Source: an uncultured Clostridia bacterium (GTDB lineage Bacteria > Bacillota > Clostridia > Christensenellales > UBA1242). From it: a DNA stretch of 64,000 bases. Both the position numbers and the translations under genes were made by a program. Positions 1 to 64,000 of this stretch are shown here, one piece after another (positions within the stretch are counted from its first letter, which is position 1; each line of letters begins with the position of its first letter). The stretch covers positions 38,907 through 102,906 of the forward strand of contig CALVNW010000003.1 of the NCBI GenBank assembly GCA_944350015.1. Reading direction: 5' to 3'. The notes under the pieces were generated by a model. It was not told where the DNA came from, searched no databases, and saw only the letters and a list, made by a program, of their open reading frames with translations.

Positions 1-2
1 GT

Positions 3-110
3 CAAACTTCTCCCGGAGATAGCAAGGCTATAAAAATAGACGGACTTACTTGTTATGACTTGGTGGATAAATTAGAAAGTTTTGGCTTATATTTTGCACA
101 AATTAGGTGA
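3..110 (+). CDS. possible 3' end of a gene entering the window (36 codons, no start in window)
   Basis: Frame 3 is open from the window edge to TGA at 108-110 (..SPGDSKAIKIDGLTCYDLVDKLESFGLYFAQIR*). It is absent from the ORF track because it has no start. No family recognised. Confidence 0.25.
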   Translation, partial: QTSPGDSKAIKIDGLTCYDLVDKLESFGLYFAQIR

Positions 111-597
111 TTTTTGGCGTTTTTTATCAATTTTTTTCAATAAATTGCTAGTTTTTGTTTAAATTATTAAGAAAATTGATTTATTTTTCATTTTTGATAT
201 AAGGGTAAATTAAAAGAGGGAATAGCAAAAACTGTGTGTTTTGTGGTGAAAAGTTTGACATAATTTTTTGTTATTTTTATAATATTTGTGGGAGAAGGTA
301 TAGGCGTTAAAAGTGAAGTTTTTTATAGACGTCAAAAATTTTTAGAGTATAAGTGAGTAGTTTTTGGTACAATGGCACTATTAGTTAGTTATAAAATTGC
401 GAGAAAGCAATCGGGGTTTGACTAATATTTGTGGGTATGCCGAATAAATAGTGTCAAAATGTTTCTGTCATATGAATTTAAGTGAGAAATCTCATAGCTA
501 TGTCATCATTGATAGAATTATTTGTAACAAGTAAATTTTATTTAATATCAATAGTAAGGTTATGAAAATATAACTGAAAATAAACAAAGGAATTATT

Positions 598-1299
598 ATG
601 AAAAATCTAGTAAAAGAAATGTTTTTTAAATATGGATATGATTTGACGGAGAGGCAGGTAGAACAATTTTGTTTATACTATGATTTTTTGATGGAAGAAA
701 ATAAAAAATACAATCTTACCGCAATAACTGAGCCAAAAGACGTTGTTTTAAAGCACTTCATTGACAGCGTTATAGGTGAAAAATTTATCAGAAATGGTGC
801 GAGCATAATAGATGTTGGTACGGGCGCGGGCTTCCCTGGTGTACCGCTAAAGATTGTTAGGCAAGATATAAAACTTACCTTACTTGACAGCCTGCAAAAA
901 AGAATAAACTTTTTAAATGAATTGCTAAGGAAACTAGGCATAAATGATGTCATTACGGTGCACGAGAGAAGTGAGGATTATTGCCAAAAGCATAGGGAGA
1001 TGTTTGATGTGGCATTATCAAGGGCGGTTGCGCCAATGGTTACCCTTTCTGAGTATTTATTGCCATTTGTTAAGGTGGGTGGCAAGGTTTTGATGTATAA
1101 GGGAGCAAAACTTGAAGAGGAACTTTTAGAGAGTAGAAAAGCCATAGAAATTTTAGGCGGAAAAGTTAAGGCTTGTCATAGCTTCAGCCTCGAAGAAATA
1201 GACAGCGAAAGGTTTATACTTGAGATTGATAAAGTGAAAAGGACAGACAAAAAGTATCCGCGAGGGAAAAATCTTCCACGAGTAAAACCTTTAAAATAG
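598..1299 (+). CDS. rsmG: 16S rRNA (guanine527-N7)-methyltransferase RsmG (GidB)
   Basis: 233 aa with SAM-binding motif IIDVGTGAGFPGVPLKI. Length and overall pattern are typical of RsmG. Confidence 0.9.
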   Translation: MKNLVKEMFFKYGYDLTERQVEQFCLYYDFLMEENKKYNLTAITEPKDVVLKHFIDSVIGEKFIRNGASIIDVGTGAGFPGVPLKIVRQDIKLTLLDSLQKRINFLNELLRKLGINDVITVHERSEDYCQKHREMFDVALSRAVAPMVTLSEYLLPFVKVGGKVLMYKGAKLEEELLESRKAIEILGGKVKACHSFSLEEIDSERFILEIDKVKRTDKKYPRGKNLPRVKPLK

Positions 1300-1472
1300 A
1301 GAATACTTGTAAAATGCAACTTTTCTTTTTGTGATATGTTATGATATCTTTTTGGAAAACGCTAAAAAGCATCAAAGTATAAATGAAATATTTAGCGCCT
1401 CAAATCAGGAACACATCAAAAAAATTAAAAATATAGTTAATTTAAATTTATGTTTTATTTATGGAGAAAATT

Positions 1473-2564
1473 ATGAGCAATTATTATAGTAATTTAGATA
1501 ATTTAAGAAAAAAATATTTTAAAATTTTATCGCCAACTTTTCCTGAATGGCTTTTAGATTATATTGATACTGAAGAAATGAAGAGGTTGTCAGGAATTAG
1601 TATGGCTTGCGGAACAGACTATTCGAAAATATACAATTATCTTTCCTTTAACTCAGTACTAGAACATAGCGTTGGTGTTGCCTTAATTCTTTGGAATTTT
1701 ACTCATAGCAAAAAGCAAACACTTGCAGGGCTTTTTCACGACATAGCAACTCCAGCATTTAAACATTGTATTGATTTTATGAATGGTGATTCTGAAAATC
1801 AAGAATCAACAGAAGAGCGAACTGAACAAATAATTAGAAATTCGCAGAAAATTATGCAATTATTAAATTGCGATAACATTAAAGTTGAAGAAATTTGCGA
1901 TTATCATATTTATCCAATTGCTGACAACAATACCCCTAAATTAAGTGCCGATAGACTTGAATATACCCTCTCAAATGGGCTATTTTTATATGGTGCGTGG
2001 GGTTTTAAGGAAGTTTCAAGGTATTATAATGATATTATGGTGTTAAAAAATGAAGAAGGGATTGAAGAGTTAGGATTCAGCACAAAAGAAATATGTAGAG
2101 ATTTTTTATTTGCGACTTTGCCTATTTTTGCGAATTACGATAGCGACAAAAACAGAACGGTAATGCAATTTTTTGCTGATATTGTAAGTAGTATGATTGT
2201 TAAAAGGTTTATTAGCGTTGATGATTTATATAAAATGTCAGAAGAAGATGTTTGTAATTTGATTTTAAATTGTGATGACGAATATTTAAGACAAAACTTT
2301 ATAAAATTTCAAAATGTAACAAATATTTATGCTGGAGATAAACCTATAACCGATAAATATTGCATTAGTGTAAAAGGCAAAAAAAGATACATAGTTCCTC
2401 TTGTGCAAGAAAGTGGAAAAGTTGCAAGAATAGATGATATAGACGTTTCTTGCAAAGAAGCGGTAAGACAATATAAGAATTTAAAACGTTCAAAATATAC
2501 AGGGTTTGACTTCGAGTTCAAACCATACTCAGTTGAAAATACAATAAAAGATGAACTATCTTAA
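1473..2564 (+). CDS. HD-domain (metal-dependent phosphohydrolase-like) protein
   Basis: H..HD signature (LEHSVGVAL...GLFHDIATPAF). ATG at 1473 is preferred over 1461 because GGAG lies 6 nt upstream. Confidence 0.75.
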   Translation: MSNYYSNLDNLRKKYFKILSPTFPEWLLDYIDTEEMKRLSGISMACGTDYSKIYNYLSFNSVLEHSVGVALILWNFTHSKKQTLAGLFHDIATPAFKHCIDFMNGDSENQESTEERTEQIIRNSQKIMQLLNCDNIKVEEICDYHIYPIADNNTPKLSADRLEYTLSNGLFLYGAWGFKEVSRYYNDIMVLKNEEGIEELGFSTKEICRDFLFATLPIFANYDSDKNRTVMQFFADIVSSMIVKRFISVDDLYKMSEEDVCNLILNCDDEYLRQNFIKFQNVTNIYAGDKPITDKYCISVKGKKRYIVPLVQESGKVARIDDIDVSCKEAVRQYKNLKRSKYTGFDFEFKPYSVENTIKDELS

Positions 2565-2567
2565 ACG

Positions 2568-2597
2568 AAAAACTAAATCAAGTAGATTTAGTTTTTT
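2568..2597 (+). terminator. rho-independent terminator after the HD-domain gene
   Basis: aaaaactaaatc / gatttagttttt stem followed by a T run. Confidence 0.7.
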
Positions 2598-2825
2598 CCG
2601 TAATTTATCGAAATTGATAACATTTGTCGATTTTTTGTGGTTTTTTGCGTATTTTTGCTTAATTTTTGATAAATTATTGATTATTTGTTGTGTTTTGGCT
2701 TGAGCTTGGAGTTGAAGGTGACAGAAATTTGTCTGTAAAAATCGAAAATAATTTGGAGTTTTTGATTTTTCGACGAAAAAAACTGATTAAAATTGTACAA
2801 TTAATTTTTGCGACAGGCTCTTAAT

Positions 2826-2868
2826 TTCGTCAAAATATTTGCAACTTTTAGTATAAATATATTATAAT
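2826..2868 (+). promoter_or_regulatory. candidate sigma-A promoter of the giant surface-protein gene with an adjacent 0A-box-like heptamer
   Basis: TTGCAA (2839-2844), 18-nt spacer, TATAAT (2863-2868). TTCGTCA (2826-2832) is the complement of TGACGAA, one mismatch from the Spo0A box TGTCGAA. Confidence 0.35.
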
Positions 2869-2899
2869 AAATTAACAATAACTTTATATGAGGTGTGTT

Positions 2900-5800
2900 A
2901 TGTTAAGAAGATGTCTAAAGGGTTTTTCTTGTGTGGCGCTTTTGCTGTTAGCTTTAGGGCTAATTTTATTTGTTCCAAAAGTCGAAAGTGAGAATTTCTC
3001 TACTCAAGCATTGTCACTAGCAGAGGGTAAGGGCGATGATAGTTTGGCAAAATTGTCTAGTGAGGCGTGGCTAGATTCTGGCGCAATAACTCAGGTGACG
3101 AGTGATGATATTATGTTTATCAATGGTAATATCTCGCCAGAGGGCGATTACTATTATATTAAAACCGCGTTAGGGCTGGCATCAGTTGCCTACCACATCA
3201 ATAATGGCGATAAAGATTATCTATCAGCCATATTCCTTTTGGGTAACGATATTGACCTTCAAGGAGCGATTTGGACACCTATTGGAACAGCAGAACATCC
3301 ATTTAGCGGAGTGTTTGACGGTAATGGTCATAAAATATCAAATGTTGTTGTACAGCCTGTAGGGGTATCTTCAGGGAGCGGGCAAGGACTTTTCGGAAAT
3401 ATAAACAACGCAATTATCTCTGATTTGATTTTGGATGGTACATATTCTATTTCAGAGCCAACTGGTGGTACACTCGTTGGAGTTGCAACAAACAGTATGA
3501 TAGTCTCAGTGCGCGATAATGCTCTCGATGATGTTGGTGGAAATGCCTCAATGCAACAAATCTATACAATAGGGAGCAATTCTTCTAATGTTCAAGTGTT
3601 TTTATCTACCGCAACTTTAGTGAGAGAGTTAAAATCTATTGACCCAGAGACTTCAGAGGTTATATTTACTCTAAGCATTGCTGATTTAGGAGAACTTGGC
3701 AAGGTTGACAGTCAGGCAAACATAGATTTTGCTGGTTATGCTGTATATTATTTTACGGCTAACACATCTATATATAAATATGTCAATGATGAGCTTGTAA
3801 ATTATTTTATTGTTTTGGTTGATAAAACTTTTAATGATTTTAGTGGCTCTCTTGTATTGCCAAATTCTGTCTATAAAGCTAATACTTACCCTGAGGGGTA
3901 CGTTAGTTTGATGATGAAGAAAAATGCCATATATTTTACACATAAGCCTAAACTACGCGAACAACTATCTCCTACCGACACCGAAGTACCATATGTGGTA
4001 TCACGAGGGTATAAGGTGGCAATAGAAACGCCTTCAGTTAACGATTGCTATTGTTTAATAAGCCCATCTGAAGCTTATCAAACAACACTCAATCTTAATT
4101 ATGGTTATGGAAATAGAGTTGCTATAATTAGCGGTAGCTATTATGATTATTCTTTAGACGATATGTTTGGAGAAAATGCATACCTAACAGATAGACTTGG
4201 GTTTACTGTTAAATCTATTAGCACTCAGTCAAAGGGGAATATATCGCAAGAGCCAAGTTTCTATTACAACTATCCAAGTTACCCAAGCGATACAGTAAAT
4301 TTTGAATGGACACCACTTAATGATAGAGGTTTTGATTTTTATTTTCTTATTGATAGCGAAAGTCACGCAGACGGAAGTTTGACATATGCAGAACTAAGCT
4401 CGGCAATCGGTGGAGTTAGTGTAAATAAAGGAACGCTTGACACAAACCTTGTTGCTACAAACGGCAGATACACCGTTAAGGGGCTTACCTCTGACGATGA
4501 TAACTTGGCAAATGAGGTCACCTTAACCTTTACCCTTGATGCTGGCTATGAAATCTCGGTTGTAGAAGAAGGTGGCACTCAAGGTAGCCTTATTGTTGAT
4601 GAAGATGATGTGAACAACGGCTTTGACGGTAATAATAGCTATGCGTATAGCAAGACAAGCGGTGTTTATCTTAACTTTACAAACTTTACAGGCGAGGGAG
4701 AAAGTTACAACTCAGCTAATGCCAATAATGACAGCTATTGCCAAGTTAGTGCAAGCGGAAGCGTTAGAAATACGAGTGGAAGCGGAATTGTGAGCAGTCG
4801 CGAAGAGCGAACTTATAGCATCACACTATCTAACATTGTTGGGACAACTGGCAATGTCTACATTGTTGTCAAGAGGGCAGGGGAAGAGATAAATGTTGTA
4901 ACCTCTGTATATGCATTCGAGGATGCCGACCTTGATAGTTTTTCTTATACGATTGACGGAGCCGAGTATAGAGAAAACTCCTTCTATATCAGAGGTGGTT
5001 TAGGACAAACTGTAGAGCTTACCTTGAAAATTGACGATGATGTCAACTATTTTGTGCTTAGCGCAAATACAAGTAGCAGTGCACTTACCGTCTCACAGGT
5101 GCCAGTTGATGGTGGTAGACAAATGACGGTTAACGGGCGTACCTATTATTCCTATGTTACCTTTAGAATTACAGTAAACAGCACTGAAGAAGAAATGGCT
5201 TTAAATGTCGGCATTGGCGGACTTCGTTCTTACTTTAAATTTGTTGTTCAAGACGGGGAAGGAAATATTCTCTCTCCTAGCGCCGAGGACAATTCGACAA
5301 AAGGCATATCTGCAGTGGTCAACGATATTGAGGGGGTCGGCTTGAATAGCACTGGACTTACCGAAGTGAGAGAGCGTGAAGGGACTCTATCTGACTACGT
5401 AGGTGTTGTTGCCAACGGATATTATATCCCAACTCATATAACTATAAATCATACAGGTCAAGGCGATGTCGTAACAAACGCCGTTTTAACCTTTAATGAA
5501 ATGACGGGCAGGTATGAATGGACAACTACCGCACCAGGACAAAACATCTTTAACCAAATATATCAGGGTGGTCAAGATGTTGATTTTACGATAACTATTA
5601 CAGTGAAAGAGGCCGAGTTCACGCTTGGCTGGGAAAACTTTACCTTCAATATATCCAATGGGGAGTCGGTGACAAGCTATACAGGGGGCGACAATTTGGA
5701 ATTCCTTGACGATTTATTTTCGTTGAGTTTTTCGTCGACCGTCTTTGTCCCAGGACAGAGCGGAAGGGTGACTTTGACGCTCACAAGTCTAGGACTTGCC

Positions 5801-8800
5801 CTTCTCTATGGCGACACGAACAACTTTAATGCAAGCAGTATAGACGGCTTTGATGAAACGGTAAATGATGGCTATCTTGCAACCACTATTGACAGCGTCG
5901 ATGTGACAAACGTCGATACTGGTGTTTGGGCGTTTGACTTCACAAGCGGGACCTTTGAGTTTGACTTTAATTTTGACTTTACCTACAAAGAGATTACAAT
6001 AAACGCAAGCGGGCTTGTCCTTAACGGCTCCTATGCACCAATAGACGTGACAGAGGATTTGTTTATAGGAAATAGCGGAAGTTTTAGATATAGCTACACA
6101 ATCTCAGACGGACAAGGACAAGTTAGCCTTACAAATGCAAGCTTTGGTGGAATACAAATTCACACTCAATATTATAACCTCGGCTGGTACCTCAAAAATG
6201 GCGAGGTGGTGACGATTGCAAACGGCAATTATAATGACATAGTCACAAATGCCAATTTGATTTCGGCATATCAAGACTTTTCAAGGGCTAGCAACGCCTC
6301 AAACTTTGCTATCAATGTTCAAGCAATCGTTGCGCCAAGAACGGTTACATTAAACTATGCAGGCGGTGAGGAACAGAAGGGAGAGCTAGTAGAACTTGAT
6401 ACCTCAAGCGACACCATAACTTACTCGCAAGGGGTGACTTTAAAGCAGGCATACAAAAACAAGGGTTACACCTTTGCAAATTATAGTTATACAATCGGCA
6501 CAACCAATTTTTCTGCTAAAGCAGGAGCGAACTTTGTTATCACAGGGCTCAACTTTGCAAACCTCTTTGGCAGTGGAAGTTTACTTCAAACTTGGACAAG
6601 TTTTGTCGATGAGAGCGCTCTTACAACCTCATCTGCGACAAATTTAACCCTCGTTTCTAATTGGAGCGTTATCAAATACAACCTCGTTATTGATGGAGTA
6701 ACTACTCAGTCGGCGCTTGAAATTGGCGATGAAATACGTTTTATTGCAAATGAGCCAAGCCTTAAAAATGGGCAGGGTGTATACCATATTTTTAGAGAGG
6801 GAATAGAGGTTGCTTCCTACAACGGCGGAGTGCTTGGCGGATATATTGCGGGCGGATTTGAACTTAGTCTTGAGGGAAAACTTTCAGCAACTATTGACGG
6901 CGATTACGCTTCAATCTTGTTTGACGGAGACAACTTTGATACCCTCATTGGCGCAAACTATGACACACTTCGCAGTATCACTGTGTCAACGATTAGAATT
7001 GCCTCAAGCTATAAGGTCTACATAGAAAATTCTCAGTATTTTGAGGTTACTATAAGTGGCAGTGGAGATAGCTTCGGGCAGGACGAGAACGGCGTTTACG
7101 TTGTTGTAGCCTATAACGCCTTGCCAAGCGTGCTTGACAAAAATAGTGAGGACTTCCTTTTTAACACCTCGTCTATAACAGGCAGAAACATCACAATTAC
7201 ACGTGTAGGCTATACTTTTGAAGGTGATTTTTATAATTTTGACCCAACTGAAATTTTTGACAGCCTCTCAGATATTACGATTAGTCCTATCTTTACAAAA
7301 TCAAACGTTTCAGCAGGCGGGGCAACTATCAAGTTTAGCGACGATTCGACGGGCGCAAACTTCTTCCTTTTAAATAGTCACAATATCACGATAGGTTCGC
7401 TTATAGATTTTGGCGACCTCGAAGATGATAGCGATGACATTACAATCTCGCTTACCGAAGATGAAATTATTCTTTCAAATGGTGACAAGGTGAGTGGATA
7501 CGGTTTTGCGCTTGTAAAAGATGGAGAAACATCCTACTATGAAGGCAACACCTTTAATATTAACAATATCTATGAAGATGGGTTATATTCAATTTACTTC
7601 TATATAGACCTTGTCGACACTTTACATAATTCTAGCGAAAATTATAGTTATAGACTTGGCTCGCAAAGTCTCTCTTTCACAATGAACAAAAACGCTTTTG
7701 GCTTTGACAGTAATTTGGTGTCGGCATATAATGGTACAAGCGAGTTTGTTCCAACCCTTTCAAGTGAAGGTTATAGCAATGTGAATGACTATGGCAGTGT
7801 TTACCTTGTTTATGGTTTTGCTGGCGTGGCAAGCGAAGAGAAGAGAGTAGTCTTTGATACCGAGGACTTCTTTAGAGGTTTTGTACTGACAGGTGGCGAC
7901 TATAATGTTGGCGAAAATAAAGATATAGCCCTTACAATTGACAGTGGCTATTTCACGCAAGTTACAAATATTGGCGGAGTTACGGTAAATTCTACTACCA
8001 ACTTTGCAAACCTTATCAGTGGAGTTGTGGCAAATGGAAGTGATTATGTTTATACCTATGAAGATGGTGCGACTATAGTAAAGGCTAGGTTTACAATCAG
8101 TTTTGGAAACACCTCATCTTATTACTTTGACGGCGTAAAATTGATTGTCTACACTCACGACGGCAATAACAGAACCTTCCAAATAGGTAGAGAGTATTTT
8201 AGTTACAACCTCTCGCGAATTGTCTATACTGGTGGTGCGGTGGATAGTGATACTGTCTTTACTGGCGCTAACAGAAGCGTCTTTGCTGTTGAAGGGTTGA
8301 TGATTGATGGTGAGGACTATCAAAACAATCAAGATAGGTGTTTTGAGTATGTTCTTGACGGTCAATTCAAACTACTAAATTCCGACAATGCGCTTAAAAA
8401 TTACTACTCAACAAGATATTTAACTGCGACAAACGGCGTGCTTAATGATACCCTTCTTCAAGACTACGAAGGGCTTGTGGATGGGCTATACTTAACAGAT
8501 GTTTATGTGGGTGGCATCGAGGTTGAGGTTGAGGGCAGTCAATTTACCTATAATGTTGACGATAATGTCATCTTTAGTGTTGTAAATAACGGCACTGGAA
8601 ACCTTCAAATCTTTGTAAGTAGGTCTGCACTTGCCACTCATACGCTTAGCTACAGCGTTGCAGTTTCGCTAACAAATGAAAGACTTAGCCATTTGACACT
8701 TCTCACTTTTGGAACTTCTCCAAACGGCAGAGATTATGACGAGATGTTAAACTCAGCCTTCTCCGACCCAGGCGGAAATGCCGACCCTTATCAAGTGTTT

Positions 8801-11800
8801 ACAATGTCGGCGGAATCTCAAAATAGCACCTTGTATGCAATTTTGACCGATGTTCGTAAGCTTTCCTTTAATTATAATGGCGGACACAACGAAGAAGGGC
8901 AGACAAGTGACATCATTTACCTATCTTACTCTAGTGCAGGCGGAGAATACATTTTAGGTAATCCAAGCAATAACTATAGCGGGCTTACTTTTAATGGGTA
9001 CTTCTATTCTGCAAATGGGCTTACCGCTGAGCAGAACGGTGCATATGCATACAAATTTGTTTCTCTTGATGGCGGTTCTCCAGTAGAACTTATAGCCCTA
9101 TGGAAACTGACTGGAGTAGATTATACCCCTGTAAGTGGTAGCGTCAATTTGAAAGCAAGCCTTAGCTCACAAGTTATCTATGTCACAAATTTTGTATCGC
9201 CTAAGGTGATTGAAGGGGGAAGTTATAGCTTTACATTAACTAAAAAGGATGACCCTAGTGTAACTTTTAGCTCAAGCGATGTCTTTACTTTTGCAGATTC
9301 GACAGGAAGAGTTCCTATTTCGCTTGGCGGAGAGTATACCCTTACTATTACTTTAACTTTTACCAATATCTATCAGACAAATCAAACAATCAGTCAAGGA
9401 ATTGACGTTGTTATAAATATAGATAAAAGTACAGTAGGCATAATAGGTACAAATGTTTTAACCTTTAATAATGCCGACCGCAAGAATGATATAACACTCC
9501 AAATGAGAGTGAATGGGGGAGCTTCGCCTCAAATGACGCTTACAAGCCTCACCCAAAATGGACTTACAAATTATGGTGTTGATGTGGCGACATCTCCAGA
9601 GGGTGAAATTAGAAATGCAGGGCAGTATGAAGTTGTGCTTTCAATTAACAGTGCATACTCTGACTTCTTTGAGCTTGAAAGTGGCTATGAGAAAATGCAA
9701 GTTACTATTAATAAATATGACTTGACCCTTGCTGACTATGCAAATCAAATAGAAGTCTATAAATTCTTTGGGCAAAGTGACCCAAATCCTATAAGAGATA
9801 CAATAACTGTGTCTCTTGTAAATACAGACAGCGTAGAGCTTAACTTTACAAGGCAGGCTGGAGAGTCGCTTGGTAACCATCCTCTTCTTACCGCCACCTT
9901 GACAGACCCAACAGATATAAACAACTACAATCCCATTACCGATGGCTTCGTTGCGTATTTTGTAATTCGCGTGCCAGACGGCGGATTGTTTGTAAGGCTT
10001 GATGGCAACATAACCTACACCTATAACGGCGAGGCGTTAACATCTCTTAGCACAAGGTATAATAGCAATACTCAAAAGTTTGAGGTATACGGTTTTGAAG
10101 GAAACGAGCAGGTTAGCCAATCGTTTAGCCTTTACTACCTAAGCGAGGGAGAAGAAATAGAGGTTCCTATTTCAGAGAGAGAAACCTATGCAAGATATAT
10201 CACCTTTAACTCATCTTCTGCTGGCAAAAACGTAGGGACCTATGAGTTTAGTGTGAGCTTGTCAAGCGAAGGTCAAGAAGCTGACTGGAGCGAAGCAAAT
10301 ATTGACACAGATTCAATAGCGCAAGACTATAATACTATTACAGTCACTAAGAGAACGATTACCTTAAATGCCATTAGCAAGGCCTTTGACCAATCAAGCG
10401 CCTTCACCTTTAGTATGGGCGGAGAATATAACGGAGTTAGCGCTGATATATCAAACTATATAGAAGTCGACAATATTATTATAAACGGCGTGGCAGAAAG
10501 CGAACTTGCAGGGCAAAGGGAGATTAAAGAGATTGCCCTAGATAGTCTAAGTGAGGCAAACTACACCTTAGAGCTTGCAAGCGGACTTCAACTTTTGATT
10601 ACACCTTCTATCGATGCTATTGAGGTAACATCTAATGTTAGCTCTCTAGCATATGGTACACTTTCACAAGATGACGTTCTATCAAAAATTCTTGAACAGC
10701 TACCTCTTATCTTCAATGAGGGTGAAATAAGCTCTAGTTACATAAATGTAACAGCTTATCAGTTTGTTTCTCCATCTTTCTCAACAGGCGGATACCTTGA
10801 GGCAGGTTCAAATTCAGTTTCAATTACCTTGACTTCAAGCAATTATACGTTTGGCGGGGAAGCTGGCGAAGTAGGAGAGGTATATCAAACTAATATAACC
10901 ATTTCCTTTGAGGTTACAAGGCTTGAGTTTGCAATAAGCAATTCAGACGTACAAATAATAAAGGAATATGATGGGGACAATCTGATTGGTGAGGATAATC
11001 TCAATCAAGTTGTTAACGGACAGTCGAGTCCATATTATTCAGCAGAACTTTTAAGCGGAGATATTATTCGCATCATAGGCGGGCAGTATAACGATAGTGA
11101 AGTCGGCAACAATAAGAAAATCACATTACTTGAATTTGATAGCACTTCTGATGACTCGAACAACTATATTATAACCTATCCAGTCTTGGTAGGTGCTATA
11201 ACAAACCATATTATTACCTTTAATGTTGACGCAACTACCGAGCATATAGACCTTGTCACTGATGGCGCTTTTGTCAAAGACGGTCTTAGTCCTATCGTAC
11301 AAGAGACTTTCTTTACCTTTGAATATCCTAACTTGCTGACAGGGCTTGAGCTATTGTCACAGATGGAGCTTCCTACAAGAGTTGGCTACACCGCAACAGG
11401 CTGGGCATACAAACAAGGAAATAATTACTTGCCAATAACTGTTGACAATATCCAAACGCTTATCAGAGATGTTGCCTTAGACGAGACTAACCCTGACGAG
11501 ACCATAACTATTTATGTTATTTGGCATATAGATAACTACAAAATCACAGTTGCTGGGGATGGTGTTGAAAGTTTTGAGGTAAGCGGTCAGTATTATGACG
11601 AGGAAACTCAAAGCGCAAGATACTTTAGCGATATTTCTATAGACGTTGTTGTAGATAAAGGTTATAAGATAGCAAGATATGAAGTAAACGGCAGTTATTC
11701 GAGGGCTGTTCTTGATGACGTCGATGGAAATAGTGGTACAGCTGAGGTGTTTGGTGTTGGCTCTGACCTTGAAATCACAGTTTATGCAAGCGAAATTGAG

Positions 11801-14800
11801 ATTACATTCAATATTGACACTAACATACCAGATTATACCTCACGCACCGATACAAATAGGACTTACTTAACCTATAAATACCCAGAACTAGTAAATATGT
11901 TTGCAAGAGACCTTCCAGCCTTCAGCGTAACTGCAGGCACATATACACTTGCAGGCTTTAGCTATAGCGGTGGAGATATCGGCGCGCTTTCACTTAAAGA
12001 GGTGGTAGACAACCTCTATCCAAATCTTGACGAAGATGTCAATGTTGACCTTACGGCAAACTGGGCAGGTGTACAATATGTTGTCACCTTCAACCCAGCA
12101 GGAGGCACGCTCACGGGAGAGAGCAGTCAAAAGGTGACTTATGGAAGCGCCTTTACAAGTCCTCTTCCTACTGCAACCTTGCCAGGACGCAGTGGTGTTT
12201 GGACTGATGCAAACGGCGTGACCTATGCAGATGGAAGTGTTTTCCACACAATCGGAACTTTGATTGAAGGGGTATGGAATGCAAGCTTAATTGCCGAATA
12301 CCAAAACAATACCTACATCCTAACCGTGCAGTTTGACAATAGACTTCAAGTTTTCTACAACGGAAGTCGAATTGCAAGTGGGGAGACGTTTGACGTCACC
12401 TATGATACTACTAATATCACTTTCACCATAACACCATTGCAAGGCTATGGCTATGACATTGACACCGATAGCCTTAATGGAAGCGTAACAGAAGGGACAA
12501 ACTCTGTCTCTGTTTACAATCTCACTGAGGACGGCGTTCTCAATATTGTTACAGTGCGTGGCACAAACAGAATGACTATTGCTGGCTATAATATCGACGG
12601 TTACAGCGTGATTATTGACGATGTTGAACAGCCAACAAATTCAGTGTATAACGTGCTTACTGAAAGCATCGTTAAGATTACTTTCACGGCAAGCTTTGGC
12701 TATGAGTTTGAAGAAAGTTGTCTAAGCCATACAACTACAGATTCAACTATCGACATTGAAATATCACAAGACAAAAAGACGATGACTGTCACTTGGAGTA
12801 ACTTTACTTCTGACATAACCTTTACGGTGGAGGCAAATCCAACGCTCAACACAGTGACCTATAATGATGTAAGTTCAATTTTCACAAGCCTTCAATTTAA
12901 TGGCGAAAGCGTCGCTCTTGTTGGGGGAGAGTATGGAGTTTATACCGAAGAAGGTTTGGAAATTGTTGCCACTTTAAGATATGGCTACTTTGACGGTAAG
13001 GTGACGGCAAGCATTGCCTCTTTCTTGACAGGTCAAGAATGTAACTATTTAAGGGCTGACGGACTTTATCATCTTGAGGCAAGCTTAGAGGACATAAATG
13101 AAAGTTTTAGCCTGACTTTTACCGCCACCGAGCGAAGTTATAACTTTGTAATAGCGGTTGAGAGCGGTAGCGAGGAGATTGGACAGATTACCGTATCTCA
13201 AAGTCAAACAGTTCAATTTGGACAGAACGTTCAGCTTGGCGTAACTTTACTTAGAGAAGATTATGTGTTCGCAGGTTGGAAGTTTAATGGCGAAATCATC
13301 TCAAGGACTGAAAATTCAAGTATTGAGCTTACCTCTTCGCTTAGACAGATGCTTGAAAGCGTAACGCCAGGACAGAGCATAACCATCTATGCAACCTTCA
13401 TCGACAGGGTGACAAGTATATCCTTCACTGCTGGTAATCACGGGCAGATAATCTTCTATCAAGAGGACAGCGCTCCAACAACTGTCAATGGTGGGCGAAC
13501 TGAAATTGGAAAGGTTAGATATGGTTATGACCTTATCATAGACATTTTGCCAGACGAGGGCTATAGACTTGACAAAATTCTAGTAGACGGAGAGGTTACA
13601 ACCGAGGGCTATGACCAAGAAACTTCAAAATTTACCATTTATTTGGATGCGGTGGAAGGAATATCAACTGTAGAGATTACCTTCACGGCAAAAGAAATCA
13701 CTGTAAACGTGCAAGCAGTTGTTCAACGCAATTATGAGCTTATATATGGCGACCCAACGGGCGGACTAATCTATCTTGTAGACTCCGAAGGTGTAAGGCT
13801 TGGCGATGAATATTACATCTGCTCAAGCGATAAGTTATACTTTGATTACACTGTAGATTCGGTGACTAACGGCACACTCTACTTCGCTTTGGAAACAAGG
13901 AGCGGTTATAATGCAATCTTAAATTCTACGACAGAGGGCGTTGTTGTAAGCGAGTACACGGCAAACGGCACTAGAATTTGGGCGGTAAGTGGATTATGCC
14001 AAGGAGCAAATATTCAAGCTATATTTATTGCCGTTGAAAATAATATCGAGGTTAGATTTGTAACCGCTGACACTACAACAGCGCTCAGTGCAGGACAAAT
14101 CAGAGTTGATACCTCATCAATAGATGTTAGAGCAAGTCAAAACAACACTCACAACACCTTTATCAGCGTGGTTACAGGGGCAACAATCAGTATGGATATC
14201 TACTCTATGTTCACCTATGACCTTCTTGCCGACGAACAAGGGAACTTAAACTACTATGTTGTCTATAGTAACGGAGCTTTTGATGAGGGTGCAGTTGTGG
14301 CAGGGCTTGTTGAAGAGAGTGATATCTACTCAAACGGCTTTACAAAACGTGCAACTCTTGAAATTACAAATGCGAATGCAAGTGCGACCATCTACATACT
14401 TGTCGAACCTAGAGTGTACAGCCTAAACTTCTATGTAACAGAGAATATATCAGTCAAGATTGAAAATGCGTTAATTTATGGTCAGGCACTTCCTATGACA
14501 AGCCTTACAGAAGAACAGCGCGCTCTTGTGTTCTCAACGAGAAGTGGCTATACCCTTGGCGGTTACTATACGATGCAACTTGCAAAAGGCACTCATTATC
14601 TAGACGGCAATGGTAACTTGCTCAAAAATTGGAGTGAGACTGGCTATAGATGGACAGGTTATGGCTATGTGCCAACCGACAACTTCGATGAGGCTACTCA
14701 AACCTTTACTATATATGCCGCTTGGATATATGATAGAGCGTCTATTGATTTGAATTTCTTGCCTATCGGGTTTAGCGGTAACTTTGTGAACTTAAATATT

Positions 14801-16438
14801 AAAAACTTTATCACGAATATCGCAAGCATCGGTGATAACGTTTGGATGAACCAAACTGACAATTGGTATGTCGAGGTGCCAGCAGGAGTAACTCTTCACT
14901 TTGACTCTATCCCAGTTGAAGGTTATCAGTTTATAAACTTCCTTGTCTCTATCAATAATGGTGAGACAGTGACGTGCGAGGGTGGCTTTGACCTTGAGTA
15001 TAGCGCTGGTTCATACAGTGTCACAGCGATTTATCAACCAATTCTAACCTTGACTACTACCGAGGGCGGAAGCGCTCAGGGCTTGCAAAGTGGTGTCGAA
15101 ATTGGGCAGTCATTCTCGCCTGATATCCCTCTCACTTTAAGGGCTACGGCAGAGGAAGGGTACAACTTCTTGTACTTCTTAAATATAGAAACCAACGAAA
15201 GGTACTATGCACAGTTTGATAATGCTAGCGGAAGTTATAACTATACTTTTGTTGATTTAATATCTACGCCTCTTAGAATTAGAGCGGTCTTTGAAGGCAA
15301 GCCAATTACTATAAACATTGACTTTACAGGTGCCTCGGGTATACATAGAATTCTCAATGTTTACCTTGATGACAGAGCGGTAAGTTATTCAGGACAAATC
15401 CTTGCCAATGTCGGACAGAGCCTTGTCATCGTCATTGAAAGAGAGTATGGCTATGCTATCGCAGTAGATGGCGGTATCTACAGTGAAAGTGTTGACAATA
15501 ACGGAAATTATAGATACACCTTTGCGCTTACCGCTGAGGGTCTTATTGAGGACGGCGAGAGTTATATACTTGACATCGATATTGATGCAACTCGAGAAAA
15601 CGTCAACCTCAGCTTTGATATGAAAGTTAAAGACGCGGTTAATGATAACGAAATCTTGCGCGCAGGAACGTTAAGCTATGTGGACGGAGATGGAAATACG
15701 TATAATGACATCAAAGCTGGCTCAGCCTACCAAATCTTGTATGGAGAAAGTGTCAGCTTAAGGGCATATACGAGTGCTAACTATAGAGTTTCTGATGTTT
15801 TACTTGATTACGATGGTGAGCAGGTAAGTTTGATGAGCTATCTTTTAGACAACACCCTTATCATCAACGAGTCCTTCTTAAATCGCTATCAAGCATACAA
15901 CCTCAAGATAACAATTGTCTATTCAAGACTTGTGTGGACCGATGAAGAAGTTTTGTCAGGATATATTGAAGGCACAAGCAGACTTCTTGGCAGTGGAACG
16001 GCAAGCAATCCTTACTATATAAGAAGCACACAAGAACTTGCCTTTGTCGCATATGCTGTCAACAATGGATTAACCAATAGTGATGACATCCTCTATAGCG
16101 AGGCATATTACGAGATAGTTGCCGACATTAGCCTTAGCGGAAGATTCTGGGAACCTATCGGCGTTCCAGATAGTCCTTTCAATGGCACGATGGACCTTGG
16201 CGAGTATGTAATATCGGGCTTAATTCTTTACAGAAGTTATCCAGCGCCAGAGTTATCTTATGGTGGTTTGTTCTGGTGCCTTGGTGATAATGCAAGGATA
16301 CTTAAAGATACAGACACTTTGACGCTTGTGCTTTGGATAATTTTCGCGCTCATTATACTTGCGATTATCATAGTAATCATTGTACACTACTACAGAAAAT
16401 ACAAGAGAAGAAAGATGAACGATATTGCAAATAATTAA
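2900..16438 (+). CDS. giant (about 4,510 aa) membrane-anchored surface protein with GLUG-type end modules and Listeria-Bacteroides-type repeats
   Basis: Uninterrupted 13.5-kb ORF. GAGG lies 6 nt before ATG 2900 (the track start 2888 is also possible). N-terminal signal peptide (LLLLALGLILFVPKVES). Repeated V.F..nGG....YG....P.P.R.GY.F.GW-like units (e.g. YVVTFNPAGGTLTGESSQKVTYGSAF..LPGRSG, YVFAGWKFNG, RSGYTLGGYY). N- and C-terminal modules (..DIDLQGAIWTPIGT..PFSGVFDGNGHKI.. and ..ADISLSGRFWEPIGVPDSPFNGTMDLG..). C-terminal TM helix plus RKYKRRK stop-transfer tail. Confidence 0.93.
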   Translation: MLRRCLKGFSCVALLLLALGLILFVPKVESENFSTQALSLAEGKGDDSLAKLSSEAWLDSGAITQVTSDDIMFINGNISPEGDYYYIKTALGLASVAYHINNGDKDYLSAIFLLGNDIDLQGAIWTPIGTAEHPFSGVFDGNGHKISNVVVQPVGVSSGSGQGLFGNINNAIISDLILDGTYSISEPTGGTLVGVATNSMIVSVRDNALDDVGGNASMQQIYTIGSNSSNVQVFLSTATLVRELKSIDPETSEVIFTLSIADLGELGKVDSQANIDFAGYAVYYFTANTSIYKYVNDELVNYFIVLVDKTFNDFSGSLVLPNSVYKANTYPEGYVSLMMKKNAIYFTHKPKLREQLSPTDTEVPYVVSRGYKVAIETPSVNDCYCLISPSEAYQTTLNLNYGYGNRVAIISGSYYDYSLDDMFGENAYLTDRLGFTVKSISTQSKGNISQEPSFYYNYPSYPSDTVNFEWTPLNDRGFDFYFLIDSESHADGSLTYAELSSAIGGVSVNKGTLDTNLVATNGRYTVKGLTSDDDNLANEVTLTFTLDAGYEISVVEEGGTQGSLIVDEDDVNNGFDGNNSYAYSKTSGVYLNFTNFTGEGESYNSANANNDSYCQVSASGSVRNTSGSGIVSSREERTYSITLSNIVGTTGNVYIVVKRAGEEINVVTSVYAFEDADLDSFSYTIDGAEYRENSFYIRGGLGQTVELTLKIDDDVNYFVLSANTSSSALTVSQVPVDGGRQMTVNGRTYYSYVTFRITVNSTEEEMALNVGIGGLRSYFKFVVQDGEGNILSPSAEDNSTKGISAVVNDIEGVGLNSTGLTEVREREGTLSDYVGVVANGYYIPTHITINHTGQGDVVTNAVLTFNEMTGRYEWTTTAPGQNIFNQIYQGGQDVDFTITITVKEAEFTLGWENFTFNISNGESVTSYTGGDNLEFLDDLFSLSFSSTVFVPGQSGRVTLTLTSLGLALLYGDTNNFNASSIDGFDETVNDGYLATTIDSVDVTNVDTGVWAFDFTSGTFEFDFNFDFTYKEITINASGLVLNGSYAPIDVTEDLFIGNSGSFRYSYTISDGQGQVSLTNASFGGIQIHTQYYNLGWYLKNGEVVTIANGNYNDIVTNANLISAYQDFSRASNASNFAINVQAIVAPRTVTLNYAGGEEQKGELVELDTSSDTITYSQGVTLKQAYKNKGYTFANYSYTIGTTNFSAKAGANFVITGLNFANLFGSGSLLQTWTSFVDESALTTSSATNLTLVSNWSVIKYNLVIDGVTTQSALEIGDEIRFIANEPSLKNGQGVYHIFREGIEVASYNGGVLGGYIAGGFELSLEGKLSATIDGDYASILFDGDNFDTLIGANYDTLRSITVSTIRIASSYKVYIENSQYFEVTISGSGDSFGQDENGVYVVVAYNALPSVLDKNSEDFLFNTSSITGRNITITRVGYTFEGDFYNFDPTEIFDSLSDITISPIFTKSNVSAGGATIKFSDDSTGANFFLLNSHNITIGSLIDFGDLEDDSDDITISLTEDEIILSNGDKVSGYGFALVKDGETSYYEGNTFNINNIYEDGLYSIYFYIDLVDTLHNSSENYSYRLGSQSLSFTMNKNAFGFDSNLVSAYNGTSEFVPTLSSEGYSNVNDYGSVYLVYGFAGVASEEKRVVFDTEDFFRGFVLTGGDYNVGENKDIALTIDSGYFTQVTNIGGVTVNSTTNFANLISGVVANGSDYVYTYEDGATIVKARFTISFGNTSSYYFDGVKLIVYTHDGNNRTFQIGREYFSYNLSRIVYTGGAVDSDTVFTGANRSVFAVEGLMIDGEDYQNNQDRCFEYVLDGQFKLLNSDNALKNYYSTRYLTATNGVLNDTLLQDYEGLVDGLYLTDVYVGGIEVEVEGSQFTYNVDDNVIFSVVNNGTGNLQIFVSRSALATHTLSYSVAVSLTNERLSHLTLLTFGTSPNGRDYDEMLNSAFSDPGGNADPYQVFTMSAESQNSTLYAILTDVRKLSFNYNGGHNEEGQTSDIIYLSYSSAGGEYILGNPSNNYSGLTFNGYFYSANGLTAEQNGAYAYKFVSLDGGSPVELIALWKLTGVDYTPVSGSVNLKASLSSQVIYVTNFVSPKVIEGGSYSFTLTKKDDPSVTFSSSDVFTFADSTGRVPISLGGEYTLTITLTFTNIYQTNQTISQGIDVVINIDKSTVGIIGTNVLTFNNADRKNDITLQMRVNGGASPQMTLTSLTQNGLTNYGVDVATSPEGEIRNAGQYEVVLSINSAYSDFFELESGYEKMQVTINKYDLTLADYANQIEVYKFFGQSDPNPIRDTITVSLVNTDSVELNFTRQAGESLGNHPLLTATLTDPTDINNYNPITDGFVAYFVIRVPDGGLFVRLDGNITYTYNGEALTSLSTRYNSNTQKFEVYGFEGNEQVSQSFSLYYLSEGEEIEVPISERETYARYITFNSSSAGKNVGTYEFSVSLSSEGQEADWSEANIDTDSIAQDYNTITVTKRTITLNAISKAFDQSSAFTFSMGGEYNGVSADISNYIEVDNIIINGVAESELAGQREIKEIALDSLSEANYTLELASGLQLLITPSIDAIEVTSNVSSLAYGTLSQDDVLSKILEQLPLIFNEGEISSSYINVTAYQFVSPSFSTGGYLEAGSNSVSITLTSSNYTFGGEAGEVGEVYQTNITISFEVTRLEFAISNSDVQIIKEYDGDNLIGEDNLNQVVNGQSSPYYSAELLSGDIIRIIGGQYNDSEVGNNKKITLLEFDSTSDDSNNYIITYPVLVGAITNHIITFNVDATTEHIDLVTDGAFVKDGLSPIVQETFFTFEYPNLLTGLELLSQMELPTRVGYTATGWAYKQGNNYLPITVDNIQTLIRDVALDETNPDETITIYVIWHIDNYKITVAGDGVESFEVSGQYYDEETQSARYFSDISIDVVVDKGYKIARYEVNGSYSRAVLDDVDGNSGTAEVFGVGSDLEITVYASEIEITFNIDTNIPDYTSRTDTNRTYLTYKYPELVNMFARDLPAFSVTAGTYTLAGFSYSGGDIGALSLKEVVDNLYPNLDEDVNVDLTANWAGVQYVVTFNPAGGTLTGESSQKVTYGSAFTSPLPTATLPGRSGVWTDANGVTYADGSVFHTIGTLIEGVWNASLIAEYQNNTYILTVQFDNRLQVFYNGSRIASGETFDVTYDTTNITFTITPLQGYGYDIDTDSLNGSVTEGTNSVSVYNLTEDGVLNIVTVRGTNRMTIAGYNIDGYSVIIDDVEQPTNSVYNVLTESIVKITFTASFGYEFEESCLSHTTTDSTIDIEISQDKKTMTVTWSNFTSDITFTVEANPTLNTVTYNDVSSIFTSLQFNGESVALVGGEYGVYTEEGLEIVATLRYGYFDGKVTASIASFLTGQECNYLRADGLYHLEASLEDINESFSLTFTATERSYNFVIAVESGSEEIGQITVSQSQTVQFGQNVQLGVTLLREDYVFAGWKFNGEIISRTENSSIELTSSLRQMLESVTPGQSITIYATFIDRVTSISFTAGNHGQIIFYQEDSAPTTVNGGRTEIGKVRYGYDLIIDILPDEGYRLDKILVDGEVTTEGYDQETSKFTIYLDAVEGISTVEITFTAKEITVNVQAVVQRNYELIYGDPTGGLIYLVDSEGVRLGDEYYICSSDKLYFDYTVDSVTNGTLYFALETRSGYNAILNSTTEGVVVSEYTANGTRIWAVSGLCQGANIQAIFIAVENNIEVRFVTADTTTALSAGQIRVDTSSIDVRASQNNTHNTFISVVTGATISMDIYSMFTYDLLADEQGNLNYYVVYSNGAFDEGAVVAGLVEESDIYSNGFTKRATLEITNANASATIYILVEPRVYSLNFYVTENISVKIENALIYGQALPMTSLTEEQRALVFSTRSGYTLGGYYTMQLAKGTHYLDGNGNLLKNWSETGYRWTGYGYVPTDNFDEATQTFTIYAAWIYDRASIDLNFLPIGFSGNFVNLNIKNFITNIASIGDNVWMNQTDNWYVEVPAGVTLHFDSIPVEGYQFINFLVSINNGETVTCEGGFDLEYSAGSYSVTAIYQPILTLTTTEGGSAQGLQSGVEIGQSFSPDIPLTLRATAEEGYNFLYFLNIETNERYYAQFDNASGSYNYTFVDLISTPLRIRAVFEGKPITINIDFTGASGIHRILNVYLDDRAVSYSGQILANVGQSLVIVIEREYGYAIAVDGGIYSESVDNNGNYRYTFALTAEGLIEDGESYILDIDIDATRENVNLSFDMKVKDAVNDNEILRAGTLSYVDGDGNTYNDIKAGSAYQILYGESVSLRAYTSANYRVSDVLLDYDGEQVSLMSYLLDNTLIINESFLNRYQAYNLKITIVYSRLVWTDEEVLSGYIEGTSRLLGSGTASNPYYIRSTQELAFVAYAVNNGLTNSDDILYSEAYYEIVADISLSGRFWEPIGVPDSPFNGTMDLGEYVISGLILYRSYPAPELSYGGLFWCLGDNARILKDTDTLTLVLWIIFALIILAIIIVIIVHYYRKYKRRKMNDIANN

Positions 16439-16450
16439 GGTTTAAAGCAA

Positions 16451-16480
16451 AAAACTCTATGGATTGCCATAGAGTTTTTT
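16451..16480 (+). terminator. rho-independent terminator of the giant gene
   Basis: ctctatgg / ccatagag stem followed by T6. Confidence 0.75.
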
Positions 16481-16713
16481 AATGCAAAAATAGATATTTA
16501 AAGGTCTTTTATTGACAAGTTTGAAAAGGTTTAACCTCTTGTTTAAACAAAGAATTTTTAGCAAAATTATAAGCAAAACTATAGGTCGAACCCTGTATTT
16601 AGACAAATAATAAGTAAAGATTTTATGTTTTTTGTTTAAAAATTTATTTAGATGTTAAAAATTAAGGGGAATATAGAGGAAGTTTTGACAAATCTCTTCT
16701 TTATATTTTTGGC

Positions 16714-16720
16714 TTCGACA
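16714..16720 (-). promoter_or_regulatory. perfect Spo0A box (TGTCGAA on the minus strand) upstream of spo0A
   Basis: TTCGACA at 16714-16720, about 165 nt upstream of the spo0A start. Spo0A autoregulation through 0A boxes is established in Bacillus and Clostridium. A single heptamer could be chance. Confidence 0.3.
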
Positions 16721-16882
16721 GATAGCGGGGAATTTAAAGATTTTTTATCATTTTTATATCCGCTCACTTGCAAGATGGGAAAAATCAACAAAATTCAACA
16801 ATTTTCATCAATTTTCAACACTGCGAACGCTTTTATTTGTGGATAAAAAGTGCTATCTTTAGAATTAGTAAAAGGAGACAAA

Positions 16883-17626
16883 ATGGAAAACAAAGAAAAT
16901 ATAAGATTGTACATTGCAGATGAGGTAAGAGATAATGAGTTGTATAACTATTTCAAAAACAAAGAGGGCTACCAAGTGGTAGGCGCTGGCACTGCTGGCT
17001 TGCAGGTGGTAAAGGACGTCAAGGTGATGCGCCCAGATTTTCTTATTAGCGAAGTAATGCTTTCTGAGATAGATGGCTTTAAGGTTTTTGAAACGCTAAA
17101 AGAAGAGATGGGAAGTGAGTGTCCTAAGGTGATATTTGTAAGTTCGCTAACGCATTCGGGCTTTGTATCAAAGGCTATGAAAGAGGGTGCAAGCTATTTT
17201 ATGTTTAAACCTATTATGCCTGAAAATTTAGAGGAGAGATTGCAAGACATACTTAGTCCAAATCTTGTTGTCGACCCAAGCAAAGTTTTAGACGAGAGAA
17301 TAGCAAGCATATTCATCAGTATCGGCATCCCTGCCCATATCAAAGGCTATCAATTTTTAAGAGAGGCGGTTAAGCTTGCCGTTCAGGAGCCTGATATGAT
17401 AAGCCAAATCACAAAGAAACTCTATCCAACGATAGCCGAAAAGTTTGAGACAAGTTCCTCTAAAGTCGAGCGCGGTATGCGTCACGCGATTGAAGTGGCT
17501 TGGAATAGAGGCAAGATTGAAAACATTAACAACATATTTGGTTTCAAAGTTTACAGTAACAACGAGAAACCTACAAATAGCGAACTTATTGCTCTTATTG
17601 CCGACAAAATGATTATGGACGGCTAG
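16883..17626 (+). CDS. spo0A: sporulation master regulator Spo0A (atypical receiver domain)
   Basis: C-terminal Spo0A-specific domain (IGIPAHIKGYQFLREA...SKVERGMRHAIEVAWNRG...KPTNSELIALIADK). AAAGGAGA lies upstream of ATG 16883. The receiver domain has E at the expected phospho-Asp position (see findings). Confidence 0.9.
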   Translation: MENKENIRLYIADEVRDNELYNYFKNKEGYQVVGAGTAGLQVVKDVKVMRPDFLISEVMLSEIDGFKVFETLKEEMGSECPKVIFVSSLTHSGFVSKAMKEGASYFMFKPIMPENLEERLQDILSPNLVVDPSKVLDERIASIFISIGIPAHIKGYQFLREAVKLAVQEPDMISQITKKLYPTIAEKFETSSSKVERGMRHAIEVAWNRGKIENINNIFGFKVYSNNEKPTNSELIALIADKMIMDG

Positions 17627-17691
17627 AAATTGGATGCGATTAAAGACGCTTTTTACTTGACAAAATTCAAAAAAAGTTAAATAATTAATTT

Positions 17692-18306
17692 ATGAAAGCA
17701 TTTTTACAAGTTTTTGCGATTTTACTAAGCACTCTCTCCTTTTCACCTTCACAGTCGGTGAGGGTGATTGCCTCGTATTGCTATCTTTATTGTGAGCCGT
17801 CCTTTGAAAGCGAAGTGGTTTTAGAGGGTGACCAGCCATATATGGCAGTCCTTGGAGACACTCTCACGATTGTCAGCGATAATGACAGCGATTTTGCACT
17901 CGTCTCTGTTCCTGACACCGATATTTCGGGCTATATATATAAATATTACATCACGGCAAACAGTTCGCAAATCGTCTATCCCGTCTTTAACGGAAAGACA
18001 AGGCGGGAGAGCGTCCTATACGACCTCGACAAAAAACCGACGGAGTACACTTTGCGAAGCGGGCAAGAGGTCTATATCTATAGTGGCTATGATGATGACC
18101 AAGTTTATACTGCCGTGCAGGTGGTTTTAGAGAATGGTCTGCTTTACAACGGCTATATAAAGACTTCCGACCTTGCCCCAGATGGCATAAGCCCTCTCTT
18201 GATTGCGGGGATAGCTATAATTGTGGCAGGCGTAACGGTGATTTTGTCGCTTGTTTTGATAAAAAAGACAAAAAAGCAAAAAAAATTAGACAAAAAACAA
18301 AAATAG
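17692..18306 (+). CDS. secreted, C-terminally membrane-anchored protein with SH3b-like repeats
   Basis: N-terminal signal sequence and two SH3-like segments (..GYIYKYYI.., ..YNGYIKTSDL..). C-terminal TM helix followed by a KKTKKQKK tail. Confidence 0.65.
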   Translation: MKAFLQVFAILLSTLSFSPSQSVRVIASYCYLYCEPSFESEVVLEGDQPYMAVLGDTLTIVSDNDSDFALVSVPDTDISGYIYKYYITANSSQIVYPVFNGKTRRESVLYDLDKKPTEYTLRSGQEVYIYSGYDDDQVYTAVQVVLENGLLYNGYIKTSDLAPDGISPLLIAGIAIIVAGVTVILSLVLIKKTKKQKKLDKKQK

Positions 18307-18368
18307 TTGGCAGTAACTATTGCAATTGGTGATATCTCTGAGGTAAAATCTTGCCAAAGGAGATAAGA

Positions 18369-19871
18369 ATGATAAGTTTAAACGACAATTTAGAAAAGCT
18401 AAAGAGGGAACTTTGGCATCTTAACAATGTTAAACTTCCCAAGCTTCAACAGCTCATTGAGGAAAGTGGCATCGGCGATCTAACAAGCATCAATAGCGCG
18501 CTTTCACAGTGCCAAACTGATATTGGTGCGCTTGAAAACAACATCACTACCCTTCAAAGCAGTATTTCGTCAAACGGGCAGTCAATCACCTCACTACAAA
18601 ACAATTTAAACACCGCGATTGACGATATAGACACGATATATGGTGTTACAACTGGACTTGAAAGCGACGTTTCCTCTCTTCAAAATAGTGTAAATGACAT
18701 TAACAGTACAGTAACTTCGCTTGATAGTGATATCACCTCGATAGAAGGCGACATTGGTACTATAAATTCTAGTATAGATGAAGTGGCACTTAGTATTGAA
18801 AGCATCAACAACAATCTTGACTTTGTGCTTGGCAAGCTTGAAACGCACAATTCGTCGATTATAAGCGCCAATCAAGCGATTATAGCTTTAGGCACCAAAT
18901 CTAACACACTTGAAGATAATATTGAGACGTTGACCTCCACAGTTGATGACTTAAGCACTACAGTGAACGGCTTAAACTCTACAGTAAGCGGAATAAGCAC
19001 TACGGTGAACGGCTTGAACTCTACAGTGAATAGCTTAAGCACTACAGTAGATGACATAGATACAGCAGTTGAGGGGTTAAGCTCGTCAGTCAACACGATA
19101 AACACCACCCTAGACGAACTTGATGGCATCGACGAAACGATTGAAGGGCTTAGCACAAACCTTACAAGTCTAAACGCAAATGTTACAAGCCTAACTTCAA
19201 CTATCAACTCTCACGCCACCTCTATAAGCACATTGACCTCAAATCAAAATGATTTGATGTCCGATTTTTATCCGCTTGAGACCGAACACGACCAGCTTAT
19301 GACCAATTTCGAAACGCTATCAACAAATCATAATACTTTAGCGTCAACGGTGTCTACCTTGTCTGCAAAACATACCGAATACGATAGTGCGATTACAGAG
19401 ATTGAAGGCGATATCACAAGTTTGACAACGCGAGTTACAACTCTAGAAAATTCCTCTGGCAGTTCTTCGGGTGGTGGAGGGGGAAGCCAAATTGTAACCG
19501 TCTACGATAGGTCAAGTGATGACCCAAGTATAAACAAAAATTTGCCAAACGGCTTGGTTATAGGGAACGCCTTGTCAATTGACTTGACGGCATATAGCGC
19601 AGTAACCTTATTTTACAACCTCAACGGCACAGGCGCGCAAGCGACTTTTAGGATTGACCAAAGCAGAGAAACGGTAGACTTTTCAATCTATGCTGGAAGT
19701 AATGGTTTTTCGAAACATTACACTACAAAGTTGACGGTAGCAAAAAGCAGAAGAATAATATCTACAAGTTTCGTTGCAGAGATAGTTGTTGGTAGCAATG
19801 GGTCGGTATCACAAACGTTAAAGTCACAAGATGCAAACTTTTATATCTATAGAGTTGATGGTATAAAGTAA
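18369..19871 (+). CDS. heptad-repeat (coiled-coil) fibre-like protein with a C-terminal globular domain
   Basis: AAGGAG lies 6 nt before ATG 18369. About 350 aa of Ser/Thr/Asn-rich heptads (LSTTVNG LNSTVSG ISTTVNG LNSTVNS...), then a Gly-rich linker (SSGSSSGGGGGS) and a beta-rich C-terminal domain of about 115 aa. No signal peptide. Confidence 0.8.
   Translation: MISLNDNLEKLKRELWHLNNVKLPKLQQLIEESGIGDLTSINSALSQCQTDIGALENNITTLQSSISSNGQSITSLQNNLNTAIDDIDTIYGVTTGLESDVSSLQNSVNDINSTVTSLDSDITSIEGDIGTINSSIDEVALSIESINNNLDFVLGKLETHNSSIISANQAIIALGTKSNTLEDNIETLTSTVDDLSTTVNGLNSTVSGISTTVNGLNSTVNSLSTTVDDIDTAVEGLSSSVNTINTTLDELDGIDETIEGLSTNLTSLNANVTSLTSTINSHATSISTLTSNQNDLMSDFYPLETEHDQLMTNFETLSTNHNTLASTVSTLSAKHTEYDSAITEIEGDITSLTTRVTTLENSSGSSSGGGGGSQIVTVYDRSSDDPSINKNLPNGLVIGNALSIDLTAYSAVTLFYNLNGTGAQATFRIDQSRETVDFSIYAGSNGFSKHYTTKLTVAKSRRIISTSFVAEIVVGSNGSVSQTLKSQDANFYIYRVDGIK
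18954..19048 (+). repeat. in-frame 42-bp tandem repeat (2.3 copies) inside the fibre-like gene
   Basis: Units 18954-18995 and 18996-19037 differ at a few positions. A partial third unit spans 19038-19048. Confidence 0.85.
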
Positions 19872-19954
19872 AAATATAATTATTAAATAAAAATATTTAA
19901 AATTACAAAACTTCTCTTATATAATATTAACAAAAATTTTTCACAATTACAAAG

Positions 19955-20014
19955 TTTAAAATAAAGCATAGTTTTTACAATTAATTTAATTTAAAATAAA
20001 GCATAGTTTTTACA
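19955..20014. repeat. 25-nt perfect direct repeat in an AT-rich intergenic region
   Basis: tttaaaataaagcatagtttttaca at 19955-19979 and again at 19990-20014. Confidence 0.85.
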
Positions 20015-20084
20015 TAATTTTTAGAAATGTTTAAATATTATCAATAATCTCCTTTAAAAATATTACAAAGCTATACAACACAAT

Positions 20085-20161
20085 AAAAAACAGTTGATGA
20101 GTAATACGCACCCTTGAGGTTATGGGTTTTTAAAAGGTGCATTTGCAATCAACTGTTTTTT
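20085..20161. terminator. long bidirectional hairpin between convergent genes
   Basis: aaaaaacagttgat (20085-20098) pairs with atcaactgtttttt (20148-20161). An inner gcacc...ggtgc stem is present, and A and T runs lie on either side. Confidence 0.6.
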
Positions 20162-20189
20162 ATTGTTTATTTATTTTAAATATAATTCT

Positions 20190-20250
20190 TTTTATATAAA
20201 TTTTATTTTTTATATAAATTTTTTTATATAAATTTTTTATATAAATTTTA
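20190..20250. repeat. four degenerate tandem copies of tatataaatt with T-run spacers
   Basis: Copies at 20193, 20211, 20225 and 20238, with irregular 13-18 nt periods. Confidence 0.6.
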
Positions 20251-20328
20251 TTTTTTTGTTTATTTTTAATATGAATTTTGTTAAGTTTTAAGAATAATTA
20301 ATTTTTATTTGATTTTAGGTTTTTTAAT

Positions 20329-20637
20329 TTAAAATTGAACCTCAAGCTCGCCAGAGGTAAATCCGTAGACAATCAAAAATATTACAAGGGCAAACATTAA
20401 TAATGCAAGTAAGGCATTTATTCTCTGCCAAGGATTGCCAGCGCGGATATCTTGAAGGTTGCTGTTAAAGCCAAATATAATTGCCATTGCATAGGCTATT
20501 GAAATAATACAAAGCCAAGGCGATAATATCTCAAGAAACCTCAATACTATGCCTGCTATAGCAATCAAACAAGCCAAAATGCCAAGAAGTCTTGACATCA
20601 TCATTCTATTTCTAAGATGTTTTGCGTAATTGTTCAT
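20329..20637 (-). CDS. small multi-pass membrane protein
   Basis: 102 aa with three hydrophobic helices. No family recognised. Confidence 0.55.
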   Translation of the reverse strand: MNNYAKHLRNRMMMSRLLGILACLIAIAGIVLRFLEILSPWLCIISIAYAMAIIFGFNSNLQDIRAGNPWQRINALLALLMFALVIFLIVYGFTSGELEVQF

Positions 20638-20839
20638 AAATGCTCCTAAAAATTAAATTTTATTATAATTATTTTAAATCAAAATAAAACTATTGTCAAA
20701 CAATTTGGCGTAAGTTTAGCTTGCTTTATATTTTAATAAAAACAATATGATTTTAAAACCCGAACAAGTATCGACTAAAAAACTAGCTACCAAATAGGTA
20801 GCAAGTTACATACCCCTTGCATCTGTCGCAAGGATTTTT

Positions 20840-21613
20840 TTAAATATCTTTTACAACTTCAAGCTCTATTCCTATAACGCCATATTTCTCTTGCTCTGCC
20901 TTCGCATAATATTTTCCCATATCACTAGGACGAGCTATCTCATCCTTTTTATAACCTAATTTCACCTTGTCAAACGCCTTATAGAGAGAAGCAAAGCTGT
21001 CAAACTTGTAAATATTTTTTATTTTGCACCATAGCCTCTCACCATCCTTGACATTTAAAAAGATGATATAGTCTCCTATCTTTAATTTTTGTCTCTTTTC
21101 ATCATTTAGGCGCATTTCAATGGTTTTGTAGCCATTCTTTATCGCTTGAAAAGGGCTATCTTGCAATTTCATACTGTGTTTTTTGCAATTTTCTGGGTAA
21201 AGATGGCTATTTTTAAACCATTTGTACATACCATCCATATTTTCGGGAGAGTGCTTTAGCCCAAACTTTTTGTAAAACTCAATGTTGCCAGGTGTTGGCG
21301 TAAGCTCTAGTATGAACTCATCTCGCTCGTCAACAAAAGCTTGGATTTGACTTAAAAGGTCTTCCATTACAACTCTGCCGTATCCCTTCTTTTGCATCTC
21401 GGGATGGACAATAACGTCACAAAGGATGCCGTGCACAGCAAAGTCGCCTACAACTCGCGCCATTGCGACAACCTCTTCGCCTTCTCGTGCCGTAGATACA
21501 AACATCGTATTTTTAAGTGCAATCTCTATCTGCGCGTCGCTCAGTATCTTCCAGCCCACCGCAATATGCAGGCGTTGAAAGTCTTCTACCGATATTTTTC
21601 TTTCTACTTTCAT
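20840..21613 (-). CDS. GNAT N-acetyltransferase fused to an ASCH domain
   Basis: GNAT core (..VIVHPEMQKKGYGRVVMEDLL..) followed by an ASCH-like C-terminus (..AIKNGYKTIEMRLNDEKRQKLKIGDYIIF..). GGAGAAATT lies before the internal ATG at 21613. Confidence 0.8.
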   Translation of the reverse strand: MKVERKISVEDFQRLHIAVGWKILSDAQIEIALKNTMFVSTAREGEEVVAMARVVGDFAVHGILCDVIVHPEMQKKGYGRVVMEDLLSQIQAFVDERDEFILELTPTPGNIEFYKKFGLKHSPENMDGMYKWFKNSHLYPENCKKHSMKLQDSPFQAIKNGYKTIEMRLNDEKRQKLKIGDYIIFLNVKDGERLWCKIKNIYKFDSFASLYKAFDKVKLGYKKDEIARPSDMGKYYAKAEQEKYGVIGIELEVVKDI

Positions 21614-21733
21614 AATTTCTCCTTTTATCATTAAATTTATTGAAATTTTTAAAAATTTTTGCATAAAATGCTTTTTATTTAGTGCCAATCAATATTTTTT
21701 AAATTTTTTCACTGATGAAAACAAGCCAAAATA

Positions 21734-22585
21734 TCAATTAAAATCTGGGATATAATCTTCACTAGATGAAGATAACTCTTGAATATATCCTTGGTTTAGT
21801 CCCAATTTTCCAGCATAATCTAGGACTATTTTATATTCAAGTGGATACAGCCTTCGCTTGATTGAGGAGTATTTTGTTGGCGTGAACTGACACATTAGAC
21901 TAATTTGTGTTTTGCCAAGGCTAGCGATGTAGTCAAGCACCTTTAGGCTGTCCTTATAGCAAGAGGGGAGTACTAGGTGGCGAACAAGCAAGCCTTGCCT
22001 CATCTGCCCATCTATGATGATGTCGGGTTTTAGTTTTCTCATCGCTCTAATGCTTTCGCTCGCATAGTCAAAGTAATCCTCGGCAAGAGAGTATCTTTTA
22101 GATAGCTCGCTTGAGTAATACTTTAAATCTGGCATAAATACGTCGACAATCTCAGCAAGAGTCTCTATCATCTCCTTCTTTTCATAACCGCTACTATTCC
22201 ACACAATTGGCAAGGGTAGTTTTTTACCCCTTAGCGCCTCAAGTAAAAGTGAAGAAAAGTGAGTAGGCGTGATAAATTCAATTGCAGAGTACTTAGATAG
22301 GTCAAAGCCTGAAAGATACAAATAAAATTCATTTGGCGAGTACTCTTTTCCTTTTGCCGTTCTAGAAATTTGGTAATTTTGACAGAACTCACACTTTAAA
22401 TTGCAACCTGCGAAGAAAATAGCAAGCGTCCCTTTTTCGCCACTTATAGATGGCTCTTCCCAAGCGAAATTTTCTATCACTTTTGCAACAACAATCTTAT
22501 TATGCGCGCCACAAAAGCCTGTAGTTTTGCTTCGGTCAACTAGACAATTGCGCGGACAGTCTTGACATAAATTTTCATTTAACAT
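21734..22585 (-). CDS. radical SAM protein (PflX-like activase family)
   Basis: CNLKCEFCQN CxxxCxxC cluster motif, 283 aa. Confidence 0.8.
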   Translation of the reverse strand: MLNENLCQDCPRNCLVDRSKTTGFCGAHNKIVVAKVIENFAWEEPSISGEKGTLAIFFAGCNLKCEFCQNYQISRTAKGKEYSPNEFYLYLSGFDLSKYSAIEFITPTHFSSLLLEALRGKKLPLPIVWNSSGYEKKEMIETLAEIVDVFMPDLKYYSSELSKRYSLAEDYFDYASESIRAMRKLKPDIIIDGQMRQGLLVRHLVLPSCYKDSLKVLDYIASLGKTQISLMCQFTPTKYSSIKRRLYPLEYKIVLDYAGKLGLNQGYIQELSSSSEDYIPDFN

Positions 22586-22648
22586 AGGATAATTATAGTA
22601 AAATGATGGAATTTTTCAAAATAAATCTTAATTTTTCTTATTTTTTTG

Positions 22649-22987
22649 CTACTTTAGCACAATAATCGTTATTCCTGGGTTTGCTTTGCCCATATCTTCA
22701 TCGTTATAGATTGTTTTATCTTTATTTAAAATCTCAAGGGTCTCCTTATCAAAAATATTCCAGCGGTCACCACCAAAATAGTCTACAATGCGCTTTTGCT
22801 TTTTATAAGTACTAAGCATCTGGCGAAGTGCCACCAAGATTGCCCCGCCTCTACCGTGTGAGCCATAGCCGTGTAAAACCTTTATTGCCACCTCTCCTTC
22901 CTTAATCGCACTTTCAATCTCCATCTCAACTAGCACAAGCGCGTAGTCCACTGGGCAGTTTTCTTTTTTTAAGTCTATAAACTTCAT
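22649..22987 (-). CDS. Smr-domain protein
   Basis: VLHGYGSHGRGGAI motif typical of Smr/MutS2 C-terminal domains. Confidence 0.65.
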   Translation of the reverse strand: MKFIDLKKENCPVDYALVLVEMEIESAIKEGEVAIKVLHGYGSHGRGGAILVALRQMLSTYKKQKRIVDYFGGDRWNIFDKETLEILNKDKTIYNDEDMGKANPGITIIVLK

Positions 22988-23069
22988 TTTGTCTCCTTAA
23001 AGCAATTATATCATAGAAAGAGATAATTTTAAAATATATATTTCACAATTTATTGGCAATAATACTTTT

Positions 23070-24794
23070 ATGGATAAATTTGTTTTGCCACTCACAAATG
23101 GTGTGGGAATTTATGAGAAAAATAAGTTTTGCGTAAGCTATATAGACAGCTACGGCGATAAGAAGATAAGAGGCTGTAACGTTAAGCCCTACAATAAGGT
23201 TTTTGACCTGCCTTTTATAAGAGGTTATACTTACTTTTTTATGTCACTTTACCTCTATGTCAAAGCCTTCAAACTTCAAAGAGAGGTTGGCGACAAAAAC
23301 AAGTCTGCCAAAAATGCCGACAGCCTTGGCTTTTTATCGTCATATATAATGTTGATAGCGGGAGCTATAGTTGCCTTTTTGATAGGGCTACTTCTCTTAG
23401 GAGCACTGCCAAGCTTTGTGTTTGATAAGGTGTTTTTTGGCGCGAGTTACTACTTTAGAAGTTTTATTATAGCCCTTCTTCGAACGGCGATAGTCTACCT
23501 ACTTTTTGTGATTTTAAAATTCTGTCCTTTCACAAGCGGGCTTTATGGCTTTAATGGCGCGGGCAATCAACTTTTAAGCGGAGGCGAGGATAAGCGGGCG
23601 CGAGCATATCCCCTCAATTTTCTAAATTTTATTATAAATGTTTTTTTATTTTCGCTATTTGTGGTATCATTGATTGCAGTTAATATTGGTTTTATTGCAA
23701 ACTTTTTTATCAATCTAGCAATAATTTTATTGATTTTGCCACTTTGTTACGAGGCACTTCGAGCGATATCAAATGCAAAGCAGCCTTTTTTTAAGGGCGC
23801 GAGCCTTGTGACAAACTTTCTTGTTTGCAATAAACCGAATATCACACACGAGGAGGTCACAATGTCTGGCGCGTATGAAAATTCTAATTATGACACCTTT
23901 GACGGTGAAGAGCAAGGCAAGGTTGCTATGTCGTCACTTCTTGCCGAGATGGAAATTAAGCTTAAAAATTGCGAGCAAGTGGAAGAGAGTGATATTGACT
24001 GGATAATTGCAACAGTTTTAAATAAAAACCGCGCCGAAATCAAACTGGTGCGTTATGTAAGCCAAAAGGAGTACCGAGAAATTATCAGAGCAACAGAGAA
24101 AAGGGCTAAAGGGCAACCGCTGTCGAGTATATTTGGCTTTGTAGACTTTTATGGACTTAGACTTGACGTCAATAAAAAGGTGCTTTCACCGCGCAGTGAG
24201 ACAGAACTTCTAGTTGACGGGGCGCTCAAGAAAATTAGAGAGCAAGAACTTGTCGAGGTGCTAGACCTATGCACAGGCAGTGGCGCGATAGCAATTGCGA
24301 TTGCAAAGTTTTATCCGTGTAAAGTCAGCGCTATAGATGTCTCTAAAGGGGCGTTAGGAGTGGCGCAAAGCAATGCAAGCAAAAATGGGGTAAAGATTGA
24401 CTTTATTTTATCAGACCTATTCAAAGGATTGAAAAAAAGTAAAAAATATGATATAATTGTGTCAAATCCACCATATATAAGAAGTGGCGACATCGAAAAA
24501 CTTGATGTCGAGGTGAAAAAGTATGACCCGCGCATTGCCCTTGATGGCGGTGAAGATGGTCTTGATTTTTATAGAGAGATAACCTTAGGTGCGCCTCGTC
24601 ACCTCACTAAGAAGGGCTGGCTATATTTTGAAGTAGGGCAAGGCCAGGCAGAAAAGGTTAAAGAGATTATGCAAGATGGCGGATTCGACGATATTGAGAT
24701 AGTTAAAGATTATAATAAGATTGAAAGGATAGTTTATGGAAGAATTAGCAAGAGAGTTATTACAAAAAACAAGAAAAAGCAAAGAGAGGTATGA
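23070..24794 (+). CDS. prmC: fusion of a DUF1385-like membrane domain with release-factor glutamine methyltransferase PrmC
   Basis: N-terminal roughly 270 aa are multi-TM. The C-terminal half has the SAM motif (VLDLCTGSGAIAI) and NPPY (VSNPPYI). It overlaps prfA by 59 nt. Confidence 0.85.
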   Translation: MDKFVLPLTNGVGIYEKNKFCVSYIDSYGDKKIRGCNVKPYNKVFDLPFIRGYTYFFMSLYLYVKAFKLQREVGDKNKSAKNADSLGFLSSYIMLIAGAIVAFLIGLLLLGALPSFVFDKVFFGASYYFRSFIIALLRTAIVYLLFVILKFCPFTSGLYGFNGAGNQLLSGGEDKRARAYPLNFLNFIINVFLFSLFVVSLIAVNIGFIANFFINLAIILLILPLCYEALRAISNAKQPFFKGASLVTNFLVCNKPNITHEEVTMSGAYENSNYDTFDGEEQGKVAMSSLLAEMEIKLKNCEQVEESDIDWIIATVLNKNRAEIKLVRYVSQKEYREIIRATEKRAKGQPLSSIFGFVDFYGLRLDVNKKVLSPRSETELLVDGALKKIREQELVEVLDLCTGSGAIAIAIAKFYPCKVSAIDVSKGALGVAQSNASKNGVKIDFILSDLFKGLKKSKKYDIIVSNPPYIRSGDIEKLDVEVKKYDPRIALDGGEDGLDFYREITLGAPRHLTKKGWLYFEVGQGQAEKVKEIMQDGGFDDIEIVKDYNKIERIVYGRISKRVITKNKKKQREV

Positions 24795-25821
24795 GGAGTT
24801 AAATACTTTGGTCATTGACCCTAAAATTATTGCCGACAACAAGGAGTGGAAAAAGCTTGTCAAAGAGCGCTCAGCAATCGAAGAGGTCGCCTTTGCATAT
24901 GACAGGCTTGAAAAACTTTTAAAAGAGCTTGACGACTGCGTAAAACAGCACGATAGCGAGACCGATAGCGAGCTTCGCGCTATGTTCTATGACGAGATTG
25001 GCAGACTTAAGGGCGAAATCGAAAAGGAAGTGGAAGAGATAAAGGTTTTACTTCTTCCTAAAGATGAAAATGATGACAACAATGTAATTATTGAGATTAG
25101 ACAGGCGGCAGGCGGTGAGGAGTCGGCTCTATTTTGTAGCGTGCTTTATAGGATGTACTCTATGTATGCTGACAAGAAACACTGGAAGGTTGAAGTGACC
25201 GACCTTAATGAAACCGAGCTTGGCGGTATAAAGGAGATAACCTTTTTGGTGAAAGGCAAAGGCGCATACTCAAGACTTAAGTACGAAAGTGGTGTTCACC
25301 GCGTGCAAAGAGTGCCAGAGACCGAAAGTCAAGGGCGTATACATACCTCAACTTCAACCGTGGCAGTACTCCCTGAAGTTGAAGATGTCGATATTGAGAT
25401 AGACGAAAAGGATTTGAAGATAGACACCTATCGCTCTAGTGGCGCGGGCGGACAGCACGTCAATAAAACCGAGTCGGCGATAAGAATTACACATATACCA
25501 ACGGGAATTATTGTTGCCTGCCAAGACGAGCGCTCGCAACTTAAAAACAGAGAGAAGGCTATGAACGTTCTTCGTGCAAAGCTCTACGATTACTACCAAG
25601 GTCAAAAAGAAGCCGAGCAAAAGCAGGAGCGACGCTCTCAAGTTGGTACGGGGGACCGCTCTGAGCGCGTGAGAACATACAACTATCCTCAAGGCAGAGT
25701 TACCGACCACAGAGTCAACGTCACCTCATACAATTTGCAAGGCGTACTTGACGGAGATATAGATATATTTATCGACGCCCTTGCCATCAAAGACCGTGCA
25801 GAAAAACTTGCAAACGCCTAA
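24736..25821 (+). CDS. prfA: peptide chain release factor 1
   Basis: GGQ motif (SGAGGQHVNKT) and an RF1-type tripeptide region (RVQRVPETESQGRIHTS). Confidence 0.95.
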   Translation: MEELARELLQKTRKSKERYEELNTLVIDPKIIADNKEWKKLVKERSAIEEVAFAYDRLEKLLKELDDCVKQHDSETDSELRAMFYDEIGRLKGEIEKEVEEIKVLLLPKDENDDNNVIIEIRQAAGGEESALFCSVLYRMYSMYADKKHWKVEVTDLNETELGGIKEITFLVKGKGAYSRLKYESGVHRVQRVPETESQGRIHTSTSTVAVLPEVEDVDIEIDEKDLKIDTYRSSGAGGQHVNKTESAIRITHIPTGIIVACQDERSQLKNREKAMNVLRAKLYDYYQGQKEAEQKQERRSQVGTGDRSERVRTYNYPQGRVTDHRVNVTSYNLQGVLDGDIDIFIDALAIKDRAEKLANA

Positions 25822-25924
25822 ACGATATTATGGCAGAGTTTAATCTAGCCAAATAAAAATTCGACTTTTTTGCTGTTTTTATTGTCAAAAATGATGTTTT
25901 TATATAAAATTATTTCTTTTTATA

Positions 25925-25953
25925 TTGCACAATGGCAAAATATAGTGTATAAT
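25925..25953 (+). promoter_or_regulatory. candidate sigma-A promoter of tilS
   Basis: TTGCAC (25925-25930), 17-nt spacer, TATAAT (25948-25953). Confidence 0.5.
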
Positions 25954-25998
25954 ATCCTTACTAAAAAGTGGCTATGCCATTAATTTTAAGGAGAAAGT

Positions 25999-27327
25999 AT
26001 GCTATCTTGCGAGGAATTCATTACAAAAAACAAACTTTTTAAGCGTGGAGAGATTATAGGTGTTGGCTGTAGTGGGGGGAGCGACTCAATTGCACTTCTT
26101 CACTATCTTGCCTCAAATCAAGAGAAATTTGATATTGAGGTTGTTGCCATCCACGTTGACCACGAGATAAGAGAAAATAGCTATATTGACGCCGATTTTG
26201 TCAAAGAAAAAGCCAAAGAGCTTGGCGTGCGCTACTATAAATTCAGGGTTGATGCGCCAAAGATTGCTCGCGAGAAGGGCTTGAGCCTTGAGACCGCGGG
26301 AAGACAGGCAAGGTATGGAGTTTTCAAATCACTTTTGCAAAAAGGACTTGTCGACAAGATTGCTCTTGCTCACCATATGTCTGACCAAGCCGAAACTATC
26401 TTGATGCACATATTTAGAGGTAGTGGGGTGGCAGGCGCCAAGGGAATGAGTCCAATTAGCGACAAGGTGTATGTAAGACCATTTTTGAACACCTCAAAGG
26501 ATGACATCTATCAATATTTGGCAGAAAATCACCTTGACTACTGCGAAGATGAAACCAATGAGGATACAACCTACAACCGCAACTTTGTTCGCAATGTCAT
26601 TATGAAGAACATCTTGTCGCGCTGGCCAAATGCCATCGAAGCTATCGTCAATTTCGGACAAGCCATTGCTGATGACGACGAGTTTATCAACAAGCAAATC
26701 TACGCAGAGGCGATTATCAATGAAGACAAACTTGTGAGAATTCCGCTTTCTTACTTCTTGTTTGATAATGCCATTGTCACAAGAATTATCTTTAGGGCGG
26801 TAAAGTCCATCGGCATAACTCAGGACATCGAAAAGAGGCATATCGACCTTATTAAAAAGCTTGCTCTTAATGGCGAGAATGGTAAAAAATTGTCATTGCC
26901 TTTTGAGGCAGTTGCTATTAAGGAATATGACTACCTTACTATTATGAACAATCATAAAGAGAAGTTGAAGTTCGAGGCGCCATTCAAGTGTGGCGAGTTT
27001 GACCTTCCAAATGGTGAAAAACTCATTGTAAAACGTGTTAAAGACTATGCGTTGAAAGAGGGGCAACTTATAATTGATTATAGAAAGGTTCCTAAAGATG
27101 CTATATGGAGATTTAGACGTGAGGGCGATATGTTCACCAAGTTTGGTGGCGGGACTAAGAAACTTAAGTCATATTTGATTGACAAGAAAATCCCTGCAAG
27201 ATTGCGCGACATCTTGCCAGTGCTTGCCGATGAAAATCAAATTTACGCCATAGCAGGTGTGGAGATATCCGACCTTGCAAAAGTTGAGGGCGCCCCAACA
27301 GCCTATTTGATAGAACTAAGAGATTAG
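25999..27327 (+). CDS. tilS: tRNA(Ile)-lysidine synthase
   Basis: PP-loop motif GVGCSGGSDSIALL, 442 aa. Confidence 0.9.
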   Translation: MLSCEEFITKNKLFKRGEIIGVGCSGGSDSIALLHYLASNQEKFDIEVVAIHVDHEIRENSYIDADFVKEKAKELGVRYYKFRVDAPKIAREKGLSLETAGRQARYGVFKSLLQKGLVDKIALAHHMSDQAETILMHIFRGSGVAGAKGMSPISDKVYVRPFLNTSKDDIYQYLAENHLDYCEDETNEDTTYNRNFVRNVIMKNILSRWPNAIEAIVNFGQAIADDDEFINKQIYAEAIINEDKLVRIPLSYFLFDNAIVTRIIFRAVKSIGITQDIEKRHIDLIKKLALNGENGKKLSLPFEAVAIKEYDYLTIMNNHKEKLKFEAPFKCGEFDLPNGEKLIVKRVKDYALKEGQLIIDYRKVPKDAIWRFRREGDMFTKFGGGTKKLKSYLIDKKIPARLRDILPVLADENQIYAIAGVEISDLAKVEGAPTAYLIELRD

Positions 27328-27342
27328 AATAAAAAGAGTGTT

Positions 27343-27379
27343 AACGCCATTTAGTGAATACTGAATGGCGTTTTTTTTA
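27343..27379 (+). terminator. rho-independent terminator of tilS
   Basis: aacgccatt / aatggcgtt stem followed by T8. Confidence 0.8.
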
Positions 27380-27901
27380 TCATAGATACTAGCGTAAACT
27401 CAAAAGAAAAAGATGCTATTGATATTCACCTTTGGTTCCGCTCGTGCTGCCGCACTCGCTCTCTTCGCTCCGCTCGCGCCCGCGGGACCATAGCCCCCGC
27501 GAGGCACGTCGCTCCGCTATCTCTCCGAATAAGCGAGTAGAAAGTAGTACAATAACCTTTCTCTTATATTAATAGAAGATAGCCAACCTTAGGTTGGACC
27601 AATATCGGCAAACTTAGTTTGCATCAGTATCGTTTATTGTACCTGTAATTTTACTGTATCTTGGTCTGTCGGAGTAACCTAAAAAAGATGCTGACATCAC
27701 CTTTAATCGCCGAAAGGCGCGTATTTTAGTTGCCAAAGGCAACCAAAATACCCCTTAGAAACCCTAAAGCTTAGAAAGACCCCACATTCTTTCGAGCCTT
27801 ACGCTCGGCGATTTTAATCATCCTCATAGCAAGAAATTACGGAGAGATAAGCGCTCGTAGCATTTTTTGGTGATAATTTCGAGCGAAGTACGTCAATTTG
27901 C

Positions 27902-27965
27902 TTGACAAAAAATGCGGGGGGGGTAAAATAGGTTAGCAAAAATAAATTTTTGCTAACCTATTTTA
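27902..27965 (+). promoter_or_regulatory. P1 promoter with a G8 tract in its spacer, with the -10 embedded in a perfect palindrome (copy 1)
   Basis: TTGACA 27902-27907. 16-nt spacer ending in G8 (27916-27923). TAAAAT 27924-27929. Palindrome arms 27924-27943 and 27946-27965. Confidence 0.55.
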
Positions 27966-28064
27966 TATTTTTCATATATTTTAGTTTAATTTACTCTTAA
28001 AACAACAAATTAAAAATATTTTAAAATTTGTTATTAAATTTGACGCAATTGTGACGACACGCCT

Positions 28065-28093
28065 GTGACAAAGGGTAAATTAAAGGTTAAAAT
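28065..28093 (+). promoter_or_regulatory. P2 candidate proximal promoter (copy 1)
   Basis: GTGACA, 17-nt spacer, TAAAAT. The block is conserved in copies 1, 2 and 4. TGTGAC occurs twice (28050-28055, 28064-28069). Confidence 0.35.
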
Positions 28094-28158
28094 AGGGGTA
28101 TAAACTAGATGATTTTACACAAAGTAATATAAAAAATTAAATAAAGGAGTAAGAAAAA

Positions 28159-37289: not shown

Positions 37290-37454
37290 ATATACCTCGT
37301 TAATTTATTATCACTTAAAATATCAAGAAATAAGTTTATTATTCTTTCAACATCTTGCTCTCGTCTGCAAAAATGGTCGGCGCCTTTTAAGTTTATTCAC
37401 TTCATCTTTCAAAAGTTTTTCTAGCCCAAGCACTGTCAAGTAAACGTTTCTCAT
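37274..37454 (-). pseudogene. remnant of an alpha/beta-hydrolase C-terminus (frameshifted fragment)
   Basis: MRNVYLTVLGLEKLLKDEVNKLK then, after a 1-nt shift in an A4 run, GADHFCRREQDVERIINLFLDIL. This is typical of the catalytic-His end of alpha/beta hydrolases. No upstream body is present. Confidence 0.35.
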
Positions 37455-37480
37455 TTTGTTTTTTGTTTTTCATAAACTCC

Positions 37481-38527
37481 TTAAAAATTTAAACTTCCTT
37501 CATAGACATAAATATAAGATAAATGTTCGCATATGTTTGAAATTGGGCTATTCACAATTACTTTTATAAGTTTTTCTTGTATACTTTCAAATTGGTGTCG
37601 GCTTAAAATACGTTCTACAATTTGCCCATTTTCTCGAATTTCTAAAATTCCTGTGCCTGCCCAAAAATCCGTCATCGATGACTTACTTGAACCAATGTGT
37701 AACCAAGCCTCACCACCTGGGCCAAGACCAAACGAAAACAAAAGTGGAATATTATTTTCTTTTTCAAAGAAATCGTTTCCTCGCACTTCATAATCAGCAT
37801 CCAAAAACGCTTCGTTAAATATTCGTGATTGCTTATATAATTCCTCTTTTTCGACATCGTTTAAGTTGGTATAATCAACAACACCATTTAGTTTAAAATT
37901 TGTTTTTGCTTTTTGAATTCTTCTTGCTTGGTCGTCTGCTGTATAGTTATTAAAGCGTTCTGTATACTCAGGCATCATTTCTTCAATCCTTGAAAGCAAT
38001 TTTTGTTTGTTAAAATTATAATCCTTATATTGTTCACGCGCGAGACTAAGTTTCAACTCAACAACTTTTTGTTTGCTGTTGAAGTATTTTAGTGCCTCTC
38101 TAAAAGTCTTTGTATATTCATCAAGTCCAGCCTGTGGAACATTGTTAAGTTCACTTAAAATAATTTCTTCACTTTCATATTCAATAGAACTCTTATTCTC
38201 AGTGTAATTGGCACAAATAGGCGACAAATATTCAAGCATAAATTTCATATTGAATATTTCTGCCCAGTCGATGGTTGGATAAGACGGAGCCCACCAGTGT
38301 TTATAGCCACCAAATGACGGAACAAAGTTCAGTGGCAATTTCTTCTCTACAATATTGTTAAGTTTTGCTTCAACATCAACTCTAACTTGTGGGTCAATAG
38401 AATACTTCCTAAACTTTTTAGCAAACAATCTGTCAATCATTTTAGTTTCAAGTTTGGTGTTGATATTATCTAAATTCAATATTTGATTGTTGATATAATC
38501 GTTAACAATGTTGTCTAAATTTTTCAT
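37481..38527 (-). CDS. hypothetical protein
   Basis: 348-aa ORF with coding-like composition. No family recognised. Confidence 0.65.
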   Translation of the reverse strand: MKNLDNIVNDYINNQILNLDNINTKLETKMIDRLFAKKFRKYSIDPQVRVDVEAKLNNIVEKKLPLNFVPSFGGYKHWWAPSYPTIDWAEIFNMKFMLEYLSPICANYTENKSSIEYESEEIILSELNNVPQAGLDEYTKTFREALKYFNSKQKVVELKLSLAREQYKDYNFNKQKLLSRIEEMMPEYTERFNNYTADDQARRIQKAKTNFKLNGVVDYTNLNDVEKEELYKQSRIFNEAFLDADYEVRGNDFFEKENNIPLLFSFGLGPGGEAWLHIGSSKSSMTDFWAGTGILEIRENGQIVERILSRHQFESIQEKLIKVIVNSPISNICEHLSYIYVYEGSLNF

Positions 38528-38542
38528 ACTTCTACTCCTTTT

Positions 38543-39289
38543 TTATTTTTCAATCTCAGTTGCAGTTGCGATGTCTGGTTCAAAATATTTCGCTTGTTTT
38601 GCTAAAAGCATAGAAAACTCTTTATTTTGTGCCGCAATATGACAACCATTTTCATTGTAAATATATCCGCCAGCCTGTTTTACTAGATATTGCCCTGGAA
38701 TATAATCCCAAAGGTTCTCGTGTCTAAAAATAGTTCCGCCAAACACACCACTAGCAACATAAGCAAAATTTACAGCAGAGCAATATGTCGCTCTGAAATT
38801 CTTATTAAATTTGTTCATTCTTACTAAACTCGGCAAAATATTTCTTCCTTCCACAACAAAAAGTCCTTTCTCGACTGGAAGATTACTCACTTCAATCTTT
38901 TCATCGTTGAGATACGCGCCTGTTTCGTCTGCCCAAAACATTTCTTTCATCATTGGAAGATATATGACAGAAGCACAAGTCTTTCCATTTTTTATACAAG
39001 CAATCTGGATTGCCCAAAGCGGAAATTTATGTGCAAAGTTGATTGTTCCATCAATAGGGTCAACTGTAAAACAATTATCCGTCAACGCGCCGTTGTTATT
39101 AAACTCCTCACTTATAATATCAAAATTAGGATAATTTTTTTTAATTTCCGCATTTATAAAATTTTCAATATCATAATCAAAATTTGTTACCAAATCTCCG
39201 TTGTCGTCCTTTGCTTTAACAATAACATCATCAGTTATTAGTTTACTCGCTTTAACAACTAAACTTTTTAAAAATTTAATTTCAGTCAT
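38543..39289 (-). CDS. inositol monophosphatase-family phosphatase
   Basis: Motifs DLVTNFD, ISEE, VDPIDGTINF and WDYIPG. Confidence 0.85.
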   Translation of the reverse strand: MTEIKFLKSLVVKASKLITDDVIVKAKDDNGDLVTNFDYDIENFINAEIKKNYPNFDIISEEFNNNGALTDNCFTVDPIDGTINFAHKFPLWAIQIACIKNGKTCASVIYLPMMKEMFWADETGAYLNDEKIEVSNLPVEKGLFVVEGRNILPSLVRMNKFNKNFRATYCSAVNFAYVASGVFGGTIFRHENLWDYIPGQYLVKQAGGYIYNENGCHIAAQNKEFSMLLAKQAKYFEPDIATATEIEK

Positions 39290-39507
39290 AACTTATTCTC
39301 CTAAATTTATCATCTCATCAAGTTTGTTAAACACAGGCTCGTAAAATTCTCATTTTAACTGTAACCTCATTCCAGCGTTGCAATACTTAATAACTTTACT
39401 TGTTGTTTTATGTCTATTCATAAAATGATTATAACATATATTAATCTAAATTGGTATGTTTTTCATAAAATTTTATTATAAGTAGGGGAGTTTAACTTAT
39501 TTTTCAC

Positions 39508-39551
39508 ACAACAAAAAAGAGTGTTATCGGCAAATCGCGTTTAACACTCTT
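39508..39551 (-). terminator. terminator of the sipW transcription unit (minus strand)
   Basis: aagagtgtta (39517-39526) / taacactctt (39542-39551). On the minus strand it is followed by TTTTTT. Confidence 0.65.
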
Positions 39552-39731
39552 TTGCTTGATTATTATTCATCATTTTTAATTTCAAGCATTTGTTTATTTT
39601 TTGCATTCAGTGGAGATATGACGCTTTGACCAATTCTTTGTTCAGTATCTTGCCTTACATTCTTTATAATACAACTGTCTTGTTTTGCCCCCTTTTTTAT
39701 TCTTTTCAAATGTGTCAGGCTTGCAGAAGGC

Positions 39732-40454
39732 CTAGTTTTTTTGTTTATTTTTTAATTCGTTGTTTGTGATTTCGGGAGGGTCGGCGAGATTGGCACTTTT
39801 GAGGAGTTGGCGATATTGATATGAGTATATGATAAGCTGATAAACATCAACTGTAATGACAAGGCTACACGGTATTGCAACAAGCGAAACAATGCCAATA
39901 GGCGAGGTGATGAAAGTGATAAATTTTGTCAAAAAATTGTCTTCTTCCACCCATTTGCCGATTACATAATCTTCATAAATTTTGACACTATCTTCGTTTA
40001 AATTGTTTGTACCTTTTGTTGTGAACCATAAAGCTCCATTTTTATCTTTTTCAATCTCTTTTATTGCGTGGAAAACAATTCTGCCTTTCGGTTTCGACCT
40101 TGGCGTGTTCGTTGCCGAAACAATTGAGAGTGTTGGACATTTTGGGTCAGCATATTGATAAAAAGCAATATAATCTCCAATTTTTAAATCTTTAGGGTTT
40201 GTCGTCTTAACAAAAATTTTATCACCTATAAAGAAACCAGCATCTTGCATTGAGCCTGAAATAATTTCCATTTGTGTGTAACCAAACACTGACGCCACGC
40301 CTGTTTTAAGTTTGGATATTACAATGGAAAAGGTAAAAATGGAAGTTAAAATGATAAAAGGAATGAAGACAATGTTAAAAACTAGGTCAAGAGTCTTCAC
40401 CACTTTCCTTACTTTATCATTTTTAGTTTTTTTCTTTTCTATTTTTTCTTCCAT
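39732..40454 (-). CDS. sipW: type I signal peptidase, SipW (archaeal/ER-type S26B) class
   Basis: SGSMQD (Ser box), IGDYIAF, VFHAI (His box), TTKGTNNLNEDS (TKGDNN-like box) and a C-terminal TM helix. Confidence 0.8.
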   Translation of the reverse strand: MEEKIEKKKTKNDKVRKVVKTLDLVFNIVFIPFIILTSIFTFSIVISKLKTGVASVFGYTQMEIISGSMQDAGFFIGDKIFVKTTNPKDLKIGDYIAFYQYADPKCPTLSIVSATNTPRSKPKGRIVFHAIKEIEKDKNGALWFTTKGTNNLNEDSVKIYEDYVIGKWVEEDNFLTKFITFITSPIGIVSLVAIPCSLVITVDVYQLIIYSYQYRQLLKSANLADPPEITNNELKNKQKN

Positions 40455-40512
40455 AAATACCTATAAATCAAAAAAGAGCAATTAAGCCCTTTTTTAGATA
40501 AATTTTATTTAA

Positions 40513-41093
40513 TTAAGCACCAACTGATTCAGTTTGGTCAAGAACAATGTTGATATTGAACGAAATAGCCTCTTCAATTTCGGTCAATTCATCCAAACCT
40601 TTTTTTGCACAAACTACAATATAGAAAGTTCCTGTACCTGGTGTTGCACCATCGTCAGTTGCCGATTGAAGAGTTACATCTGTGTCAAGAGCAACATTAT
40701 TTGCAAGGGCGTTCATCGCTGTTCCCCAAGTTTCCCCATAATAAATTGTAAGTTCTGTGTTATTTACAACGTCTGCAGTGATATGGGCATACACAATTTC
40801 GTCTGATTTGTTTGAAAAGTCGAATTTATAAGCATAATAATTGTTTCCATCACTGTAATTAAAAACAATTGGCGTTGCGTTTGCTTCTTTTGAATCTTCA
40901 TCAGCAGGCTTTGAAAGTATGCTATACCAACCCTCTTTGTTGCTTGTTTCGGAAGCCGAGATTGAATCTGTTGGAGCGGATGAAACTCCTGTTTTCCCAG
41001 TATGAATATACTCAGATACCGATACTTCAACCTTTGTTTGTCCTGAAGCTCATTGCTTGTGTGCTTCTTTTCTTTAACTGTGTATGCTCTCAA
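40513..41093 (-). pseudogene. TasA/camelysin-like protein gene lacking its signal-peptide end, with a frame break near 41050
   Basis: The frame of track ORF 40513..40794 stays open up to 41049 (ASGQTKVEVSVSEYIHTGKTG...). A different frame just upstream reads AYTVKEKKHTSNE, resembling the AYFSDKE..SN start of mature camelysin. No hydrophobic signal peptide precedes it. Confidence 0.45.
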
Positions 41094-41452
41094 AAGGGGA
41101 GTTTAACCTTAAACCTGTTTTTGGTGGCGAAAATAAGTATCGGTATTATATAATTAAAATTGTTATTCAAAATGTTTCCACCGTGCCAACAAATTATTCC
41201 GCAGACATTTTAAATGAGCTTGGCGAAGAGTTCGTTTTCACTTCACAACTTGAACTTAAATATCTTGAAAACACAAGCGAAGGCTTTTCATTGCAAGAGA
41301 TTCCTAAAATTGAAGGGGAGATGGAAGTTGACGAAATTGTTGAAAAATATATCGTTTTAACAATCAAAGAAGGATTAGATTTTTCTGATTTAATAGAAAC
41401 TTCTCCACATTCGTTTTATCTCAACATTAAGGTGGCGACAGATGAAAATTAA
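41084..41452 (+). pseudogene. 5'-truncated TasA-like domain fragment
   Basis: ..GENKYRYYIIKIVIQNVSTVPTNY...KYIVLTIKEGLDFSDL...FYLNIKVATDE resembles the beta-rich N-domains of the LRR paralogues. No signal peptide. It starts about 35 nt from the truncated minus-strand fragment. Confidence 0.4.
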
Positions 41453-44400
41453 CTCTAAATTCACCTTGTTGTTTTGTGCGTTTCGGTCTGTGTAATGGCT
41501 GTGCTTACAGGCATACTTTTGCTTGTGGATACGTATGGCCTTTTATATCAAAATTTACAGATAAAAAATGAAGTGAGTGTGGAAGCAACAGCCGATCCAA
41601 CGAAATCACAAATCTTTTATATTGATAGCGCCGAAGATTTAGACAATGTGAGAGAAAATCTCTATCAAAAAGACGAAAATGGCGATTTTATTTTAGATGG
41701 CCAAACATTTTTATTCAGATTTGCGACATTGATATGTCTGGCTGTTCATTCACACCTATCGGTGATGAGGTTTTTAATGGAAGTTATATAGGCAATAACT
41801 TTCAAATTTCAAATCTCACCATCTCTTCTGCCAACCAAAATGTTGGACTTTTTGCAGTTGTGGGCGAAAATGGTTCGATTAGTGGTGTTTCAATTGTCAA
41901 CTCTGAGGTTTCAGGCGGAACGAATGTGGGGGCGATTGCTGGAATAAACAATGGTACAATCTCGCTATCTTCAAATTATGCCACAATTTTAGGCGCTAAT
42001 GTTGGTGGGATAGCGGGCGTTAATAATGGTACTATTGAAAAATCTTTTAATGCGGGCAAGTTGTCGGGTTCTAATAATGGCGGAATTTCTAGCCAAAACT
42101 CAGGCACAATCATAAACTCCTTTAATATGGCGAATTTTTCAGGAAGTGGCATTGCAAATACAAATTCTAGCAGTATTACAAATTGCTATAACGCTGGACA
42201 AGTTTCAGTTGGCGTTGCAAGTGATGGAATGGTGACGAATTCCTATTATCTTCAGGGTATGTCAAGTTCTGGACTTGGAACCGCGCTTTCAGTGGATGTA
42301 TTCACTGGGTTTGATGCGAATAACCTTGCCGAACTTCTTAATGATGGCGGAGAAAATTTCATAATCGACCATTCATATTTGGTGAAGTTTGAAAGCGAAG
42401 AAGTAAATTATCAGTTTCCGCATATTATTGATAACTACATCAATGTCACTCATTCAAAAGCAATGAAGGTTTCGCTAGACGGAAGATATCATATTATTGA
42501 AAATACCGATATGTTTAATGCGATTGGTGGAAGTTATAACAACATTCCATATTCAACCTCGTCTAAATATATTCTTGCAGACAACCTAGATTTTTCTAAT
42601 AAAACTGCGAATGATATTGAAAGCTTTTCAGGTGAATTTTATGGCAACGGAAAAATGATTTCAAATATCAATAGGGATAAAAATAAAACCAATATGGGAC
42701 TTTTTGACGCTCTCACAAATAACGCCTATATCCACGATTTAAAACTTGACAGTGTATCGATGTATAATTCAAATGGCGATGAGGCGAACAAAGATATTTC
42801 TTGTGGCGTGCTTGTGGGAAGCCTTGGTAGTGGTGTGCGTCTTGAAAGAGTGTATGTTTATAATAGCTATGCGGACTCCGTTGGTAACACTGGCGGTGTG
42901 GTGGGGAAAAGTGTAAATGAAGGTGGTTTGAATGGTGGATATATAAAATCTTGTGGTGCATATAACACACAAGCATATTGCCGAAATGTTGCTAATGCAG
43001 GAAGTTACGATTATTGTCCTGTTGGTGGCTTTATCGGCAGAATATTTTCGGCTGTAAATATTCCAAATTCATATATCACAAACTGTTTTGCTGTGAAGGA
43101 AAACACAAATGAAGGGAATGAACTCGCTGTTGGCTATGTTTCGATTGGCGGGTTTATTGGCGAGGTAGAAAAAGGAGCAGTCGCTACAATTTCAAATTGT
43201 TTTTCGTGGGGAGCAATACATTCTATAAAAGAAACAACACTTGGAGCTAGTGGTAGTGGTAATTCAAGTATAAATGACAGCGTTGGCGGTTTCATTGGAG
43301 TTAACTTTTCAAGTGGCTTAATAATAAGTAATTGTTATGCAAATGTTCTTTTAAGGTGGGAGAAGACTTGGCTTGGGGCAGATAGTGTTCAACCGCGAAC
43401 CTTTGGACATAATGAAGGGCTTGGGAGGTTCATTTATAATTATGCTTCCACCTATAACGCTGTTAAAACGTCTGGTGCAGACCACGAATTGAATGCAAGT
43501 GATTTCCATTCTCAAGCCTCTCTTGATGAATTTGATTTTGATGGCGTTTGGAGTATGGAAAATATTGAAAATGTAGAAAATATACCCGTGCCAAATCAAG
43601 GCGGAATTCAAGTTTTGGTAGATGATAACACCTCAATAGAGATATTAAAAGAGGATGGTAGTGAAATTTTAAATACAACAAGCGAAGTAAATTTAAGCGG
43701 ACTTGCCTATGGAAATTATACGGTGGAAGTAACTCGTTATGGTCAAAATGTTTCCTACACTTTTACTCTTTCGGCTGATAATAAGTTTTCGTATATCTAT
43801 GGTAAAGCCTTTTATTCTGGTGAAGGAACTGAAACCTCGCCATATATCATCACAAATAAGGGCAATTTGAAAGTATTGACAATTCAAACGCTTTCTTCTC
43901 TCTAAAAAACAACATAAATGCTTATGGCGGTTCGATTACACCGAATGGCACTTTCAGCGGTAGCTTTGACGGAAATGGGAAGAAAATTTACAACTTTTCT
44001 ATCAATTCTTCAAGCGAGAATGTGGGACTTTTTGAAACGCTTTTAAATGCAACTGTAAAAAATCTGGAGATTTCTTCGTTTTCATTTGCCTCTCAAAACG
44101 CATCAAACACTGGCGCTTTGGCAGGCAAGACTATAAATTCGACAATTGAAGATGTGACTGTTGATTTTGGTGAGATTGTGGTTAGTTCTGGTAATATTGG
44201 CGGGCTAGCTGGTGAAATTACAGGGACGACAATCTCTAGAATAAAGTCAAATGTTAACATATACACCTCTTCGCAAAGCGGTTTTGCGGGCGGTCTTATC
44301 GGTGTTGCAACTGGTGGCTCCAACATATCTCTAAGTTTTTCAAGCGGAGATATTACAGGGCTTAATAACCTTGGTGGATTTGTTGGCAATGCTGAAAATG

Positions 44401-44780
44401 CCACTATTGAAAATTCTTACACCACCTCGTCAGTTGCGGGTAAAACTAATGACGCAAGCACGAGTGTAATAGGTGGTTTTGCTGGAAATATTTCGGCAAA
44501 TTCTTCAATTTCCACTTCGTTTATGTACGGCTCGGTTGAATCTTTAAATAGTTTGGGTAATGTTGGCGTGTTCGCTGGCGTGAATAATTCAAACAATCTG
44601 CAATCCAACTATGCTTGGAATGTTAATAACTATAAAATCATCTTTAATGGAAACAATAACGGAATATCATTTTTGTCAACAACCGAATTTTTTGAGCAGT
44701 CATCTTTTACTGGTTTTGACTTTATAGATGTTTGGACGCTTGAAAACTCCAACTATCCACTTTTTAAGTCCGTTGATTGA
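41442..44780 (+). pseudogene. GLUG-repeat surface protein gene (about 1,110 codons) broken by three frameshifts
   Basis: ATG 41442 (AAGGTGG upstream) gives MKINSKFTLLF.. then a stop. Track ORFs 41474, 41734 and 44022 continue the same protein in frames shifted the same way each time. GLUG-like repeats (NVGAIAGINNGTI..NVGGIAGVNNGTIEKSFNAG..). Each ..DIDMSGCSFTPIG.. and ..ITPNGTFSGSFDGNGKKI.. module matches the giant protein end modules. Confidence 0.75.
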
Positions 44781-44861
44781 TGTATTGCTATTTTCGGCTG
44801 TGTGGTGGGATTAACCGAACGCCTAAAGCTGGGGTACATAGAATATGCACTCCTCAAAAGA

Positions 44862-44895
44862 CAGTTAGTTAAAGATACTAACTGAAAAATTTTTT
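44862..44895. terminator. bidirectional terminator
   Basis: cagttagt / actaactg stem followed by aaaaatttttt. Confidence 0.6.
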
Positions 44896-44934
44896 AACAG
44901 CTTCAATTAAAAAGAAAGGGGAACCACAATAAAA

Positions 44935-45246
44935 TTAATAGATACGGTTAAGTTCCTCTTTAAAAAAGCGTTCTCTGGCAGAGATATACTTACTGATAGT
45001 CTCAAAGAGATATTTTTCTCTTTGGAGAGAGTTCATTTTAATAAGTTTATTTTCATCCATTAATAGTTTAATAGGATTAGTGACATTTTTATTTTTATTT
45101 AACATTTCCTTCACCTTATTATAGAATTTATCATCATTATTACTTATAATTTTAATACTAACATTTGGATATGTATCTTTCAAACTTTTATTCAAAAGTC
45201 TGTTTTTGGCTCTATTTGCCATTATTTTTAATATGTCATTACGCAT
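44935..45246 (-). CDS. hypothetical small basic protein
   Basis: 103-aa ORF. No family recognised. Confidence 0.5.
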   Translation of the reverse strand: MRNDILKIMANRAKNRLLNKSLKDTYPNVSIKIISNNDDKFYNKVKEMLNKNKNVTNPIKLLMDENKLIKMNSLQREKYLFETISKYISARERFFKEELNRIY

Positions 45247-45725
45247 ATTTAAAACTCCTTTTAAGATATAAAAATCATAAGATTGTCACTTAAGACAAGA
45301 ACAATTATATAATATATATAAAATAAAACCAAACAAAAAAGAGTTGAAAAATGTTGAAAAGTGTTGAATAATGTTGAATTAACCTTAGTTTTTCAGTCTT
45401 ACGCTTGCACCAACCTTAGGTTGCGAGCCTCACGCTCGGCGCCAGCATTATGCTGGACATTTATCGTAGAATTTGTCTGTTATTGTGTTGTACCTTGGTC
45501 CAGCAAGCCTTACGCTTGGCGATTATCGTTGAGTGCAACTGTTGTTTTATTGTATCTTGGTCCGCCAGAGTATATTAAAAGAAGAAGTGTCGAGGACACT
45601 TTTAATCGCCGAAAGGCGCGTATTTTAGTTGCCAAAGGCAACCAAAATACCCCTTAGAAACCCTAAAGCTTAGAAAGACCCCACATTTTTTGTCTGAAAA
45701 ATTTTTTCGAAGTACGTCAATTTGC

Positions 45726-45789
45726 TTGACAAAAAATGCGGGGGGGGTAAAATAGGTTAGCAAAAATAAATTTTTGCTAACCTATTTTA
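45726..45789 (+). promoter_or_regulatory. P1 promoter with G8 spacer tract and palindrome (copy 2)
   Basis: TTGACA 45726-45731, G8 45740-45747, TAAAAT 45748-45753. Palindrome arms 45748-45767 and 45770-45789. Confidence 0.55.
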
Positions 45790-45888
45790 TATTTTTCATA
45801 TATTTTAGTTTAATTTACTCTTAAAACAACAAATTGAAAATATTTTAAAATTTGTTATTAAATTTGACGCAATTGTGACGACACGCCT

Positions 45889-45917
45889 GTGACAAAGGGT
45901 AAATTAAAGGTTAAAAT
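45889..45917 (+). promoter_or_regulatory. P2 candidate proximal promoter (copy 2)
   Basis: GTGACA, 17-nt spacer, TAAAAT. Confidence 0.35.
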
Positions 45918-45928
45918 AGGGGTGAATA

Positions 45929-45953
45929 ATGCAAAAATCGTCGATTTTTGCAT
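45929..45953 (+). promoter_or_regulatory. 25-nt perfect palindrome in the leader just downstream of P2 (copy 2)
   Basis: atgcaaaaatcg t cgatttttgcat. Identical at 59413-59437. Confidence 0.5.
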
Positions 45954-46042
45954 AATACTAGATTATTTTACGCAAAGTAATATTAAAAACAAATGCCGAA
46001 AGGTGCCTCTTACTACGAGAGGGTTTTTAAAAGGAGAAAGGT

Positions 46043-48247
46043 ATGAAAAGTTTAAAAGTCAAATTAGTGTCAATAGTGTCGGCGTTTATACTAGCCTTGT
46101 CATTGCTGATAGTTGGAGTATGGGCGGTAGGGAGCCAAACCATTAAACTAAAGGGTAGCGTTACGTTTGAGGTAACAGATAAAAGATTGTATATTAAAGA
46201 TGTTCGTATGCAAGAGAGTATGGATGGTCAGCCTTATAGCTTAAAAGAAGGGGGAGAGTTTATACCTGGGTTTGTTAATACAAGCTTTAGTATGGATTTA
46301 GGCACGTTTGTTAACAGTTACGGCTCCTTTGCCTTATACTTTGATGTCATTAATACGATGGATGAGCAAACAAGTGAGGCTATAGCATATATTGTAGAAC
46401 AAATTACAGCACCAAGCAATGCATCGACAAGCGTGTATTTATTAGACGTAAATGGAATTGAAACAAATAAAATCCCAGAGGGGACAGTGTTTCCTACAGA
46501 AATAAATCCAGACACCCCCATTTCAGCGACAATAAAACTTATTATCACATCGACTCCAAGTGCGCAAGTTGATTTAAATGAAATAGTGCTTACGTTGAGT
46601 GAGTATGAGGCGCAAACTTATGAGTATTTTACTTTTGATATAAACGAAGATAATTCAACAGTGACCTTAACTAAATTTAATGAAGATTTAGCGAATGGAC
46701 TTACAGACATAGTTATACCCGAGAAGGTGGACTGCGTAAACGATGTATGGGTAGATGGTGACAGATATACAGTTACAGCGCTAGCTGGAGGCTCTACTTC
46801 TAACTCGGGAGTGTTTTATAATGCCGGAATAACGAGTATAGAATTGCCTTCAACATTAGAGAGCATTGGAGACTTTACATTCTATGCTTGCAATAGCCTG
46901 CAACCATCAATAACCGACCAAGAGGGTGTAAAATATTTAGGCAATGAACAGAACCCATATATGGTATTATGGGATGGTGATGGCTTAACAACTACAACAT
47001 ATACTGTCAATTCAAACTGTAAATTTATATATACAAATTCGTTTTATTATAATGACAAGCTTACAAACATAGATTTAAGTAAATCTGCAAACTTAATAAG
47101 CATAGGGATAAGTGCATTTAGAGGTTGTCAGATCACAAGTCTTGACTTAAGTGACTGTGCAAATTTAACAAGTATAGGGAGTTCTGCATTCTCTGGTTGT
47201 GACGGTCTTGAAGGGGATTTAAATTTAAAAGCTTGTACAAGTTTAACAAGTATAGGCGATGAAGCATTTTGGAGTTGTTATAATCTTACAGGCCTAACCC
47301 TACCAAATAGTTTAATTAGTATAGGTGATGAGGCGTTTACAGCAATTAGAGAACTTACTGGAACGGTAACAATACCAGCTAGTGTAATGGAAATAGGAAT
47401 CAATCCATTTGGTAGTTGCTGGAGCCTAGAAGGTTTAGTAGTAGAAGAAGAAAATAGCAAATACTATAGCAAAGGTAGTAATTGCATTATAGAAAGTTCA
47501 ACGGATGCAGTAGTGTCAGGCTGTAAAAATTCAACTTTGCCTAGTGATGTTAAATCAATAGGTGAGCGAGCATTCCATCAATGTGAAGAACTAACAAGTA
47601 TAGACTTTAGTAAATGTACTAGTTTATCAAGCATAGACAACTCAGCATTTGACCAGTGCACTGGACTTAAAAGTATAAATTTAAGAGAATGCACTAGTTT
47701 AACAAGTATAGGGGAGTCTGCATTCGAGTATTGCACTGGACTTAAAAGTCTGAGTTTGCCATCAAGCTTAATAAGTATAGGGAGAAGTGCGTTTGACAGT
47801 TGTGAAAACCTTACGGGAACGTTAAACCTAAGTAATTGCACAAGACTAACAAGCATAGGGGTACGTTCATTTTCACAATGCAAGATTACAAGTTTAAGTT
47901 TGCCATCAAGTTTAACGAGTATAGAGAGTAATGCGTTTAGAGAGTGCGAAAGTCTTGAAAATATAACTTTGGCAGAAGGTTTAACAAGTATAGGGGATTA
48001 TGCATTCGCCTCTTGCACTACGCTTACAAATATAACCTTGCCATCAAGTGTAACTTTTATAGGGAAGGGCGTGTTTTATAATTGTGCTTATTTGAATTCG
48101 GTGAGATTTAGCAATACTTCAGGGTGGTATATTACAGAGGATGAGACGGCGACAAGCGGAACAGGCATAACAGTTAGCAATTCTAGTACTAATGCAACAA
48201 ATTTAAAAACAACTTATCGTAGTTACTATTGGAAACGTAATGTGTAG
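46043..48247 (+). CDS. secreted surface protein with a TasA/camelysin-like signal peptide, an N-terminal beta-rich domain and a long BspA-type LRR array
   Basis: MKSLKVKLVSIVSAFILALSLLIVGVWAVG N-terminus. About 14 LRR units (..LTSIGxxAFxxCxxL..). C-terminal tail ..VSNSSTNATNLKTTYRSYYWKRNV. Confidence 0.92.
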   Translation: MKSLKVKLVSIVSAFILALSLLIVGVWAVGSQTIKLKGSVTFEVTDKRLYIKDVRMQESMDGQPYSLKEGGEFIPGFVNTSFSMDLGTFVNSYGSFALYFDVINTMDEQTSEAIAYIVEQITAPSNASTSVYLLDVNGIETNKIPEGTVFPTEINPDTPISATIKLIITSTPSAQVDLNEIVLTLSEYEAQTYEYFTFDINEDNSTVTLTKFNEDLANGLTDIVIPEKVDCVNDVWVDGDRYTVTALAGGSTSNSGVFYNAGITSIELPSTLESIGDFTFYACNSLQPSITDQEGVKYLGNEQNPYMVLWDGDGLTTTTYTVNSNCKFIYTNSFYYNDKLTNIDLSKSANLISIGISAFRGCQITSLDLSDCANLTSIGSSAFSGCDGLEGDLNLKACTSLTSIGDEAFWSCYNLTGLTLPNSLISIGDEAFTAIRELTGTVTIPASVMEIGINPFGSCWSLEGLVVEEENSKYYSKGSNCIIESSTDAVVSGCKNSTLPSDVKSIGERAFHQCEELTSIDFSKCTSLSSIDNSAFDQCTGLKSINLRECTSLTSIGESAFEYCTGLKSLSLPSSLISIGRSAFDSCENLTGTLNLSNCTRLTSIGVRSFSQCKITSLSLPSSLTSIESNAFRECESLENITLAEGLTSIGDYAFASCTTLTNITLPSSVTFIGKGVFYNCAYLNSVRFSNTSGWYITEDETATSGTGITVSNSSTNATNLKTTYRSYYWKRNV

Positions 48248-48293
48248 ACAACTAGGAAGGACATTAAAAAAATATTAAATATAGTTTATTCAA

Positions 48294-48349
48294 AATAAAG
48301 TAAAGTTTTAGTTATCCCTATGGGTTAAACTGCTTTACTTTATTTTTTT
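48294..48349 (+). terminator. rho-independent terminator
   Basis: aaataaagtaaag / ctttactttattt stem followed by a T run. Confidence 0.75.
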
Positions 48350-48380
48350 AAACAATTATTTTTACTTTTCAAACATCATT

Positions 48381-48713
48381 AGGAACTCTAAAGTTTAGAA
48401 AGCCCCCACACCAACCTTAGGTTGGACCAGTAGCGTTGAGTGTATCTGTAATTTTATTTTACCTTGGTCCACAAAAACATTAAAAATAATCCTCTTTTTG
48501 GGGTTACAGATAGCGTGTCGCATTTTTTCGAGCCTTACGCTCGGCGTTTTCAACCATCCTCATTGGTAGTTTTTGCGGAGAGATAAGCGATCGTAGCATT
48601 TTTTGGTGATAAATTCGAGCGAAGTACGTCAATTTGCTTGACAAAAAATGCGGGGGGGGTAAAATAGGTTAGCAAAAATAAATTTTTGCTAACCTATTTT
48701 ACAGTAAAAAGGA
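48381..48713 (+). repeat. conserved mosaic upstream cassette, copy 3 of 4 (before gene 48720)
   Basis: Has the ctaaagtttagaaagccccc block, the ccaaccttaggttgg hairpin, a 40-nt unit (48431-48470), the cgagccttacgctcg block and the promoter/palindrome. It lacks the P2/leader part. Confidence 0.85.
48638..48701 (+). promoter_or_regulatory. P1 promoter with G8 spacer tract and palindrome (copy 3)
   Basis: TTGACA 48638-48643, G8 48652-48659, TAAAAT 48660-48665. Palindrome arms 48660-48679 and 48682-48701. The RBS follows within 10 nt. Confidence 0.6.
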
Positions 48714-48719
48714 GTGAAT

Positions 48720-50087
48720 ATGAAAAATTTAAGGTTCAAATTAACATCAGCGGTTATGGCGTTTGTGATTGTGACAAGTTTAGTGATTGTCGCAGTAGTA
48801 GCAGTGCCAAACATCAATTTAAGTATAAATGGCAATGTATCGTTTGTGGTAAACGAGACAGACGTTTACCTAAACAAGGTTACACTTAAGAACACAGTAA
48901 CAGAGATAGAGGAAGGTATCTATCAAGCAGGAGATAAAGTGCTTGATAATTATAGTGACCTATATATCCAAGAAAATACAAGTATAGATATTTCAGATGT
49001 GACAGTATTATCAAATCAGACAATGGAGATAGATTTTGATATGACTTCACTAAATGCAAACTATATCAAAGTGAATTTGTCTTATCAAAACTTGCCAAGC
49101 ACAGTGCATATAGCAAGCACAAGTTTGTATATGCCAAAGAACCCAAGTGAAGATTTGCTCCAAGGAGATACAAGAACATATAAAATTTATATCAAGAACA
49201 CCGGCACTTCAGCATTAAACCTATCAAATATAAATCTTCAGATATCCTTTGAAGAAAAGACTTCTTTACTACAAAATGATACCACAAATCAATACTACTA
49301 TGTAGAGATGGGAACAATAGCCACCTCAACAGGTAGCGAGTATATTAAGTGGAGATATATCTCAGCAGATGGCGAGAATGCATACACCTATAACTCAACC
49401 ACAGCCCCAACAGGGACAGGCTACTTTATCTTAGAAACAAATGTGTTAGATGCTGTAGGCTTAGACGGTACAAACAATATGATAGAGGTGCCATTTAATG
49501 CAGATTATATACAGGATGATGTTGAAGCTGATATAGAAAATCATCATATGCAGAACGGCTGGGAGAATATAGCCGCTAATGACTATTCAACAAGCAATGT
49601 AAGACAATATATCAATGGTAATAATGTATATGATGATAGAACTCTTGCAAACAACATATTTACCCCATCAGGTAGATATTCAAATATGTACGCTGACTAT
49701 AACATAGATCCAGAGAATGACTTAGTATATCAAAATATAATAGGGAGAAGTCTAGGAGATTTATATAAAGGTATGGGCTGGGATGGAAATAAATTTCCAC
49801 CAACATATTTTGATACTACTTTTCCAACCTTTAACGAAGGAGCAACAATAAAGTATACGGAAAATGACGTAGATAAATTCTGGTTATTATCATATAAAGA
49901 AGCTTACAATCTTTTCCCTACTATGTCAGATAGCTTATGGATGGATATATATTGGCTCCGCTCGCCTTATTCCCATACCGGTAAAGGTATGTGGGGATGT
50001 TATGTTGATAGCTCGGGTGATTTCTATTACACTAATGTTGTCCTCAGCAATCTCGCGGCTCGAGCAGCTTTCAAATTTTCGATTTAG
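48720..50087 (+). CDS. secreted protein of the same signal-peptide family with a C-terminal WLRSP..AARAAF (DUF6273-like) domain
   Basis: MKNLRFKLTSAVMAFVIVTSLVIVAVVAV N-terminus. GGAG lies 5 nt before ATG 48720. C-terminal ..DIYWLRSPYSHTG....SNLAARAAFKFSI. Confidence 0.88.
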   Translation: MKNLRFKLTSAVMAFVIVTSLVIVAVVAVPNINLSINGNVSFVVNETDVYLNKVTLKNTVTEIEEGIYQAGDKVLDNYSDLYIQENTSIDISDVTVLSNQTMEIDFDMTSLNANYIKVNLSYQNLPSTVHIASTSLYMPKNPSEDLLQGDTRTYKIYIKNTGTSALNLSNINLQISFEEKTSLLQNDTTNQYYYVEMGTIATSTGSEYIKWRYISADGENAYTYNSTTAPTGTGYFILETNVLDAVGLDGTNNMIEVPFNADYIQDDVEADIENHHMQNGWENIAANDYSTSNVRQYINGNNVYDDRTLANNIFTPSGRYSNMYADYNIDPENDLVYQNIIGRSLGDLYKGMGWDGNKFPPTYFDTTFPTFNEGATIKYTENDVDKFWLLSYKEAYNLFPTMSDSLWMDIYWLRSPYSHTGKGMWGCYVDSSGDFYYTNVVLSNLAARAAFKFSI

Positions 50088-50091
50088 CATA

Positions 50092-50125
50092 AAAGGGATA
50101 TTTTTAAATATCCCTTTTTGTTTTA
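50092..50125. terminator. terminator between convergent genes
   Basis: aaagggatat / atatcccttt stem followed by a T-rich run. Confidence 0.7.
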
Positions 50126-50145
50126 AGGTTTCAAACCCTGATTTT

Positions 50146-50460
50146 CTATATCAGTTTATATAAACATCTTTTTAAATCTACCTTATTTGCGATGAAGGTT
50201 ACGCCTTCGTCGGCTAGAAGGCGGTACTGTTCATTGGCTCCACCAAAGGCAAATGCACTTGACAAACTTCCATCTGAAAAGACAACTCTATGGCAAGGAA
50301 CCTTGATAGGGTAAGGGTTTTTGTGGAGCGCCCATCCCACTTGTCTTGCATAGTAAGGTTTGCCTAAAAACCTAGCTATCTCACCATAGGTGCTAACCTT
50401 ACCTTTAGGTATCAATTTTACAGCTTCATAAACTTGATTAAAAAAGTTTTCGTTTTCCAT
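50146..50460 (-). CDS. MGMT-family protein (methylated-DNA-protein-cysteine methyltransferase active-site domain only)
   Basis: PCHRVV active-site motif. 104 aa, equivalent to the C-terminal domain alone. Confidence 0.8.
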   Translation of the reverse strand: MENENFFNQVYEAVKLIPKGKVSTYGEIARFLGKPYYARQVGWALHKNPYPIKVPCHRVVFSDGSLSSAFAFGGANEQYRLLADEGVTFIANKVDLKRCLYKLI

Positions 50461-50514
50461 ATATTAATTTTATCATAAAAGTTTTAAAATGTCTAATTTT
50501 ATATCAAATTAATA

Positions 50515-50727
50515 ATGTTGCGAATAAATAAATATATGGATAAAAAGAAAAAACTTGATTTAAGTGGTGCGGAGCTCGTTTCACTTGCGTGTTCTCTCGC
50601 TATAAGTTTTGCAAGCGTCTACGAATGTGATGATTTAAGAAGGCTGAGATTATTTTTTCAATCAATAGCATCAAATATTACTATAATTGAGCTTGAGGGT
50701 TTAAATAAATTTAAAGATAAAAAATAA
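50515..50727 (+). CDS. hypothetical small protein
   Basis: 70-aa ORF. Weak evidence and no family recognised. Confidence 0.3.
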   Translation: MLRINKYMDKKKKLDLSGAELVSLACSLAISFASVYECDDLRRLRLFFQSIASNITIIELEGLNKFKDKK

Positions 50728-50944
50728 TTATTGACTAGTAATTCCCTAGCCAATAATTTTTTATTAATTTATTAAATATAATTATTAAAAGGCGTTTTAT
50801 TTTTCAAAAAATTCCTTTTCTATTTATAAATATTTTTTAATTTTTTTATAAAAATATTTATAATTTATTATTTTTTTAATTTTTTTCTTTACTAAATTAA
50901 TTTATTAATTGCAAGTCTAAAAATCTTAATAAATAAAATTATTT

Positions 50945-51451
50945 TCACATTATTTTACATAGAAGGCAGGCAAACACAGCGCCAAAAGTTGCGCATATTA
51001 ATGCAATTGGTATTGCGTAAAGCAACTTTTTGACTTTCGTCTGAGAGATGTATACTGTTGTTACATAAAATATTGTTTCGCTACATCCGAGTATTACACA
51101 GGCACATCTTGAGATATATGAGTCGGCACCATACTGTACGAGGACATCGTTAAGAAGGGCGTAGCTTCCTGAGCCAGTAAATGGGCGAAGAAGGACGAGC
51201 TCTATAAGCTCAGTTGGCACGCCTAAAAAATTAAAGACAGGAGAAAGCGCGTTTGCAAGTAGTGCGGTTATACCGCTTGCCCGTAATAGCGCAACGGCAA
51301 CCATAATGGCAGCGATATATGGGAAGATGTCGACTACAAGAGGTATAGACTTTTTTGCACCTCTTACAAAGGTGTCATAGGTGTTGACTTTTTTATATTT
51401 ACTATAGCAAAATATTGCTATGAATATAATAGGAATAATATAGGCGCTCAT
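50945..51451 (-). CDS. spmB: spore maturation protein B
   Basis: Nucleoside-recognition-type membrane protein immediately downstream of, and overlapping, spmA. Confidence 0.8.
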   Translation of the reverse strand: MSAYIIPIIFIAIFCYSKYKKVNTYDTFVRGAKKSIPLVVDIFPYIAAIMVAVALLRASGITALLANALSPVFNFLGVPTELIELVLLRPFTGSGSYALLNDVLVQYGADSYISRCACVILGCSETIFYVTTVYISQTKVKKLLYAIPIALICATFGAVFACLLCKIM

Positions 51452-52026
51452 TTTTTTTTCCTTTTTAGTTTGTCACGAATATGGTTGCAGAGCTTAACTA
51501 GGCAAATGCCAAGAAGGCAAGTGCAAAAGGTGACTATAATTGTAGGCAAGATTATATCAGAAGGCGAGGTTGACCCTGCGCTTGAACGGAGTCCGACAAC
51601 AGTGCTTGGAAGAAGTTGCAATGATGTCGCGTTTAATACGATCAGCATAATCATTGCATTTGTTGCAACACCACTACCATCGTCAAGCCTTTTGATTGCA
51701 TTTATTCCCATAGGTGTTGCGGCATTGCCAAGCCCTAAAATATTTGCCGACATATTGAGAGCAATCATTTTTTCTGTTTCTTTGTCATCAATTTTAAAAA
51801 GTTTTTTTATAAGAGGATGTAGAAGTTTTGCAAGTTTTTCACTAAGCCCACTAGCCTCTACAAGTTCAAGCACTCCAAGCCATACCGCGTAAACGGCGCA
51901 TAGTTCAATGCAGAGTGAAAAGGCTTCCCCTGAGGCGTCTATCATAGAGTCTAATACAGAAGAAGGGTCGCGCCAAAGCAAGAAACAGATTGAGCCTACA
52001 ACCATCACAAACCATATTTTATTCAT
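51448..52026 (-). CDS. spmA: spore maturation protein A
   Basis: MNKIWFVMVVGSI.. start and multi-TM architecture typical of SpmA. Paired with spmB. Confidence 0.8.
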   Translation of the reverse strand: MNKIWFVMVVGSICFLLWRDPSSVLDSMIDASGEAFSLCIELCAVYAVWLGVLELVEASGLSEKLAKLLHPLIKKLFKIDDKETEKMIALNMSANILGLGNAATPMGINAIKRLDDGSGVATNAMIMLIVLNATSLQLLPSTVVGLRSSAGSTSPSDIILPTIIVTFCTCLLGICLVKLCNHIRDKLKRKKK

Positions 52027-52198
52027 AATTTAATTTATTCCTTTACTTTTTTATTTAGAATTAGCAAGCAAATTTATCTTATCAATATTATTTATGAGTT
52101 TTTTGTTTGATTTGGGTATATATTTTTAGTTGATTTTGCTCAAAAAGAGATTTGACAAAATTTAAAAAAAAGGCTAAAATATTTTTCAAGGAGTTATT

Positions 52199-52963
52199 AT
52201 GCTTATAGATACGCACGCCCACTTATCAGATGGAGCTTTTGACGATATAAGAGGAGAGGTTATAGAAAAGGCTAGACAATGTAGTGTTGCAAAAATAATC
52301 ACCTCAGGCTCAGATTACAAATCTTCACTTGAGGCGTTTTCTCTTGCACAAAAATATGAGGACATCTATTGTTCGATAGGTATTTATCCTGAAAGCATTT
52401 TGGAGCTAAACGATGAGGTCGAAAGCAAACTTTACAAATTAGGACAAGATAAAAAGGTGGTTGCCATTGGCGAGATTGGCTTGCAGTATACTGAGGGTGC
52501 GCCTGACAGGGAACTACAAAAATGTGGTTTTATAAGACAGATAAAATTGGCGTTTAATTTAAATAAACCGATTGTAATTCATTGCAGAGATGCATACGGA
52601 GATTTGATTGACTTATTAAAGAAAAATAGAGAATATTTTAGCGGGGGAACGCTTCATTGCTATGGAGGAAGTTATGAGATTGCAATGGAAGCAATAAAGC
52701 TTGGCTACTATATATCTGTTGGCGGGGTTTCAACCTTTAAAAATGCACAAAATATAAAAGAAGTTTTAAAGAAATTGCCTCTTGAGCGTTTTGTGCTTGA
52801 AACAGATTGTCCATATCTTACTCCGCACCCCTTTAGAGGCAAACTCAATATGCCAAGCTACATTCCAACAATTGCAGAGAATTTAGCAGAACTTAAAGGG
52901 GTGACAGTTGAAGAGGTTGCAAAGCAGTCTACCATTAATGCTAGGAGGCTTTTTAATATATGA
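52199..52963 (+). CDS. tatD: TatD-family metal-dependent DNase/hydrolase
   Basis: IDTHAHL start motif, EIGLQY, VIHCRDA, ETDCPYLTP. Confidence 0.9.
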   Translation: MLIDTHAHLSDGAFDDIRGEVIEKARQCSVAKIITSGSDYKSSLEAFSLAQKYEDIYCSIGIYPESILELNDEVESKLYKLGQDKKVVAIGEIGLQYTEGAPDRELQKCGFIRQIKLAFNLNKPIVIHCRDAYGDLIDLLKKNREYFSGGTLHCYGGSYEIAMEAIKLGYYISVGGVSTFKNAQNIKEVLKKLPLERFVLETDCPYLTPHPFRGKLNMPSYIPTIAENLAELKGVTVEEVAKQSTINARRLFNI

Positions 52964-53739
52964 TAGAACATAAATTCAAAAAGAAGTTTGGACAAAACTT
53001 TTTGACCGACAAAAATTTATTAAATGCCATTGTTCAAGACGCGGGTTTGACAAAAGAGGATGATGTGCTTGAAATTGGCGCAGGTGCAGGGGCTTTAACA
53101 CAAATTCTTTCGCAAAATGCAAAAAGTGTTGTGAGCTACGAAATAGATGCAGATTTAAAAGAAACCTTACTTTCATTAAATCTATCAAATGTAAAGTTTT
53201 ATTTTCAAGATATTATGAAAGTGGACATTGAGACAATAGAAAAGGATTTTGGTGAAAGCTATAAAGTCGTTGCGAATCTTCCATATTACATTACCTCGCC
53301 AATCATTTTTAAATTTTTAAGCAAATCAAAAAAACTTTCATCTTTAACTATTATGGTTCAAAAAGAGGTGGCACAGAGAATAATTGCGGGTAGTGGTGGA
53401 GACTACGGAGTGCTGTCAATTATGGTGCAGTTTTTTGGTGAGGCAAAAATTACGCGCATCGTCAGTCGCAAACTTTTTTATCCAGAGCCAAATGTAGACT
53501 CAGCAGTTGTGAGAATTGATGTGAGGCGTAGGGACGATAGTATTGATAGCCAGGACTTTCTAGAGTTTGTACAGACTTGTTTTTCTATGAGAAGAAAAAC
53601 TTTAAAGAATAATTTATCAAAAAATCCAAAATATAAAATAGATAAAATTAACAGCGAATATCTTTCAAAAAGAGCAGAAAGTTTTACTCTTGACCAGTTC
53701 ATTTTGATATATAAAAATTTGGTTGAAGAGCAAGGCTAG
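52960..53739 (+). CDS. rsmA: 16S rRNA (adenine1518/1519-N6)-dimethyltransferase RsmA (KsgA)
   Basis: KKFGQNFL, EIGAGAGALT, NLPYYITSPI. ATGA overlap with tatD. Confidence 0.93.
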   Translation: MIEHKFKKKFGQNFLTDKNLLNAIVQDAGLTKEDDVLEIGAGAGALTQILSQNAKSVVSYEIDADLKETLLSLNLSNVKFYFQDIMKVDIETIEKDFGESYKVVANLPYYITSPIIFKFLSKSKKLSSLTIMVQKEVAQRIIAGSGGDYGVLSIMVQFFGEAKITRIVSRKLFYPEPNVDSAVVRIDVRRRDDSIDSQDFLEFVQTCFSMRRKTLKNNLSKNPKYKIDKINSEYLSKRAESFTLDQFILIYKNLVEEQG

Positions 53740-53746
53740 CGCTTAT

Positions 53747-53806
53747 CATTTCGCACGTACCCGTGCGAAATGAGGCAGTTACTTCTGTAACTGCCTCAAG
53801 TTTTTC
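53747..53806 (+). terminator. two tandem 11-bp-stem hairpins, the second acting as the rsmA terminator
   Basis: catttcgcacg/cgtgcgaaatg (53747-53772) and gaggcagttac/gtaactgcctc (53773-53798), followed by aagttttt. Confidence 0.7.
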
Positions 53807-54020
53807 AAGGAAAAACTTAGATAAGCACTGTCATTTTGTCTAAAAAACATATTTAAAATGTAATTATAAAATAAAAATTATTTAATTTTAATAATATTTT
53901 TGGTAAATAAAAGACACAATTTATCAAAAATAAATATTTTTTTAATCATTTTGTTGTAATTTGTATTTTTATTTGTTATAATGAGAATGATAAATTAGAT
54001 TTTTAAAAAGGGGGCGGAGT

Positions 54021-56480
54021 TTGAATAGTATCTCGTTGTTAAACCTAAGTTTTTGGGGTAAGCTACTGACAGCGTTTGACTTAATACCAAAAGTTGTCTA
54101 CTTCCTTTATGCTTGTCTTTCTTCAGCGGTAGATGCATTGCAGGCACTAGTAAGAAAACTTGCAGGTCTTGACGTATACTATCAAACAGTAAACGGTGAA
54201 GCTCAGGCAGTTTCAGGTGTTGACCCATTGACTGAGTTTATATATGGTATCCTCGGTTTTGGCGATAGCGCGTATATGTATGAGGCTTTAAATACTGTCT
54301 TTTGGTCTTTAGCAATATTTGGTCTTATTGTGCTTTCTGTGTCTGTTATTGTTGCAATGATAAAGTCACATTACAGCGAGGATACTTCTGCAACAAGCCC
54401 TTGGAAATATATTTACACTGCAGGCAAGGCGATTTTTACTTTTGCTTTAGTACCTCTTGCGGTTATTATAGGTTTGCAACTGTCTTCATTTGTTTTAAGA
54501 ACGCTTGACAATATCACGGCAGGCAGTGCAACAAATGCTGAACTACAGACTATGTTTGGCTCAGATGCTATGTCACGTTTTCAGCCAGGAGAAGAGGCTG
54601 AGGTTGGAGACGATGGTCAAGTTGAGTTCCAAACACTTACATATGGCAATTACGATTTGTTTGGCAATGGTCTTCCAACTTCGACGGTCACTTTCTCGGG
54701 AATGTTATTTAATGCATCAGCCTATTCCTCTAACAGAGCGCGCCTTGGTCAATATGATGTGAATCATATGAGAGGCTTCTTTGGTGGATTATTTGGTGCT
54801 GATGGGTCTGATTATTCTCAGGCAACAACAAACGCTGAAAGACTTGAGTATATGGCTGGACAAGTGGACTACCTCTTTATGAATAACATACATTTTAGAG
54901 AAAGTTATAGCTACAGCAGTGTGGTAAGCGAGGCAGATGACATCGCGCCGGTTTGGTCGGCAACGGACTTTTTTGCGCCAGGCAGTGTTGAGAGCTTTAG
55001 CAAATTTAACGTGTCTCTTGTGTGGATTTTCTATAACCTATGGCAATTTAACTATATAATAGCCTTTGTCGGAGTATTTACAACCTTTGTCATAATGATT
55101 TCTATTGTATTTGGAATGATGACGAGGCTTATAAAGGGCGCTGCACTATTCCTAGTTTATCCAGCGCTTTTAGGCATAGCACCGTTAGACAACTTCAATG
55201 CATTTAAAGGATGGGTTAGAAACTTTATGAGCCAAGTGATGATGGCTTTCGGTTCAATAGTTGGTATAAACCTATTGATGTTGATACTACCTTACGTTCA
55301 AAATATAAGTTTCTTTAACATTGGTATCGTAGATGCACTTATTCAATTGATTATGTTAATTACTGGTTTACTTATGGCAAAAGACTTTATAGGAATTGTT
55401 AACGGCTTTGTCGGCGGTGCTGACGCTCTTAATGCTGGCGACGCAATGAAAGGAACCGTAGGTGGCAAACTTAAGGCAGGCATCAAACCTGTGGCAAATG
55501 TTGCAGGAGCTGGTGTGAGACTTGCTGGAAAAGGCGCTATGATGGGTGTTAGGGCAACTGGTAATTTAGTGAAAGCTGGAGCATATACAATTGCTAATAA
55601 AACGTCGGCATCTAGGGCGAATAGGGCTAAGAAAAAGGCTGAGAAGCTGTCAAGTATGGCAGAAGCGAAGAAAACTGAAAACAAGAAAACCCTTCAAACT
55701 TTACGTCTTAGTAACAATAATAAGACAGGCTATAAAGCTGAAGTTGATAAAGCTAGAAAGGATGCAATAGCTAAGGCTGCAAAACAAGGACTTTCTAAGA
55801 CAGCGCAAGCTGAGGCAGGAAGAAAAGCCTCTCTAGCTGCTGCCGACAGAATAGCTAAAAAGAATAATCTTAATAATTATAAAACAAATGAAAAGAAGAT
55901 TGACAAATATACTCGAAAGGCAGACAAGGCACAACTTAAACAACAAAACCTTGAGAAGAAATATAAGCTTCATACCACAACTGGCGGAAGTTATATGCGA
56001 TCAAAAGATACCAAGAAACAAGTTAGAGACCACTTCCTTAAGGTTCCAGCACAGATGGGTAAAGATATGCTTGATATGGGTAAGACCCTTGCTGATGGTT
56101 TCTTAAAGACCTTGAAGAGTGCTGGTGGATTCTTGCTACCTGATAAATTGCAATCTGCCGCTAAAGAAATAATGGGCGAGTCACTTTCTTATAAGGGCGG
56201 TGTATTTGAAGAATCTGAGAAGAGGAAGAAGGAAGCTGCTGGTAAGGCTGCTGCTACTGAGAAAGAGGCAAGGTCAGCTGATACTCAAAAGACTATTGCA
56301 GAGAGTACCTCAAAACAAGCAGAGCTTACAAGAGATATGGTTGCATCTCTTAAATCAATTGCCACATCAACCTCTAATAATGCAAGCTTACAAAAGGCTA
56401 CACAACAGGCTATTAATAACTTAGCTAAACAACTAGGCAACAATAATAACGGTGGTAGTTCGGGCAGTTCAAACCCTTAA
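54021..56480 (+). CDS. large polytopic membrane protein with a Lys/Ala-rich C-terminal tail of about 330 aa
   Basis: 819-aa ORF (TTG start). At least 7 hydrophobic helices in the first roughly 480 aa. The rest is highly charged with low complexity (ANRAKKKAEKLSSMAEAKKTENKK...). No family recognised with confidence. Confidence 0.8.
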   Translation: MNSISLLNLSFWGKLLTAFDLIPKVVYFLYACLSSAVDALQALVRKLAGLDVYYQTVNGEAQAVSGVDPLTEFIYGILGFGDSAYMYEALNTVFWSLAIFGLIVLSVSVIVAMIKSHYSEDTSATSPWKYIYTAGKAIFTFALVPLAVIIGLQLSSFVLRTLDNITAGSATNAELQTMFGSDAMSRFQPGEEAEVGDDGQVEFQTLTYGNYDLFGNGLPTSTVTFSGMLFNASAYSSNRARLGQYDVNHMRGFFGGLFGADGSDYSQATTNAERLEYMAGQVDYLFMNNIHFRESYSYSSVVSEADDIAPVWSATDFFAPGSVESFSKFNVSLVWIFYNLWQFNYIIAFVGVFTTFVIMISIVFGMMTRLIKGAALFLVYPALLGIAPLDNFNAFKGWVRNFMSQVMMAFGSIVGINLLMLILPYVQNISFFNIGIVDALIQLIMLITGLLMAKDFIGIVNGFVGGADALNAGDAMKGTVGGKLKAGIKPVANVAGAGVRLAGKGAMMGVRATGNLVKAGAYTIANKTSASRANRAKKKAEKLSSMAEAKKTENKKTLQTLRLSNNNKTGYKAEVDKARKDAIAKAAKQGLSKTAQAEAGRKASLAAADRIAKKNNLNNYKTNEKKIDKYTRKADKAQLKQQNLEKKYKLHTTTGGSYMRSKDTKKQVRDHFLKVPAQMGKDMLDMGKTLADGFLKTLKSAGGFLLPDKLQSAAKEIMGESLSYKGGVFEESEKRKKEAAGKAAATEKEARSADTQKTIAESTSKQAELTRDMVASLKSIATSTSNNASLQKATQQAINNLAKQLGNNNNGGSSGSSNP

Positions 56481-56489
56481 TAGCAGACA

Positions 56490-56527
56490 AAAAAGATGAG
56501 ATTGATTAGAACCTTTCTCATCTTTTT
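56490..56527 (+). terminator. rho-independent terminator
   Basis: aaaaagatgag / ctcatcttttt. Confidence 0.7.
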
Positions 56528-56655
56528 CATTTATATTATAGAAATTTAATTTACACTCATAGCGCATTGAAATTTTAAAACATTATGACATATTAGATAT
56601 TTTGTTTAAAAGCAATTAAAGATTTTAAATATATGAGGATGTCAAAAGATATTTA

Positions 56656-57363
56656 TCAAAACTCTATTAAAGTAAAACCAGTTCGCCACTGAAAGTTTTT
56701 GCTCAGAAAATTAAATGCCTGCACTTCGCCCATGCCACCAAGTTTTATAAGTCTTAATTTATCGTAGGGGGTGCTATCCAGAATGCGCAATGACGCATAA
56801 CAAGCGTTTGATACTTGCTGACAAAGAGCTGTCTTGCAGGCAGGACAAACAAAACTTCCGTCATTAAAATCAAAATATCTTATATTTAATAATGAATTGC
56901 AACTAGGGCATCGGTCTGTTATAAAGCCATAGCCTAGTGCCTTAAAGATTGCCAGCAAAAATTTGTCAATACAGTAGTATTTTTTTACTTGGTCATAGCA
57001 AAGTGTTTTTAATGCCTTAATTATTTCAATAAAAAGTTGAGGGTCGCTCTCTTTTGCTATTTTGTCTACAATATCAAGTATCGCACAACCCTCATAATAT
57101 CTATCTATATCTTTTGATAAATCATAAAAGTTATCTATTATATCAACAGAGGTGACAATATTTATATTTTTTGTTTGCTCGATAACAAAATCTCCAAAAC
57201 AAAAAATTTCTTTAGCTGACTTTAACTTTGCTTTGTCACCTTTTACGCCTCTCATTGAAGCCAGCATTATGCCATTTTCAAGAGAAAAGAGGTGAATTAT
57301 TTTGTCTTTGTCCTTTGAATCAGTGCTTTTTATAACTATAGCTTTGGTCTTTATGGATGCCAT
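56656..57363 (-). CDS. recO: DNA repair protein RecO
   Basis: N-terminal OB-fold pattern (KAIVIKSTDSKDKDKIIHLFS) and Cys4 zinc motif (CPSCNS...CPACK). Confidence 0.88.
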   Translation of the reverse strand: MASIKTKAIVIKSTDSKDKDKIIHLFSLENGIMLASMRGVKGDKAKLKSAKEIFCFGDFVIEQTKNINIVTSVDIIDNFYDLSKDIDRYYEGCAILDIVDKIAKESDPQLFIEIIKALKTLCYDQVKKYYCIDKFLLAIFKALGYGFITDRCPSCNSLLNIRYFDFNDGSFVCPACKTALCQQVSNACYASLRILDSTPYDKLRLIKLGGMGEVQAFNFLSKNFQWRTGFTLIEF

Positions 57364-57364
57364 T

Positions 57365-57634
57365 TTATTCTAAGTTTATCCCTTCATATTCGCTTTCTAA
57401 TGCTTGTGGCTTTATCGGTGACAGCTCTTTATCTTGATTGTCGGCTTGATTTTGTTTGTTATATTCGCCTAAAAGGTCATAATACTTTTCTGCAAGTTCA
57501 ATTAAAAGTCTCATATCTTCTGTGTCACCAGTAACAGAGGCTACATCTTGCCAAAAACCAAGGTAATCACTCTTTGCTTTAGCAAGTTTTTTCTCTAAAC
57601 TCTTGTCATTCGCGTTATTGTCTTTTTCTTTCAT
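57365..57634 (-). CDS. small YqzL-like protein upstream of recO
   Basis: GGAGGGG lies before ATG 57634. FWQDVASVTGDTEDMRLLIEL resembles the YqzL W..F..TG.I..YLL core. The position next to recO matches Bacillus. Confidence 0.5.
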   Translation of the reverse strand: MKEKDNNANDKSLEKKLAKAKSDYLGFWQDVASVTGDTEDMRLLIELAEKYYDLLGEYNKQNQADNQDKELSPIKPQALESEYEGINLE

Positions 57635-57810
57635 AGCCCCTCCTTTGTTATTATTAGTATATACCAAACATTTAAAAACTTCAACATTTTTTATAGTTTT
57701 TCAAAAAATCTTTTGTCTATTTTTATATGGCTAGGGGGTGAAGATTTGTTCTTAATTGGGAATAATGACAAAATTGCTATAAGTTTTATAAGATAAGGGA
57801 AAATCTATTA

Positions 57811-58329
57811 TTATACTATCTTTGTGATACTGATATTTCCGCTGTTTAGCACTTGCGAGGTGCTGTTTGCGTTTCTGATAGTAATTTCACCAGTAGGCGC
57901 GGTTATTTCAACAAAACTGCTACCAGAGTGAGTCGCAGAAGCGCTAGCAGTACCACTTACCGAAGATAACGATGAAGGTAAAAGCACGCCATTAAGATAT
58001 ATACCATAGCTTGACAAACCATTGCTTGCGATAGTTGCGTTTATATTGTAGTTAATCATATATCTGCCGTTTACAAGGGTGTAAGCACCTAGGTTGTTAT
58101 AGAAAATTGCACTTCCTTGACTGAATGCAGTGTTTGAAAGAACATTGCTGTTTTGCAATATAGTTTGAGCTGTCGCGTCACTTATGATGCTTGAAGATTC
58201 TACAACAGGGTTTATAATAGTTGTGCCCGATTGATTTAAAAGTGCAAGAAAGTTTTGGTAGCAATTAAAGATTGGTCTAGGGAAATTTCTAAAAGAGTTG
58301 CACTGGTTAAAATTTAAGTTACAAGGCAT
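57811..58329 (-). CDS. hypothetical protein, possibly a BclA-C-terminal/C1q-like jelly-roll domain
   Basis: 172 aa, Ser/Asn/Thr-rich beta pattern (..GAYTLVNGRYMINYNINA...GIYLNGVLLPSS....ITIRNANSTSQVLNSGNISITKIV). Assignment is by resemblance only. Confidence 0.55.
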   Translation of the reverse strand: MPCNLNFNQCNSFRNFPRPIFNCYQNFLALLNQSGTTIINPVVESSSIISDATAQTILQNSNVLSNTAFSQGSAIFYNNLGAYTLVNGRYMINYNINATIASNGLSSYGIYLNGVLLPSSLSSVSGTASASATHSGSSFVEITAPTGEITIRNANSTSQVLNSGNISITKIV

Positions 58330-58477
58330 ATTTCCTCCTAAATCACAGCCCTATTACATTATATTAAAATTTGATTTTCTTGACATAGCGATTTAAGTAA
58401 ATTTGGTAAAAACATCGCCTAGTGAAAGTTAAACAATAAATTTTGTAGATAAAATTAAAAAAAATATGAAAAAATAG

Positions 58478-58506
58478 TTGACAATCAAGATAGAATTTGA
58501 TATATT
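58478..58506 (+). promoter_or_regulatory. candidate sigma-A promoter of tRNA-Val
   Basis: TTGACA (58478-58483), 17-nt spacer, TATATT (58501-58506). Confidence 0.5.
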
Positions 58507-58574
58507 AATAAAGCAAACTAAAAGCAAGGGCTGATTACAAGCATCAATTGTAAATGTTTTGCAACAAATTAAAT

Positions 58575-58650
58575 GGAAGTTTAGCTCAGCTGGGAGAGCA
58601 TCTGCCTTACAAGCAGAGGGTCATAGGTTCGAGCCCTATAACTTCCACCA
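58575..58650 (+). tRNA. tRNA-Val (anticodon TAC), CCA encoded
   Basis: Acceptor GGAAGTT/AACTTCC, D arm GCTC..GAGC, anticodon loop CTTACAA, T loop TTCGAGC. Confidence 0.92.
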
Positions 58651-58660
58651 GTAGTATTAG

Positions 58661-58700
58661 ATAAGCATTAGATAACACAATATCTAGTGCTTATTTTTTT
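58661..58700 (+). terminator. terminator after tRNA-Val
   Basis: ataagcattagata / tatctagtgcttat (one G-U pair) followed by T7. Confidence 0.7.
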
Positions 58701-58741
58701 GTTATCTATAAAATTGCCATCAATTATCATAGTAAAAATTA

Positions 58742-58909
58742 TTGTATAACCTGTGTATATCTTCTTTTACAACAGCGTTTAAGATAAGTGTAAATATTGT
58801 CTGGTTTGGTAATGCTAGAGTGTCCTAAATAATTTTGCCGTTTTTTATCTCTATAACCAGCAGAAAATAACCAAATAGGAAATAAAAAAGACAATACAAG
58901 TGTATTGCC
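58742..58909 (-). pseudogene. C-terminal remnant of a tyrosine recombinase/integrase
   Basis: The minus-strand frame reads ..FSAGYRDKKRQNYLGHSSITKPDNIYTYLKRC..*. The LGHSSI..T...Y motif is the catalytic-Tyr end of phage-type integrases. Only about 55 codons are open, with no upstream body. Confidence 0.5.
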
Positions 58910-59208
58910 TTAATTTTAAGCGTATTGGAGAAAACGCTTAAAATTTATTAAGATGTCTTTCTAAACATCTTGACCTAATTATAGCACAAGAATTTTCAAA
59001 AATCAACTAAATACAACATATTTTGTAAAATATTTTACAAAATGTGCAAAATTTAACAAAACCTTATATGTGGGTTACAGATAGCGTGTCGCATTTTTTC
59101 GAGCCTTACGCTCGGCGTTTTTAATCACCCTCATTGACAGAAATTACGGAGTAGTAAAGTGTAGGAGCATTTTTTGGTGATAATTTCGAGCGAAGCACGT
59201 CAATTTGC

Positions 59209-59273
59209 TTGACAAAAAATGCTGGGGGGGTAGAATAGGGTATCCAAAATTTTATTTTGGATACCCTATTCTA
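59209..59273 (+). promoter_or_regulatory. P1 promoter variant (T-interrupted G7 tract) with a co-varied palindrome (copy 4)
   Basis: TTGACA 59209-59214, spacer ..gcTggggggg (G7 59224-59230), TAGAAT 59231-59236. Palindrome arms 59231-59250 and 59254-59273. Confidence 0.5.
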
Positions 59274-59372
59274 TATTTTTATATGTTTTAACCTAAATTT
59301 TCTTTAAAAACAACAAATTAAAAATATTTTAAAATTTGTCATTAAATTTGACGCAATTGTGACGGCGCACTT

Positions 59373-59401
59373 GTGACAAAGGGTAAATTAAAGGTTAAAA
59401 T
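59373..59401 (+). promoter_or_regulatory. P2 candidate proximal promoter (copy 4)
   Basis: GTGACA, 17-nt spacer, TAAAAT. Confidence 0.35.
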
Positions 59402-59412
59402 AGGGGTGAATA

Positions 59413-59437
59413 ATGCAAAAATCGTCGATTTTTGCAT
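59413..59437 (+). promoter_or_regulatory. 25-nt perfect leader palindrome (copy 4)
   Basis: Identical to 45929-45953. Confidence 0.5.
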
Positions 59438-59526
59438 AATATTAGATTATTTTACGCAAAGTAATATTAAAAACAAATGCCGAAAGGTGCCTCTTACTAC
59501 GAGAGGGTTTTTAAAAGGAGAAAGGT

Positions 59527-60912
59527 ATGAAAAGTTTAAAAGTCAAATTAGTGTCAATAGTGTCGGCGTTTATACTAGCCTTATCATTGCTTATAGTTGG
59601 AGTATGGGCGGTAGGGCAGAGCCAAACTATTACAATGGAAGGTAGTGTCAATTTTAATGTTGCCGATAAAAGTCTGTATGTAAAAGATGTACGGATGCAA
59701 GAGGATGTTAATAGCGCGCCGTATAGCCTAAAAGACCAAGACAGGTTTATGCCGGGGTATATCAATGGTAATTTTAATATGAACTTAGGAGAATTTACCA
59801 ATGATTACGGCACCTTTGCACTATATTTTGATATCATCAACACAATGGATGAATCGACAAGTGAAACCTTTGCATATACTGTAGACCCACCAACGCAACC
59901 TAGCAATGGCACAGCTACAATTACAATCCTCGACATTAACGGTGATGCAATCGACCGAATACCACAAGGCACAGTAAAACCATCACAGATTTCAGACAGC
60001 ACACAAGCATCGGCAACAATAAAACTTACAATTGCATCGACCTCATCAACACAAGTTGATTTAAGTGAGATAACAATCACTATCAATCAAGTTGAGCCAA
60101 AAGAAATTTTAGAAGGTTTTATATTTGACGATAGTGGCAATTTAACCTCATACGCAGGTACTGAAAGTGAGGTTACAGTCCCATCCTCATATTCAATGAT
60201 AGGAGAGCCTACAACAAAATCTCTATATTTTGAAAATTTTGATAGTATAAATGAATATGCGATGACATTAGTAAGCTTAACAAATTTTAAGTTAACAACA
60301 GACGATGGCGAAGAATATATATTTGAAGACTACGGAGAAATGGCTTCTTCTTTATATCCTGAAAGCTATTTTCCTTGCACGATAGAGTATAAAGATTATT
60401 CTAATGTTACTTTCACAACAGGCAGTGACTATCAAGTAGAAGGAGTGGTAAGTGCATTTGCATTTAATCAAACAATTCAAACAGTTAATCTACCTGATTC
60501 TATTAAAAATATAGGGCTTTATTCGTTTGTGTCCTCTACTTTAAAGGAGTTGACATTGCCGTCAAGTTTAACAAGTATAGGGTATGGTGCATTCCTTGAT
60601 TGCAGTGGGCTTACAAGTATAGCCTTGCCAGAAGGTTTAACAAGTATAGGAGATTATGCATTCCAAGATTGCAGTGGACTTACAAGTTTAGATTTAAGCG
60701 GATGTACAAGTTTAACAAGTATAGGAAATTGGGCATTCTCTTATTGCAGTGATTTAAAGTCAGTTGTTTTTCCTGAAGGTTCAACAGGGTGGGAAGTGTC
60801 AACTTCGTCATCTATGACAAATCCAATTCCTGTTGATGTAACAAATTCTAGCACCAACGCAAGCAATCTTACTGGGCAGTATAGCACTTACTACTGGAAA
60901 CGTAATGTGTAG
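59527..60912 (+). CDS. secreted mosaic surface protein (N-domain like gene 46043, middle module like gene 28159, short BspA-type LRR array)
   Basis: The first 30 aa are identical to the 46043 product. Residues from about 194 to 341 are nearly identical to the 28159 product. It has 4-5 LRR units and the tail ..VTNSSTNASNLTGQYSTYYWKRNV. Confidence 0.92.
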   Translation: MKSLKVKLVSIVSAFILALSLLIVGVWAVGQSQTITMEGSVNFNVADKSLYVKDVRMQEDVNSAPYSLKDQDRFMPGYINGNFNMNLGEFTNDYGTFALYFDIINTMDESTSETFAYTVDPPTQPSNGTATITILDINGDAIDRIPQGTVKPSQISDSTQASATIKLTIASTSSTQVDLSEITITINQVEPKEILEGFIFDDSGNLTSYAGTESEVTVPSSYSMIGEPTTKSLYFENFDSINEYAMTLVSLTNFKLTTDDGEEYIFEDYGEMASSLYPESYFPCTIEYKDYSNVTFTTGSDYQVEGVVSAFAFNQTIQTVNLPDSIKNIGLYSFVSSTLKELTLPSSLTSIGYGAFLDCSGLTSIALPEGLTSIGDYAFQDCSGLTSLDLSGCTSLTSIGNWAFSYCSDLKSVVFPEGSTGWEVSTSSSMTNPIPVDVTNSSTNASNLTGQYSTYYWKRNV

Positions 60913-60966
60913 GGAGCCAGGAAGGGCAACAAAATCCCAGTTGAAAAAGAGCCTTAAAAAATAAAG

Positions 60967-61002
60967 AACAATGATTGCATATGATACCAATCATTGTTTT
61001 TT
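60967..61002 (+). terminator. rho-independent terminator
   Basis: aacaatgattg / caatcattgtt stem followed by a T run. Confidence 0.75.
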
Positions 61003-61266
61003 AAATAGGCATATTAGAACTATTAAGTAAATTTTATTTATCTTAATTATTAACTTATTAAAATTAAATTTAAAAATAGTTATTTCTGAGTGTTATTTTT
61101 TTGCCTATAAATTAAGTTGTATTTATCTAAAAAAATATTTTGATGATAAAAAATTAACAAATAATTTATAAAAACATCAAAAAATAGTACAGAAATTTGA
61201 CTTTTGATATGATTTTAACTATAATATCTTCGTTGTTTAAAAATAAGTTATACAAAGGATGAAAAA

Positions 61267-61950
61267 ATGAGAAAGATATTTACAACTATTACAGCATTTA
61301 TGATGGTGTTATTTTCGGGTGCTATGTTGACTGCTTGTGACGAAGAGCCCATTTTATATACAATAACTTATAATCAATCAGAAGATTATATTGTTACACT
61401 CAGCAAAACTGAAGCACAAGCAGGCGAGAGTGTAGAGGTTATCATTGATACAGAATATGCAATAGTCAGCGTATATACAGATGGCAATGCCTGTGAGAAA
61501 GTCGAAGAGAATAAATATTCTTTTACGATGCCTGCAGAGGATGTAAATTTGTCAATAGAACTTGAAAATACACCCTTGGACATAACAAAAGGTAATATTT
61601 ATATTAAAGACCTATGGCTAGAGGATATGACTGGCGAAAGGGTGACTGTAGATAATTTTAGACCAAGCTATATTACTGAAACATTTACATTGCCATCAAT
61701 GATATTAGACCAAGAATATTATACAATAAATATAGAGGCAATCAACCTAACAGAATCAGACTATTTGATAGAATTAACTTGCAATGATATAAACGCAGAG
61801 GCTTATATGCTTGTCGTAGCTCTTAGTTCAGAGCAAGAACTCGAAGGACTTACATTAGGGAGCAAGGGCGAGATATTGATAGCAGAGTTATATTCATTTG
61901 CCACTAACATAGACTTAAGTTCGCTAACAATCACATTTATAAGTCTTTAA
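61267..61950 (+). CDS. lipoprotein with a beta-rich domain related to the N-domains of the LRR family
   Basis: Lipobox LTAC (MRKIFTTITAFMMVLFSGAMLTAC). The C-terminal part (..GNIYIKDLWLEDMTGERV...YTINIEAINLTESDY..) echoes ..LYIKDVRMQE...FDVINTMDE.. of the paralogues. Confidence 0.75.
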   Translation: MRKIFTTITAFMMVLFSGAMLTACDEEPILYTITYNQSEDYIVTLSKTEAQAGESVEVIIDTEYAIVSVYTDGNACEKVEENKYSFTMPAEDVNLSIELENTPLDITKGNIYIKDLWLEDMTGERVTVDNFRPSYITETFTLPSMILDQEYYTINIEAINLTESDYLIELTCNDINAEAYMLVVALSSEQELEGLTLGSKGEILIAELYSFATNIDLSSLTITFISL

Positions 61951-62486
61951 ATTTTGGTGTTTATTAGATATCTGTTTATATTTTATTTTATAAGTTTGAT
62001 TCCATATTTAAAGTAATAGAAAATTATAGTATATAACAACTATCAAAAACAAGGCTAATTTTTCTAAGCCTTGTTTTATTGGTGCAAGAAAACGAATCTT
62101 GAAAGAGAATACACCTCTTCTTTAAGGTTCGTTTAGTTTTTTATCTAAAAAGTTTGTGTTGTTCTTTGTCTAAAAAAGTTCGTGGAATTCTTTGCCTGCG
62201 TTGATTTGAAGTAAAATTTATATTAAATCCTATTTATCTATTTTTATATAAACAAATTGAAGTATTATATAACGATATTATCTTGTCCGTCAAATATATC
62301 ATCAAAATCCGCGAAACCGTAAAAGTTCAAGTTAATTAGATAGTGGCAAGAATTATATTCAAGTCCATTTGTATTAACATACTCATATGCTGGCTTAATT
62401 TCAATGATATTTTCTCCTGTGTAGAACTACTTTCCAATAACAAGTCAATTTAATAAAATCATATAATGATATAGCTAGAGGTGGGT

Positions 62487-63023
62487 ATGACCAATTTTAT
62501 TGTTTCTCAGATTTTAGGTCTCTTTGCTCTTATTTTAGTTTGTGTATCATATTCTTTTAATGAAAAAGGTAAATTTTTGATTTATCAGATAAGTGCAAAT
62601 ATTTTTTACTCAGCATCGTTCTTATTTTTAGGCGTATTTGTTGGCGGACTTAACACAATTGTGTCAATTATTCGTGTAATTGTGCTGTATTTTTTTGAGC
62701 GTAAAGATAAAAGCCCGTCTACAGGTGTTTATGTGCTGTTTGCGATGTCTTATTTACTGGTTGGAAATATTTGTTTTCAAACGCAGTTTGACATAATGGC
62801 AATTATAGCCTATGAGTTCTTCAATGTGGCAATGTTTATTCGCGATATTGGTTTTACAAGAATCTTGATGGTTTTCCCTAATATATTGATAATAATATAC
62901 AATATTATCTCTCAAACATATACAAATGCAATACTAGACTTAACCGAAATAGTTGTGCTTTTAATAATGATAGTGAAGTTCTCCTGGAGCTATAGATATA
63001 AAAGATACAAACATATAATTTAG
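62487..63023 (+). CDS. YgjV-like inner membrane protein
   Basis: Five or six TM helices with a ..SQILGLFALILVCVSYSF..K..L..Q..AN.. start. GAGGTG lies 5 nt before ATG 62487. Confidence 0.55.
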   Translation: MTNFIVSQILGLFALILVCVSYSFNEKGKFLIYQISANIFYSASFLFLGVFVGGLNTIVSIIRVIVLYFFERKDKSPSTGVYVLFAMSYLLVGNICFQTQFDIMAIIAYEFFNVAMFIRDIGFTRILMVFPNILIIIYNIISQTYTNAILDLTEIVVLLIMIVKFSWSYRYKRYKHII

Positions 63024-63139
63024 GTAAAAACACATAAAAAATGGCAAAAAAATAAATTTTTTGTTATATTTTCACTATTTTTGTTTTATATAAATATTTT
63101 TTCAATTTTTTCTCATCTTAAAAGTGTTAGGAGGAAATT

Positions 63140-64000
63140 ATGAAAAGAATTTTAACTTTTATGCTCACACTGTTGCTTGCGCTAGGACTTTGCGTATTTG
63201 CTGGCAATGCCGTGCAACCACAATTCGTTAATACTGATACGCAGGCGCTTTTATCTGGAAGCGAGACAAAAGAAAACAGTAAAGTGGAGAAAGTGGCAGA
63301 AGGAGCTAATGACGCCAAAGATGAGATAAATAAAAATGTTGAAATTGAAAAAGAAAAAGTACAAGATTTGAAGGCTAGTGGACTGCAGAAAATACAAACC
63401 AAGTTTAACGATGAGCAAGTAAAGTTTGGAAAGGATGAGCAACTTGCAAAAGATGTGAAGGAGCTAGACAAAGAATTTCTTTTTAAGAATAATCAAGATA
63501 AAGTTATTGAAAGACCTTCAAATGAAGAGGTTGGGCAAAGGAATCTTAATATTGTCGATAATGTTGTCTCTGAAAGCGACAAGGCTGGTGATGTTGCCAG
63601 CGACAACGCTATAGCAGAGAAAAAAGTTGATAGTAAGCCTGAAAAGAAGAGTGTCAGCGCCAAGACTAAGAGGAAAAAAGTTGGCCGTGTCGGCAAAAGA
63701 ATTTTTAACGATGATACAAGCCTTGAAGAGACAAGCACACATCAAGAGAAGTATCAACTTGATTTGCAAGCAGAGAAGATGGAGCTTTGCATAATTGGCA
63801 AGGCATCAAAAAATGTCAGCCCTGATAGCGCTAAGGTAACAGCTGTTATTGAAACGCTTGATAGCGATATTGTAAAATCAAAAGACAATAACTTCCAAGC
63901 ATTTGACAAGGTTGTTAGCGCTTTAAAAGACGAGGGGCTTAGTGATGACAAAATAGTTATGGATAGTTTTGTATCCTATCCAAGTTATGACTATAATTGT
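63140..64000 (+). CDS. secreted protein with a C-terminal SIMPL (DUF541)-like domain, 3' end outside the window
   Basis: Not in the ORF track because it has no stop in the window. AGGAGG lies before ATG 63140. Signal peptide MKRILTFMLTLLLALGLCVFA. The frame is open for 287 codons to the window end. The final part (..AELCIIGKASKNVSPDSAKVTAVIETLDSDIVKSKDNN..) is SIMPL-like. Confidence 0.75.
   Translation, partial: MKRILTFMLTLLLALGLCVFAGNAVQPQFVNTDTQALLSGSETKENSKVEKVAEGANDAKDEINKNVEIEKEKVQDLKASGLQKIQTKFNDEQVKFGKDEQLAKDVKELDKEFLFKNNQDKVIERPSNEEVGQRNLNIVDNVVSESDKAGDVASDNAIAEKKVDSKPEKKSVSAKTKRKKVGRVGKRIFNDDTSLEETSTHQEKYQLDLQAEKMELCIIGKASKNVSPDSAKVTAVIETLDSDIVKSKDNNFQAFDKVVSALKDEGLSDDKIVMDSFVSYPSYDYNC

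Follow-up and report, generated by a model that had tools for sequence, protein, structure and literature searches.

The spo0A gene and its control region

The window analysed here comprises 64,000 nucleotides from an uncultured Clostridia bacterium. It carries a spo0A gene (Table 1) which starts with an ATG at 16883 within an open reading frame spanning 16850-17626, is preceded by AAGGAG at 16872-16877 and encodes 247 amino acids plus a stop codon. The whole protein scores 215.8 bits against NCBIfam TIGR02875 (spore_0_A; model positions 2-256 of 262), an equivalogue model with a curated cut-off of 200 bits. Pfam Response_reg (PF00072) is matched with 56.8 bits, above the cut-off of this model, and Pfam Spo0A_C (PF08769) is matched by residues 140-242 with 135.3 bits (model positions 1-103 of 104). 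The host, a gut bacterium with a reduced genome (1.25 Mb, 98.5% complete), is placed in the Christensenellales, family UBA1242, genus UBA11517/Candidatus Caccovivens, and the gene described here encodes its sole full-length Spo0A. It is a genuine, single-copy spo0A of a reduced-genome bacterium. The genes neighbouring spo0A vary from species to species.

Table 1. Features of the spo0A locus, with positions in the window
Feature	Position	Strand	Evidence
Terminator-like hairpin followed by a T-run, AAAAAACTCTATGG ATTG CCATAGAGTTTTTT	16446..16482	+	Read from sequence
One-mismatch 0A box TTTGACA, 30 nt upstream of the perfect box	16684-16690	+	Consensus match
Perfect 0A box TTCGACA (reverse of TGTCGAA), 169 nt 5′ of the start codon	16714..16720	+	Consensus match
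Putative extended -10 promoter element TGCTATCTT, 32 nt upstream of the ATG	16851..16859	+	Consensus match
spo0A coding sequence	16883..17626	+	TIGR02875, 215.8 bits; single Response_reg match in the genome
Receiver (REC) domain, residues 7-124	16901..17254	+	PF00072; AlphaFold secondary structure; Foldseek TM 0.87 versus 1qmp, a phosphorylated Spo0A receiver
Asp13-Glu14, remnant of the Mg2+-binding acidic pair	16919..16924	+	Alignments; entropy in the genus
Helix alpha-1 region, usual docking surface for kinase/Spo0F/Spo0B	16925..16960	+	Two-residue gap in phmmer; genus alignment
Glu57 (codon GAA), aligned with the phospho-acceptor Asp56 of B. subtilis Spo0A	17051..17053	+	Sequence, profile and structure alignments
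Ser87, conserved Ser/Thr that closes strand beta-4	17141..17143	+	Alignments; AlphaFold model
Lys109-Pro110, active-site Lys and following Pro, after beta-5	17207..17212	+	Alignments; AlphaFold model
Spo0A_C DNA-binding/transactivation domain, residues 140-242	17300..17608	+	PF08769; match to 1lq1

On its 5′ side the control region of spo0A is limited by the terminator-like hairpin, which closes the upstream gene for a 4516-aa surface protein. A perfect 0A box is found upstream of spo0A, in the same orientation and at a distance of 88-169 nt, in 39 of 70 species of the genus; the genome-wide density of 0A boxes is 0.077 per kb. By their sequence and position, the two boxes at this locus are candidate autoregulatory sites. 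The promoter element recurs as well, as a motif TGnTAWHWT lies at most 90 nt from the spo0A start in 51 of 70 species, compared with 0.076 per 90 nt in the background. A SigH-type promoter 5′ of spo0A was also considered and found unconvincing by eye, the conserved motif being the extended -10, which is sigma-A-like. Upstream of spoIIA, spoIIE, spoIIG and sigH in the host genome no perfect 0A box was found, and inspection by eye revealed one-mismatch boxes only.

The initial annotation of this locus, which had been made from the sequence alone, described the DNA-binding domain as canonical. This is indeed the case: compared with PDB 1lq1, it reaches 128 bits in phmmer, with 51% identity, and a TM-score of 0.93 in Foldseek. 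Within the genus it is nearly invariant (mean entropy 0.17 bits versus 1.29 for REC; omega 0.003-0.02). Nearly every genome of the genus additionally encodes one to three stand-alone Spo0A_C proteins. The paralogue of this kind in the host genome adjoins an ORF resembling cytosine-C5-type DNA methyltransferases and other unrelated ORFs, and no sporulation locus.

A glutamate at the phospho-acceptor position

From an alignment with B. subtilis Spo0A made by eye, the annotation had proposed that the phospho-acceptor Asp56 is replaced by Glu and the preceding Leu by Ser. Both substitutions were recovered with phmmer. Against the B. subtilis receiver (PDB 9phz) the stretch ..rpdflisEvmlseidgf.. 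aligns with ..dpdvlvlDiimphldgl.. without gaps, which therefore places Glu57 on Asp56 and Ser56 on Leu55. MAFFT alignments with 58 and with 123 relatives put Glu57 into the acceptor column both times, and alignment against Spo0A orthologues thus arrives at the same column as the comparison by eye. In an AlphaFold model (pLDDT 87.9), Glu57 ends strand beta-3, Ser87 ends beta-4 and Lys109 follows beta-5, so that in this model the three residues are at the canonical active-site positions. The acceptor Asp which a canonical Spo0A requires at the end of beta-3 is missing, with Glu57 in its place.

The same substitution is present in related genomes. The genus contributes 70 distinct Spo0A sequences, and the acceptor position is Glu in 68 and Asp in two of them. 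Of the 68, 51 encode Glu by GAA and 17 by GAG, and the tree contains at least 14 switches between these codons versus two switches to Asp codons.

As one base separates GAA from an Asp codon, and as the first alignment had been made by eye, it was considered whether the Glu is an artefact of sequencing or assembly, of a misalignment that hides Asp64 as the true acceptor, or of a paralogue mistaken for Spo0A. The probability of any of these is negligible. A sequencing error is ruled out by the occurrence of Glu, in two codons, in 68 of 70 species whose genomes were assembled independently, and a wrong paralogue by the score above the equivalogue cut-off and by this being the only full-length copy. 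Asp64, the Asp of the EIDG motif, had been named in the annotation as a residue that might prove to be the real acceptor. All alignments pair it with the Asp that is invariant in the loop motif hLDG, and therefore not with the acceptor; in the AlphaFold model it is found at the start of alpha-3. The ungapped phmmer alignment, the MAFFT alignments and the structural placement concur.

The remaining receiver domain

Of the acidic pair, Asp10-Asp11 in B. subtilis, the annotation had read ADD as changed to ADE, and Asp13-Glu14 was found accordingly. Although both residues are acidic here, the two positions differ in their conservation. The first is Asp in all 70 sequences of the genus; at the second, N, K, S, T, A, G, V, D and E occur (entropy 2.98 bits), most species having N, K, S, T, A, G or V there. 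Position 14 being this variable, it appears to be under no selection as a metal ligand. The downstream Ser/Thr (VIFVSS) and Lys (FKP) had been described as retained, which they are: position 87 is Ser in 63 and Thr in 7 of the 70 sequences and Lys109-Pro110 is invariant, with Lys109 in 70 of 70.

Helix alpha-1 has two residues fewer than in canonical Spo0A and reads V-D-gap-E-N-Y-M. For Spo0A a partner-specificity signature NE[LF][LI][ED][YF]D (NELLEYD or NEFIDYD) has been described, which comprises residues of alpha-1 and of the beta5-alpha5 loop (PMC6136694). The two-residue deletion in alpha-1 recurs in 64 of the 70 genus sequences, and the signature is lost: no sequence has Asn12, a gap takes the place of Leu15 in 64 of the 70, and S, M or K stands at the position of Asp111. 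In 26 members of the order that have larger genomes, the signature positions hold N in 21, L/F/I in 20 and Y/F in 20 cases. Judged by these alignments, the partner-docking helix alpha-1 is degenerated.

The (beta-alpha)5 fold of the receiver, on the other hand, is intact in the AlphaFold model, with pLDDT values of 82-98 in blocks covering residues 11-120. The switch aromatics Tyr105-Phe106 and islands on the alpha4-beta5 face are conserved throughout the genus. Across the genus synonymous sites are saturated in most pairs, so that dN/dS is informative for the closest sister pairs only; in these, omega of the receiver is 0.03-0.16. By this measure the receiver is still under purifying selection. 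With PF00072 matched above its cut-off and Glu in the acceptor column, it is, by its sequence, an aspartate-less pseudo-receiver.

Purifying selection and conserved surface islands would be needless for a merely permissive domain. They might instead reflect a regulated input, in which a ligand or partner binds to the alpha4-beta5-alpha5 face or to the former active site and this non-phosphoryl signal switches dimerisation or the release of the DNA-binding domain, with Glu57 merely keeping the pocket folded. Pseudo-receivers under other kinds of regulation are a known class (PMC12632262, PMC4395418), the Spo0A_C-only paralogues, so widespread in the genus, or some anti-activator could serve as partners, and the two species that have gone back to Asp suggest that it is enough for the residue to be acidic. 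Yet no ligand site and no partner gene linked to spo0A was found, the neighbouring genes differing between species, and the paralogue of the host genome lies beside the methyltransferase-like ORF and outside any sporulation locus. A regulated input of this kind appears rather unlikely, but is the most probable of the alternatives considered.

Phospho-signaling partners

The only match of the Response_reg model in the host genome is Spo0A itself. No second receiver was found, and with Spo0A as the only one there is no Spo0F. The HATPase_c model yielded four matches, and an inspection of each ORF resolved them to two GyrB/ParE-type topoisomerase subunits, MutL and SpoIIAB, leaving no hidden kinase among them. 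HisKA and HATPase_c_5 gave nothing above noise (best E-values of 0.03-0.04, below the cut-off). Thus, with these three models, no histidine kinase or phosphotransferase was found in the host genome, and there was no match whatever to SpoOE-like phosphatases or to Pkinase (Hanks kinases). The annotation had suggested checking for a loss of sporulation kinases and phosphorelay genes, and the searches for histidine kinases, Spo0F, Spo0E-like proteins and Hanks kinases in this genome are in line with such a loss.

Of 121 genomes sampled from the genus, about 100 have no receiver other than Spo0A. HisKA was detected in 9 of the 121, at least seven of which have an extra response regulator within ~1 kb on the same contig. 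As all of these are metagenome-assembled genomes (MAGs), a kinase might lie in an unassembled gap of any one of them, but the pattern repeats in more than 100 genomes.

A covalent modification could in principle replace phosphotransfer from a kinase. Glu57 or a nearby residue would then be the switch, either through glutamyl phosphorylation from a small-molecule donor or through methylation. Both modifications of Glu are possible in principle (PMC4395418), and kinase-less relatives with a perfect Asp pocket hint at small-molecule donors. The same source, however, knows of no bacterial example of such signaling, and the second acidic residue, the metal partner, is not conserved. That no second receiver was found argues against a chemotaxis machinery of the CheB/CheY type, and the Hanks kinase search in this genome was negative as well. 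This explanation is therefore very improbable.

Sporulation genes

The host genome encodes SigH-, SigF-, SigE- and SigK-like proteins and SigG, as well as SpoIIAB, SpoIIE, SpoIIGA, SpoVAC/EB and SpoIVA (374 bits). YabP, YabQ and SpmA/B-like proteins are present too, in line with the initial description of an organism that still carries yabP, yabQ and spmAB. A search for alpha/beta-type SASPs in this genome found none, so the sporulation program may be incomplete or unusual.

Five of the sampled genomes of the genus lack a detectable spo0A; spoIVA was found in four of the five and spoIIE also in four of the five. In one of them (G008), synteny is broken at the place where another species (G006) has spo0A. 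These genomes could be regarded as a natural knockout, but they are MAGs of 77-95% completeness, so that spo0A may merely be absent from the bins, which bars this conclusion.

These observations bear on the idea that Spo0A has been weakened or repurposed. Its receiver might be locked in the unphosphorylated state, it might act as a low-affinity housekeeping regulator, or initiation might have moved elsewhere, for example to SigH. Retention of spoIVA and spoIIE where spo0A is not detected would fit this idea, as would the missing SASPs and the D56A mutant of C. difficile, which still sporulates somewhat, a finding ascribed by its authors to low activity of unphosphorylated Spo0A (bioRxiv 10.1101/2022.02.07.479450). 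A weak or repurposed Spo0A is nevertheless improbable, given the near-invariant DNA-binding domain, the conserved upstream 0A box and the maintenance of Glu over Asp and over any neutral residue, and given that spo0A may simply be unbinned in the incomplete MAGs.

Evolution of the substitution

The tree requires at least five changes between Asp and Glu, including those leading to a second all-Glu clade and to G054. Its base is a three-way split, with which two gains of Glu or one gain plus a reversal are equally compatible. Two species nested within the Glu genus have reverted to Asp. A loss of kinases in step with the change to Glu was considered, but Asp-bearing relatives (G035, G009 and the DN-D and DE-D clades) are likewise without kinases. 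Since these close kinase-less relatives still have Asp, kinase loss extends, among the relatives examined, beyond the Glu clades. Sister lineages without kinases keep Asp together with a fully canonical pocket; these lineages and the two reversions indicate that Glu is not strictly required once the kinases are gone. Accordingly, the exchange of Asp for Glu seems to be a single step within a broader loss of phospho-signaling, and not what caused it. In the neighborhood of this protein, approximately one in four Spo0A sequence clusters may consist of Asp-less equivalogues.

Proposed control of Spo0A and its significance

Because Glu occupies the acceptor position and no kinase was found, sporulation in this organism probably begins independently of the customary phosphorylation signal. 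An activity of Spo0A that is independent of phosphotransfer is well supported at the level of gene content and sequence, as acceptor and donors are both missing. The consequence drawn in the initial annotation, a Spo0A that is phosphorylation-independent or regulated by another route, is likewise well supported by the missing partners together with the retained sporulation genes. The phosphomimicry invoked for it fares less well: a D-to-E change alone is often insufficient, and B. subtilis Spo0A, where it is not constitutive, has been named as such a case (PMC4395418), so that phosphomimicry by Glu57 is not to be assumed.

The explanation we favor, with a probability of roughly 60% for its parts taken jointly, is a pseudo-receiver Spo0A which would stand outside His-Asp control, would be biased "on" by Glu57 and would have its activity set by its amount. 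Specifically, His-Asp phosphotransfer would not control Spo0A, and the carboxylate of Glu57 would, together with Ser87 and Lys109, bias the receiver toward a dimerisation-competent "on" conformation. The amount of Spo0A would in turn be set by transcription from the sigma-A-type extended -10 promoter and by positive autoregulation via the upstream 0A boxes, with some further input feeding into transcription or autoregulation.

Phosphorylation of Spo0A is treated as the universal entry into endospore formation. If the favored explanation is true, the genus, known here from MAGs and sampled with more than 100 species-level genomes, would represent a third architecture, in which the sporulation machinery is retained with neither an acceptor Asp nor a kinase. 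In its widest form, this idea would have the family UBA1242 and its neighbors, a broad group of gut Clostridia with reduced genomes, start sporulation without phosphorelay or kinase, with the acceptor Glu gained repeatedly following kinase loss and with Spo0A dosage and autoregulation alone deciding; we put this forward tentatively, at somewhat less than even odds. The series from kinases plus Asp through no kinases plus Asp to no kinases plus Glu, with occasional reversals, may depict a two-component switch decaying into a one-component regulator. Such a series would allow one to ask what minimal input is able to drive the decision to sporulate, and provides a natural set of sequences for asking what makes a receiver constitutive or ligand-independent. 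For the prediction of spores and transmission from gut MAGs it would mean dropping the requirement for sporulation kinases and for a canonical active site in Spo0A.

Comparison with known systems

With canonical Spo0A from B. subtilis, G. stearothermophilus and C. difficile (1qmp, 9phz, 1lq1, 1fc3), the protein shares the two-domain architecture, the Ser/Thr, Lys-Pro and aromatic switch residues, a 0A box upstream of its own gene and a genome with SigH/F/E/G/K and spoII/spoIV/spoV genes. It differs in the Glu acceptor, the free second acidic ligand, the change of Met-Pro after the acceptor to Leu-Ser, and an alpha-1 that is two residues shorter and lacks the Firmicutes-wide specificity residues. 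In addition, no kinase, Spo0F, Spo0B or Spo0E was found with the Response_reg, HATPase_c, HisKA, HATPase_c_5, SpoOE-like and Pkinase models. In C. difficile, each of the Spo0A exchanges D10A, D11A, D56A and K108A reduces sporulation (bioRxiv 10.1101/2022.02.07.479450). An evolutionary survey describes only phosphorelay or direct-kinase architectures, with 47 of 48 spore-formers having an orphan kinase (PMC6136694). A literature search for a Spo0A that naturally lacks the Asp, and for the exchanges D56E and P60S, returned nothing relevant.

Aspartate-less receivers (ALRs) such as ChxR of Chlamydia trachomatis (PMC4395418, PMC12632262, PMC3960148) likewise combine the receiver fold with Glu in place of Asp. 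Triad-1 and the Lys are kept and triad-2 is free, the regulator is an orphan in a reduced genome, and it presumably works without phosphorylation. In ALRs in general, triad-1 and the Lys are mostly kept and triad-2 is mostly lost, and Glu is the commonest replacement (26%; PMC4395418). The 70 sequences of the genus display this pattern (Asp13 and Lys109 in 70 of 70, Glu in 68 of 70 and an entropy of 2.98 bits for residue 14). ChxR is constitutively active with Glu at the acceptor position, and its replacement by Asp or Ala left activity (PMC4395418), so that the role of the Glu is uncertain even there. Unlike ChxR, the protein described here has Spo0A_C and not an OmpR/PhoB-type domain as output, it is the orthologue of a regulator whose phosphorylation counts as universal, and its activity is only predicted.

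Engineered D-to-E regulators such as NtrC D54E (cited in PMC4395418) likewise carry Glu for Asp at the structurally equivalent site. The mechanism proposed for them would be shared, in that the longer carboxylate would reach the Ser/Thr and Lys which hold the phosphoryl group. Those mutants, however, were made in the laboratory in proteins with kinases, and the effect is partial and protein-dependent. The substitution in the genus is natural and ancient and is accompanied by many other changes in the receiver.

Truncated or deleted constitutive forms of B. subtilis Spo0A (Spo0A-C, sad67) are active without a phosphorelay, and the stand-alone Spo0A_C proteins of these genomes resemble them. The main Spo0A, unlike such forms, keeps a complete receiver under selection, and its predicted independence from kinases would not come about through loss of the inhibitory domain.

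Glu57 Occupies the Acceptor Position of Spo0A

The spo0A product of the window scores 215.8 bits against TIGR02875, the Spo0A equivalogue model (curated NCBIfam cut-off: 200), and comprises a receiver domain (56.8 bits) and a complete Spo0A_C domain (135.3 bits) according to Pfam. In the confident AlphaFold model built from 60 relatives (mean pLDDT 87.9), a receiver of standard (beta-alpha)5 fold precedes the helical Spo0A effector domain, with Foldseek matches to 1lq1 (Spo0A-DNA complex; TM 0.93) and 1qmp (phosphorylated Spo0A receiver; TM 0.87). In a phmmer alignment with the B. subtilis receiver (PDB 9phz), rpdflisEvmlseidgf faces dpdvlvlDiimphldgl free of gaps and Glu57 (codon GAA, 17051-17053) thus stands in for Asp56, as the initial annotation had proposed from the sequence alone. 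Glu57 also falls into the acceptor column in MAFFT alignments with relatives, and in the model it is the final residue of beta-3, with Ser87 at the end of beta-4 and Lys109 after beta-5. The acidic pair reads Asp13-Glu14, and both Ser87 and Lys109-Pro110 are kept. Asp64, previously named as the alternative acceptor, was ruled out as it is part of the conserved loop motif hLDG.

Features of spo0A and its control region in the window, and of the Spo0A_C-only copy elsewhere in the source genome (G000)
Feature	Position	Strand	Basis or score
Terminator-like hairpin of upstream giant surface-protein gene	16446-16482	+	sequence reading
Perfect 0A box TTCGACA (predicted)	16714-16720	+	consensus match
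Extended -10-like motif TGnTAWHWT, here TGCTATCTT	16851-16859	+	consensus match
Ribosome-binding site of spo0A, AAGGAG (good)	16872-16877	+	sequence reading
spo0A, 247 aa	16883-17626	+	ORF reading
Spo0A_C-only copy	G000:C10:14320-14781 (contig C10, outside the window)		TIGR02875 52.5 bits, C-terminal part

Glu Is a Lineage Trait

All genomes used are metagenome bins, the source genome consisting of 1,250,657 bases in 28 contigs (98.5% complete). A search for the same substitution in relatives revealed Glu in 68 and Asp in two of the 70 distinct Spo0A sequences from the genus UBA11517 (Candidatus Caccovivens; family UBA1242, order Christensenellales), encoded by GAA (51), GAG (17), GAT (1), and GAC (1). 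The Glu acceptor is a trait of the lineage and a sequencing error is excluded. Counted on the protein tree, at least 14 switches between GAA and GAG compare with only two switches to Asp codons, although two thirds of the possible third-base changes of a Glu codon yield Asp. The imbalance points to selection for Glu (p of roughly 0.02, assuming transitions three times as frequent as transversions). As both Asp-bearing species are nested deep within Glu clades, their Asp represents a reversal. In the same tree, a second clade of seven species and a more distant genome (G054) are all-Glu as well, and the whole tree requires at least five D/E changes. The 85-sequence clade splits three ways at its base, where two gains are as parsimonious as one gain with a reversal. 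The second acidic residue was already largely lost in this clade, with Asn in both sister groups, and within the genus no other examined active-site position varies as much as this one (2.98 bits).

Asp-less Spo0A seems to extend past the genus. Roughly a quarter of about 112 Spo0A-like 50%-identity cluster representatives with an alignable receiver, a set biased to the query's relatives and possibly including some Asp-less paralogues, carry another residue (Glu in about 12, Gly in seven, Asn in four, and Ser in three). Nine of ten Asp-less Spo0A-like proteins tested exceeded the TIGR02875 cut-off.

The pattern of constraint suggests that the protein is still functional. Within the genus, the DNA-binding domain is near-invariant, with a mean column entropy of 0.17 bits and an omega of 0.003-0.02 in close pairs. 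The receiver varies more (1.29 bits), mainly in helices alpha-1 to alpha-3, but is under clear purifying selection (omega 0.03-0.16 in the closest sister pairs). Its conserved sites are Ala12-Asp13, Glu57, Leu60, Asp64-Gly65-Phe66, the beta4-alpha4 segment SNLSHSGF, Ser104-Tyr105-Phe106-Met107, and Lys109-Pro110. Receivers usually dimerise and signal to their output through the alpha4-beta5-alpha5 face. In aspartate-less receivers, the missing Asp is most often replaced by Glu, and triad-1 and Lys are mostly kept while triad-2 is mostly lost (PMC4395418), a residue pattern which the Spo0A proteins of this genus share.

Phosphotransfer Partners and Docking Surface

A six-frame search of the source genome yielded a single receiver domain, that of Spo0A itself, and four HATPase_c domains, which on inspection belong to two GyrB/ParE-type topoisomerase subunits, MutL, and the anti-sigma factor SpoIIAB. 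HisKA and HATPase_c_5 gave nothing above noise in this genome (best E-values of 0.03-0.04, below the cut-off), and SpoOE-like and Pkinase searches returned zero matches. The initial annotation had proposed looking for a loss of sporulation kinases and phosphorelay genes, and these searches support one. Across the genus, Spo0A is the sole receiver in about 100 of the 121 genomes sampled. A HisKA domain occurs in just nine of the 121; in at least seven of these nine, an extra response regulator is encoded no more than about 1 kb away on the same contig, forming an ordinary paired system. A further 21 relatives (0.7-1.6 Mb) likewise usually have Spo0A as their only receiver, and their HATPase_c domains are confined to the same four housekeeping or SpoIIAB proteins.

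Kinase-less relatives include lineages with an Asp acceptor and Asn in the second position, as well as others whose D-E...D pocket is fully canonical. As kinase-less lineages with Asp exist, Glu probably arose later, in a group that already did without sensor kinases. For the canonical pockets, small-molecule donors are one possible phosphate source. In the neighbouring reduced genomes G071-G074, G061, G063, G077, and G078 (0.8-1.4 Mb), neither a histidine kinase nor a further receiver was found, and Spo0A keeps the acceptor Asp, in G071-G074 and G078 together with an acidic second pocket residue.

Seven Spo0A specificity residues are described as "remarkably conserved" across both known pathway architectures, reading NELLEYD in B. 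subtilis and NEFIDYD in C. acetobutylicum (Davidson et al., PMC6136694). The same positions read V-D-gap-E-N-Y-M in the window. Asn12 is kept in none of the 70 genus sequences, 64 of them have a two-residue deletion in helix alpha-1, and the Asp111 position is S, M, or K. Same-order members with larger genomes mostly retain the signature. The alignments thus indicate that the partner-docking surface has decayed. The alpha-1 specificity residues are also degenerate in the examined members of clades DE-D and DN-D, named by their pocket residues.

Control Region and Sporulation Genes

A box with one mismatch lies 30 nt upstream of the perfect 0A box that precedes spo0A. The perfect box recurs in identical orientation 88-169 nt 5' of the start codon in 39 of 70 species (genome-wide density of perfect boxes: 0.077 per kb), and in 18 species a second box, xxSGACA, begins exactly 20 nt, i.e., two helical turns, downstream of the first. 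In 51 of 70 species, the extended -10-like motif is found no more than 90 nt from the start codon (background 0.076 per 90 nt). These consensus matches fit an autoregulated spo0A, as in model organisms.

A 64-aa ORF listed upstream of spo0A (16652-16846, + strand) spans the conserved 0A box and promoter region and is most likely not a gene. A longer spo0A ORF has its GTG "start" at 16850, where it overlaps the extended -10 motif. Upstream of spoIIAA (G000:C12, about 2430-2470), the half-conserved 0A-like boxes TTAGACA and AAAGACA directly precede a terminator-like hairpin, which is followed by an extended -10-like TGTGTTATAT ahead of spoIIAA; their spacing of 21 nt resembles that of the 20-nt tandem boxes preceding spo0A in related species.

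The source genome encodes SigH-, SigF-, SigE-, and SigK-like sigma factors, SigG (above the equivalogue cut-off), SpoIIAB, SpoIIE, SpoIVA (374 bits), and, assigned by eye, a YpeB-like protein. The SpoIIGA gene is located immediately 5' of sigE, SpoVAC and SpoVAEB adjoin the spoIIA-sigF cluster, and the window itself contains YabP, YabQ, and an SpmA/SpmB-like pair. Their retention in a 1.25 Mb genome speaks for continued use of sporulation or of a closely similar process. Neither alpha/beta-type SASPs (PF00269) nor a Hanks-type Ser/Thr kinase (PF00069) were detected in this genome by the six-frame first pass, which short or divergent genes may escape; either absence is unusual for a presumed endospore former. 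Two long sigma-70-like proteins outside the window (642 aa, G000:C3:13781-15706; 363 aa, C16:22699-23787) carry region 2/4-like parts followed by repeated helix-turn-helix-like modules and matched no named sigma family, only the superfamily level.

Full-length spo0A was not detected in five sampled genus genomes (G008, G016, G018, G159, and G161), of which four keep spoIVA and four spoIIE. In G008 (95% complete, 9 contigs), synteny with its relative G006 beside spoIIE stops at the position of spo0A in G006 (loci L140 vs. L141), which could reflect a true loss or a binning gap.

Nearly every genus genome also encodes one to three stand-alone Spo0A_C-only proteins (130-180 aa) that share 30-40% identity with the Spo0A effector domain. 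In the source genome, the copy reads DRSMRHA where Spo0A has ERGMRHA and adjoins, as judged by eye, a cytosine-C5-type DNA methyltransferase-like ORF and other unrelated ORFs. Such proteins could be competitors for 0A boxes or mobile-element cargo. Four metagenomic proteins of 390-455 aa (P0002, P0004, P0007, and P0009) appear to lack a receiver and contain three or four Spo0A_C-like stretches in tandem, an architecture of which we know no description.

Mechanism and Comparison With Known Systems

No phosphodonor was found, and both the acceptor Asp and the docking surface are missing. What has been preserved is the fold with its Ser/Lys/aromatic switch residues and output face, the DNA-binding domain, and the sporulation genes. 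We infer that this Spo0A is outside phosphotransfer control, that Glu57 may help to keep the receiver dimerisation-competent, and that its activity would track its concentration via the autoregulated promoter, fed by further upstream input. The phosphorylation independence suggested by the initial annotation agrees with these absences. Its reading of Glu as a phosphomimetic is the weakest link of the mechanism, because D-to-E by itself is reportedly insufficient in B. subtilis Spo0A (PMC4395418) and reversions to Asp occur. The main rival explanation is that the domain senses a ligand or a protein partner as a pseudo-receiver, a class that is already known (PMC4395418, PMC12632262). No account of a natural Asp-less Spo0A turned up in literature searches. 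Among known pseudo-receivers, ChxR of Chlamydia bears Glu and is constitutively active (PMC4395418, PMC12632262); new here is that the Spo0A orthologue itself belongs to this class, across a whole clade and in kinase-less genomes.

Follow-up and report, generated by a model that had tools for sequence, protein, structure and literature searches.

Upstream of several genes for secreted proteins in an uncultured Clostridia bacterium lies a promoter-like sequence whose spacer is half filled by a run of eight G residues, which raises the question of whether changes in the length of this run control the genes behind it. The preliminary description of the locus had proposed a slipped-strand phase-variation switch. 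We followed up this proposal in the stretch of 64,000 nucleotides from which it was made, called the window hereafter, and in orthologous loci (numbered L001, L002 and so on) that were gathered by exact-protein look-ups and pattern scans across assemblies, using consensus contigs only. Assemblies with these loci include ERZ28614847 (SAMEA6814446), ERZ24773273 and ERZ24773513.

The P1 unit and the genes behind it

The unit, designated P1, is present four times in the window:

Copy 1, 27902–27929, plus strand: TTGACAAAAAATGCGGGGGGGGTAAAAT, that is TTGACA-aaaaatgc-G8-TAAAAT, with G8 at 27916–27923
Copy 2, 45726–45753, plus strand: TTGACAAAAAATGCGGGGGGGGTAAAAT, with G8 at 45740–45747
Copy 3, 48638–48665, plus strand: TTGACAAAAAATGCGGGGGGGGTAAAAT, with G8 at 48652–48659
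Copy 4, 59209–59236, plus strand: TTGACAAAAAATGCTGGGGGGGTAGAAT, with T at 59223 and G7 at 59224–59230 (TG7, 59223–59230) and the -10 hexamer TAGAAT

This arrangement, TTGACA-16-TAAAAT with G8 in three copies and TG7/TAGAAT in one, was as first described, the coordinates being exact letter by letter. The repeat is modular, and its invariant core in the window copies extends from an upstream block, CGAAGTACGTCAATTTGC, through the P1 unit. Long G/C runs had been called conspicuous in DNA so rich in A and T, and this was borne out: the GC content of the window is about 36% (about 32–42%), and a homopolymer census gave three runs of G8, one of G7, one of G6 and no C run of at least 6, with the P1 tracts as the only G/C runs of at least 7.

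The genes downstream of the four copies are:

Gene 1, 28159–29898, plus strand: 579 aa, signal peptide, BspA-type LRR_5 repeats
Gene 2, 46043–48247, plus strand: 734-aa LRR_5 protein
Gene 3, 48720–50087, plus strand: 455 aa, resembling the family in its signal peptide and first ≈60 residues, with no Pfam domain
Gene 4, 59527–60912, plus strand: 461-aa LRR_5 protein

A signal peptide and N-terminal region are common to the four proteins, and BspA-type LRR_5 repeats to three of them (genes 1, 2 and 4). The family has no other member in the window; P1 is found upstream of all four genes, and all four starts (28159, 46043, 48720 and 59527) have a good Shine–Dalgarno sequence. The view of these genes as four surface-protein paralogs thus stands for the shared signal peptide and N-terminus, and loosely for copy 3, given its limited likeness. 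A fifth copy of the unit, from the same sample, lies upstream of a gene for a 993-aa LRR protein. No match was found when the proteins of copies 1 and 3 were looked up by exact sequence, and the protein family has few divergent members (23 clusters). Across loci, the targets are signal-peptide proteins with LRR_5 or Flg_new_2 domains and, in L034, a YadA adhesin. The association of the unit with surface-protein genes therefore holds for all four copies in the window, with an exception elsewhere, in L023, where one copy precedes a MetRS-like gene.

The window also contains a Spo0A gene (16850–17626), and its host belongs among the spore-forming Clostridia. A single ORF of 4516 aa occupies 2888–16438, and Spo0A and then a long coiled-coil protein (18351–19871) are encoded just downstream.

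In a consensus scan, P1 scored 11 of 12 against the promoter consensus, with a spacer of 16 nt. However, sites scoring at least 9 of 12 are common in this AT-rich DNA (86 observed in 20 kb, with 57 expected), so that the match alone proves little, and the weight of the case for P1 rests on its repetition and cross-species conservation. In copy 3, no strong promoter-like match other than P1 lies between the terminator-like hairpin of the upstream gene and the ribosome-binding site, in agreement with the earlier observation that no other promoter-like element precedes that site. It had also been pointed out that one additional G would bring the spacer to 17 nt; the tRNA-Val promoter in the window, TTGACA-17-TATATT, is itself spaced in this way, showing 17 nt to be a normal spacing in this organism.

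We compared 25 distinct units from several species. The -35 hexamer is TTGACA in 23 of them, and the -10 hexamer occurs as TAAAAT, TACAAT, TAATAT, TAGAAT, TAAACT or TATCAT, always keeping T1, A2 and T6. Spacers are 16 nt long in 15 units, 17 nt in six, 15 nt in three and 19 nt in one. Contigs from other species with unrelated flanks still carry the unit, near divergent family members, for example:

TTGACA-aaaaattc-G8-TACAAT
TTGACA-caaaagtc-G8-TAATAT
TTGACA-aaaaaggc-G7-TAAAAT
TTAACA-aaaaatgc-G8-TACAAT
TTGACA-aaacattc-G9ag-TAAAAT

The conservation spans about -60 to +8 and then ends. The tract sits between TTGACA and TAnnnT, and every G run of at least 7 in 147 kb of related DNA falls inside this unit. 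Since the hexamers are conserved across species according to sigma-70 rules, they appear to behave like a sigma-A promoter. An alternative promoter, such as one of the sigma-F type, was rejected by eye because its -35 element does not fit. At four loci with a short architecture (copy 3, L019, L011 at 3013 and L033), P1 is the only plausible promoter upstream of the Shine–Dalgarno sequence, which together with the ATG lies within 55–110 nt of the unit; in copy 3, both follow directly after the palindrome described below. The MetRS-like gene in L023 lies 150 nt downstream of its unit (at 15916) and has a promoter of its own, TTGACA-17-TATTAT.

A scan of viral contigs recovered the layout in L034 (IMG/VR UViG_3300029549_000256, a contig classified as viral), where TTGACA-aaaaatgc-G8-TATCAT at 4654–4683 lies 165 nt upstream of a gene for a trimeric autotransporter adhesin of the YadA type (1479 aa, with ESPR and SLH domains). 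The next intergenic region, after the adhesin gene, has another such unit, TTGACA-N9-G8, at ≈9466–9493. By its sequence, this contig has the G8 spacer layout in a different lineage and with an unrelated adhesin family. Two large serine recombinases are encoded just upstream of the G8/adhesin locus. One further match from a metagenome scan, L018, was unrelated coding sequence.

Tract length between assemblies

If the tract were a switch, its length should differ between strains. The upstream block and P1 of each copy, with the lengths found at orthologous sites, are as follows:

27884–27929, plus strand: copy 1, its block kept across the 25 distinct units
45708–45753, plus strand: copy 2 (identical 734-aa protein), G8 in the window and L010, G7 in L011 and L012
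48620–48665, plus strand: copy 3, G8 in the window, G9 in L011
59191–59236, plus strand: copy 4, TG7 in the window and L016, G8 in L015

Two loci in related species differed in the same way, with G7 in L001 and G8 in L022, and G8 in L002 and G9 in L021. Between-strain heterogeneity, whose absence would have refuted the switch by the terms of the preliminary description, was thus found at orthologous sites (G7/G8, G8/G9 and TG7/G8), with one related species as a counterexample, having G8 at all three loci in three samples each. The G7 form of copy 2 came from two different samples, at 8x (L011) and 36x coverage. Over 3.1 kb, L012 has 99.8% identity to the window; only two indels separate them, and the tract accounts for one.

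As a control, we compared other homopolymers at orthologous positions. A/T runs of at least 7 were altered in one of 28 comparisons, whereas G/C runs of at least 6 were altered in three of 12, all three being promoter tracts; a coding G6 in tilS did not change in any comparison. These results mark the tract as a local hot spot of length change and suggest that it is hypermutable relative to its surroundings.

The T-interrupted tract of copy 4 had been suggested to be a locked variant. This view is weak, since copy 4 retains a run of seven G and the same locus has G8 in another strain, L015. A truly interrupted tract is found in L003 and L020, two assemblies that share an identical G5AG3 form and a spacer of 17 nt.

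A length-variable tract need not be a switch. P1 might be a real promoter in which the G-tract is a functional sequence element, with G7, G8 and G9 as tolerated slippage noise. A protein might bind such an element, or it might act as a rigid block of GC pairs that sets the promoter geometry or limits the palindrome. G8 is the commonest length (14 of the 25 units, in a range of G7–G9) and is invariant in the one species just mentioned, and the tract could for these reasons be a conserved sequence element. It is also always G on the coding strand, its flanks AAAAAnnC (5') and TAnnnT (3') are kept across species, and one copy stands before a housekeeping gene, the MetRS-like gene of L023. Moreover, conservation as strong as that of the hexamers is seen in the 5' half of the spacer and in the block upstream of the -35, beyond what a plain promoter needs, which hints at a bound factor. 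On the other hand, a sequence-specific site would be unlikely to tolerate changes of ±1 base, which were seen in three of about seven orthologous comparisons, and the lengths found correspond exactly to spacers in the functional range, 15–17 nt. An association with surface proteins, which here extends to an unrelated adhesin family, is what usually marks a contingency locus. We therefore regard a fixed element of this kind as an unlikely, if reasonable, account of the tract.

Other differences between assemblies concern the surroundings of the unit. L007, with an identical tilS (compared with 27600–27900 in the window), and L011 at 3013, with an identical 734-aa gene (compared with 48638–48720), differ from the window in their upstream modules and palindrome type, and at copy 3 the downstream gene also starts differently. 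Such mosaics, as read from the contigs, would point to exchange between the paralogous promoter regions, by recombination or by gene conversion. In L017, at ≈540–560, the conserved upstream module ends exactly at AAAAAATGC (…TTGACAAAAAATGC), precisely where the G-tract would begin, and gives way to unrelated DNA that includes an rsmD-like gene; at a coverage of 2.8x, this may reflect a chimeric contig instead of a real recombination point. We also considered contig ends at the element as a mark of tract heterogeneity and rejected this idea: the ends lie about one k-mer length inside the shared repeat (128 nt past the repeat start in L005) and thus reflect collapse of the repeat.

The palindrome and other structured elements

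Directly 3' of the G-tract, all four window copies have a perfect palindrome of 42–43 nt, in which the -10 hexamer forms the start of the left arm:

27924–27965, plus strand: copy 1, 19-bp stem with a loop of 4 nt
45748–45789, plus strand: copy 2, perfect, 19-bp stem
48660–48701, plus strand: copy 3, perfect, 19-bp stem
59231–59273, plus strand: copy 4, differing arms with complementarity kept, TAGAAT/ATTCTA and GGGTATCC/GGATACCC

This structure raises the second alternative, that the hexamers are incidental and the region is the 3' end of a structured, repeated intergenic RNA or DNA element. TTGAC would then be one half of a small hairpin, TAAAAT the A-tract arm of a terminator or palindrome, and the G-run a basal spacer. 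The pairing of the palindrome is indeed well kept. Among nine distinct versions from several assemblies, nine of the 19 stem pairs had changed on both sides and 99.4% of cells were paired; no shuffle equalled the observed covariation, and shifting the partner by one column reduced the pairing to 46%. Positions 3 and 5 of the -10 hexamer each belong to a covarying pair. L032, which is another scaffold of the window's sample, has another compensated variant, GGGTATCG/CGATACCC. A scan called the copy 1 palindrome terminator-like, and a T-run follows it in copies 1, 2 and 4. In addition, the ≈500 nt upstream are free of ORFs, built of hairpin modules and fold well, and the -35 is surrounded by a 9-bp inverted repeat, GCATTTTTT/AAAAAATGC.

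Other observations speak against this alternative. The palindrome is restricted to the species group of the window and is absent from more distant species and from L002 and L021, where TTGACA-Gn-TAnnnT remains; the units of L002, L021 and L023 lead into a different structured leader. No covariation was seen in the GTCAA/TTGAC hairpin over the -35, where TTGAC is constant and only the partner arm drifts, so the constraint on the -35 is one of sequence. At four loci (copy 3, L019, L011 at 3013 and L032) the T-run is missing, the palindrome passing straight into the Shine–Dalgarno sequence and ATG, and tilS and the 734-aa gene each have their own terminator upstream of the element. Searches of the window and related loci with Rfam 15 at the gathering score found tRNAs only, and permissive scans added only chance hairpin matches far below threshold. 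Incidental hexamers thus seem rather improbable to us.

The palindrome itself has 0 internal G·U pairs among 171 cells, which points to Watson–Crick complementarity at the DNA level, or homogenization by template switching, and away from selection on RNA alone. The full hairpin has a folding energy of -27 to -31 kcal/mol and a z-score of about -7 (copy 1, -27 and -7.1; copy 4, -30.9 kcal/mol); its stem is very A/T-rich, with only four G–C pairs. RNA starting ≈7 nt after the -10 would keep only a 7-bp A/U stem of -6 kcal/mol, and the full 19-bp hairpin could form only in DNA or in RNA reading through from upstream. Our best guess is that the palindrome may insulate against upstream read-through or act as a supercoiling-sensitive cruciform that controls the -10.

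Several known kinds of element were considered and rejected. An invertible promoter does not fit, as GCATTTTTT/AAAAAATGC flanks only ≈37 nt and the ≈30 copies recovered all have the same orientation relative to the gene. There is no reverse transcriptase for a DGR among the window ORFs scanned, and an integron attC site is excluded by perfect arms with no extrahelical bases or core sites.

Copies 1, 2 and 4 have a second promoter-like element, P2, that is absent from copy 3:

28065–28093, 45889–45917 and 59373–59401, plus strand: P2, GTGACA-17-TAAAAT, in copies 1, 2 and 4

P2 is kept in L023 and L027. Being nearer to the gene, it may leave little for P1 to contribute in these three copies. Direct repeats precede it (TGACGCAAT, TGTGAC…TGTGAC; 28040–28093, 45864–45917 and 59348–59401) and are kept in other species as ATGACnnnnATnATGACG; their pattern suggests a candidate response-regulator site that overlaps the -35. 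The Shine–Dalgarno sequences of genes 2 and 4 are directly preceded by a terminator-like stem, CCTCT-TACTACG-AGAGG followed by GTTTTT (46006–46028 and 59490–59512, respectively), which copies 1 and 3 lack and which may serve as an attenuator in the leader.

The hairpin modules upstream of the units (27400–27900, 45380–45700, 48395–48620 and 59075–59190) include C[GA]AGC-CTYAC-GCT[CT]G-GCG, CCAACC-TTA-GGTTGG and GNRA-capped stems, in combinations that vary by copy; they had no Rfam match. Strains differ by an indel of one 15-nt module, at 27580 in the window. The fifth copy, in L032, is preceded by the same ≈500 nt as copy 1, with the GC-rich block that lies at 27430–27520 in the window. In a related species, L023 has a cloverleaf-like element upstream of its G8 units (7280–7410 and 15500–15620), in which a 9-bp closing stem, GAGGCTTGC/GCAAGCCTC, surrounds three hairpins. 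The stem sequences of these hairpins are entirely different between the two copies while the layout is the same, and this may be a structured RNA or DNA element that has yet to be described. A GC-rich structured module of ≈250 nt, …GGGnnCACCC…AACGCGGGCAC…CCGACCC…GGACCCGnAAGG, occurs in L002 from 7245, in L021 from 268 and in L023 at 7590–7800 and 15620–15880; it lies 3' of the G8 unit at three loci and 5' of it at the fourth, and it too had no Rfam match.

Probable tuning by the G-tract and its known counterparts

The weakest alternative, that the tract differences are artefacts of Illumina metagenomes at poly-G, gains something from consensus contigs of partly low coverage (L011, 8x; L017, 2.8x) and frequent contig breaks within the repeat, but is very improbable given that copy 2 had G7 in two independent samples, one at 36x, that TG7 in copy 4 and G5AG3 each appeared in two assemblies, that the same contigs showed no change in the coding G6 or in 27 of 28 long A/T runs, and that the breaks fit the repeat boundaries and not the tract.

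The explanation that we favor, and consider somewhat probable from the sequence comparisons, is that slippage in the G homopolymer of the promoter spacer retunes the transcription of each gene among spacings of 15, 16 and 17 nt. P1 would be a portable cassette, extending from about -60 to +8, with a promoter of the sigma-A type whose spacer consists of a fixed 8-nt half (AAAAAnnC) and the G homopolymer. Slipped-strand mispairing would move the tract among G7, G8 and G9, and with it the spacing among 15, 16 and 17 nt, so that transcription of each surface-protein gene could be retuned heritably, reversibly and independently. Since the observed spacers are 15–17 nt long, the effect is likely to be graded, and the tract would act as a volume control with weak, intermediate and strong settings, more than as a strict on/off switch. 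A promoter-spacer repeat switch is thus probable, and rheostat would be the better term for it. The firing of P1, the dependence of expression on spacing and the adaptive value are all inferred from sequence.

The locus has several features of a promoter-spacer contingency locus: a tract of at least seven G, polymorphism between strains and surface-protein targets, with the MetRS-like gene as the exception. The phase-variation switch of the preliminary description is therefore retained in part. It withstood the tests that sequence alone allows: tract polymorphism, hexamer conservation and the nature of the targets speak for it, while the constancy of G8 in one species and the position of the -10 inside a covarying palindrome do not. 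The latter, in which the -10 covaries with the distal arm, is not predicted by a simple promoter model.

Promoter-spacer repeat-length switches are textbook knowledge for Neisseria, Haemophilus and mycoplasmas. In Mycoplasma hyorhinis, each member of the vlp surface-lipoprotein family has a poly(A) tract in its promoter spacer. By analogy, P1 may work especially like vlp: both have a multigene surface family, a conserved 5' region for each gene, a homopolymer between the -35 and -10 that would allow independent tuning by slippage, and promoter regions that look homogenized among paralogs. Unlike vlp, the tract here is poly-G, the host is one of the spore-forming Clostridia and the proteins are of the BspA-type LRR kind; further differences are the spacers of 15–17 nt with their likely graded effect, the covarying palindrome over the -10 and the presence of P2 in three of four copies.

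P1 may also resemble the porA (poly-G) and opc (poly-C) genes of Neisseria meningitidis, where spacers of ≈15, 16 and 17 nt give low, medium and high expression, respectively. Shared features are a G/C homopolymer between the -35 and -10 of a surface-protein gene and strain-to-strain polymorphism of the tract. However, porA and opc are single genes of a Gram-negative pathogen with tracts of ≈9–14, whereas here tracts of G7–9 form part of a repeated cassette in gut Clostridia that is known from sequence alone.

Phase variation in gut commensals is known chiefly for invertible promoters, in Bacteroides and a few Clostridia, and in the literature we found no report of a promoter-spacer repeat switch of this kind, nor of this system, in Clostridia. 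For the palindrome, intrinsic terminators or insulating hairpins that overlap promoters and the cruciform-controlled promoters reportedly described by Horwitz and Loeb in 1988 offer the closest likeness, in having a long perfect inverted repeat, here including the -10, with A- and T-tract flanks and -27 to -31 kcal/mol. In contrast to these, the stem here is A/T-rich, the T-run is confined to some copies, G·U pairs are lacking and the palindrome is absent in distant relatives.

A counterpart on the protein side is found in Candidatus Mycoplasma girerdii, in which BspA-like proteins phase-vary by frameshifts in intragenic dinucleotide repeats and the variants were tracked in metagenomes (PMC5476646). 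That organism is likewise affiliated with the Firmicutes and has BspA-like LRR surface proteins, whereas the repeat in our locus is a homopolymer in the promoter spacer, which would imply transcriptional control.

A more elaborate scheme would join these elements in a composite cassette, in which the G-tract sets the spacing and the -10, lying in a DNA-level palindrome, couples repeat tuning to gating by supercoiling or read-through. Such a cassette would have been spread and homogenized by gene conversion across the adhesin family, and similar G-tract promoters would have arisen independently before Negativicutes adhesins. We offer this scheme as speculation that is unlikely to hold as a whole; if true, it would imply a widespread, unrecognized layer of phase variation in gut Firmicutes.

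The covarying palindrome that includes the -10 lies outside the classic promoter-spacer model. In tuning by the G-tract, the sequences probably present a known type of mutational volume control in a new bacterial group. If the tract does tune expression, TTGACA-N8-G7–9-TAnnnT would be a signature by which such loci can be found and followed in metagenomes at the level of reads, and uncultured spore-forming gut Clostridia would diversify their BspA-type LRR surface proteins cell by cell.

Follow-up and report, generated by a model that had tools for sequence, protein, structure and literature searches.

Why does a perfect palindrome begin at the -10 box of a promoter, and what keeps its arms symmetrical when their sequence changes? 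The question is raised by four promoter cassettes in a 64-kb stretch of DNA from an uncultured gut Clostridia bacterium (the window), each driving, by position, a gene for a secreted or membrane protein. Comparison of these copies with related loci points to an answer in two parts: copying between the arms probably accounts for most of the symmetry, and the hairpin itself is read, tentatively, as a terminator-type insulator of the promoter that it overlaps.

Palindromes, promoters and genes in the window

A reading of the sequence alone had described perfect palindromes with 20-bp arms overlapping a -10 box. Their sequences and coordinates hold at all four sites, and the -10 hexamer forms the first 6 nt of the left arm in each copy (4/4). 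The sequence TAAAATAGGTTAGCAAAAAT-AA-ATTTTTGCTAACCTATTTTA (type A) occurs as three exact matches, and the variant TAGAATAGGGTATCCAAAAT-TTT-ATTTTGGATACCCTATTCTA (type B) occurs at one site; dinucleotide shuffles predict 0.00 occurrences of either. The arms are 20 nt long and 100% complementary in all four copies, with those of copy 3 reaching 21 nt in a repeat search. Four arm positions (3, 10, 13 and 15) distinguish type A from type B, and each difference is mirrored in the opposite arm.

27924-27965, + strand: palindrome copy 1, type A, with 20-bp arms and an AA centre
45748-45789, + strand: palindrome copy 2, identical in sequence to copy 1
48660-48701, + strand: palindrome copy 3, identical in sequence to copy 1, with a ribosome-binding site directly after it and an ATG at 48720
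59231-59273, + strand: palindrome copy 4, type B, with 20-bp arms, a TTT centre and the four mirrored changes

The two versions fold to -21.4 and -27.6 kcal/mol as RNA (z -8 and -9; matched by 0/200 shuffles) and to -16.8 and -18.6 kcal/mol as DNA (z -9 to -10). In type A (copy 1), the effective RNA stem is 19 bp long and closes a TAAA loop. The T-rich run previously placed 3' of the right arm is present as TATTTTT in copies 1, 2 and 4 but not in copy 3, where the right arm is followed by cagtaaaaaggagtgaatATG, which includes the ribosome-binding site, with neither a T-run nor a long leader. Counting the window and related copies together, a T-run lies beyond the full palindrome in about 7 of 12 contexts.

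The same 24-nt segment, GTCAATTTGC-TTGACA-AAAAATGC, precedes each of the four palindromes, all of which are on the + strand. A promoter scan finds a near-consensus promoter, P1, at each of the four sites (11/12 matches at 4/4), consisting of TTGACA, 16 nt and TAAAAT or TAGAAT. A second promoter, P2 (GTGACA-17-TAAAAT, 45889-45917), carries a degenerate sister palindrome in which the inner 12-15 bp are perfect and the outer arms have decayed. A P2-type structure also occurs at ~59396-59454, and copy 1 lacks the inner hairpin.

27902-27929, + strand: P1 of copy 1, with -35 TTGACA at 27902-27907, a spacer of aaaaatgc plus G8 (G-run at 27916-27923) and -10 TAAAAT at 27924-27929
45726-45753, + strand: P1 of copy 2, laid out as in copy 1
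48638-48665, + strand: P1 of copy 3, laid out as in copy 1
59209-59236, + strand: P1 of copy 4, with TTGACA, a spacer of aaaaatgct plus G7 (59224-59230) and -10 TAGAAT
45912-45970, + strand: degenerate sister palindrome at P2, starting at the P2 -10, with 29-nt arms that are 76% complementary

The G-run in the P1 spacer is G7, G8 or G9 across the collected loci, giving spacers of 15-17. At the copy-4 locus, other strains carry gc plus G8 instead, and several near-identical loci differ only in the G-run (L009 vs L036, L004 vs L037, L005 vs L026, and L042 vs L044). These differences appear as expected for slipped-strand phase variation. A divergent promoter reading out of the right arm (TAAAAT on the minus strand) was considered and dropped: by eye, the long-leader copies have no -35-like hexamer at 16-18 nt, and a minus-strand promoter scan returned one weak match, at copy 3 only (TTCATA-17-TAAAAT, 9/12).

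The four downstream genes encode paralogous secreted or membrane proteins, and BspA-type leucine-rich repeats (PF13306) are found in three of the four. The genes around the cassettes are housekeeping genes, including tilS, recO and a pseudouridine synthase gene.

28159-29898, + strand: gene 1, a BspA-type LRR (PF13306) surface protein with an N-terminal signal or transmembrane segment
46043-48247, + strand: gene 2, a BspA-type LRR protein
48720-50087, + strand: gene 3, a secreted or membrane protein with a similar N-terminus and no Pfam match
59527-60912, + strand: gene 4, a BspA-type LRR protein

Variation in related genomes and maintenance of the symmetry

Related copies were sought with a promoter scan of genome and metagenome collections, and further contigs were retrieved through homologues of the N-terminal domain and of the window's flanking genes. 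The scan and the homologue-bearing contigs together gave ~30 further cassette instances. The related loci, given L numbers below, come from metagenome-assembled genomes (MAGs) labelled uncultured Clostridia bacterium. An Rfam search returned two tRNAs in the window and an OLE RNA in one related locus (L006), with no match at the cassettes. Palindrome-bearing promoters occur in three related lineages, namely the window's species, the MAG CAMLSW01 and the L038/L039 lineage, and comprise 10 distinct palindrome versions.

Type A: window copies 1-3, L056 and L071; left arm TAAAATAGGTTAGCAAAAAT
Type B: window copy 4; left arm TAGAATAGGGTATCCAAAAT
Type C: L002 and L003; left TAAAAT, right ...ATTCTA, with an A.C mismatch within the -10
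Type D: L009, L021 and L036; T.T mismatch at the outermost pair, right arm ending ...TATTTTT
Type E: L004 and L037; left arm TAAAATAGAGTTGTCAAAA
Type E': L018; one U.G
Type F: L007:7572; ...AGAGCTGTC...
Type G: L007:1225; -10 changed to TAAACT, with the mirror AGTTTA
Type H: L038:9612; A.C at position 7
Type I: L038:15715 (15715-15793); perfect 20-bp arms with 39 nt between them

Total length is 41-43 nt in all versions except type I. The stem base of every variant is one of four, AGG/CCU, AGGG/CCCU, AGAG/CUCU or AGGGC/GCCCU, and an outer block, TAnAnTAG, and an inner block, AAAA, are conserved in all copies. The right arm appears dispensable to the promoter. P1 lacks it with three other leader types (L005/L026, L006/L046 and L020/L030/L035), in which the promoter is conserved through TAAAATAGGGTATC, and more distant poly-G promoters (L042, L052) lack it as well. 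The converse arrangement, a palindrome away from the promoter, has no instance among ~75 loci. A mobile element, REP or MITE was rejected on this ground, together with the lack of any cassette match in phage and plasmid collections; a single viral-contig match proved to be an unrelated chance promoter.

Covariation between the arms is extensive. In an alignment of the 10 versions, 98.4% of stem cells show standard pairing and 9/19 pairs (24 cells) have changed on both sides, values reached by 0/500 shuffles; sliding the partner by 1-3 columns leaves pairing of only 38-54%. The claim that symmetry is kept through mirrored changes, first made from four of them, thus extends to many more. Non-compensated arm changes, which the sequence-only reading had named as evidence against it, do occur, marginally: three internal and two terminal changes among the 10 versions, set against the 98.4% pairing. 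The internal mismatches read A.C, A.C and U.G on the + strand. An attempt to read the strand of action from wobble asymmetry was uninformative, because all three are simple transitions and appear as mirror images on the - strand. Symmetry maintenance is strong, though imperfect. It is judged real because the left and right blocks of arm positions 9-15 agree in 14/15 loci while these positions vary nearly as much as the leader (59% identity between copies; promoter 92%, leader 40%).

The pattern of these changes bears on their origin. Transversion swaps make up five of the nine double changes (AU to CG, GC to UA, AU to UA, GC to UA and CG to AU), and two mirrored swaps fall within the -10 hexamer, at position 3 (TAGAAT/ATTCTA) and position 5 (TAAACT/AGTTTA). 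The centre is found both ways round: L004 carries AATA, its exact reverse complement TATT is carried by L007 and L038, and the orthologous copy-4 locus carries TAAA in one sample and TTTTA in another, an inversion plus 1 nt. Such loop flips could equally stem from a pair of mirrored substitutions or from slippage within the A and T runs. An in-situ loop inversion at the copy-4 locus was set aside on account of the L066 allele, which is a mosaic with other cassette sequence and therefore makes gene conversion an equal source of the TAAA loop.

Where replication template switching acts on inverted repeats, its published traces are homogenised arms, compensations of several bases, longer stems and inverted spacers (PMC8794818); PMC8604942, PMC13100816 and PMC7202029 describe the same signature. 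Two causes of the symmetry had been offered at the outset, selection on the structure and templated maintenance. The latter fits better, because five transversion swaps have no G.U intermediate and the centre occurs in both orientations; selection on the structure fits less well.

In form, the right arm is an inverted copy of the -10 hexamer and the next ~14 bp (the discriminator and the first bases predicted to be transcribed), placed 3-5 nt beyond them to give a hairpin-forming element of 41-43 nt. Template switching between the arms (quasipalindrome correction), as suggested by the sequence patterns, would homogenise them. A change in one arm would be either reverted or copied into the other, the centre would flip at times, and mirrored "compensatory" changes could arise without stepwise selection. 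The compensatory changes are probably due mainly to such templated copying, with gene conversion between cassettes helping. Because template switching can hold arms identical without selection, the covariation is no proof of function or of a selected structure. Whatever the function, the locus is a clean bacterial illustration of why covariation in a hairpin should not be taken for selection on its structure. Paralogues and strains show homogenised arms and a likely loop flip, and these changes extend into the -10 hexamer itself, with two substitutions that should weaken the promoter copied to the other arm.

Candidate roles of the hairpin

Four roles had been suggested for the palindrome: an operator for a dimeric regulator, an insulating terminator, a cruciform and a recombination site. 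The best reading, a tentative one, is a terminator-type hairpin that would insulate the promoter and leave a short 5' stem-loop on its own mRNA. A polymerase arriving from upstream would transcribe both arms, and the RNA would fold into a hairpin with an energy of -21 to -28 kcal/mol. With AUUUUA after its G/C-rich base (AGG/CCU, AGGG/CCCU), the stem would reproduce the layout of the genome's intrinsic terminators, with the -10 box serving as the A-tract. Incoming transcription would stop, with 3' ends expected at ...CCUAUUUU(A), and each poly-G promoter, putatively phase-variable, would therefore alone set the expression of its surface-protein gene. P1's own RNA is predicted to start ~6-8 nt past the -10, inside the left arm (arm positions 12-15), and would keep at its 5' terminus just a 7-9-bp hairpin of about -6 to -7 kcal/mol. 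As this hairpin has no adjacent U-tract, it should not terminate P1's own transcripts, and it may protect the mRNA 5' end. Such a model would suit a family of independently switching surface-protein genes.

Among the four roles, the insulating terminator is the one that layout and two scans fit best as a predicted role. A terminator scan makes terminator-like calls at copies 1, 2 and 4, and a stricter scan calls the type-A copies (1-3) on both strands. Like an intrinsic terminator, the palindrome is a stable stem-loop with G/C pairs at its base. After this base, most variants have a tail of AUUUUA, AUUUUU or AUUUUG; in types B and C it is AUUCUA, and in L007:1225 it is AGUUUA. The gene-end terminators of the window (16449-16480, 29917-29957, 50095-50114, 60962-61003 and 62050-62073) are themselves perfect A-tract/stem/U-tract palindromes of 32-47 nt, in which pairing runs 4-8 bp into the A and U tracts, as it does in the promoter palindrome; at -14.5 to -17 kcal/mol, they are less stable than it is. 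The stricter scan places four of these terminators at 16455-16474, 29925-29949, 50095-50114 and 62050-62073. The type I copy, with perfect arms around a 39-nt loop, suits an RNA hairpin rather than an operator or easy cruciform extrusion.

Several observations tell against the insulator. Insulation seems redundant: tilS has its own strong terminator at 27343-27372, gene 2 is followed by an AT-rich A-tract/U-tract hairpin (48292-48346), and the cassette contains another weak terminator-like hairpin ~110 nt upstream of P1 (27792-27808, 59099-59115). Upstream co-directional genes thus carry terminator-like hairpins of their own, and the palindrome does not appear to be needed to end an upstream unit; it would be at most a second-line insulator. 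The stronger idea of a sole terminator between tandem genes was dropped in view of the 48292-48346 hairpin and a weak CGAGC/GCTCG hairpin in the cassette. Neither the strict nor the tool-based terminator scan had called a further element between genes 2 and 3 or ahead of the cassettes of L009 and L007. A terminator has no need of pairing inside the A and U tracts, yet -10 positions 3 and 5 are mirrored. These mirrored changes should weaken both the promoter and any U-tract, and within the proposed model they are explained only by its template-switching step. Finally, the three other leader types and the distant poly-G promoters do without the right arm. The redundancy of insulation, the seemingly dispensable right arm and the unneeded -10 pairing keep two rivals alive, one of them a by-product of the inner hairpin and the other a role at the DNA level.

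The by-product explanation is a possible, if fairly unlikely, account in which only a short mRNA-stabilising 5' stem-loop is selected. The outer 11-13 bp would be functionless, extended by template switching, so that the repeat grew outward through the untranscribed discriminator and the -10 as far as the hypermutable G-run. Expansion of inverted-repeat arms by template switching has been reported (PMC8794818, PMC13100816). A small hairpin lies near the predicted 5' end in every leader type behind P1 (CTATA-gaaa-TATAG in L020, GGGTG-g-CACCC in L005 and TTGTG-gaga-CACCAA in L006). The left boundary is always the G-run, as expected if a tract of variable length cannot stay complementary. The P2 sister palindrome, with its inner 12-15 bp perfect and its outer arms down to 76%, cuts both ways. 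It counts in favour of a selected inner hairpin, but template switching alone should have kept the P2 outer arms perfect too, and their decay therefore argues for some additional constraint on those of P1. The P1 outer arms are indeed perfect or near-perfect at ~12 loci in three lineages beside a leader that is only 40% identical, and the total length, 41-43 nt, is nearly invariant. The inner RNA hairpin on which selection would act is also weak (-6 to -7 kcal/mol, z -1.7 to -2.7).

A role for DNA structure is unlikely. Here, a cruciform would sequester the -10 and make the promoter supercoiling-sensitive, or a hairpin formed during replication would stall the process next to the G-run and so raise the slippage that drives phase variation. 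Slippage is said to be promoted by hairpin-induced polymerase pausing (Viguera, Canceill and Ehrlich in 2001). Perfect arms around an all-A/T centre of 3-5 nt favour extrusion, in keeping with the DNA folding energies of -16.8 to -18.6 kcal/mol (z -9 to -10), and the G-run adjoins the left arm and varies in length among strains at one locus. This is, moreover, the sole functional reading that requires pairing within the -10, where positions 3 and 5 are indeed mirrored. However, the L038 copy with the 39-nt spacer keeps perfect arms though its extrusion would be very slow, and in vivo cruciform extrusion of 42-bp palindromes is generally rare. Promoters with and without the palindrome show no visible difference in G-run variability either (L005 has G8 and L026 G9; L042-L045 have G8 or G9). 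The fuller proposal, in which a -10 embedded in an extrudable hairpin lies against a slippery G-run and DNA structure gates the promoter or tunes slippage, is distinctly improbable. If true, it would describe a structure-controlled phase-variation module whose symmetry repairs itself through template switching.

The operator fares worse and is now very unlikely. A dimeric repressor binding the inverted repeat would occlude the P1 -10, and an inverted repeat centred just 3' of the -10, with an outer block and an inner AAAA conserved in all copies, occupies the classic operator position. The conserved outer block, however, is the -10 itself, and the 7-bp middle block of the arm varies within a genome: the window has GTTAGCA and GGTATCC, and one MAG carries GGTATCC, AGTTGTC, AGCTGTC and GGCTGTC. 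With 2-4 different half-site blocks per genome, no one protein could read them all. Half-site spacing is not fixed, with a centre of 3-5 nt and, in one copy, 39 nt, and 20-bp arms far exceed typical half-sites. No dedicated regulator gene lies consistently beside the cassettes in the window and the related loci examined, though one could be encoded elsewhere.

A recombination site that moves or exchanges promoter cassettes between surface-protein genes is the least probable of the roles and finds no support in the neighbourhood. Cassette exchange itself is seen, since, at the orthologous locus that follows an identical TilS, one strain has type A where another has type B together with a different upstream segment. 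In short-leader copies, moreover, the conserved module gives way to unrelated sequence downstream at the right end of the palindrome. Against this, the neighbourhoods of the cassettes, in the window and in the related loci examined, contain no gene for a recombinase or transposase, no cassette was seen in an inverted or excised configuration, and the arms have neither a conserved recombinase core outside the -10 nor bulges. Homologous gene conversion between promoters that are 92-100% identical accounts for the mosaics, and the palindrome is confined to its promoter.

The terminator-type insulator, if true, would be a compact natural promoter-plus-insulator in which one 42-nt element combines a -10 box, a stop for incoming transcription and a 5' cap for the mRNA. 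It would be of use to research on phase variation in commensals and to the design of insulated promoters.

Comparison with known systems

Each ingredient of the locus is known: A-tract terminators, 5' stabilising hairpins, homopolymer-spacer phase variation and quasipalindrome correction. A literature search found no described natural promoter whose -10 is the outer stem of a perfect self-homogenising hairpin, and searches on a terminator overlapping a -10 box and on a poly-G promoter in Clostridia found no equivalent. In L024, an unrelated locus, a -10 lies by chance inside a terminator-like palindrome; such overlap can thus arise easily in AT-rich DNA.

The palindrome resembles the intrinsic terminators at the window's gene ends in its A-tract, G/C-rich stem base, short loop, U-tract and pairing into the tracts, and at 41-43 nt it is similar in length to them (32-47 nt). 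Unlike them, it sits on a promoter, its A-tract is a -10 hexamer, its inner stem is pure A/T, and its U-tract is short and in some variants weakened (AUUCUA, AGUUUA). Stabilising stem-loops at the 5' termini of Firmicute mRNAs, such as those of aprE, ermC and S-layer gene leaders, offer a second comparison. The predicted P1 transcript likewise begins where the stem of a 7-9-bp hairpin begins, and the downstream genes code for abundant surface proteins. Such stabilisers do not reach into untranscribed promoter DNA, whereas the palindrome does; its hairpin is weak and its start site is a predicted one.

Phase-variable promoters with a homopolymer in the spacer, such as that of the vlp genes of Mycoplasma hyorhinis with poly-A between the -35 and -10, resemble the context of the palindrome rather than the palindrome. 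The P1 spacer likewise contains a homopolymer, a G7-G9 run with 15-17-bp spacing that is length-polymorphic among strains, and a multigene surface-protein family lies downstream. To our knowledge, no hairpin overlapping the -10 has been described in homopolymer-spacer systems. A perfect palindrome spanning the -10 region does have a counterpart in the synthetic E. coli promoter of Horwitz and Loeb from 1988, which was reportedly repressed by cruciform extrusion. That promoter was an engineered construct; the palindrome here is natural and known from sequence.

The closest likeness in the behaviour of the arms is to quasipalindromes, as described in PMC8794818, PMC8604942, PMC7202029 and PMC13100816. 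Mirrored multi-base changes that include transversion swaps, a few transient single-arm mismatches and arms that stay identical despite sequence drift are found at the present locus, together with an apparent spacer inversion. Those papers concern rRNA, yeast genes and promoters, and E. coli reporters, whereas the element here is a multicopy cassette containing the -10 of a bacterial promoter. Template switching, a process suggested in this case by the sequence patterns, would act on the promoter's own -10 and initial transcribed region.

Poly-G spacers and cassette exchange

The cassettes, repeated promoter modules before genes for BspA-like (PF13306) surface proteins, carry a G-run between the promoter hexamers. 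Related loci from genome and metagenome collections bear L-numbers.

G-run in the -35/-10 spacer, window: 27916-27923, 45740-45747, 48652-48659, 59224-59230
G-run in the -35/-10 spacer, related loci: L002-L009, L018-L037, L038, L042-L045, L052-L055
Cassette swap or mosaic comparisons: window 25999-28160 versus L059; window 59150-59400 versus L066
Small GC-rich hairpins, conserved upstream part of the cassette: window 27698-27792, 45597-45691; also 27792-27808, 59099-59115

Among near-identical loci from different samples, the run is G7, G8 or G9, and it is at times interrupted (e.g., gGAG6 or G5AG3). Because its length varies between near-identical loci, the sequences imply putative slipped-strand phase variation of this family of BspA-like surface proteins in uncultured Clostridia. 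The palindrome that starts at the P1 -10 hexamer is younger and less widespread than the poly-G promoter.

At orthologous loci, strains differ by exchange or mosaicism of entire promoter cassettes; an identical tilS is followed by a cassette with the type A palindrome (as in window copies 1-3) or the type B palindrome (as in copy 4), depending on the strain. Metagenome contigs L037, L039, L057 and L058 terminate within the cassette, and assemblies therefore break at it. The upstream cassette hairpins are CGCCGAAAGGCG, GTTGCCAAAGGCAAC and CGAGCCTTACGCTCG, some of which are terminator-like.

A second promoter-like site in the long leaders

P2 region of the long leader, promoter-like site GTGACA-17-TAAAAT: window 28065-28093, 45889-45970, 59373-59454
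Terminator-like hairpin CCTCTTACTACGAGAGG, then GTTTTT, in long leaders: window 46006-46022, 59490-59506

P2 is preceded by direct repeats (TTGACG..TGTGACG..TGTGACA) and followed by a degenerate palindrome of its own. In copy 1 precisely the inner hairpin of this palindrome, ATGCAAAAATCG-t-CGATTTTTGCAT, is missing; copies 2 and 4 have it. The CCTCTTACTACGAGAGG hairpin may be a transcription attenuator for the genes behind the long leaders. The ribosome-binding site of these leaders lies directly 3' of this hairpin.

Recurring elements near poly-G promoters of related genomes

Sequence of ~40 nt, ..gcggttagcc..gcgtgcccgcg..: L006/L046 ~5860-5925; L042 9420-9520; L005 ~7260-7300
DnaA-box-like 9-mer TTATCCACA, perfect: L038 15747-15755; L020 8520-8528, 8825-8833; L035 432-440, 734-742; L042 9763-9771
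OLE (ornate large extremophilic) RNA, RF01071, 371 bits: L006 6389-6966

The ~40-nt sequence lies within a hairpin with a 13-bp stem (CACCAAAACACTA/TAGTGTTTTGGTG) and occurs in both orientations near poly-G promoters across different genomes; it is a candidate for a small element that moves or inverts. The 9-mer appears repeatedly in or beside poly-G promoter leaders in 3 lineages, once inside the 39 nt inserted into the loop of palindrome copy I (the L038:15715 version), and is absent from the window's cassettes. In L006, which belongs to the related MAG, the OLE RNA lies ~1.1 kb downstream of one poly-G promoter.

Terminators and promoter overlap elsewhere

Single open reading frame, 4516 aa: window 2888-16438, + strand

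This reading frame ends at a canonical A-tract/U-tract terminator (16449-16480). At 2398-2488 of L024, an unrelated metagenome contig found as a chance match, one terminator-like palindrome has the -35 TTGACA in its right arm, and a second, AAAATAGGCGAATTC-ttta-GAATTCGCCTATTTT, begins with the -10 TAAAAT. Promoter hexamers overlapping terminator A and U tracts arise outside the cassettes too, as in L024.

Follow-up and report, generated by a model that had tools for sequence, protein, structure and literature searches.

How does a gene come to share its leader with one paralogue and its middle with another, and does such a gene betray a system for exchanging cassettes between surface-protein genes? 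The question is raised by gene 59527 (59527-60912, forward strand), found in a window of 64,000 nucleotides (positions 38907-102906 of contig C3, assembly G000) from an uncultured gut Clostridia bacterium. The metagenome-assembled genome totals 1.25 Mb in 28 contigs, with ~35% GC. A preliminary description of the window had proposed that the gene is a chimera of two of its paralogues, genes 46043 and 28159, recently joined by cassette exchange within an antigenic-variation family.

Reading from its N-terminus, the encoded 461-aa protein has a hydrophobic helix, a beta-rich N domain, a middle module (M), three BspA-type LRR units, and a conserved tail ending in ...YYWKRNV. Pfam LRR_5 (PF13306) is found in it with E=1.7e-28, the score being 99.5 bits (P0001) against a gathering score of 27.7, while P0002 and P0003 reach 188.8 and 272.3 bits. 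The AlphaFold2 model, built with 76 homologues, has a pLDDT of 87.5, and a Foldseek search gives Treponema pallidum TpLRR as the best match to its LRR part (6mlx, E=3e-6), followed by LRR cell-surface proteins from Bacteroides and Faecalibacterium (4fd0, 4gt6). The protein is a BspA-type LRR protein, with a predicted right-handed LRR solenoid of the TpLRR-like fold. Both sequence and model place the hydrophobic helix at residues 3-28, ahead of ...VWA-V, and a search of the protein for known anchor motifs found none. The N-terminal domains were also considered as SipW/TasA-type or pilin-like heads, an idea dropped since they have no NCBIfam or Pfam match and their FimA-like fold matches are weak (E about 2e-3).

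A phmmer search of all the ORFs in the assembly returns 37 matches, 33 of which are retained as family members. These BspA-type LRR genes, which presumably encode secreted surface proteins, occupy 4.1% of the assembly and lie at dispersed loci on at least 14 contigs, several of them at contig ends, and truncated copies are present as well. Within the family, all four combinations of head type and presence of M exist, and so do all four combinations of presence of M and tail type. An Rfam scan of 58400-61400 yields only a tRNA-Val above its gathering score.

When region 59100-61100 is painted against the whole genome by top-matching paralogue per segment, the nearest paralogue switches at about 59370, 59580, 60096, 60230, and 60550. 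By this comparison the gene is pieced together from five or more segments. Its parts, and the two paralogous regions named above, are as follows:

59130-59372, forward strand: distal upstream module U1, nearest to the region upstream of gene C3_103938 (96.5%; 95-100% in 60-nt windows)
59209-59236, forward strand: promoter P1 inside U1, TTGACA-N16-TAGAAT, with a T+G7 run in the spacer
59373-59526, forward strand: proximal leader U2, from the "P2 element" to the RBS, 99.4% identical (1/154 differences) to the leaders of genes 46043 and C5_65052
59527-59613, forward strand: signal/anchor peptide of 29 codons (MKSLKVKL...GVWAV), with 2/88 nt differences to gene 46043 and a modelled helix at residues 3-28
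59614-60096, forward strand: type-A N-terminal beta-sandwich domain, 92.5% nt identity to C3:17995-18474, with strands modelled in residues 36-189
60097-60105, forward strand: A/B junction GTTGAGCCA, codons V191-E192-P193, in which GCCA is common to both parents
60106-60549, forward strand: middle module M (LRR N-cap and alpha/beta insert), otherwise found solely behind type-B heads
60249-60495, forward strand: tract exchanged with gene 28159, one perfect run of 247 nt in the sister strain and split here into perfect runs of 60, 38, 39, and 44 nt
60550-60912, forward strand: three BspA-type LRR units and the ...YYWKRNV tail, with the LRR_5 match, a TpLRR-type fold, and mixed nearest copies
28159-29898, forward strand: gene 28159 (B head, M, LRR, and tail), the exchange partner, with M at 28732-29175 and patch T4 at 28935-29037
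45889-46130, forward strand: leader and signal-peptide block of gene 46043, with 3/242 differences to 59373-59614

The 5' end of the mosaic is the easiest to read. The roughly three differences counted by eye between 59373-59614 and 45889-46130 are indeed three substitutions in 242 nt (98.8%), and from 59373 to 59613 the leader and signal peptide are 98-100% identical to those of genes 46043 and C5_65052. The N domain that follows has only about 64-69% identity to that of gene 46043. Of the sharp edges described for this block, the right one, at 59615, is sharp, but the left one is gradual. Such blocks could in principle arise with no recombination at all, simply mirroring selective constraint, which holds back change in signal peptides and regulatory leaders while the N domain and the M centre would evolve fast, and dN/dS does vary by module. 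However, dS between the two genes is 2.08 in the N domain and 0.098 in the signal peptide, with a single difference over the 154 nt of the leader. This ~20-fold synonymous jump across 59615 means that selection on the protein cannot explain the block pattern. Furthermore, the leader, which is non-coding, has 99.4% identity to those of two copies, against 87-92% to the other family leaders. The head tree and the strain comparison presented below also go against constraint, since the former rejects a single clade of M-bearing genes and the latter reveals clusters of 10-15 changes amid 0 SNPs, incompatible with point mutation. These sequence comparisons effectively refute constraint as the sole cause.

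Beyond the signal peptide the nearest relative changes. The N domain is closest to that of gene C3_15926 (C3:15926-18595), which lies outside the window, all other copies being at most 75% identical. It is followed by M, of which the genome holds six copies (in genes 59527, 28159, C20_1, C5_39125, C25_3491, and C5_30218), 89-91% identical. The five other M-bearing genes all have a type-B head (MSLKMKL...VENLSTERSL), whereas gene 59527 has a type-A head. The N domains of genes 59527 and 28159 are very divergent, as first described, with long branches between the A and B clades in the tree of signal peptide plus N domain. In this head tree gene 59527 falls inside the A clade with support of 100/100 and gene 28159 in the B clade, and a tree constrained to unite the M-bearing genes in one clade is 479 log-likelihood units worse and is rejected (p-AU 3e-88). 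The segment phylogenies are therefore not congruent, the head tree being in conflict with the grouping by M. The chimera proposed at the outset thus stands as a recombinant mosaic, but not with its two named parents, because the N domain is nearest to C3_15926 and M is common to five B-head genes.

The head/middle boundary can be placed to within a few nucleotides. On its left the sequence matches the A-type gene exactly as far as ...ATCAATCAA; on its right it matches the B-type genes exactly from GCCAAAAGAAATT onward. The only homology at the junction is GCCA, inside the 9-nt stretch 60097-60105. The join is in register, and the AlphaFold2 model puts it in a loop or linker between strands 183-189 of the N domain and 198-200 of the LRR cap. 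The nearest relatives of the two halves are located about 80 kb off along this contig or on different contigs. Read in this way, the gene is the 5' part of an A-type paralogue joined to the 3' part of a B-type paralogue at 60097-60105.

This fusion appears only once. Among 123 proteins (the query and the 122 homologues listed), the combination of an A head with M is limited to P0001, P0005, and P0006, all of them alleles of the 59527 locus, while 48 A heads lack M and continue in the canonical way (...INQxxPEVYDYFTF), and M follows 14 B heads. One related species also has the canonical A architecture. The A+M arrangement, confined as it is to alleles of one locus, is thus derived and arose once. 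The 461-aa protein is identical in BRZ_C, on a 19.5-kb contig with the same neighbouring genes, and in BRZ_Q; the ONAT22-1 allele (P0005) has two amino acid differences and retains the junction; and the BRZ_BE allele (P0006, 584 aa), at the same position, has the same head and junction, but its M centre differs, its LRRs are more numerous, and its tail is of another kind. Five independent assemblies of the locus, from two projects, all contain the junction, which is therefore old and fixed. The preliminary description had taken this boundary for the edge of a recent conversion, a reading that does not survive: the junction is old, has almost no homology, and is common to all the strains.

Another possibility is that the mosaic and the strain-specific patches described below are both produced by assembly, through de Bruijn mis-joining of near-identical paralogue segments, as can happen in metagenomes. 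Many family members do lie at contig ends, and other assemblies break just after tilS, at the upstream repeats. The presence of the junction in five assemblies from two projects is nevertheless a strong argument against an assembly chimera, the 461-aa protein having been assembled independently in BRZ_C and BRZ_Q, and with two residues changed in ONAT22-1. In addition, identity between the parent segments and their nearest copies is only 83-93%, which rules out duplicated pieces of contig.

Within M, the relationship with gene 28159 is real but limited in extent. The estimate of about 18 residue differences is borne out (about 18/149 aa, 87.9% identity), and at the nucleotide level 60106-60550 and 28732-29175 differ at 41 of 445 columns (90.8%). 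The long identical run that had been quoted, a 59-nt string, occurs exactly at 28876 and 60250, and extends to a perfect run of 60 nt (60249-60308). It was set aside as stand-alone evidence because a run of this length is within chance at 41 differences per 445 nt (permutation p=0.08). The differences are unevenly spread, with 23/134 before 60240 and 18/311 after (p=3e-4, with the cut chosen post hoc). In triplet max-chi-square tests, each of four other paralogues gives p<0.001, with a breakpoint set at 60226-60246. PHI, run on all six M modules, gives a borderline p=0.056, which is why the case relies on the triplet tests and on comparisons between strains. According to the table of variable sites, gene 28159 is the specific partner of M for about 60240-60495 only; the first ~130 nt of the module are closer to the C20, C25, and C5 copies. 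Across the M modules dN/dS is about 0.2-0.8. Further downstream, the tail of gene 59527 is nearest to those of C5_39125 and C5_65052.

Exchange between paralogues is best seen by comparing strains. Over 15 kb, the assembled contig was aligned with that of a sister strain (ONAT22-1 scaffold_258). The 28159 locus and its upstream region show 42 differences, all in four clusters, whereas the flanks have 0 differences over ~2.65 kb to the left and ~3.86 kb to the right (about 6 kb). The sporulation genes YabP and YabQ adjoin gene 28159. The four clusters are:

27811-27858: cluster T1, the sister variant being 100% identical to the region upstream of C3_103938
28055-28131: cluster T2, our variant being 100% identical to the C25 leader
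28230-28352: cluster T3, our variant being 100% identical to gene C3_103938, within a perfect run of 314 nt (28141-28454)
28935-29037: cluster T4, the sister variant being 100% identical to gene 59527 (60294-60426)

Across T4, the sister orthologues of genes 59527 and 28159 share a single perfect run of 247 nt (60249-60495). At the 10 sites of this cluster, most other paralogues carry our 28159 state at six, and the sister state is favoured at three. Third alleles of the locus, fetched via the neighbouring tilS gene, help to polarise the changes: L046 has our T1 state and L048 has the sister's T2 and T3 states, although most tilS-bearing contigs end just after tilS, at the family's upstream repeats. 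Together, the paralogue states and third alleles assign T1 and T4 to the sister lineage, and T2 and T3 to ours. For T4 the sequences point to a transfer from 59527 to 28159 in the sister lineage. There are at least four conversion events at this locus between the two strains, compared to 0 substitutions in the flanks. Recent gene conversion between family members, as claimed at the outset, is thereby upheld, each of the four clusters having an exact paralogous copy. Because the patches differ between strains with identical flanks, conversion outpaces point mutation at these loci. Gene 59527 itself differs from its sister orthologue by 4 nt on one count and at 7 sites on another, three of these 7 being clustered at 60153-60162, and among its alleles in other strains it is the M centre and the 3' half that vary. 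An exact look-up of the gene 28159 protein finds it in no other assembly, and its 90% cluster has two members. A DGR-style origin of the variable M centre was considered and set aside, exact donors of the variants being present at other paralogues.

The strain data also bear on the assembly explanation. The patches come from assembled contigs, and the shared runs of 40-80 nt flanking them can confuse assemblers, so that individual patches may conceivably be mis-threaded between paralogues; the overall pattern nevertheless recurs across assemblies. However, on the sister scaffold both loci have the 59527-type patch, an outcome not expected from simple path swapping, and a third allele carries the sister's T2 and T3 states. 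An artefact is therefore very unlikely. Exchange between strains or species, by allelic recombination or horizontal transfer, is another possible source of such a pattern. Over about 3.5 kb the BRZ_BE contig is the same as ours, with divergence setting in at the junction, and the M of gene 59527 is closest to that of a B-head gene, P0023 (91% aa identity), known only in other samples. The downstream flank of BRZ_BE is ~3% diverged, so some allelic differences do come from inter-strain exchange. Against this as the origin of most of the pattern, all four patches have an exact donor in the same genome, and their flanks show no imported polymorphism. We consider it unlikely in that general role; for the 3' half of the BRZ_BE allele, it may operate alongside the old fusion and later conversion between paralogues proposed here.

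Is this then the layout of an antigenic-variation family, as first suggested? A dedicated, programmed system would donate cassettes frequently and in one direction into expressed genes under phase-variable promoters. Several features would fit: the family is large for a small genome (4.1%), poly-G promoters are copied across its loci, conversion occurs between strains with 0 flank SNPs, dN/dS in M is high, and the truncated copies are potential donors. However, there is no single expression site. The TTGACA-(G7/8)-TAGAAT promoter occurs at no fewer than 10 family loci, with G7 or G8 depending on the locus, and at the 59527 locus the strains differ in it by a G-to-T substitution. The identified donors, 59527 and C3_103938, are full-length ORFs with their own start codons and upstream modules, and conversion between strains goes in both directions. 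Two further assemblies have gene 59527 unchanged and the sister strain has it altered by as little as 4 nt, and five others agree with our genome at every position of the 46043 coding sequence; this near-invariance argues against rapid switching. Finally, the search for a specialised recombinase or cis element found none, the preliminary description having noted only an integrase remnant. A programmed system is improbable, and the sequences do not support a cassette-exchange layout.

The explanation that best accounts for these observations, to which we assign a probability of roughly 80%, is that gene 59527 is an intact, inherited mosaic within a dispersed 33-copy family, resulting from an old head/body fusion and later ectopic conversion. 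A single event would have fused, in register, a type-A head (leader, signal peptide, and N domain) to a type-B body (M, LRRs, and tail). The fusion would have occurred at the inter-domain linker via about 4-9 nt of microhomology, probably through homology-facilitated illegitimate recombination for which conserved sequence upstream or in the LRR/tail region provided the anchor. Later, ordinary homologous recombination, presumably of the RecA type, would have carried out ectopic conversion in patches of 50-300 nt between paralogues, involving the leader and signal block with 46043 and C5_65052, and the centre of M with 28159. The outcome would be a combinatorial variation of surface-exposed modules without the involvement of dedicated cassette machinery. 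The copied poly-G promoters probably add expression switching. Expression of the family, its location at the surface, and dependence on RecA are presumed in this scheme. That the family and its poly-G promoters together make up a working combinatorial surface-variation system, with ~33 expressed paralogues and conversion much faster than point mutation, is a tentative idea and rather doubtful for now.

Ectopic recombination among surface-protein paralogues is a well-known mechanism, and what is described here is not a new kind of system. In the silent-cassette systems, namely pilE/pilS, Borrelia vlsE, Treponema tprK, and Mycoplasma genitalium MgPa, promoterless partial donors feed one expression site by one-way transfer. 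They share with the present family mosaic surface genes formed by segmental gene conversion, but the donors in this family are entire genes preceded by common upstream sequences, and exchange runs in either direction. In Mycoplasma hyorhinis, the vlp genes vary by repeat expansion and promoter slippage rather than by module shuffling. The vlp family and those of the Neisseria opa/porA type resemble this one in being multigene surface families of small genomes, with copied promoters that have a homopolymer in the spacer.

The nearest parallels are the bab chimeras of Helicobacter pylori and inlH of Listeria, rather than pilE/pilS. In H. pylori, babA, babB, and babC form chimeras by intragenomic gene conversion (PMC4552749). 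There too, dispersed full-length adhesin paralogues exchange 5' or central segments, giving chimeric alleles at a fixed locus that vary between strains and match another paralogue, as the four 28159 patches do here. Exchange between bab genes carries along a slippage-prone repeat and its regulation, which may be mirrored here in the copied poly-G promoter, with G7 or G8 by locus. The differences are that H. pylori has three copies against 33, that the Bab proteins are outer-membrane beta-barrels instead of BspA-type LRR proteins in a Gram-positive-type Clostridia host, and that their repeat is a CT tract in the coding region instead of a poly-G in the promoter spacer, the present case being known from sequence only. 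[quoted passage not shown] It is likewise an LRR surface gene with the head of one paralogue and the tail of another, and it is functional and fixed in some strains. However, inlH arose from adjacent tandem genes that recombined with loss of the interval, whereas here the partners are dispersed, homology at the joint is near zero, and conversion patches came later. As for the protein family, the BspA proteins of Tannerella and the TpLRR of T. pallidum (6mlx) have the same repeat family and fold, but the A and B heads, M, and the YYWKRNV or YTVYSK tails are not among their described parts. A large expansion of BspA-like genes is also known in another host-associated organism, Trichomonas (PMC2843621).

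Public metagenome assemblies alone can thus reveal the reshuffling of modules in a large LRR adhesin family of an uncultured gut commensal, and patch-wise conversion can be detected and polarised between otherwise identical strains. This provides concrete loci for studying strain-level surface variation, and interactions with the host or with phages, in gut Clostridia. It also calls for caution, as such genes make poor strain markers and are frequent break points in assemblies. Should the family prove to be a working variation system, it would give the Firmicutes an equivalent of the variation families of mycoplasmas, Helicobacter, and Neisseria, built from BspA-type LRR adhesins with swappable heads, middles, and tails.

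A sign of exchange between strains comes from gene 59527 (59527-60912, plus strand), which encodes a mosaic BspA-type leucine-rich repeat protein of 461 aa. We compared window positions 56527-63300, which include the gene, with L003, a contig of the BRZ_BE metagenome assembly that carries a 584-aa allele. Upstream, the two sequences show 0 differences across ~2.6 kb (56527-59100), and just 5 have accumulated by the A/B joint (60097-60105), where the type-A head meets the type-B body; downstream of this joint, divergence rises to ~3%. This pattern points to a between-strain exchange breakpoint inside this surface-protein gene.

The P1 promoter of the gene (59209-59236) overlaps one further element:
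59230-59272: perfect inverted repeat with 20-nt arms, TAGAATAGGGTATCCAAAAT-TTT-ATTTTGGATACCCTATTCTA
The outer part of this repeat is the -10 box of P1, and copies of the promoter bring the repeat along. Its possible roles include those of operator, early terminator and recombination site. Within the P1 spacer, a G-to-T substitution at 59223 breaks the G8 run into T+G7, leaving the spacer length unchanged. This genome and two other assemblies have the T+G7 form, and BRZ_C and BRZ_BE have G8; the substitution might lock out slippage of the 59527 promoter.

Variation is also found beside other family members. The coding sequence of the paralogue 46043 does not vary in five other assemblies, and dense polymorphism, with dozens of differences inside ~300 nt in BRZ_C and BRZ_BE, occupies the following stretch:
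48363-48840: spacer directly 3' of gene 46043 and start of ORF 48714-50087
Upstream of gene 28159 (window 27327-28159), three contigs from other metagenome assemblies (L046, L047 and L048) stop 0.5-1 kb past the neighbouring tilS gene, their ends falling in repeated hairpin/promoter modules. In L047 and L048 this region differs in composition and contains indels 15-140 nt long.

In the middle module (60097-60549 and its paralogues), dN/dS is ~0.5-0.8 for most paralogue pairs and ~0.24-0.35 when gene 28159 is in the comparison; type-B heads give 0.2-0.37. The variable residues of the module are concentrated at 60237-60372, and this patch is a candidate for ligand contact or for an epitope.

In the structural model, the type-A N domain (59527-60096, protein residues 30-190) forms a beta-sandwich. 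Foldseek matches it weakly to pilins of the chaperone-usher type (FimA, E about 2e-3), and many gut MAG proteins carry this domain. No Pfam or NCBIfam family was found for it, and it is therefore an undescribed head domain. In the related Clostridia MAG CAMLSW01 (L007, 3001-5541), a type-A head is joined to the second of the family's tails (...NYTVYSK). This combination is missing from the window's own genome, so the re-assortment of family heads and tails extends across species.
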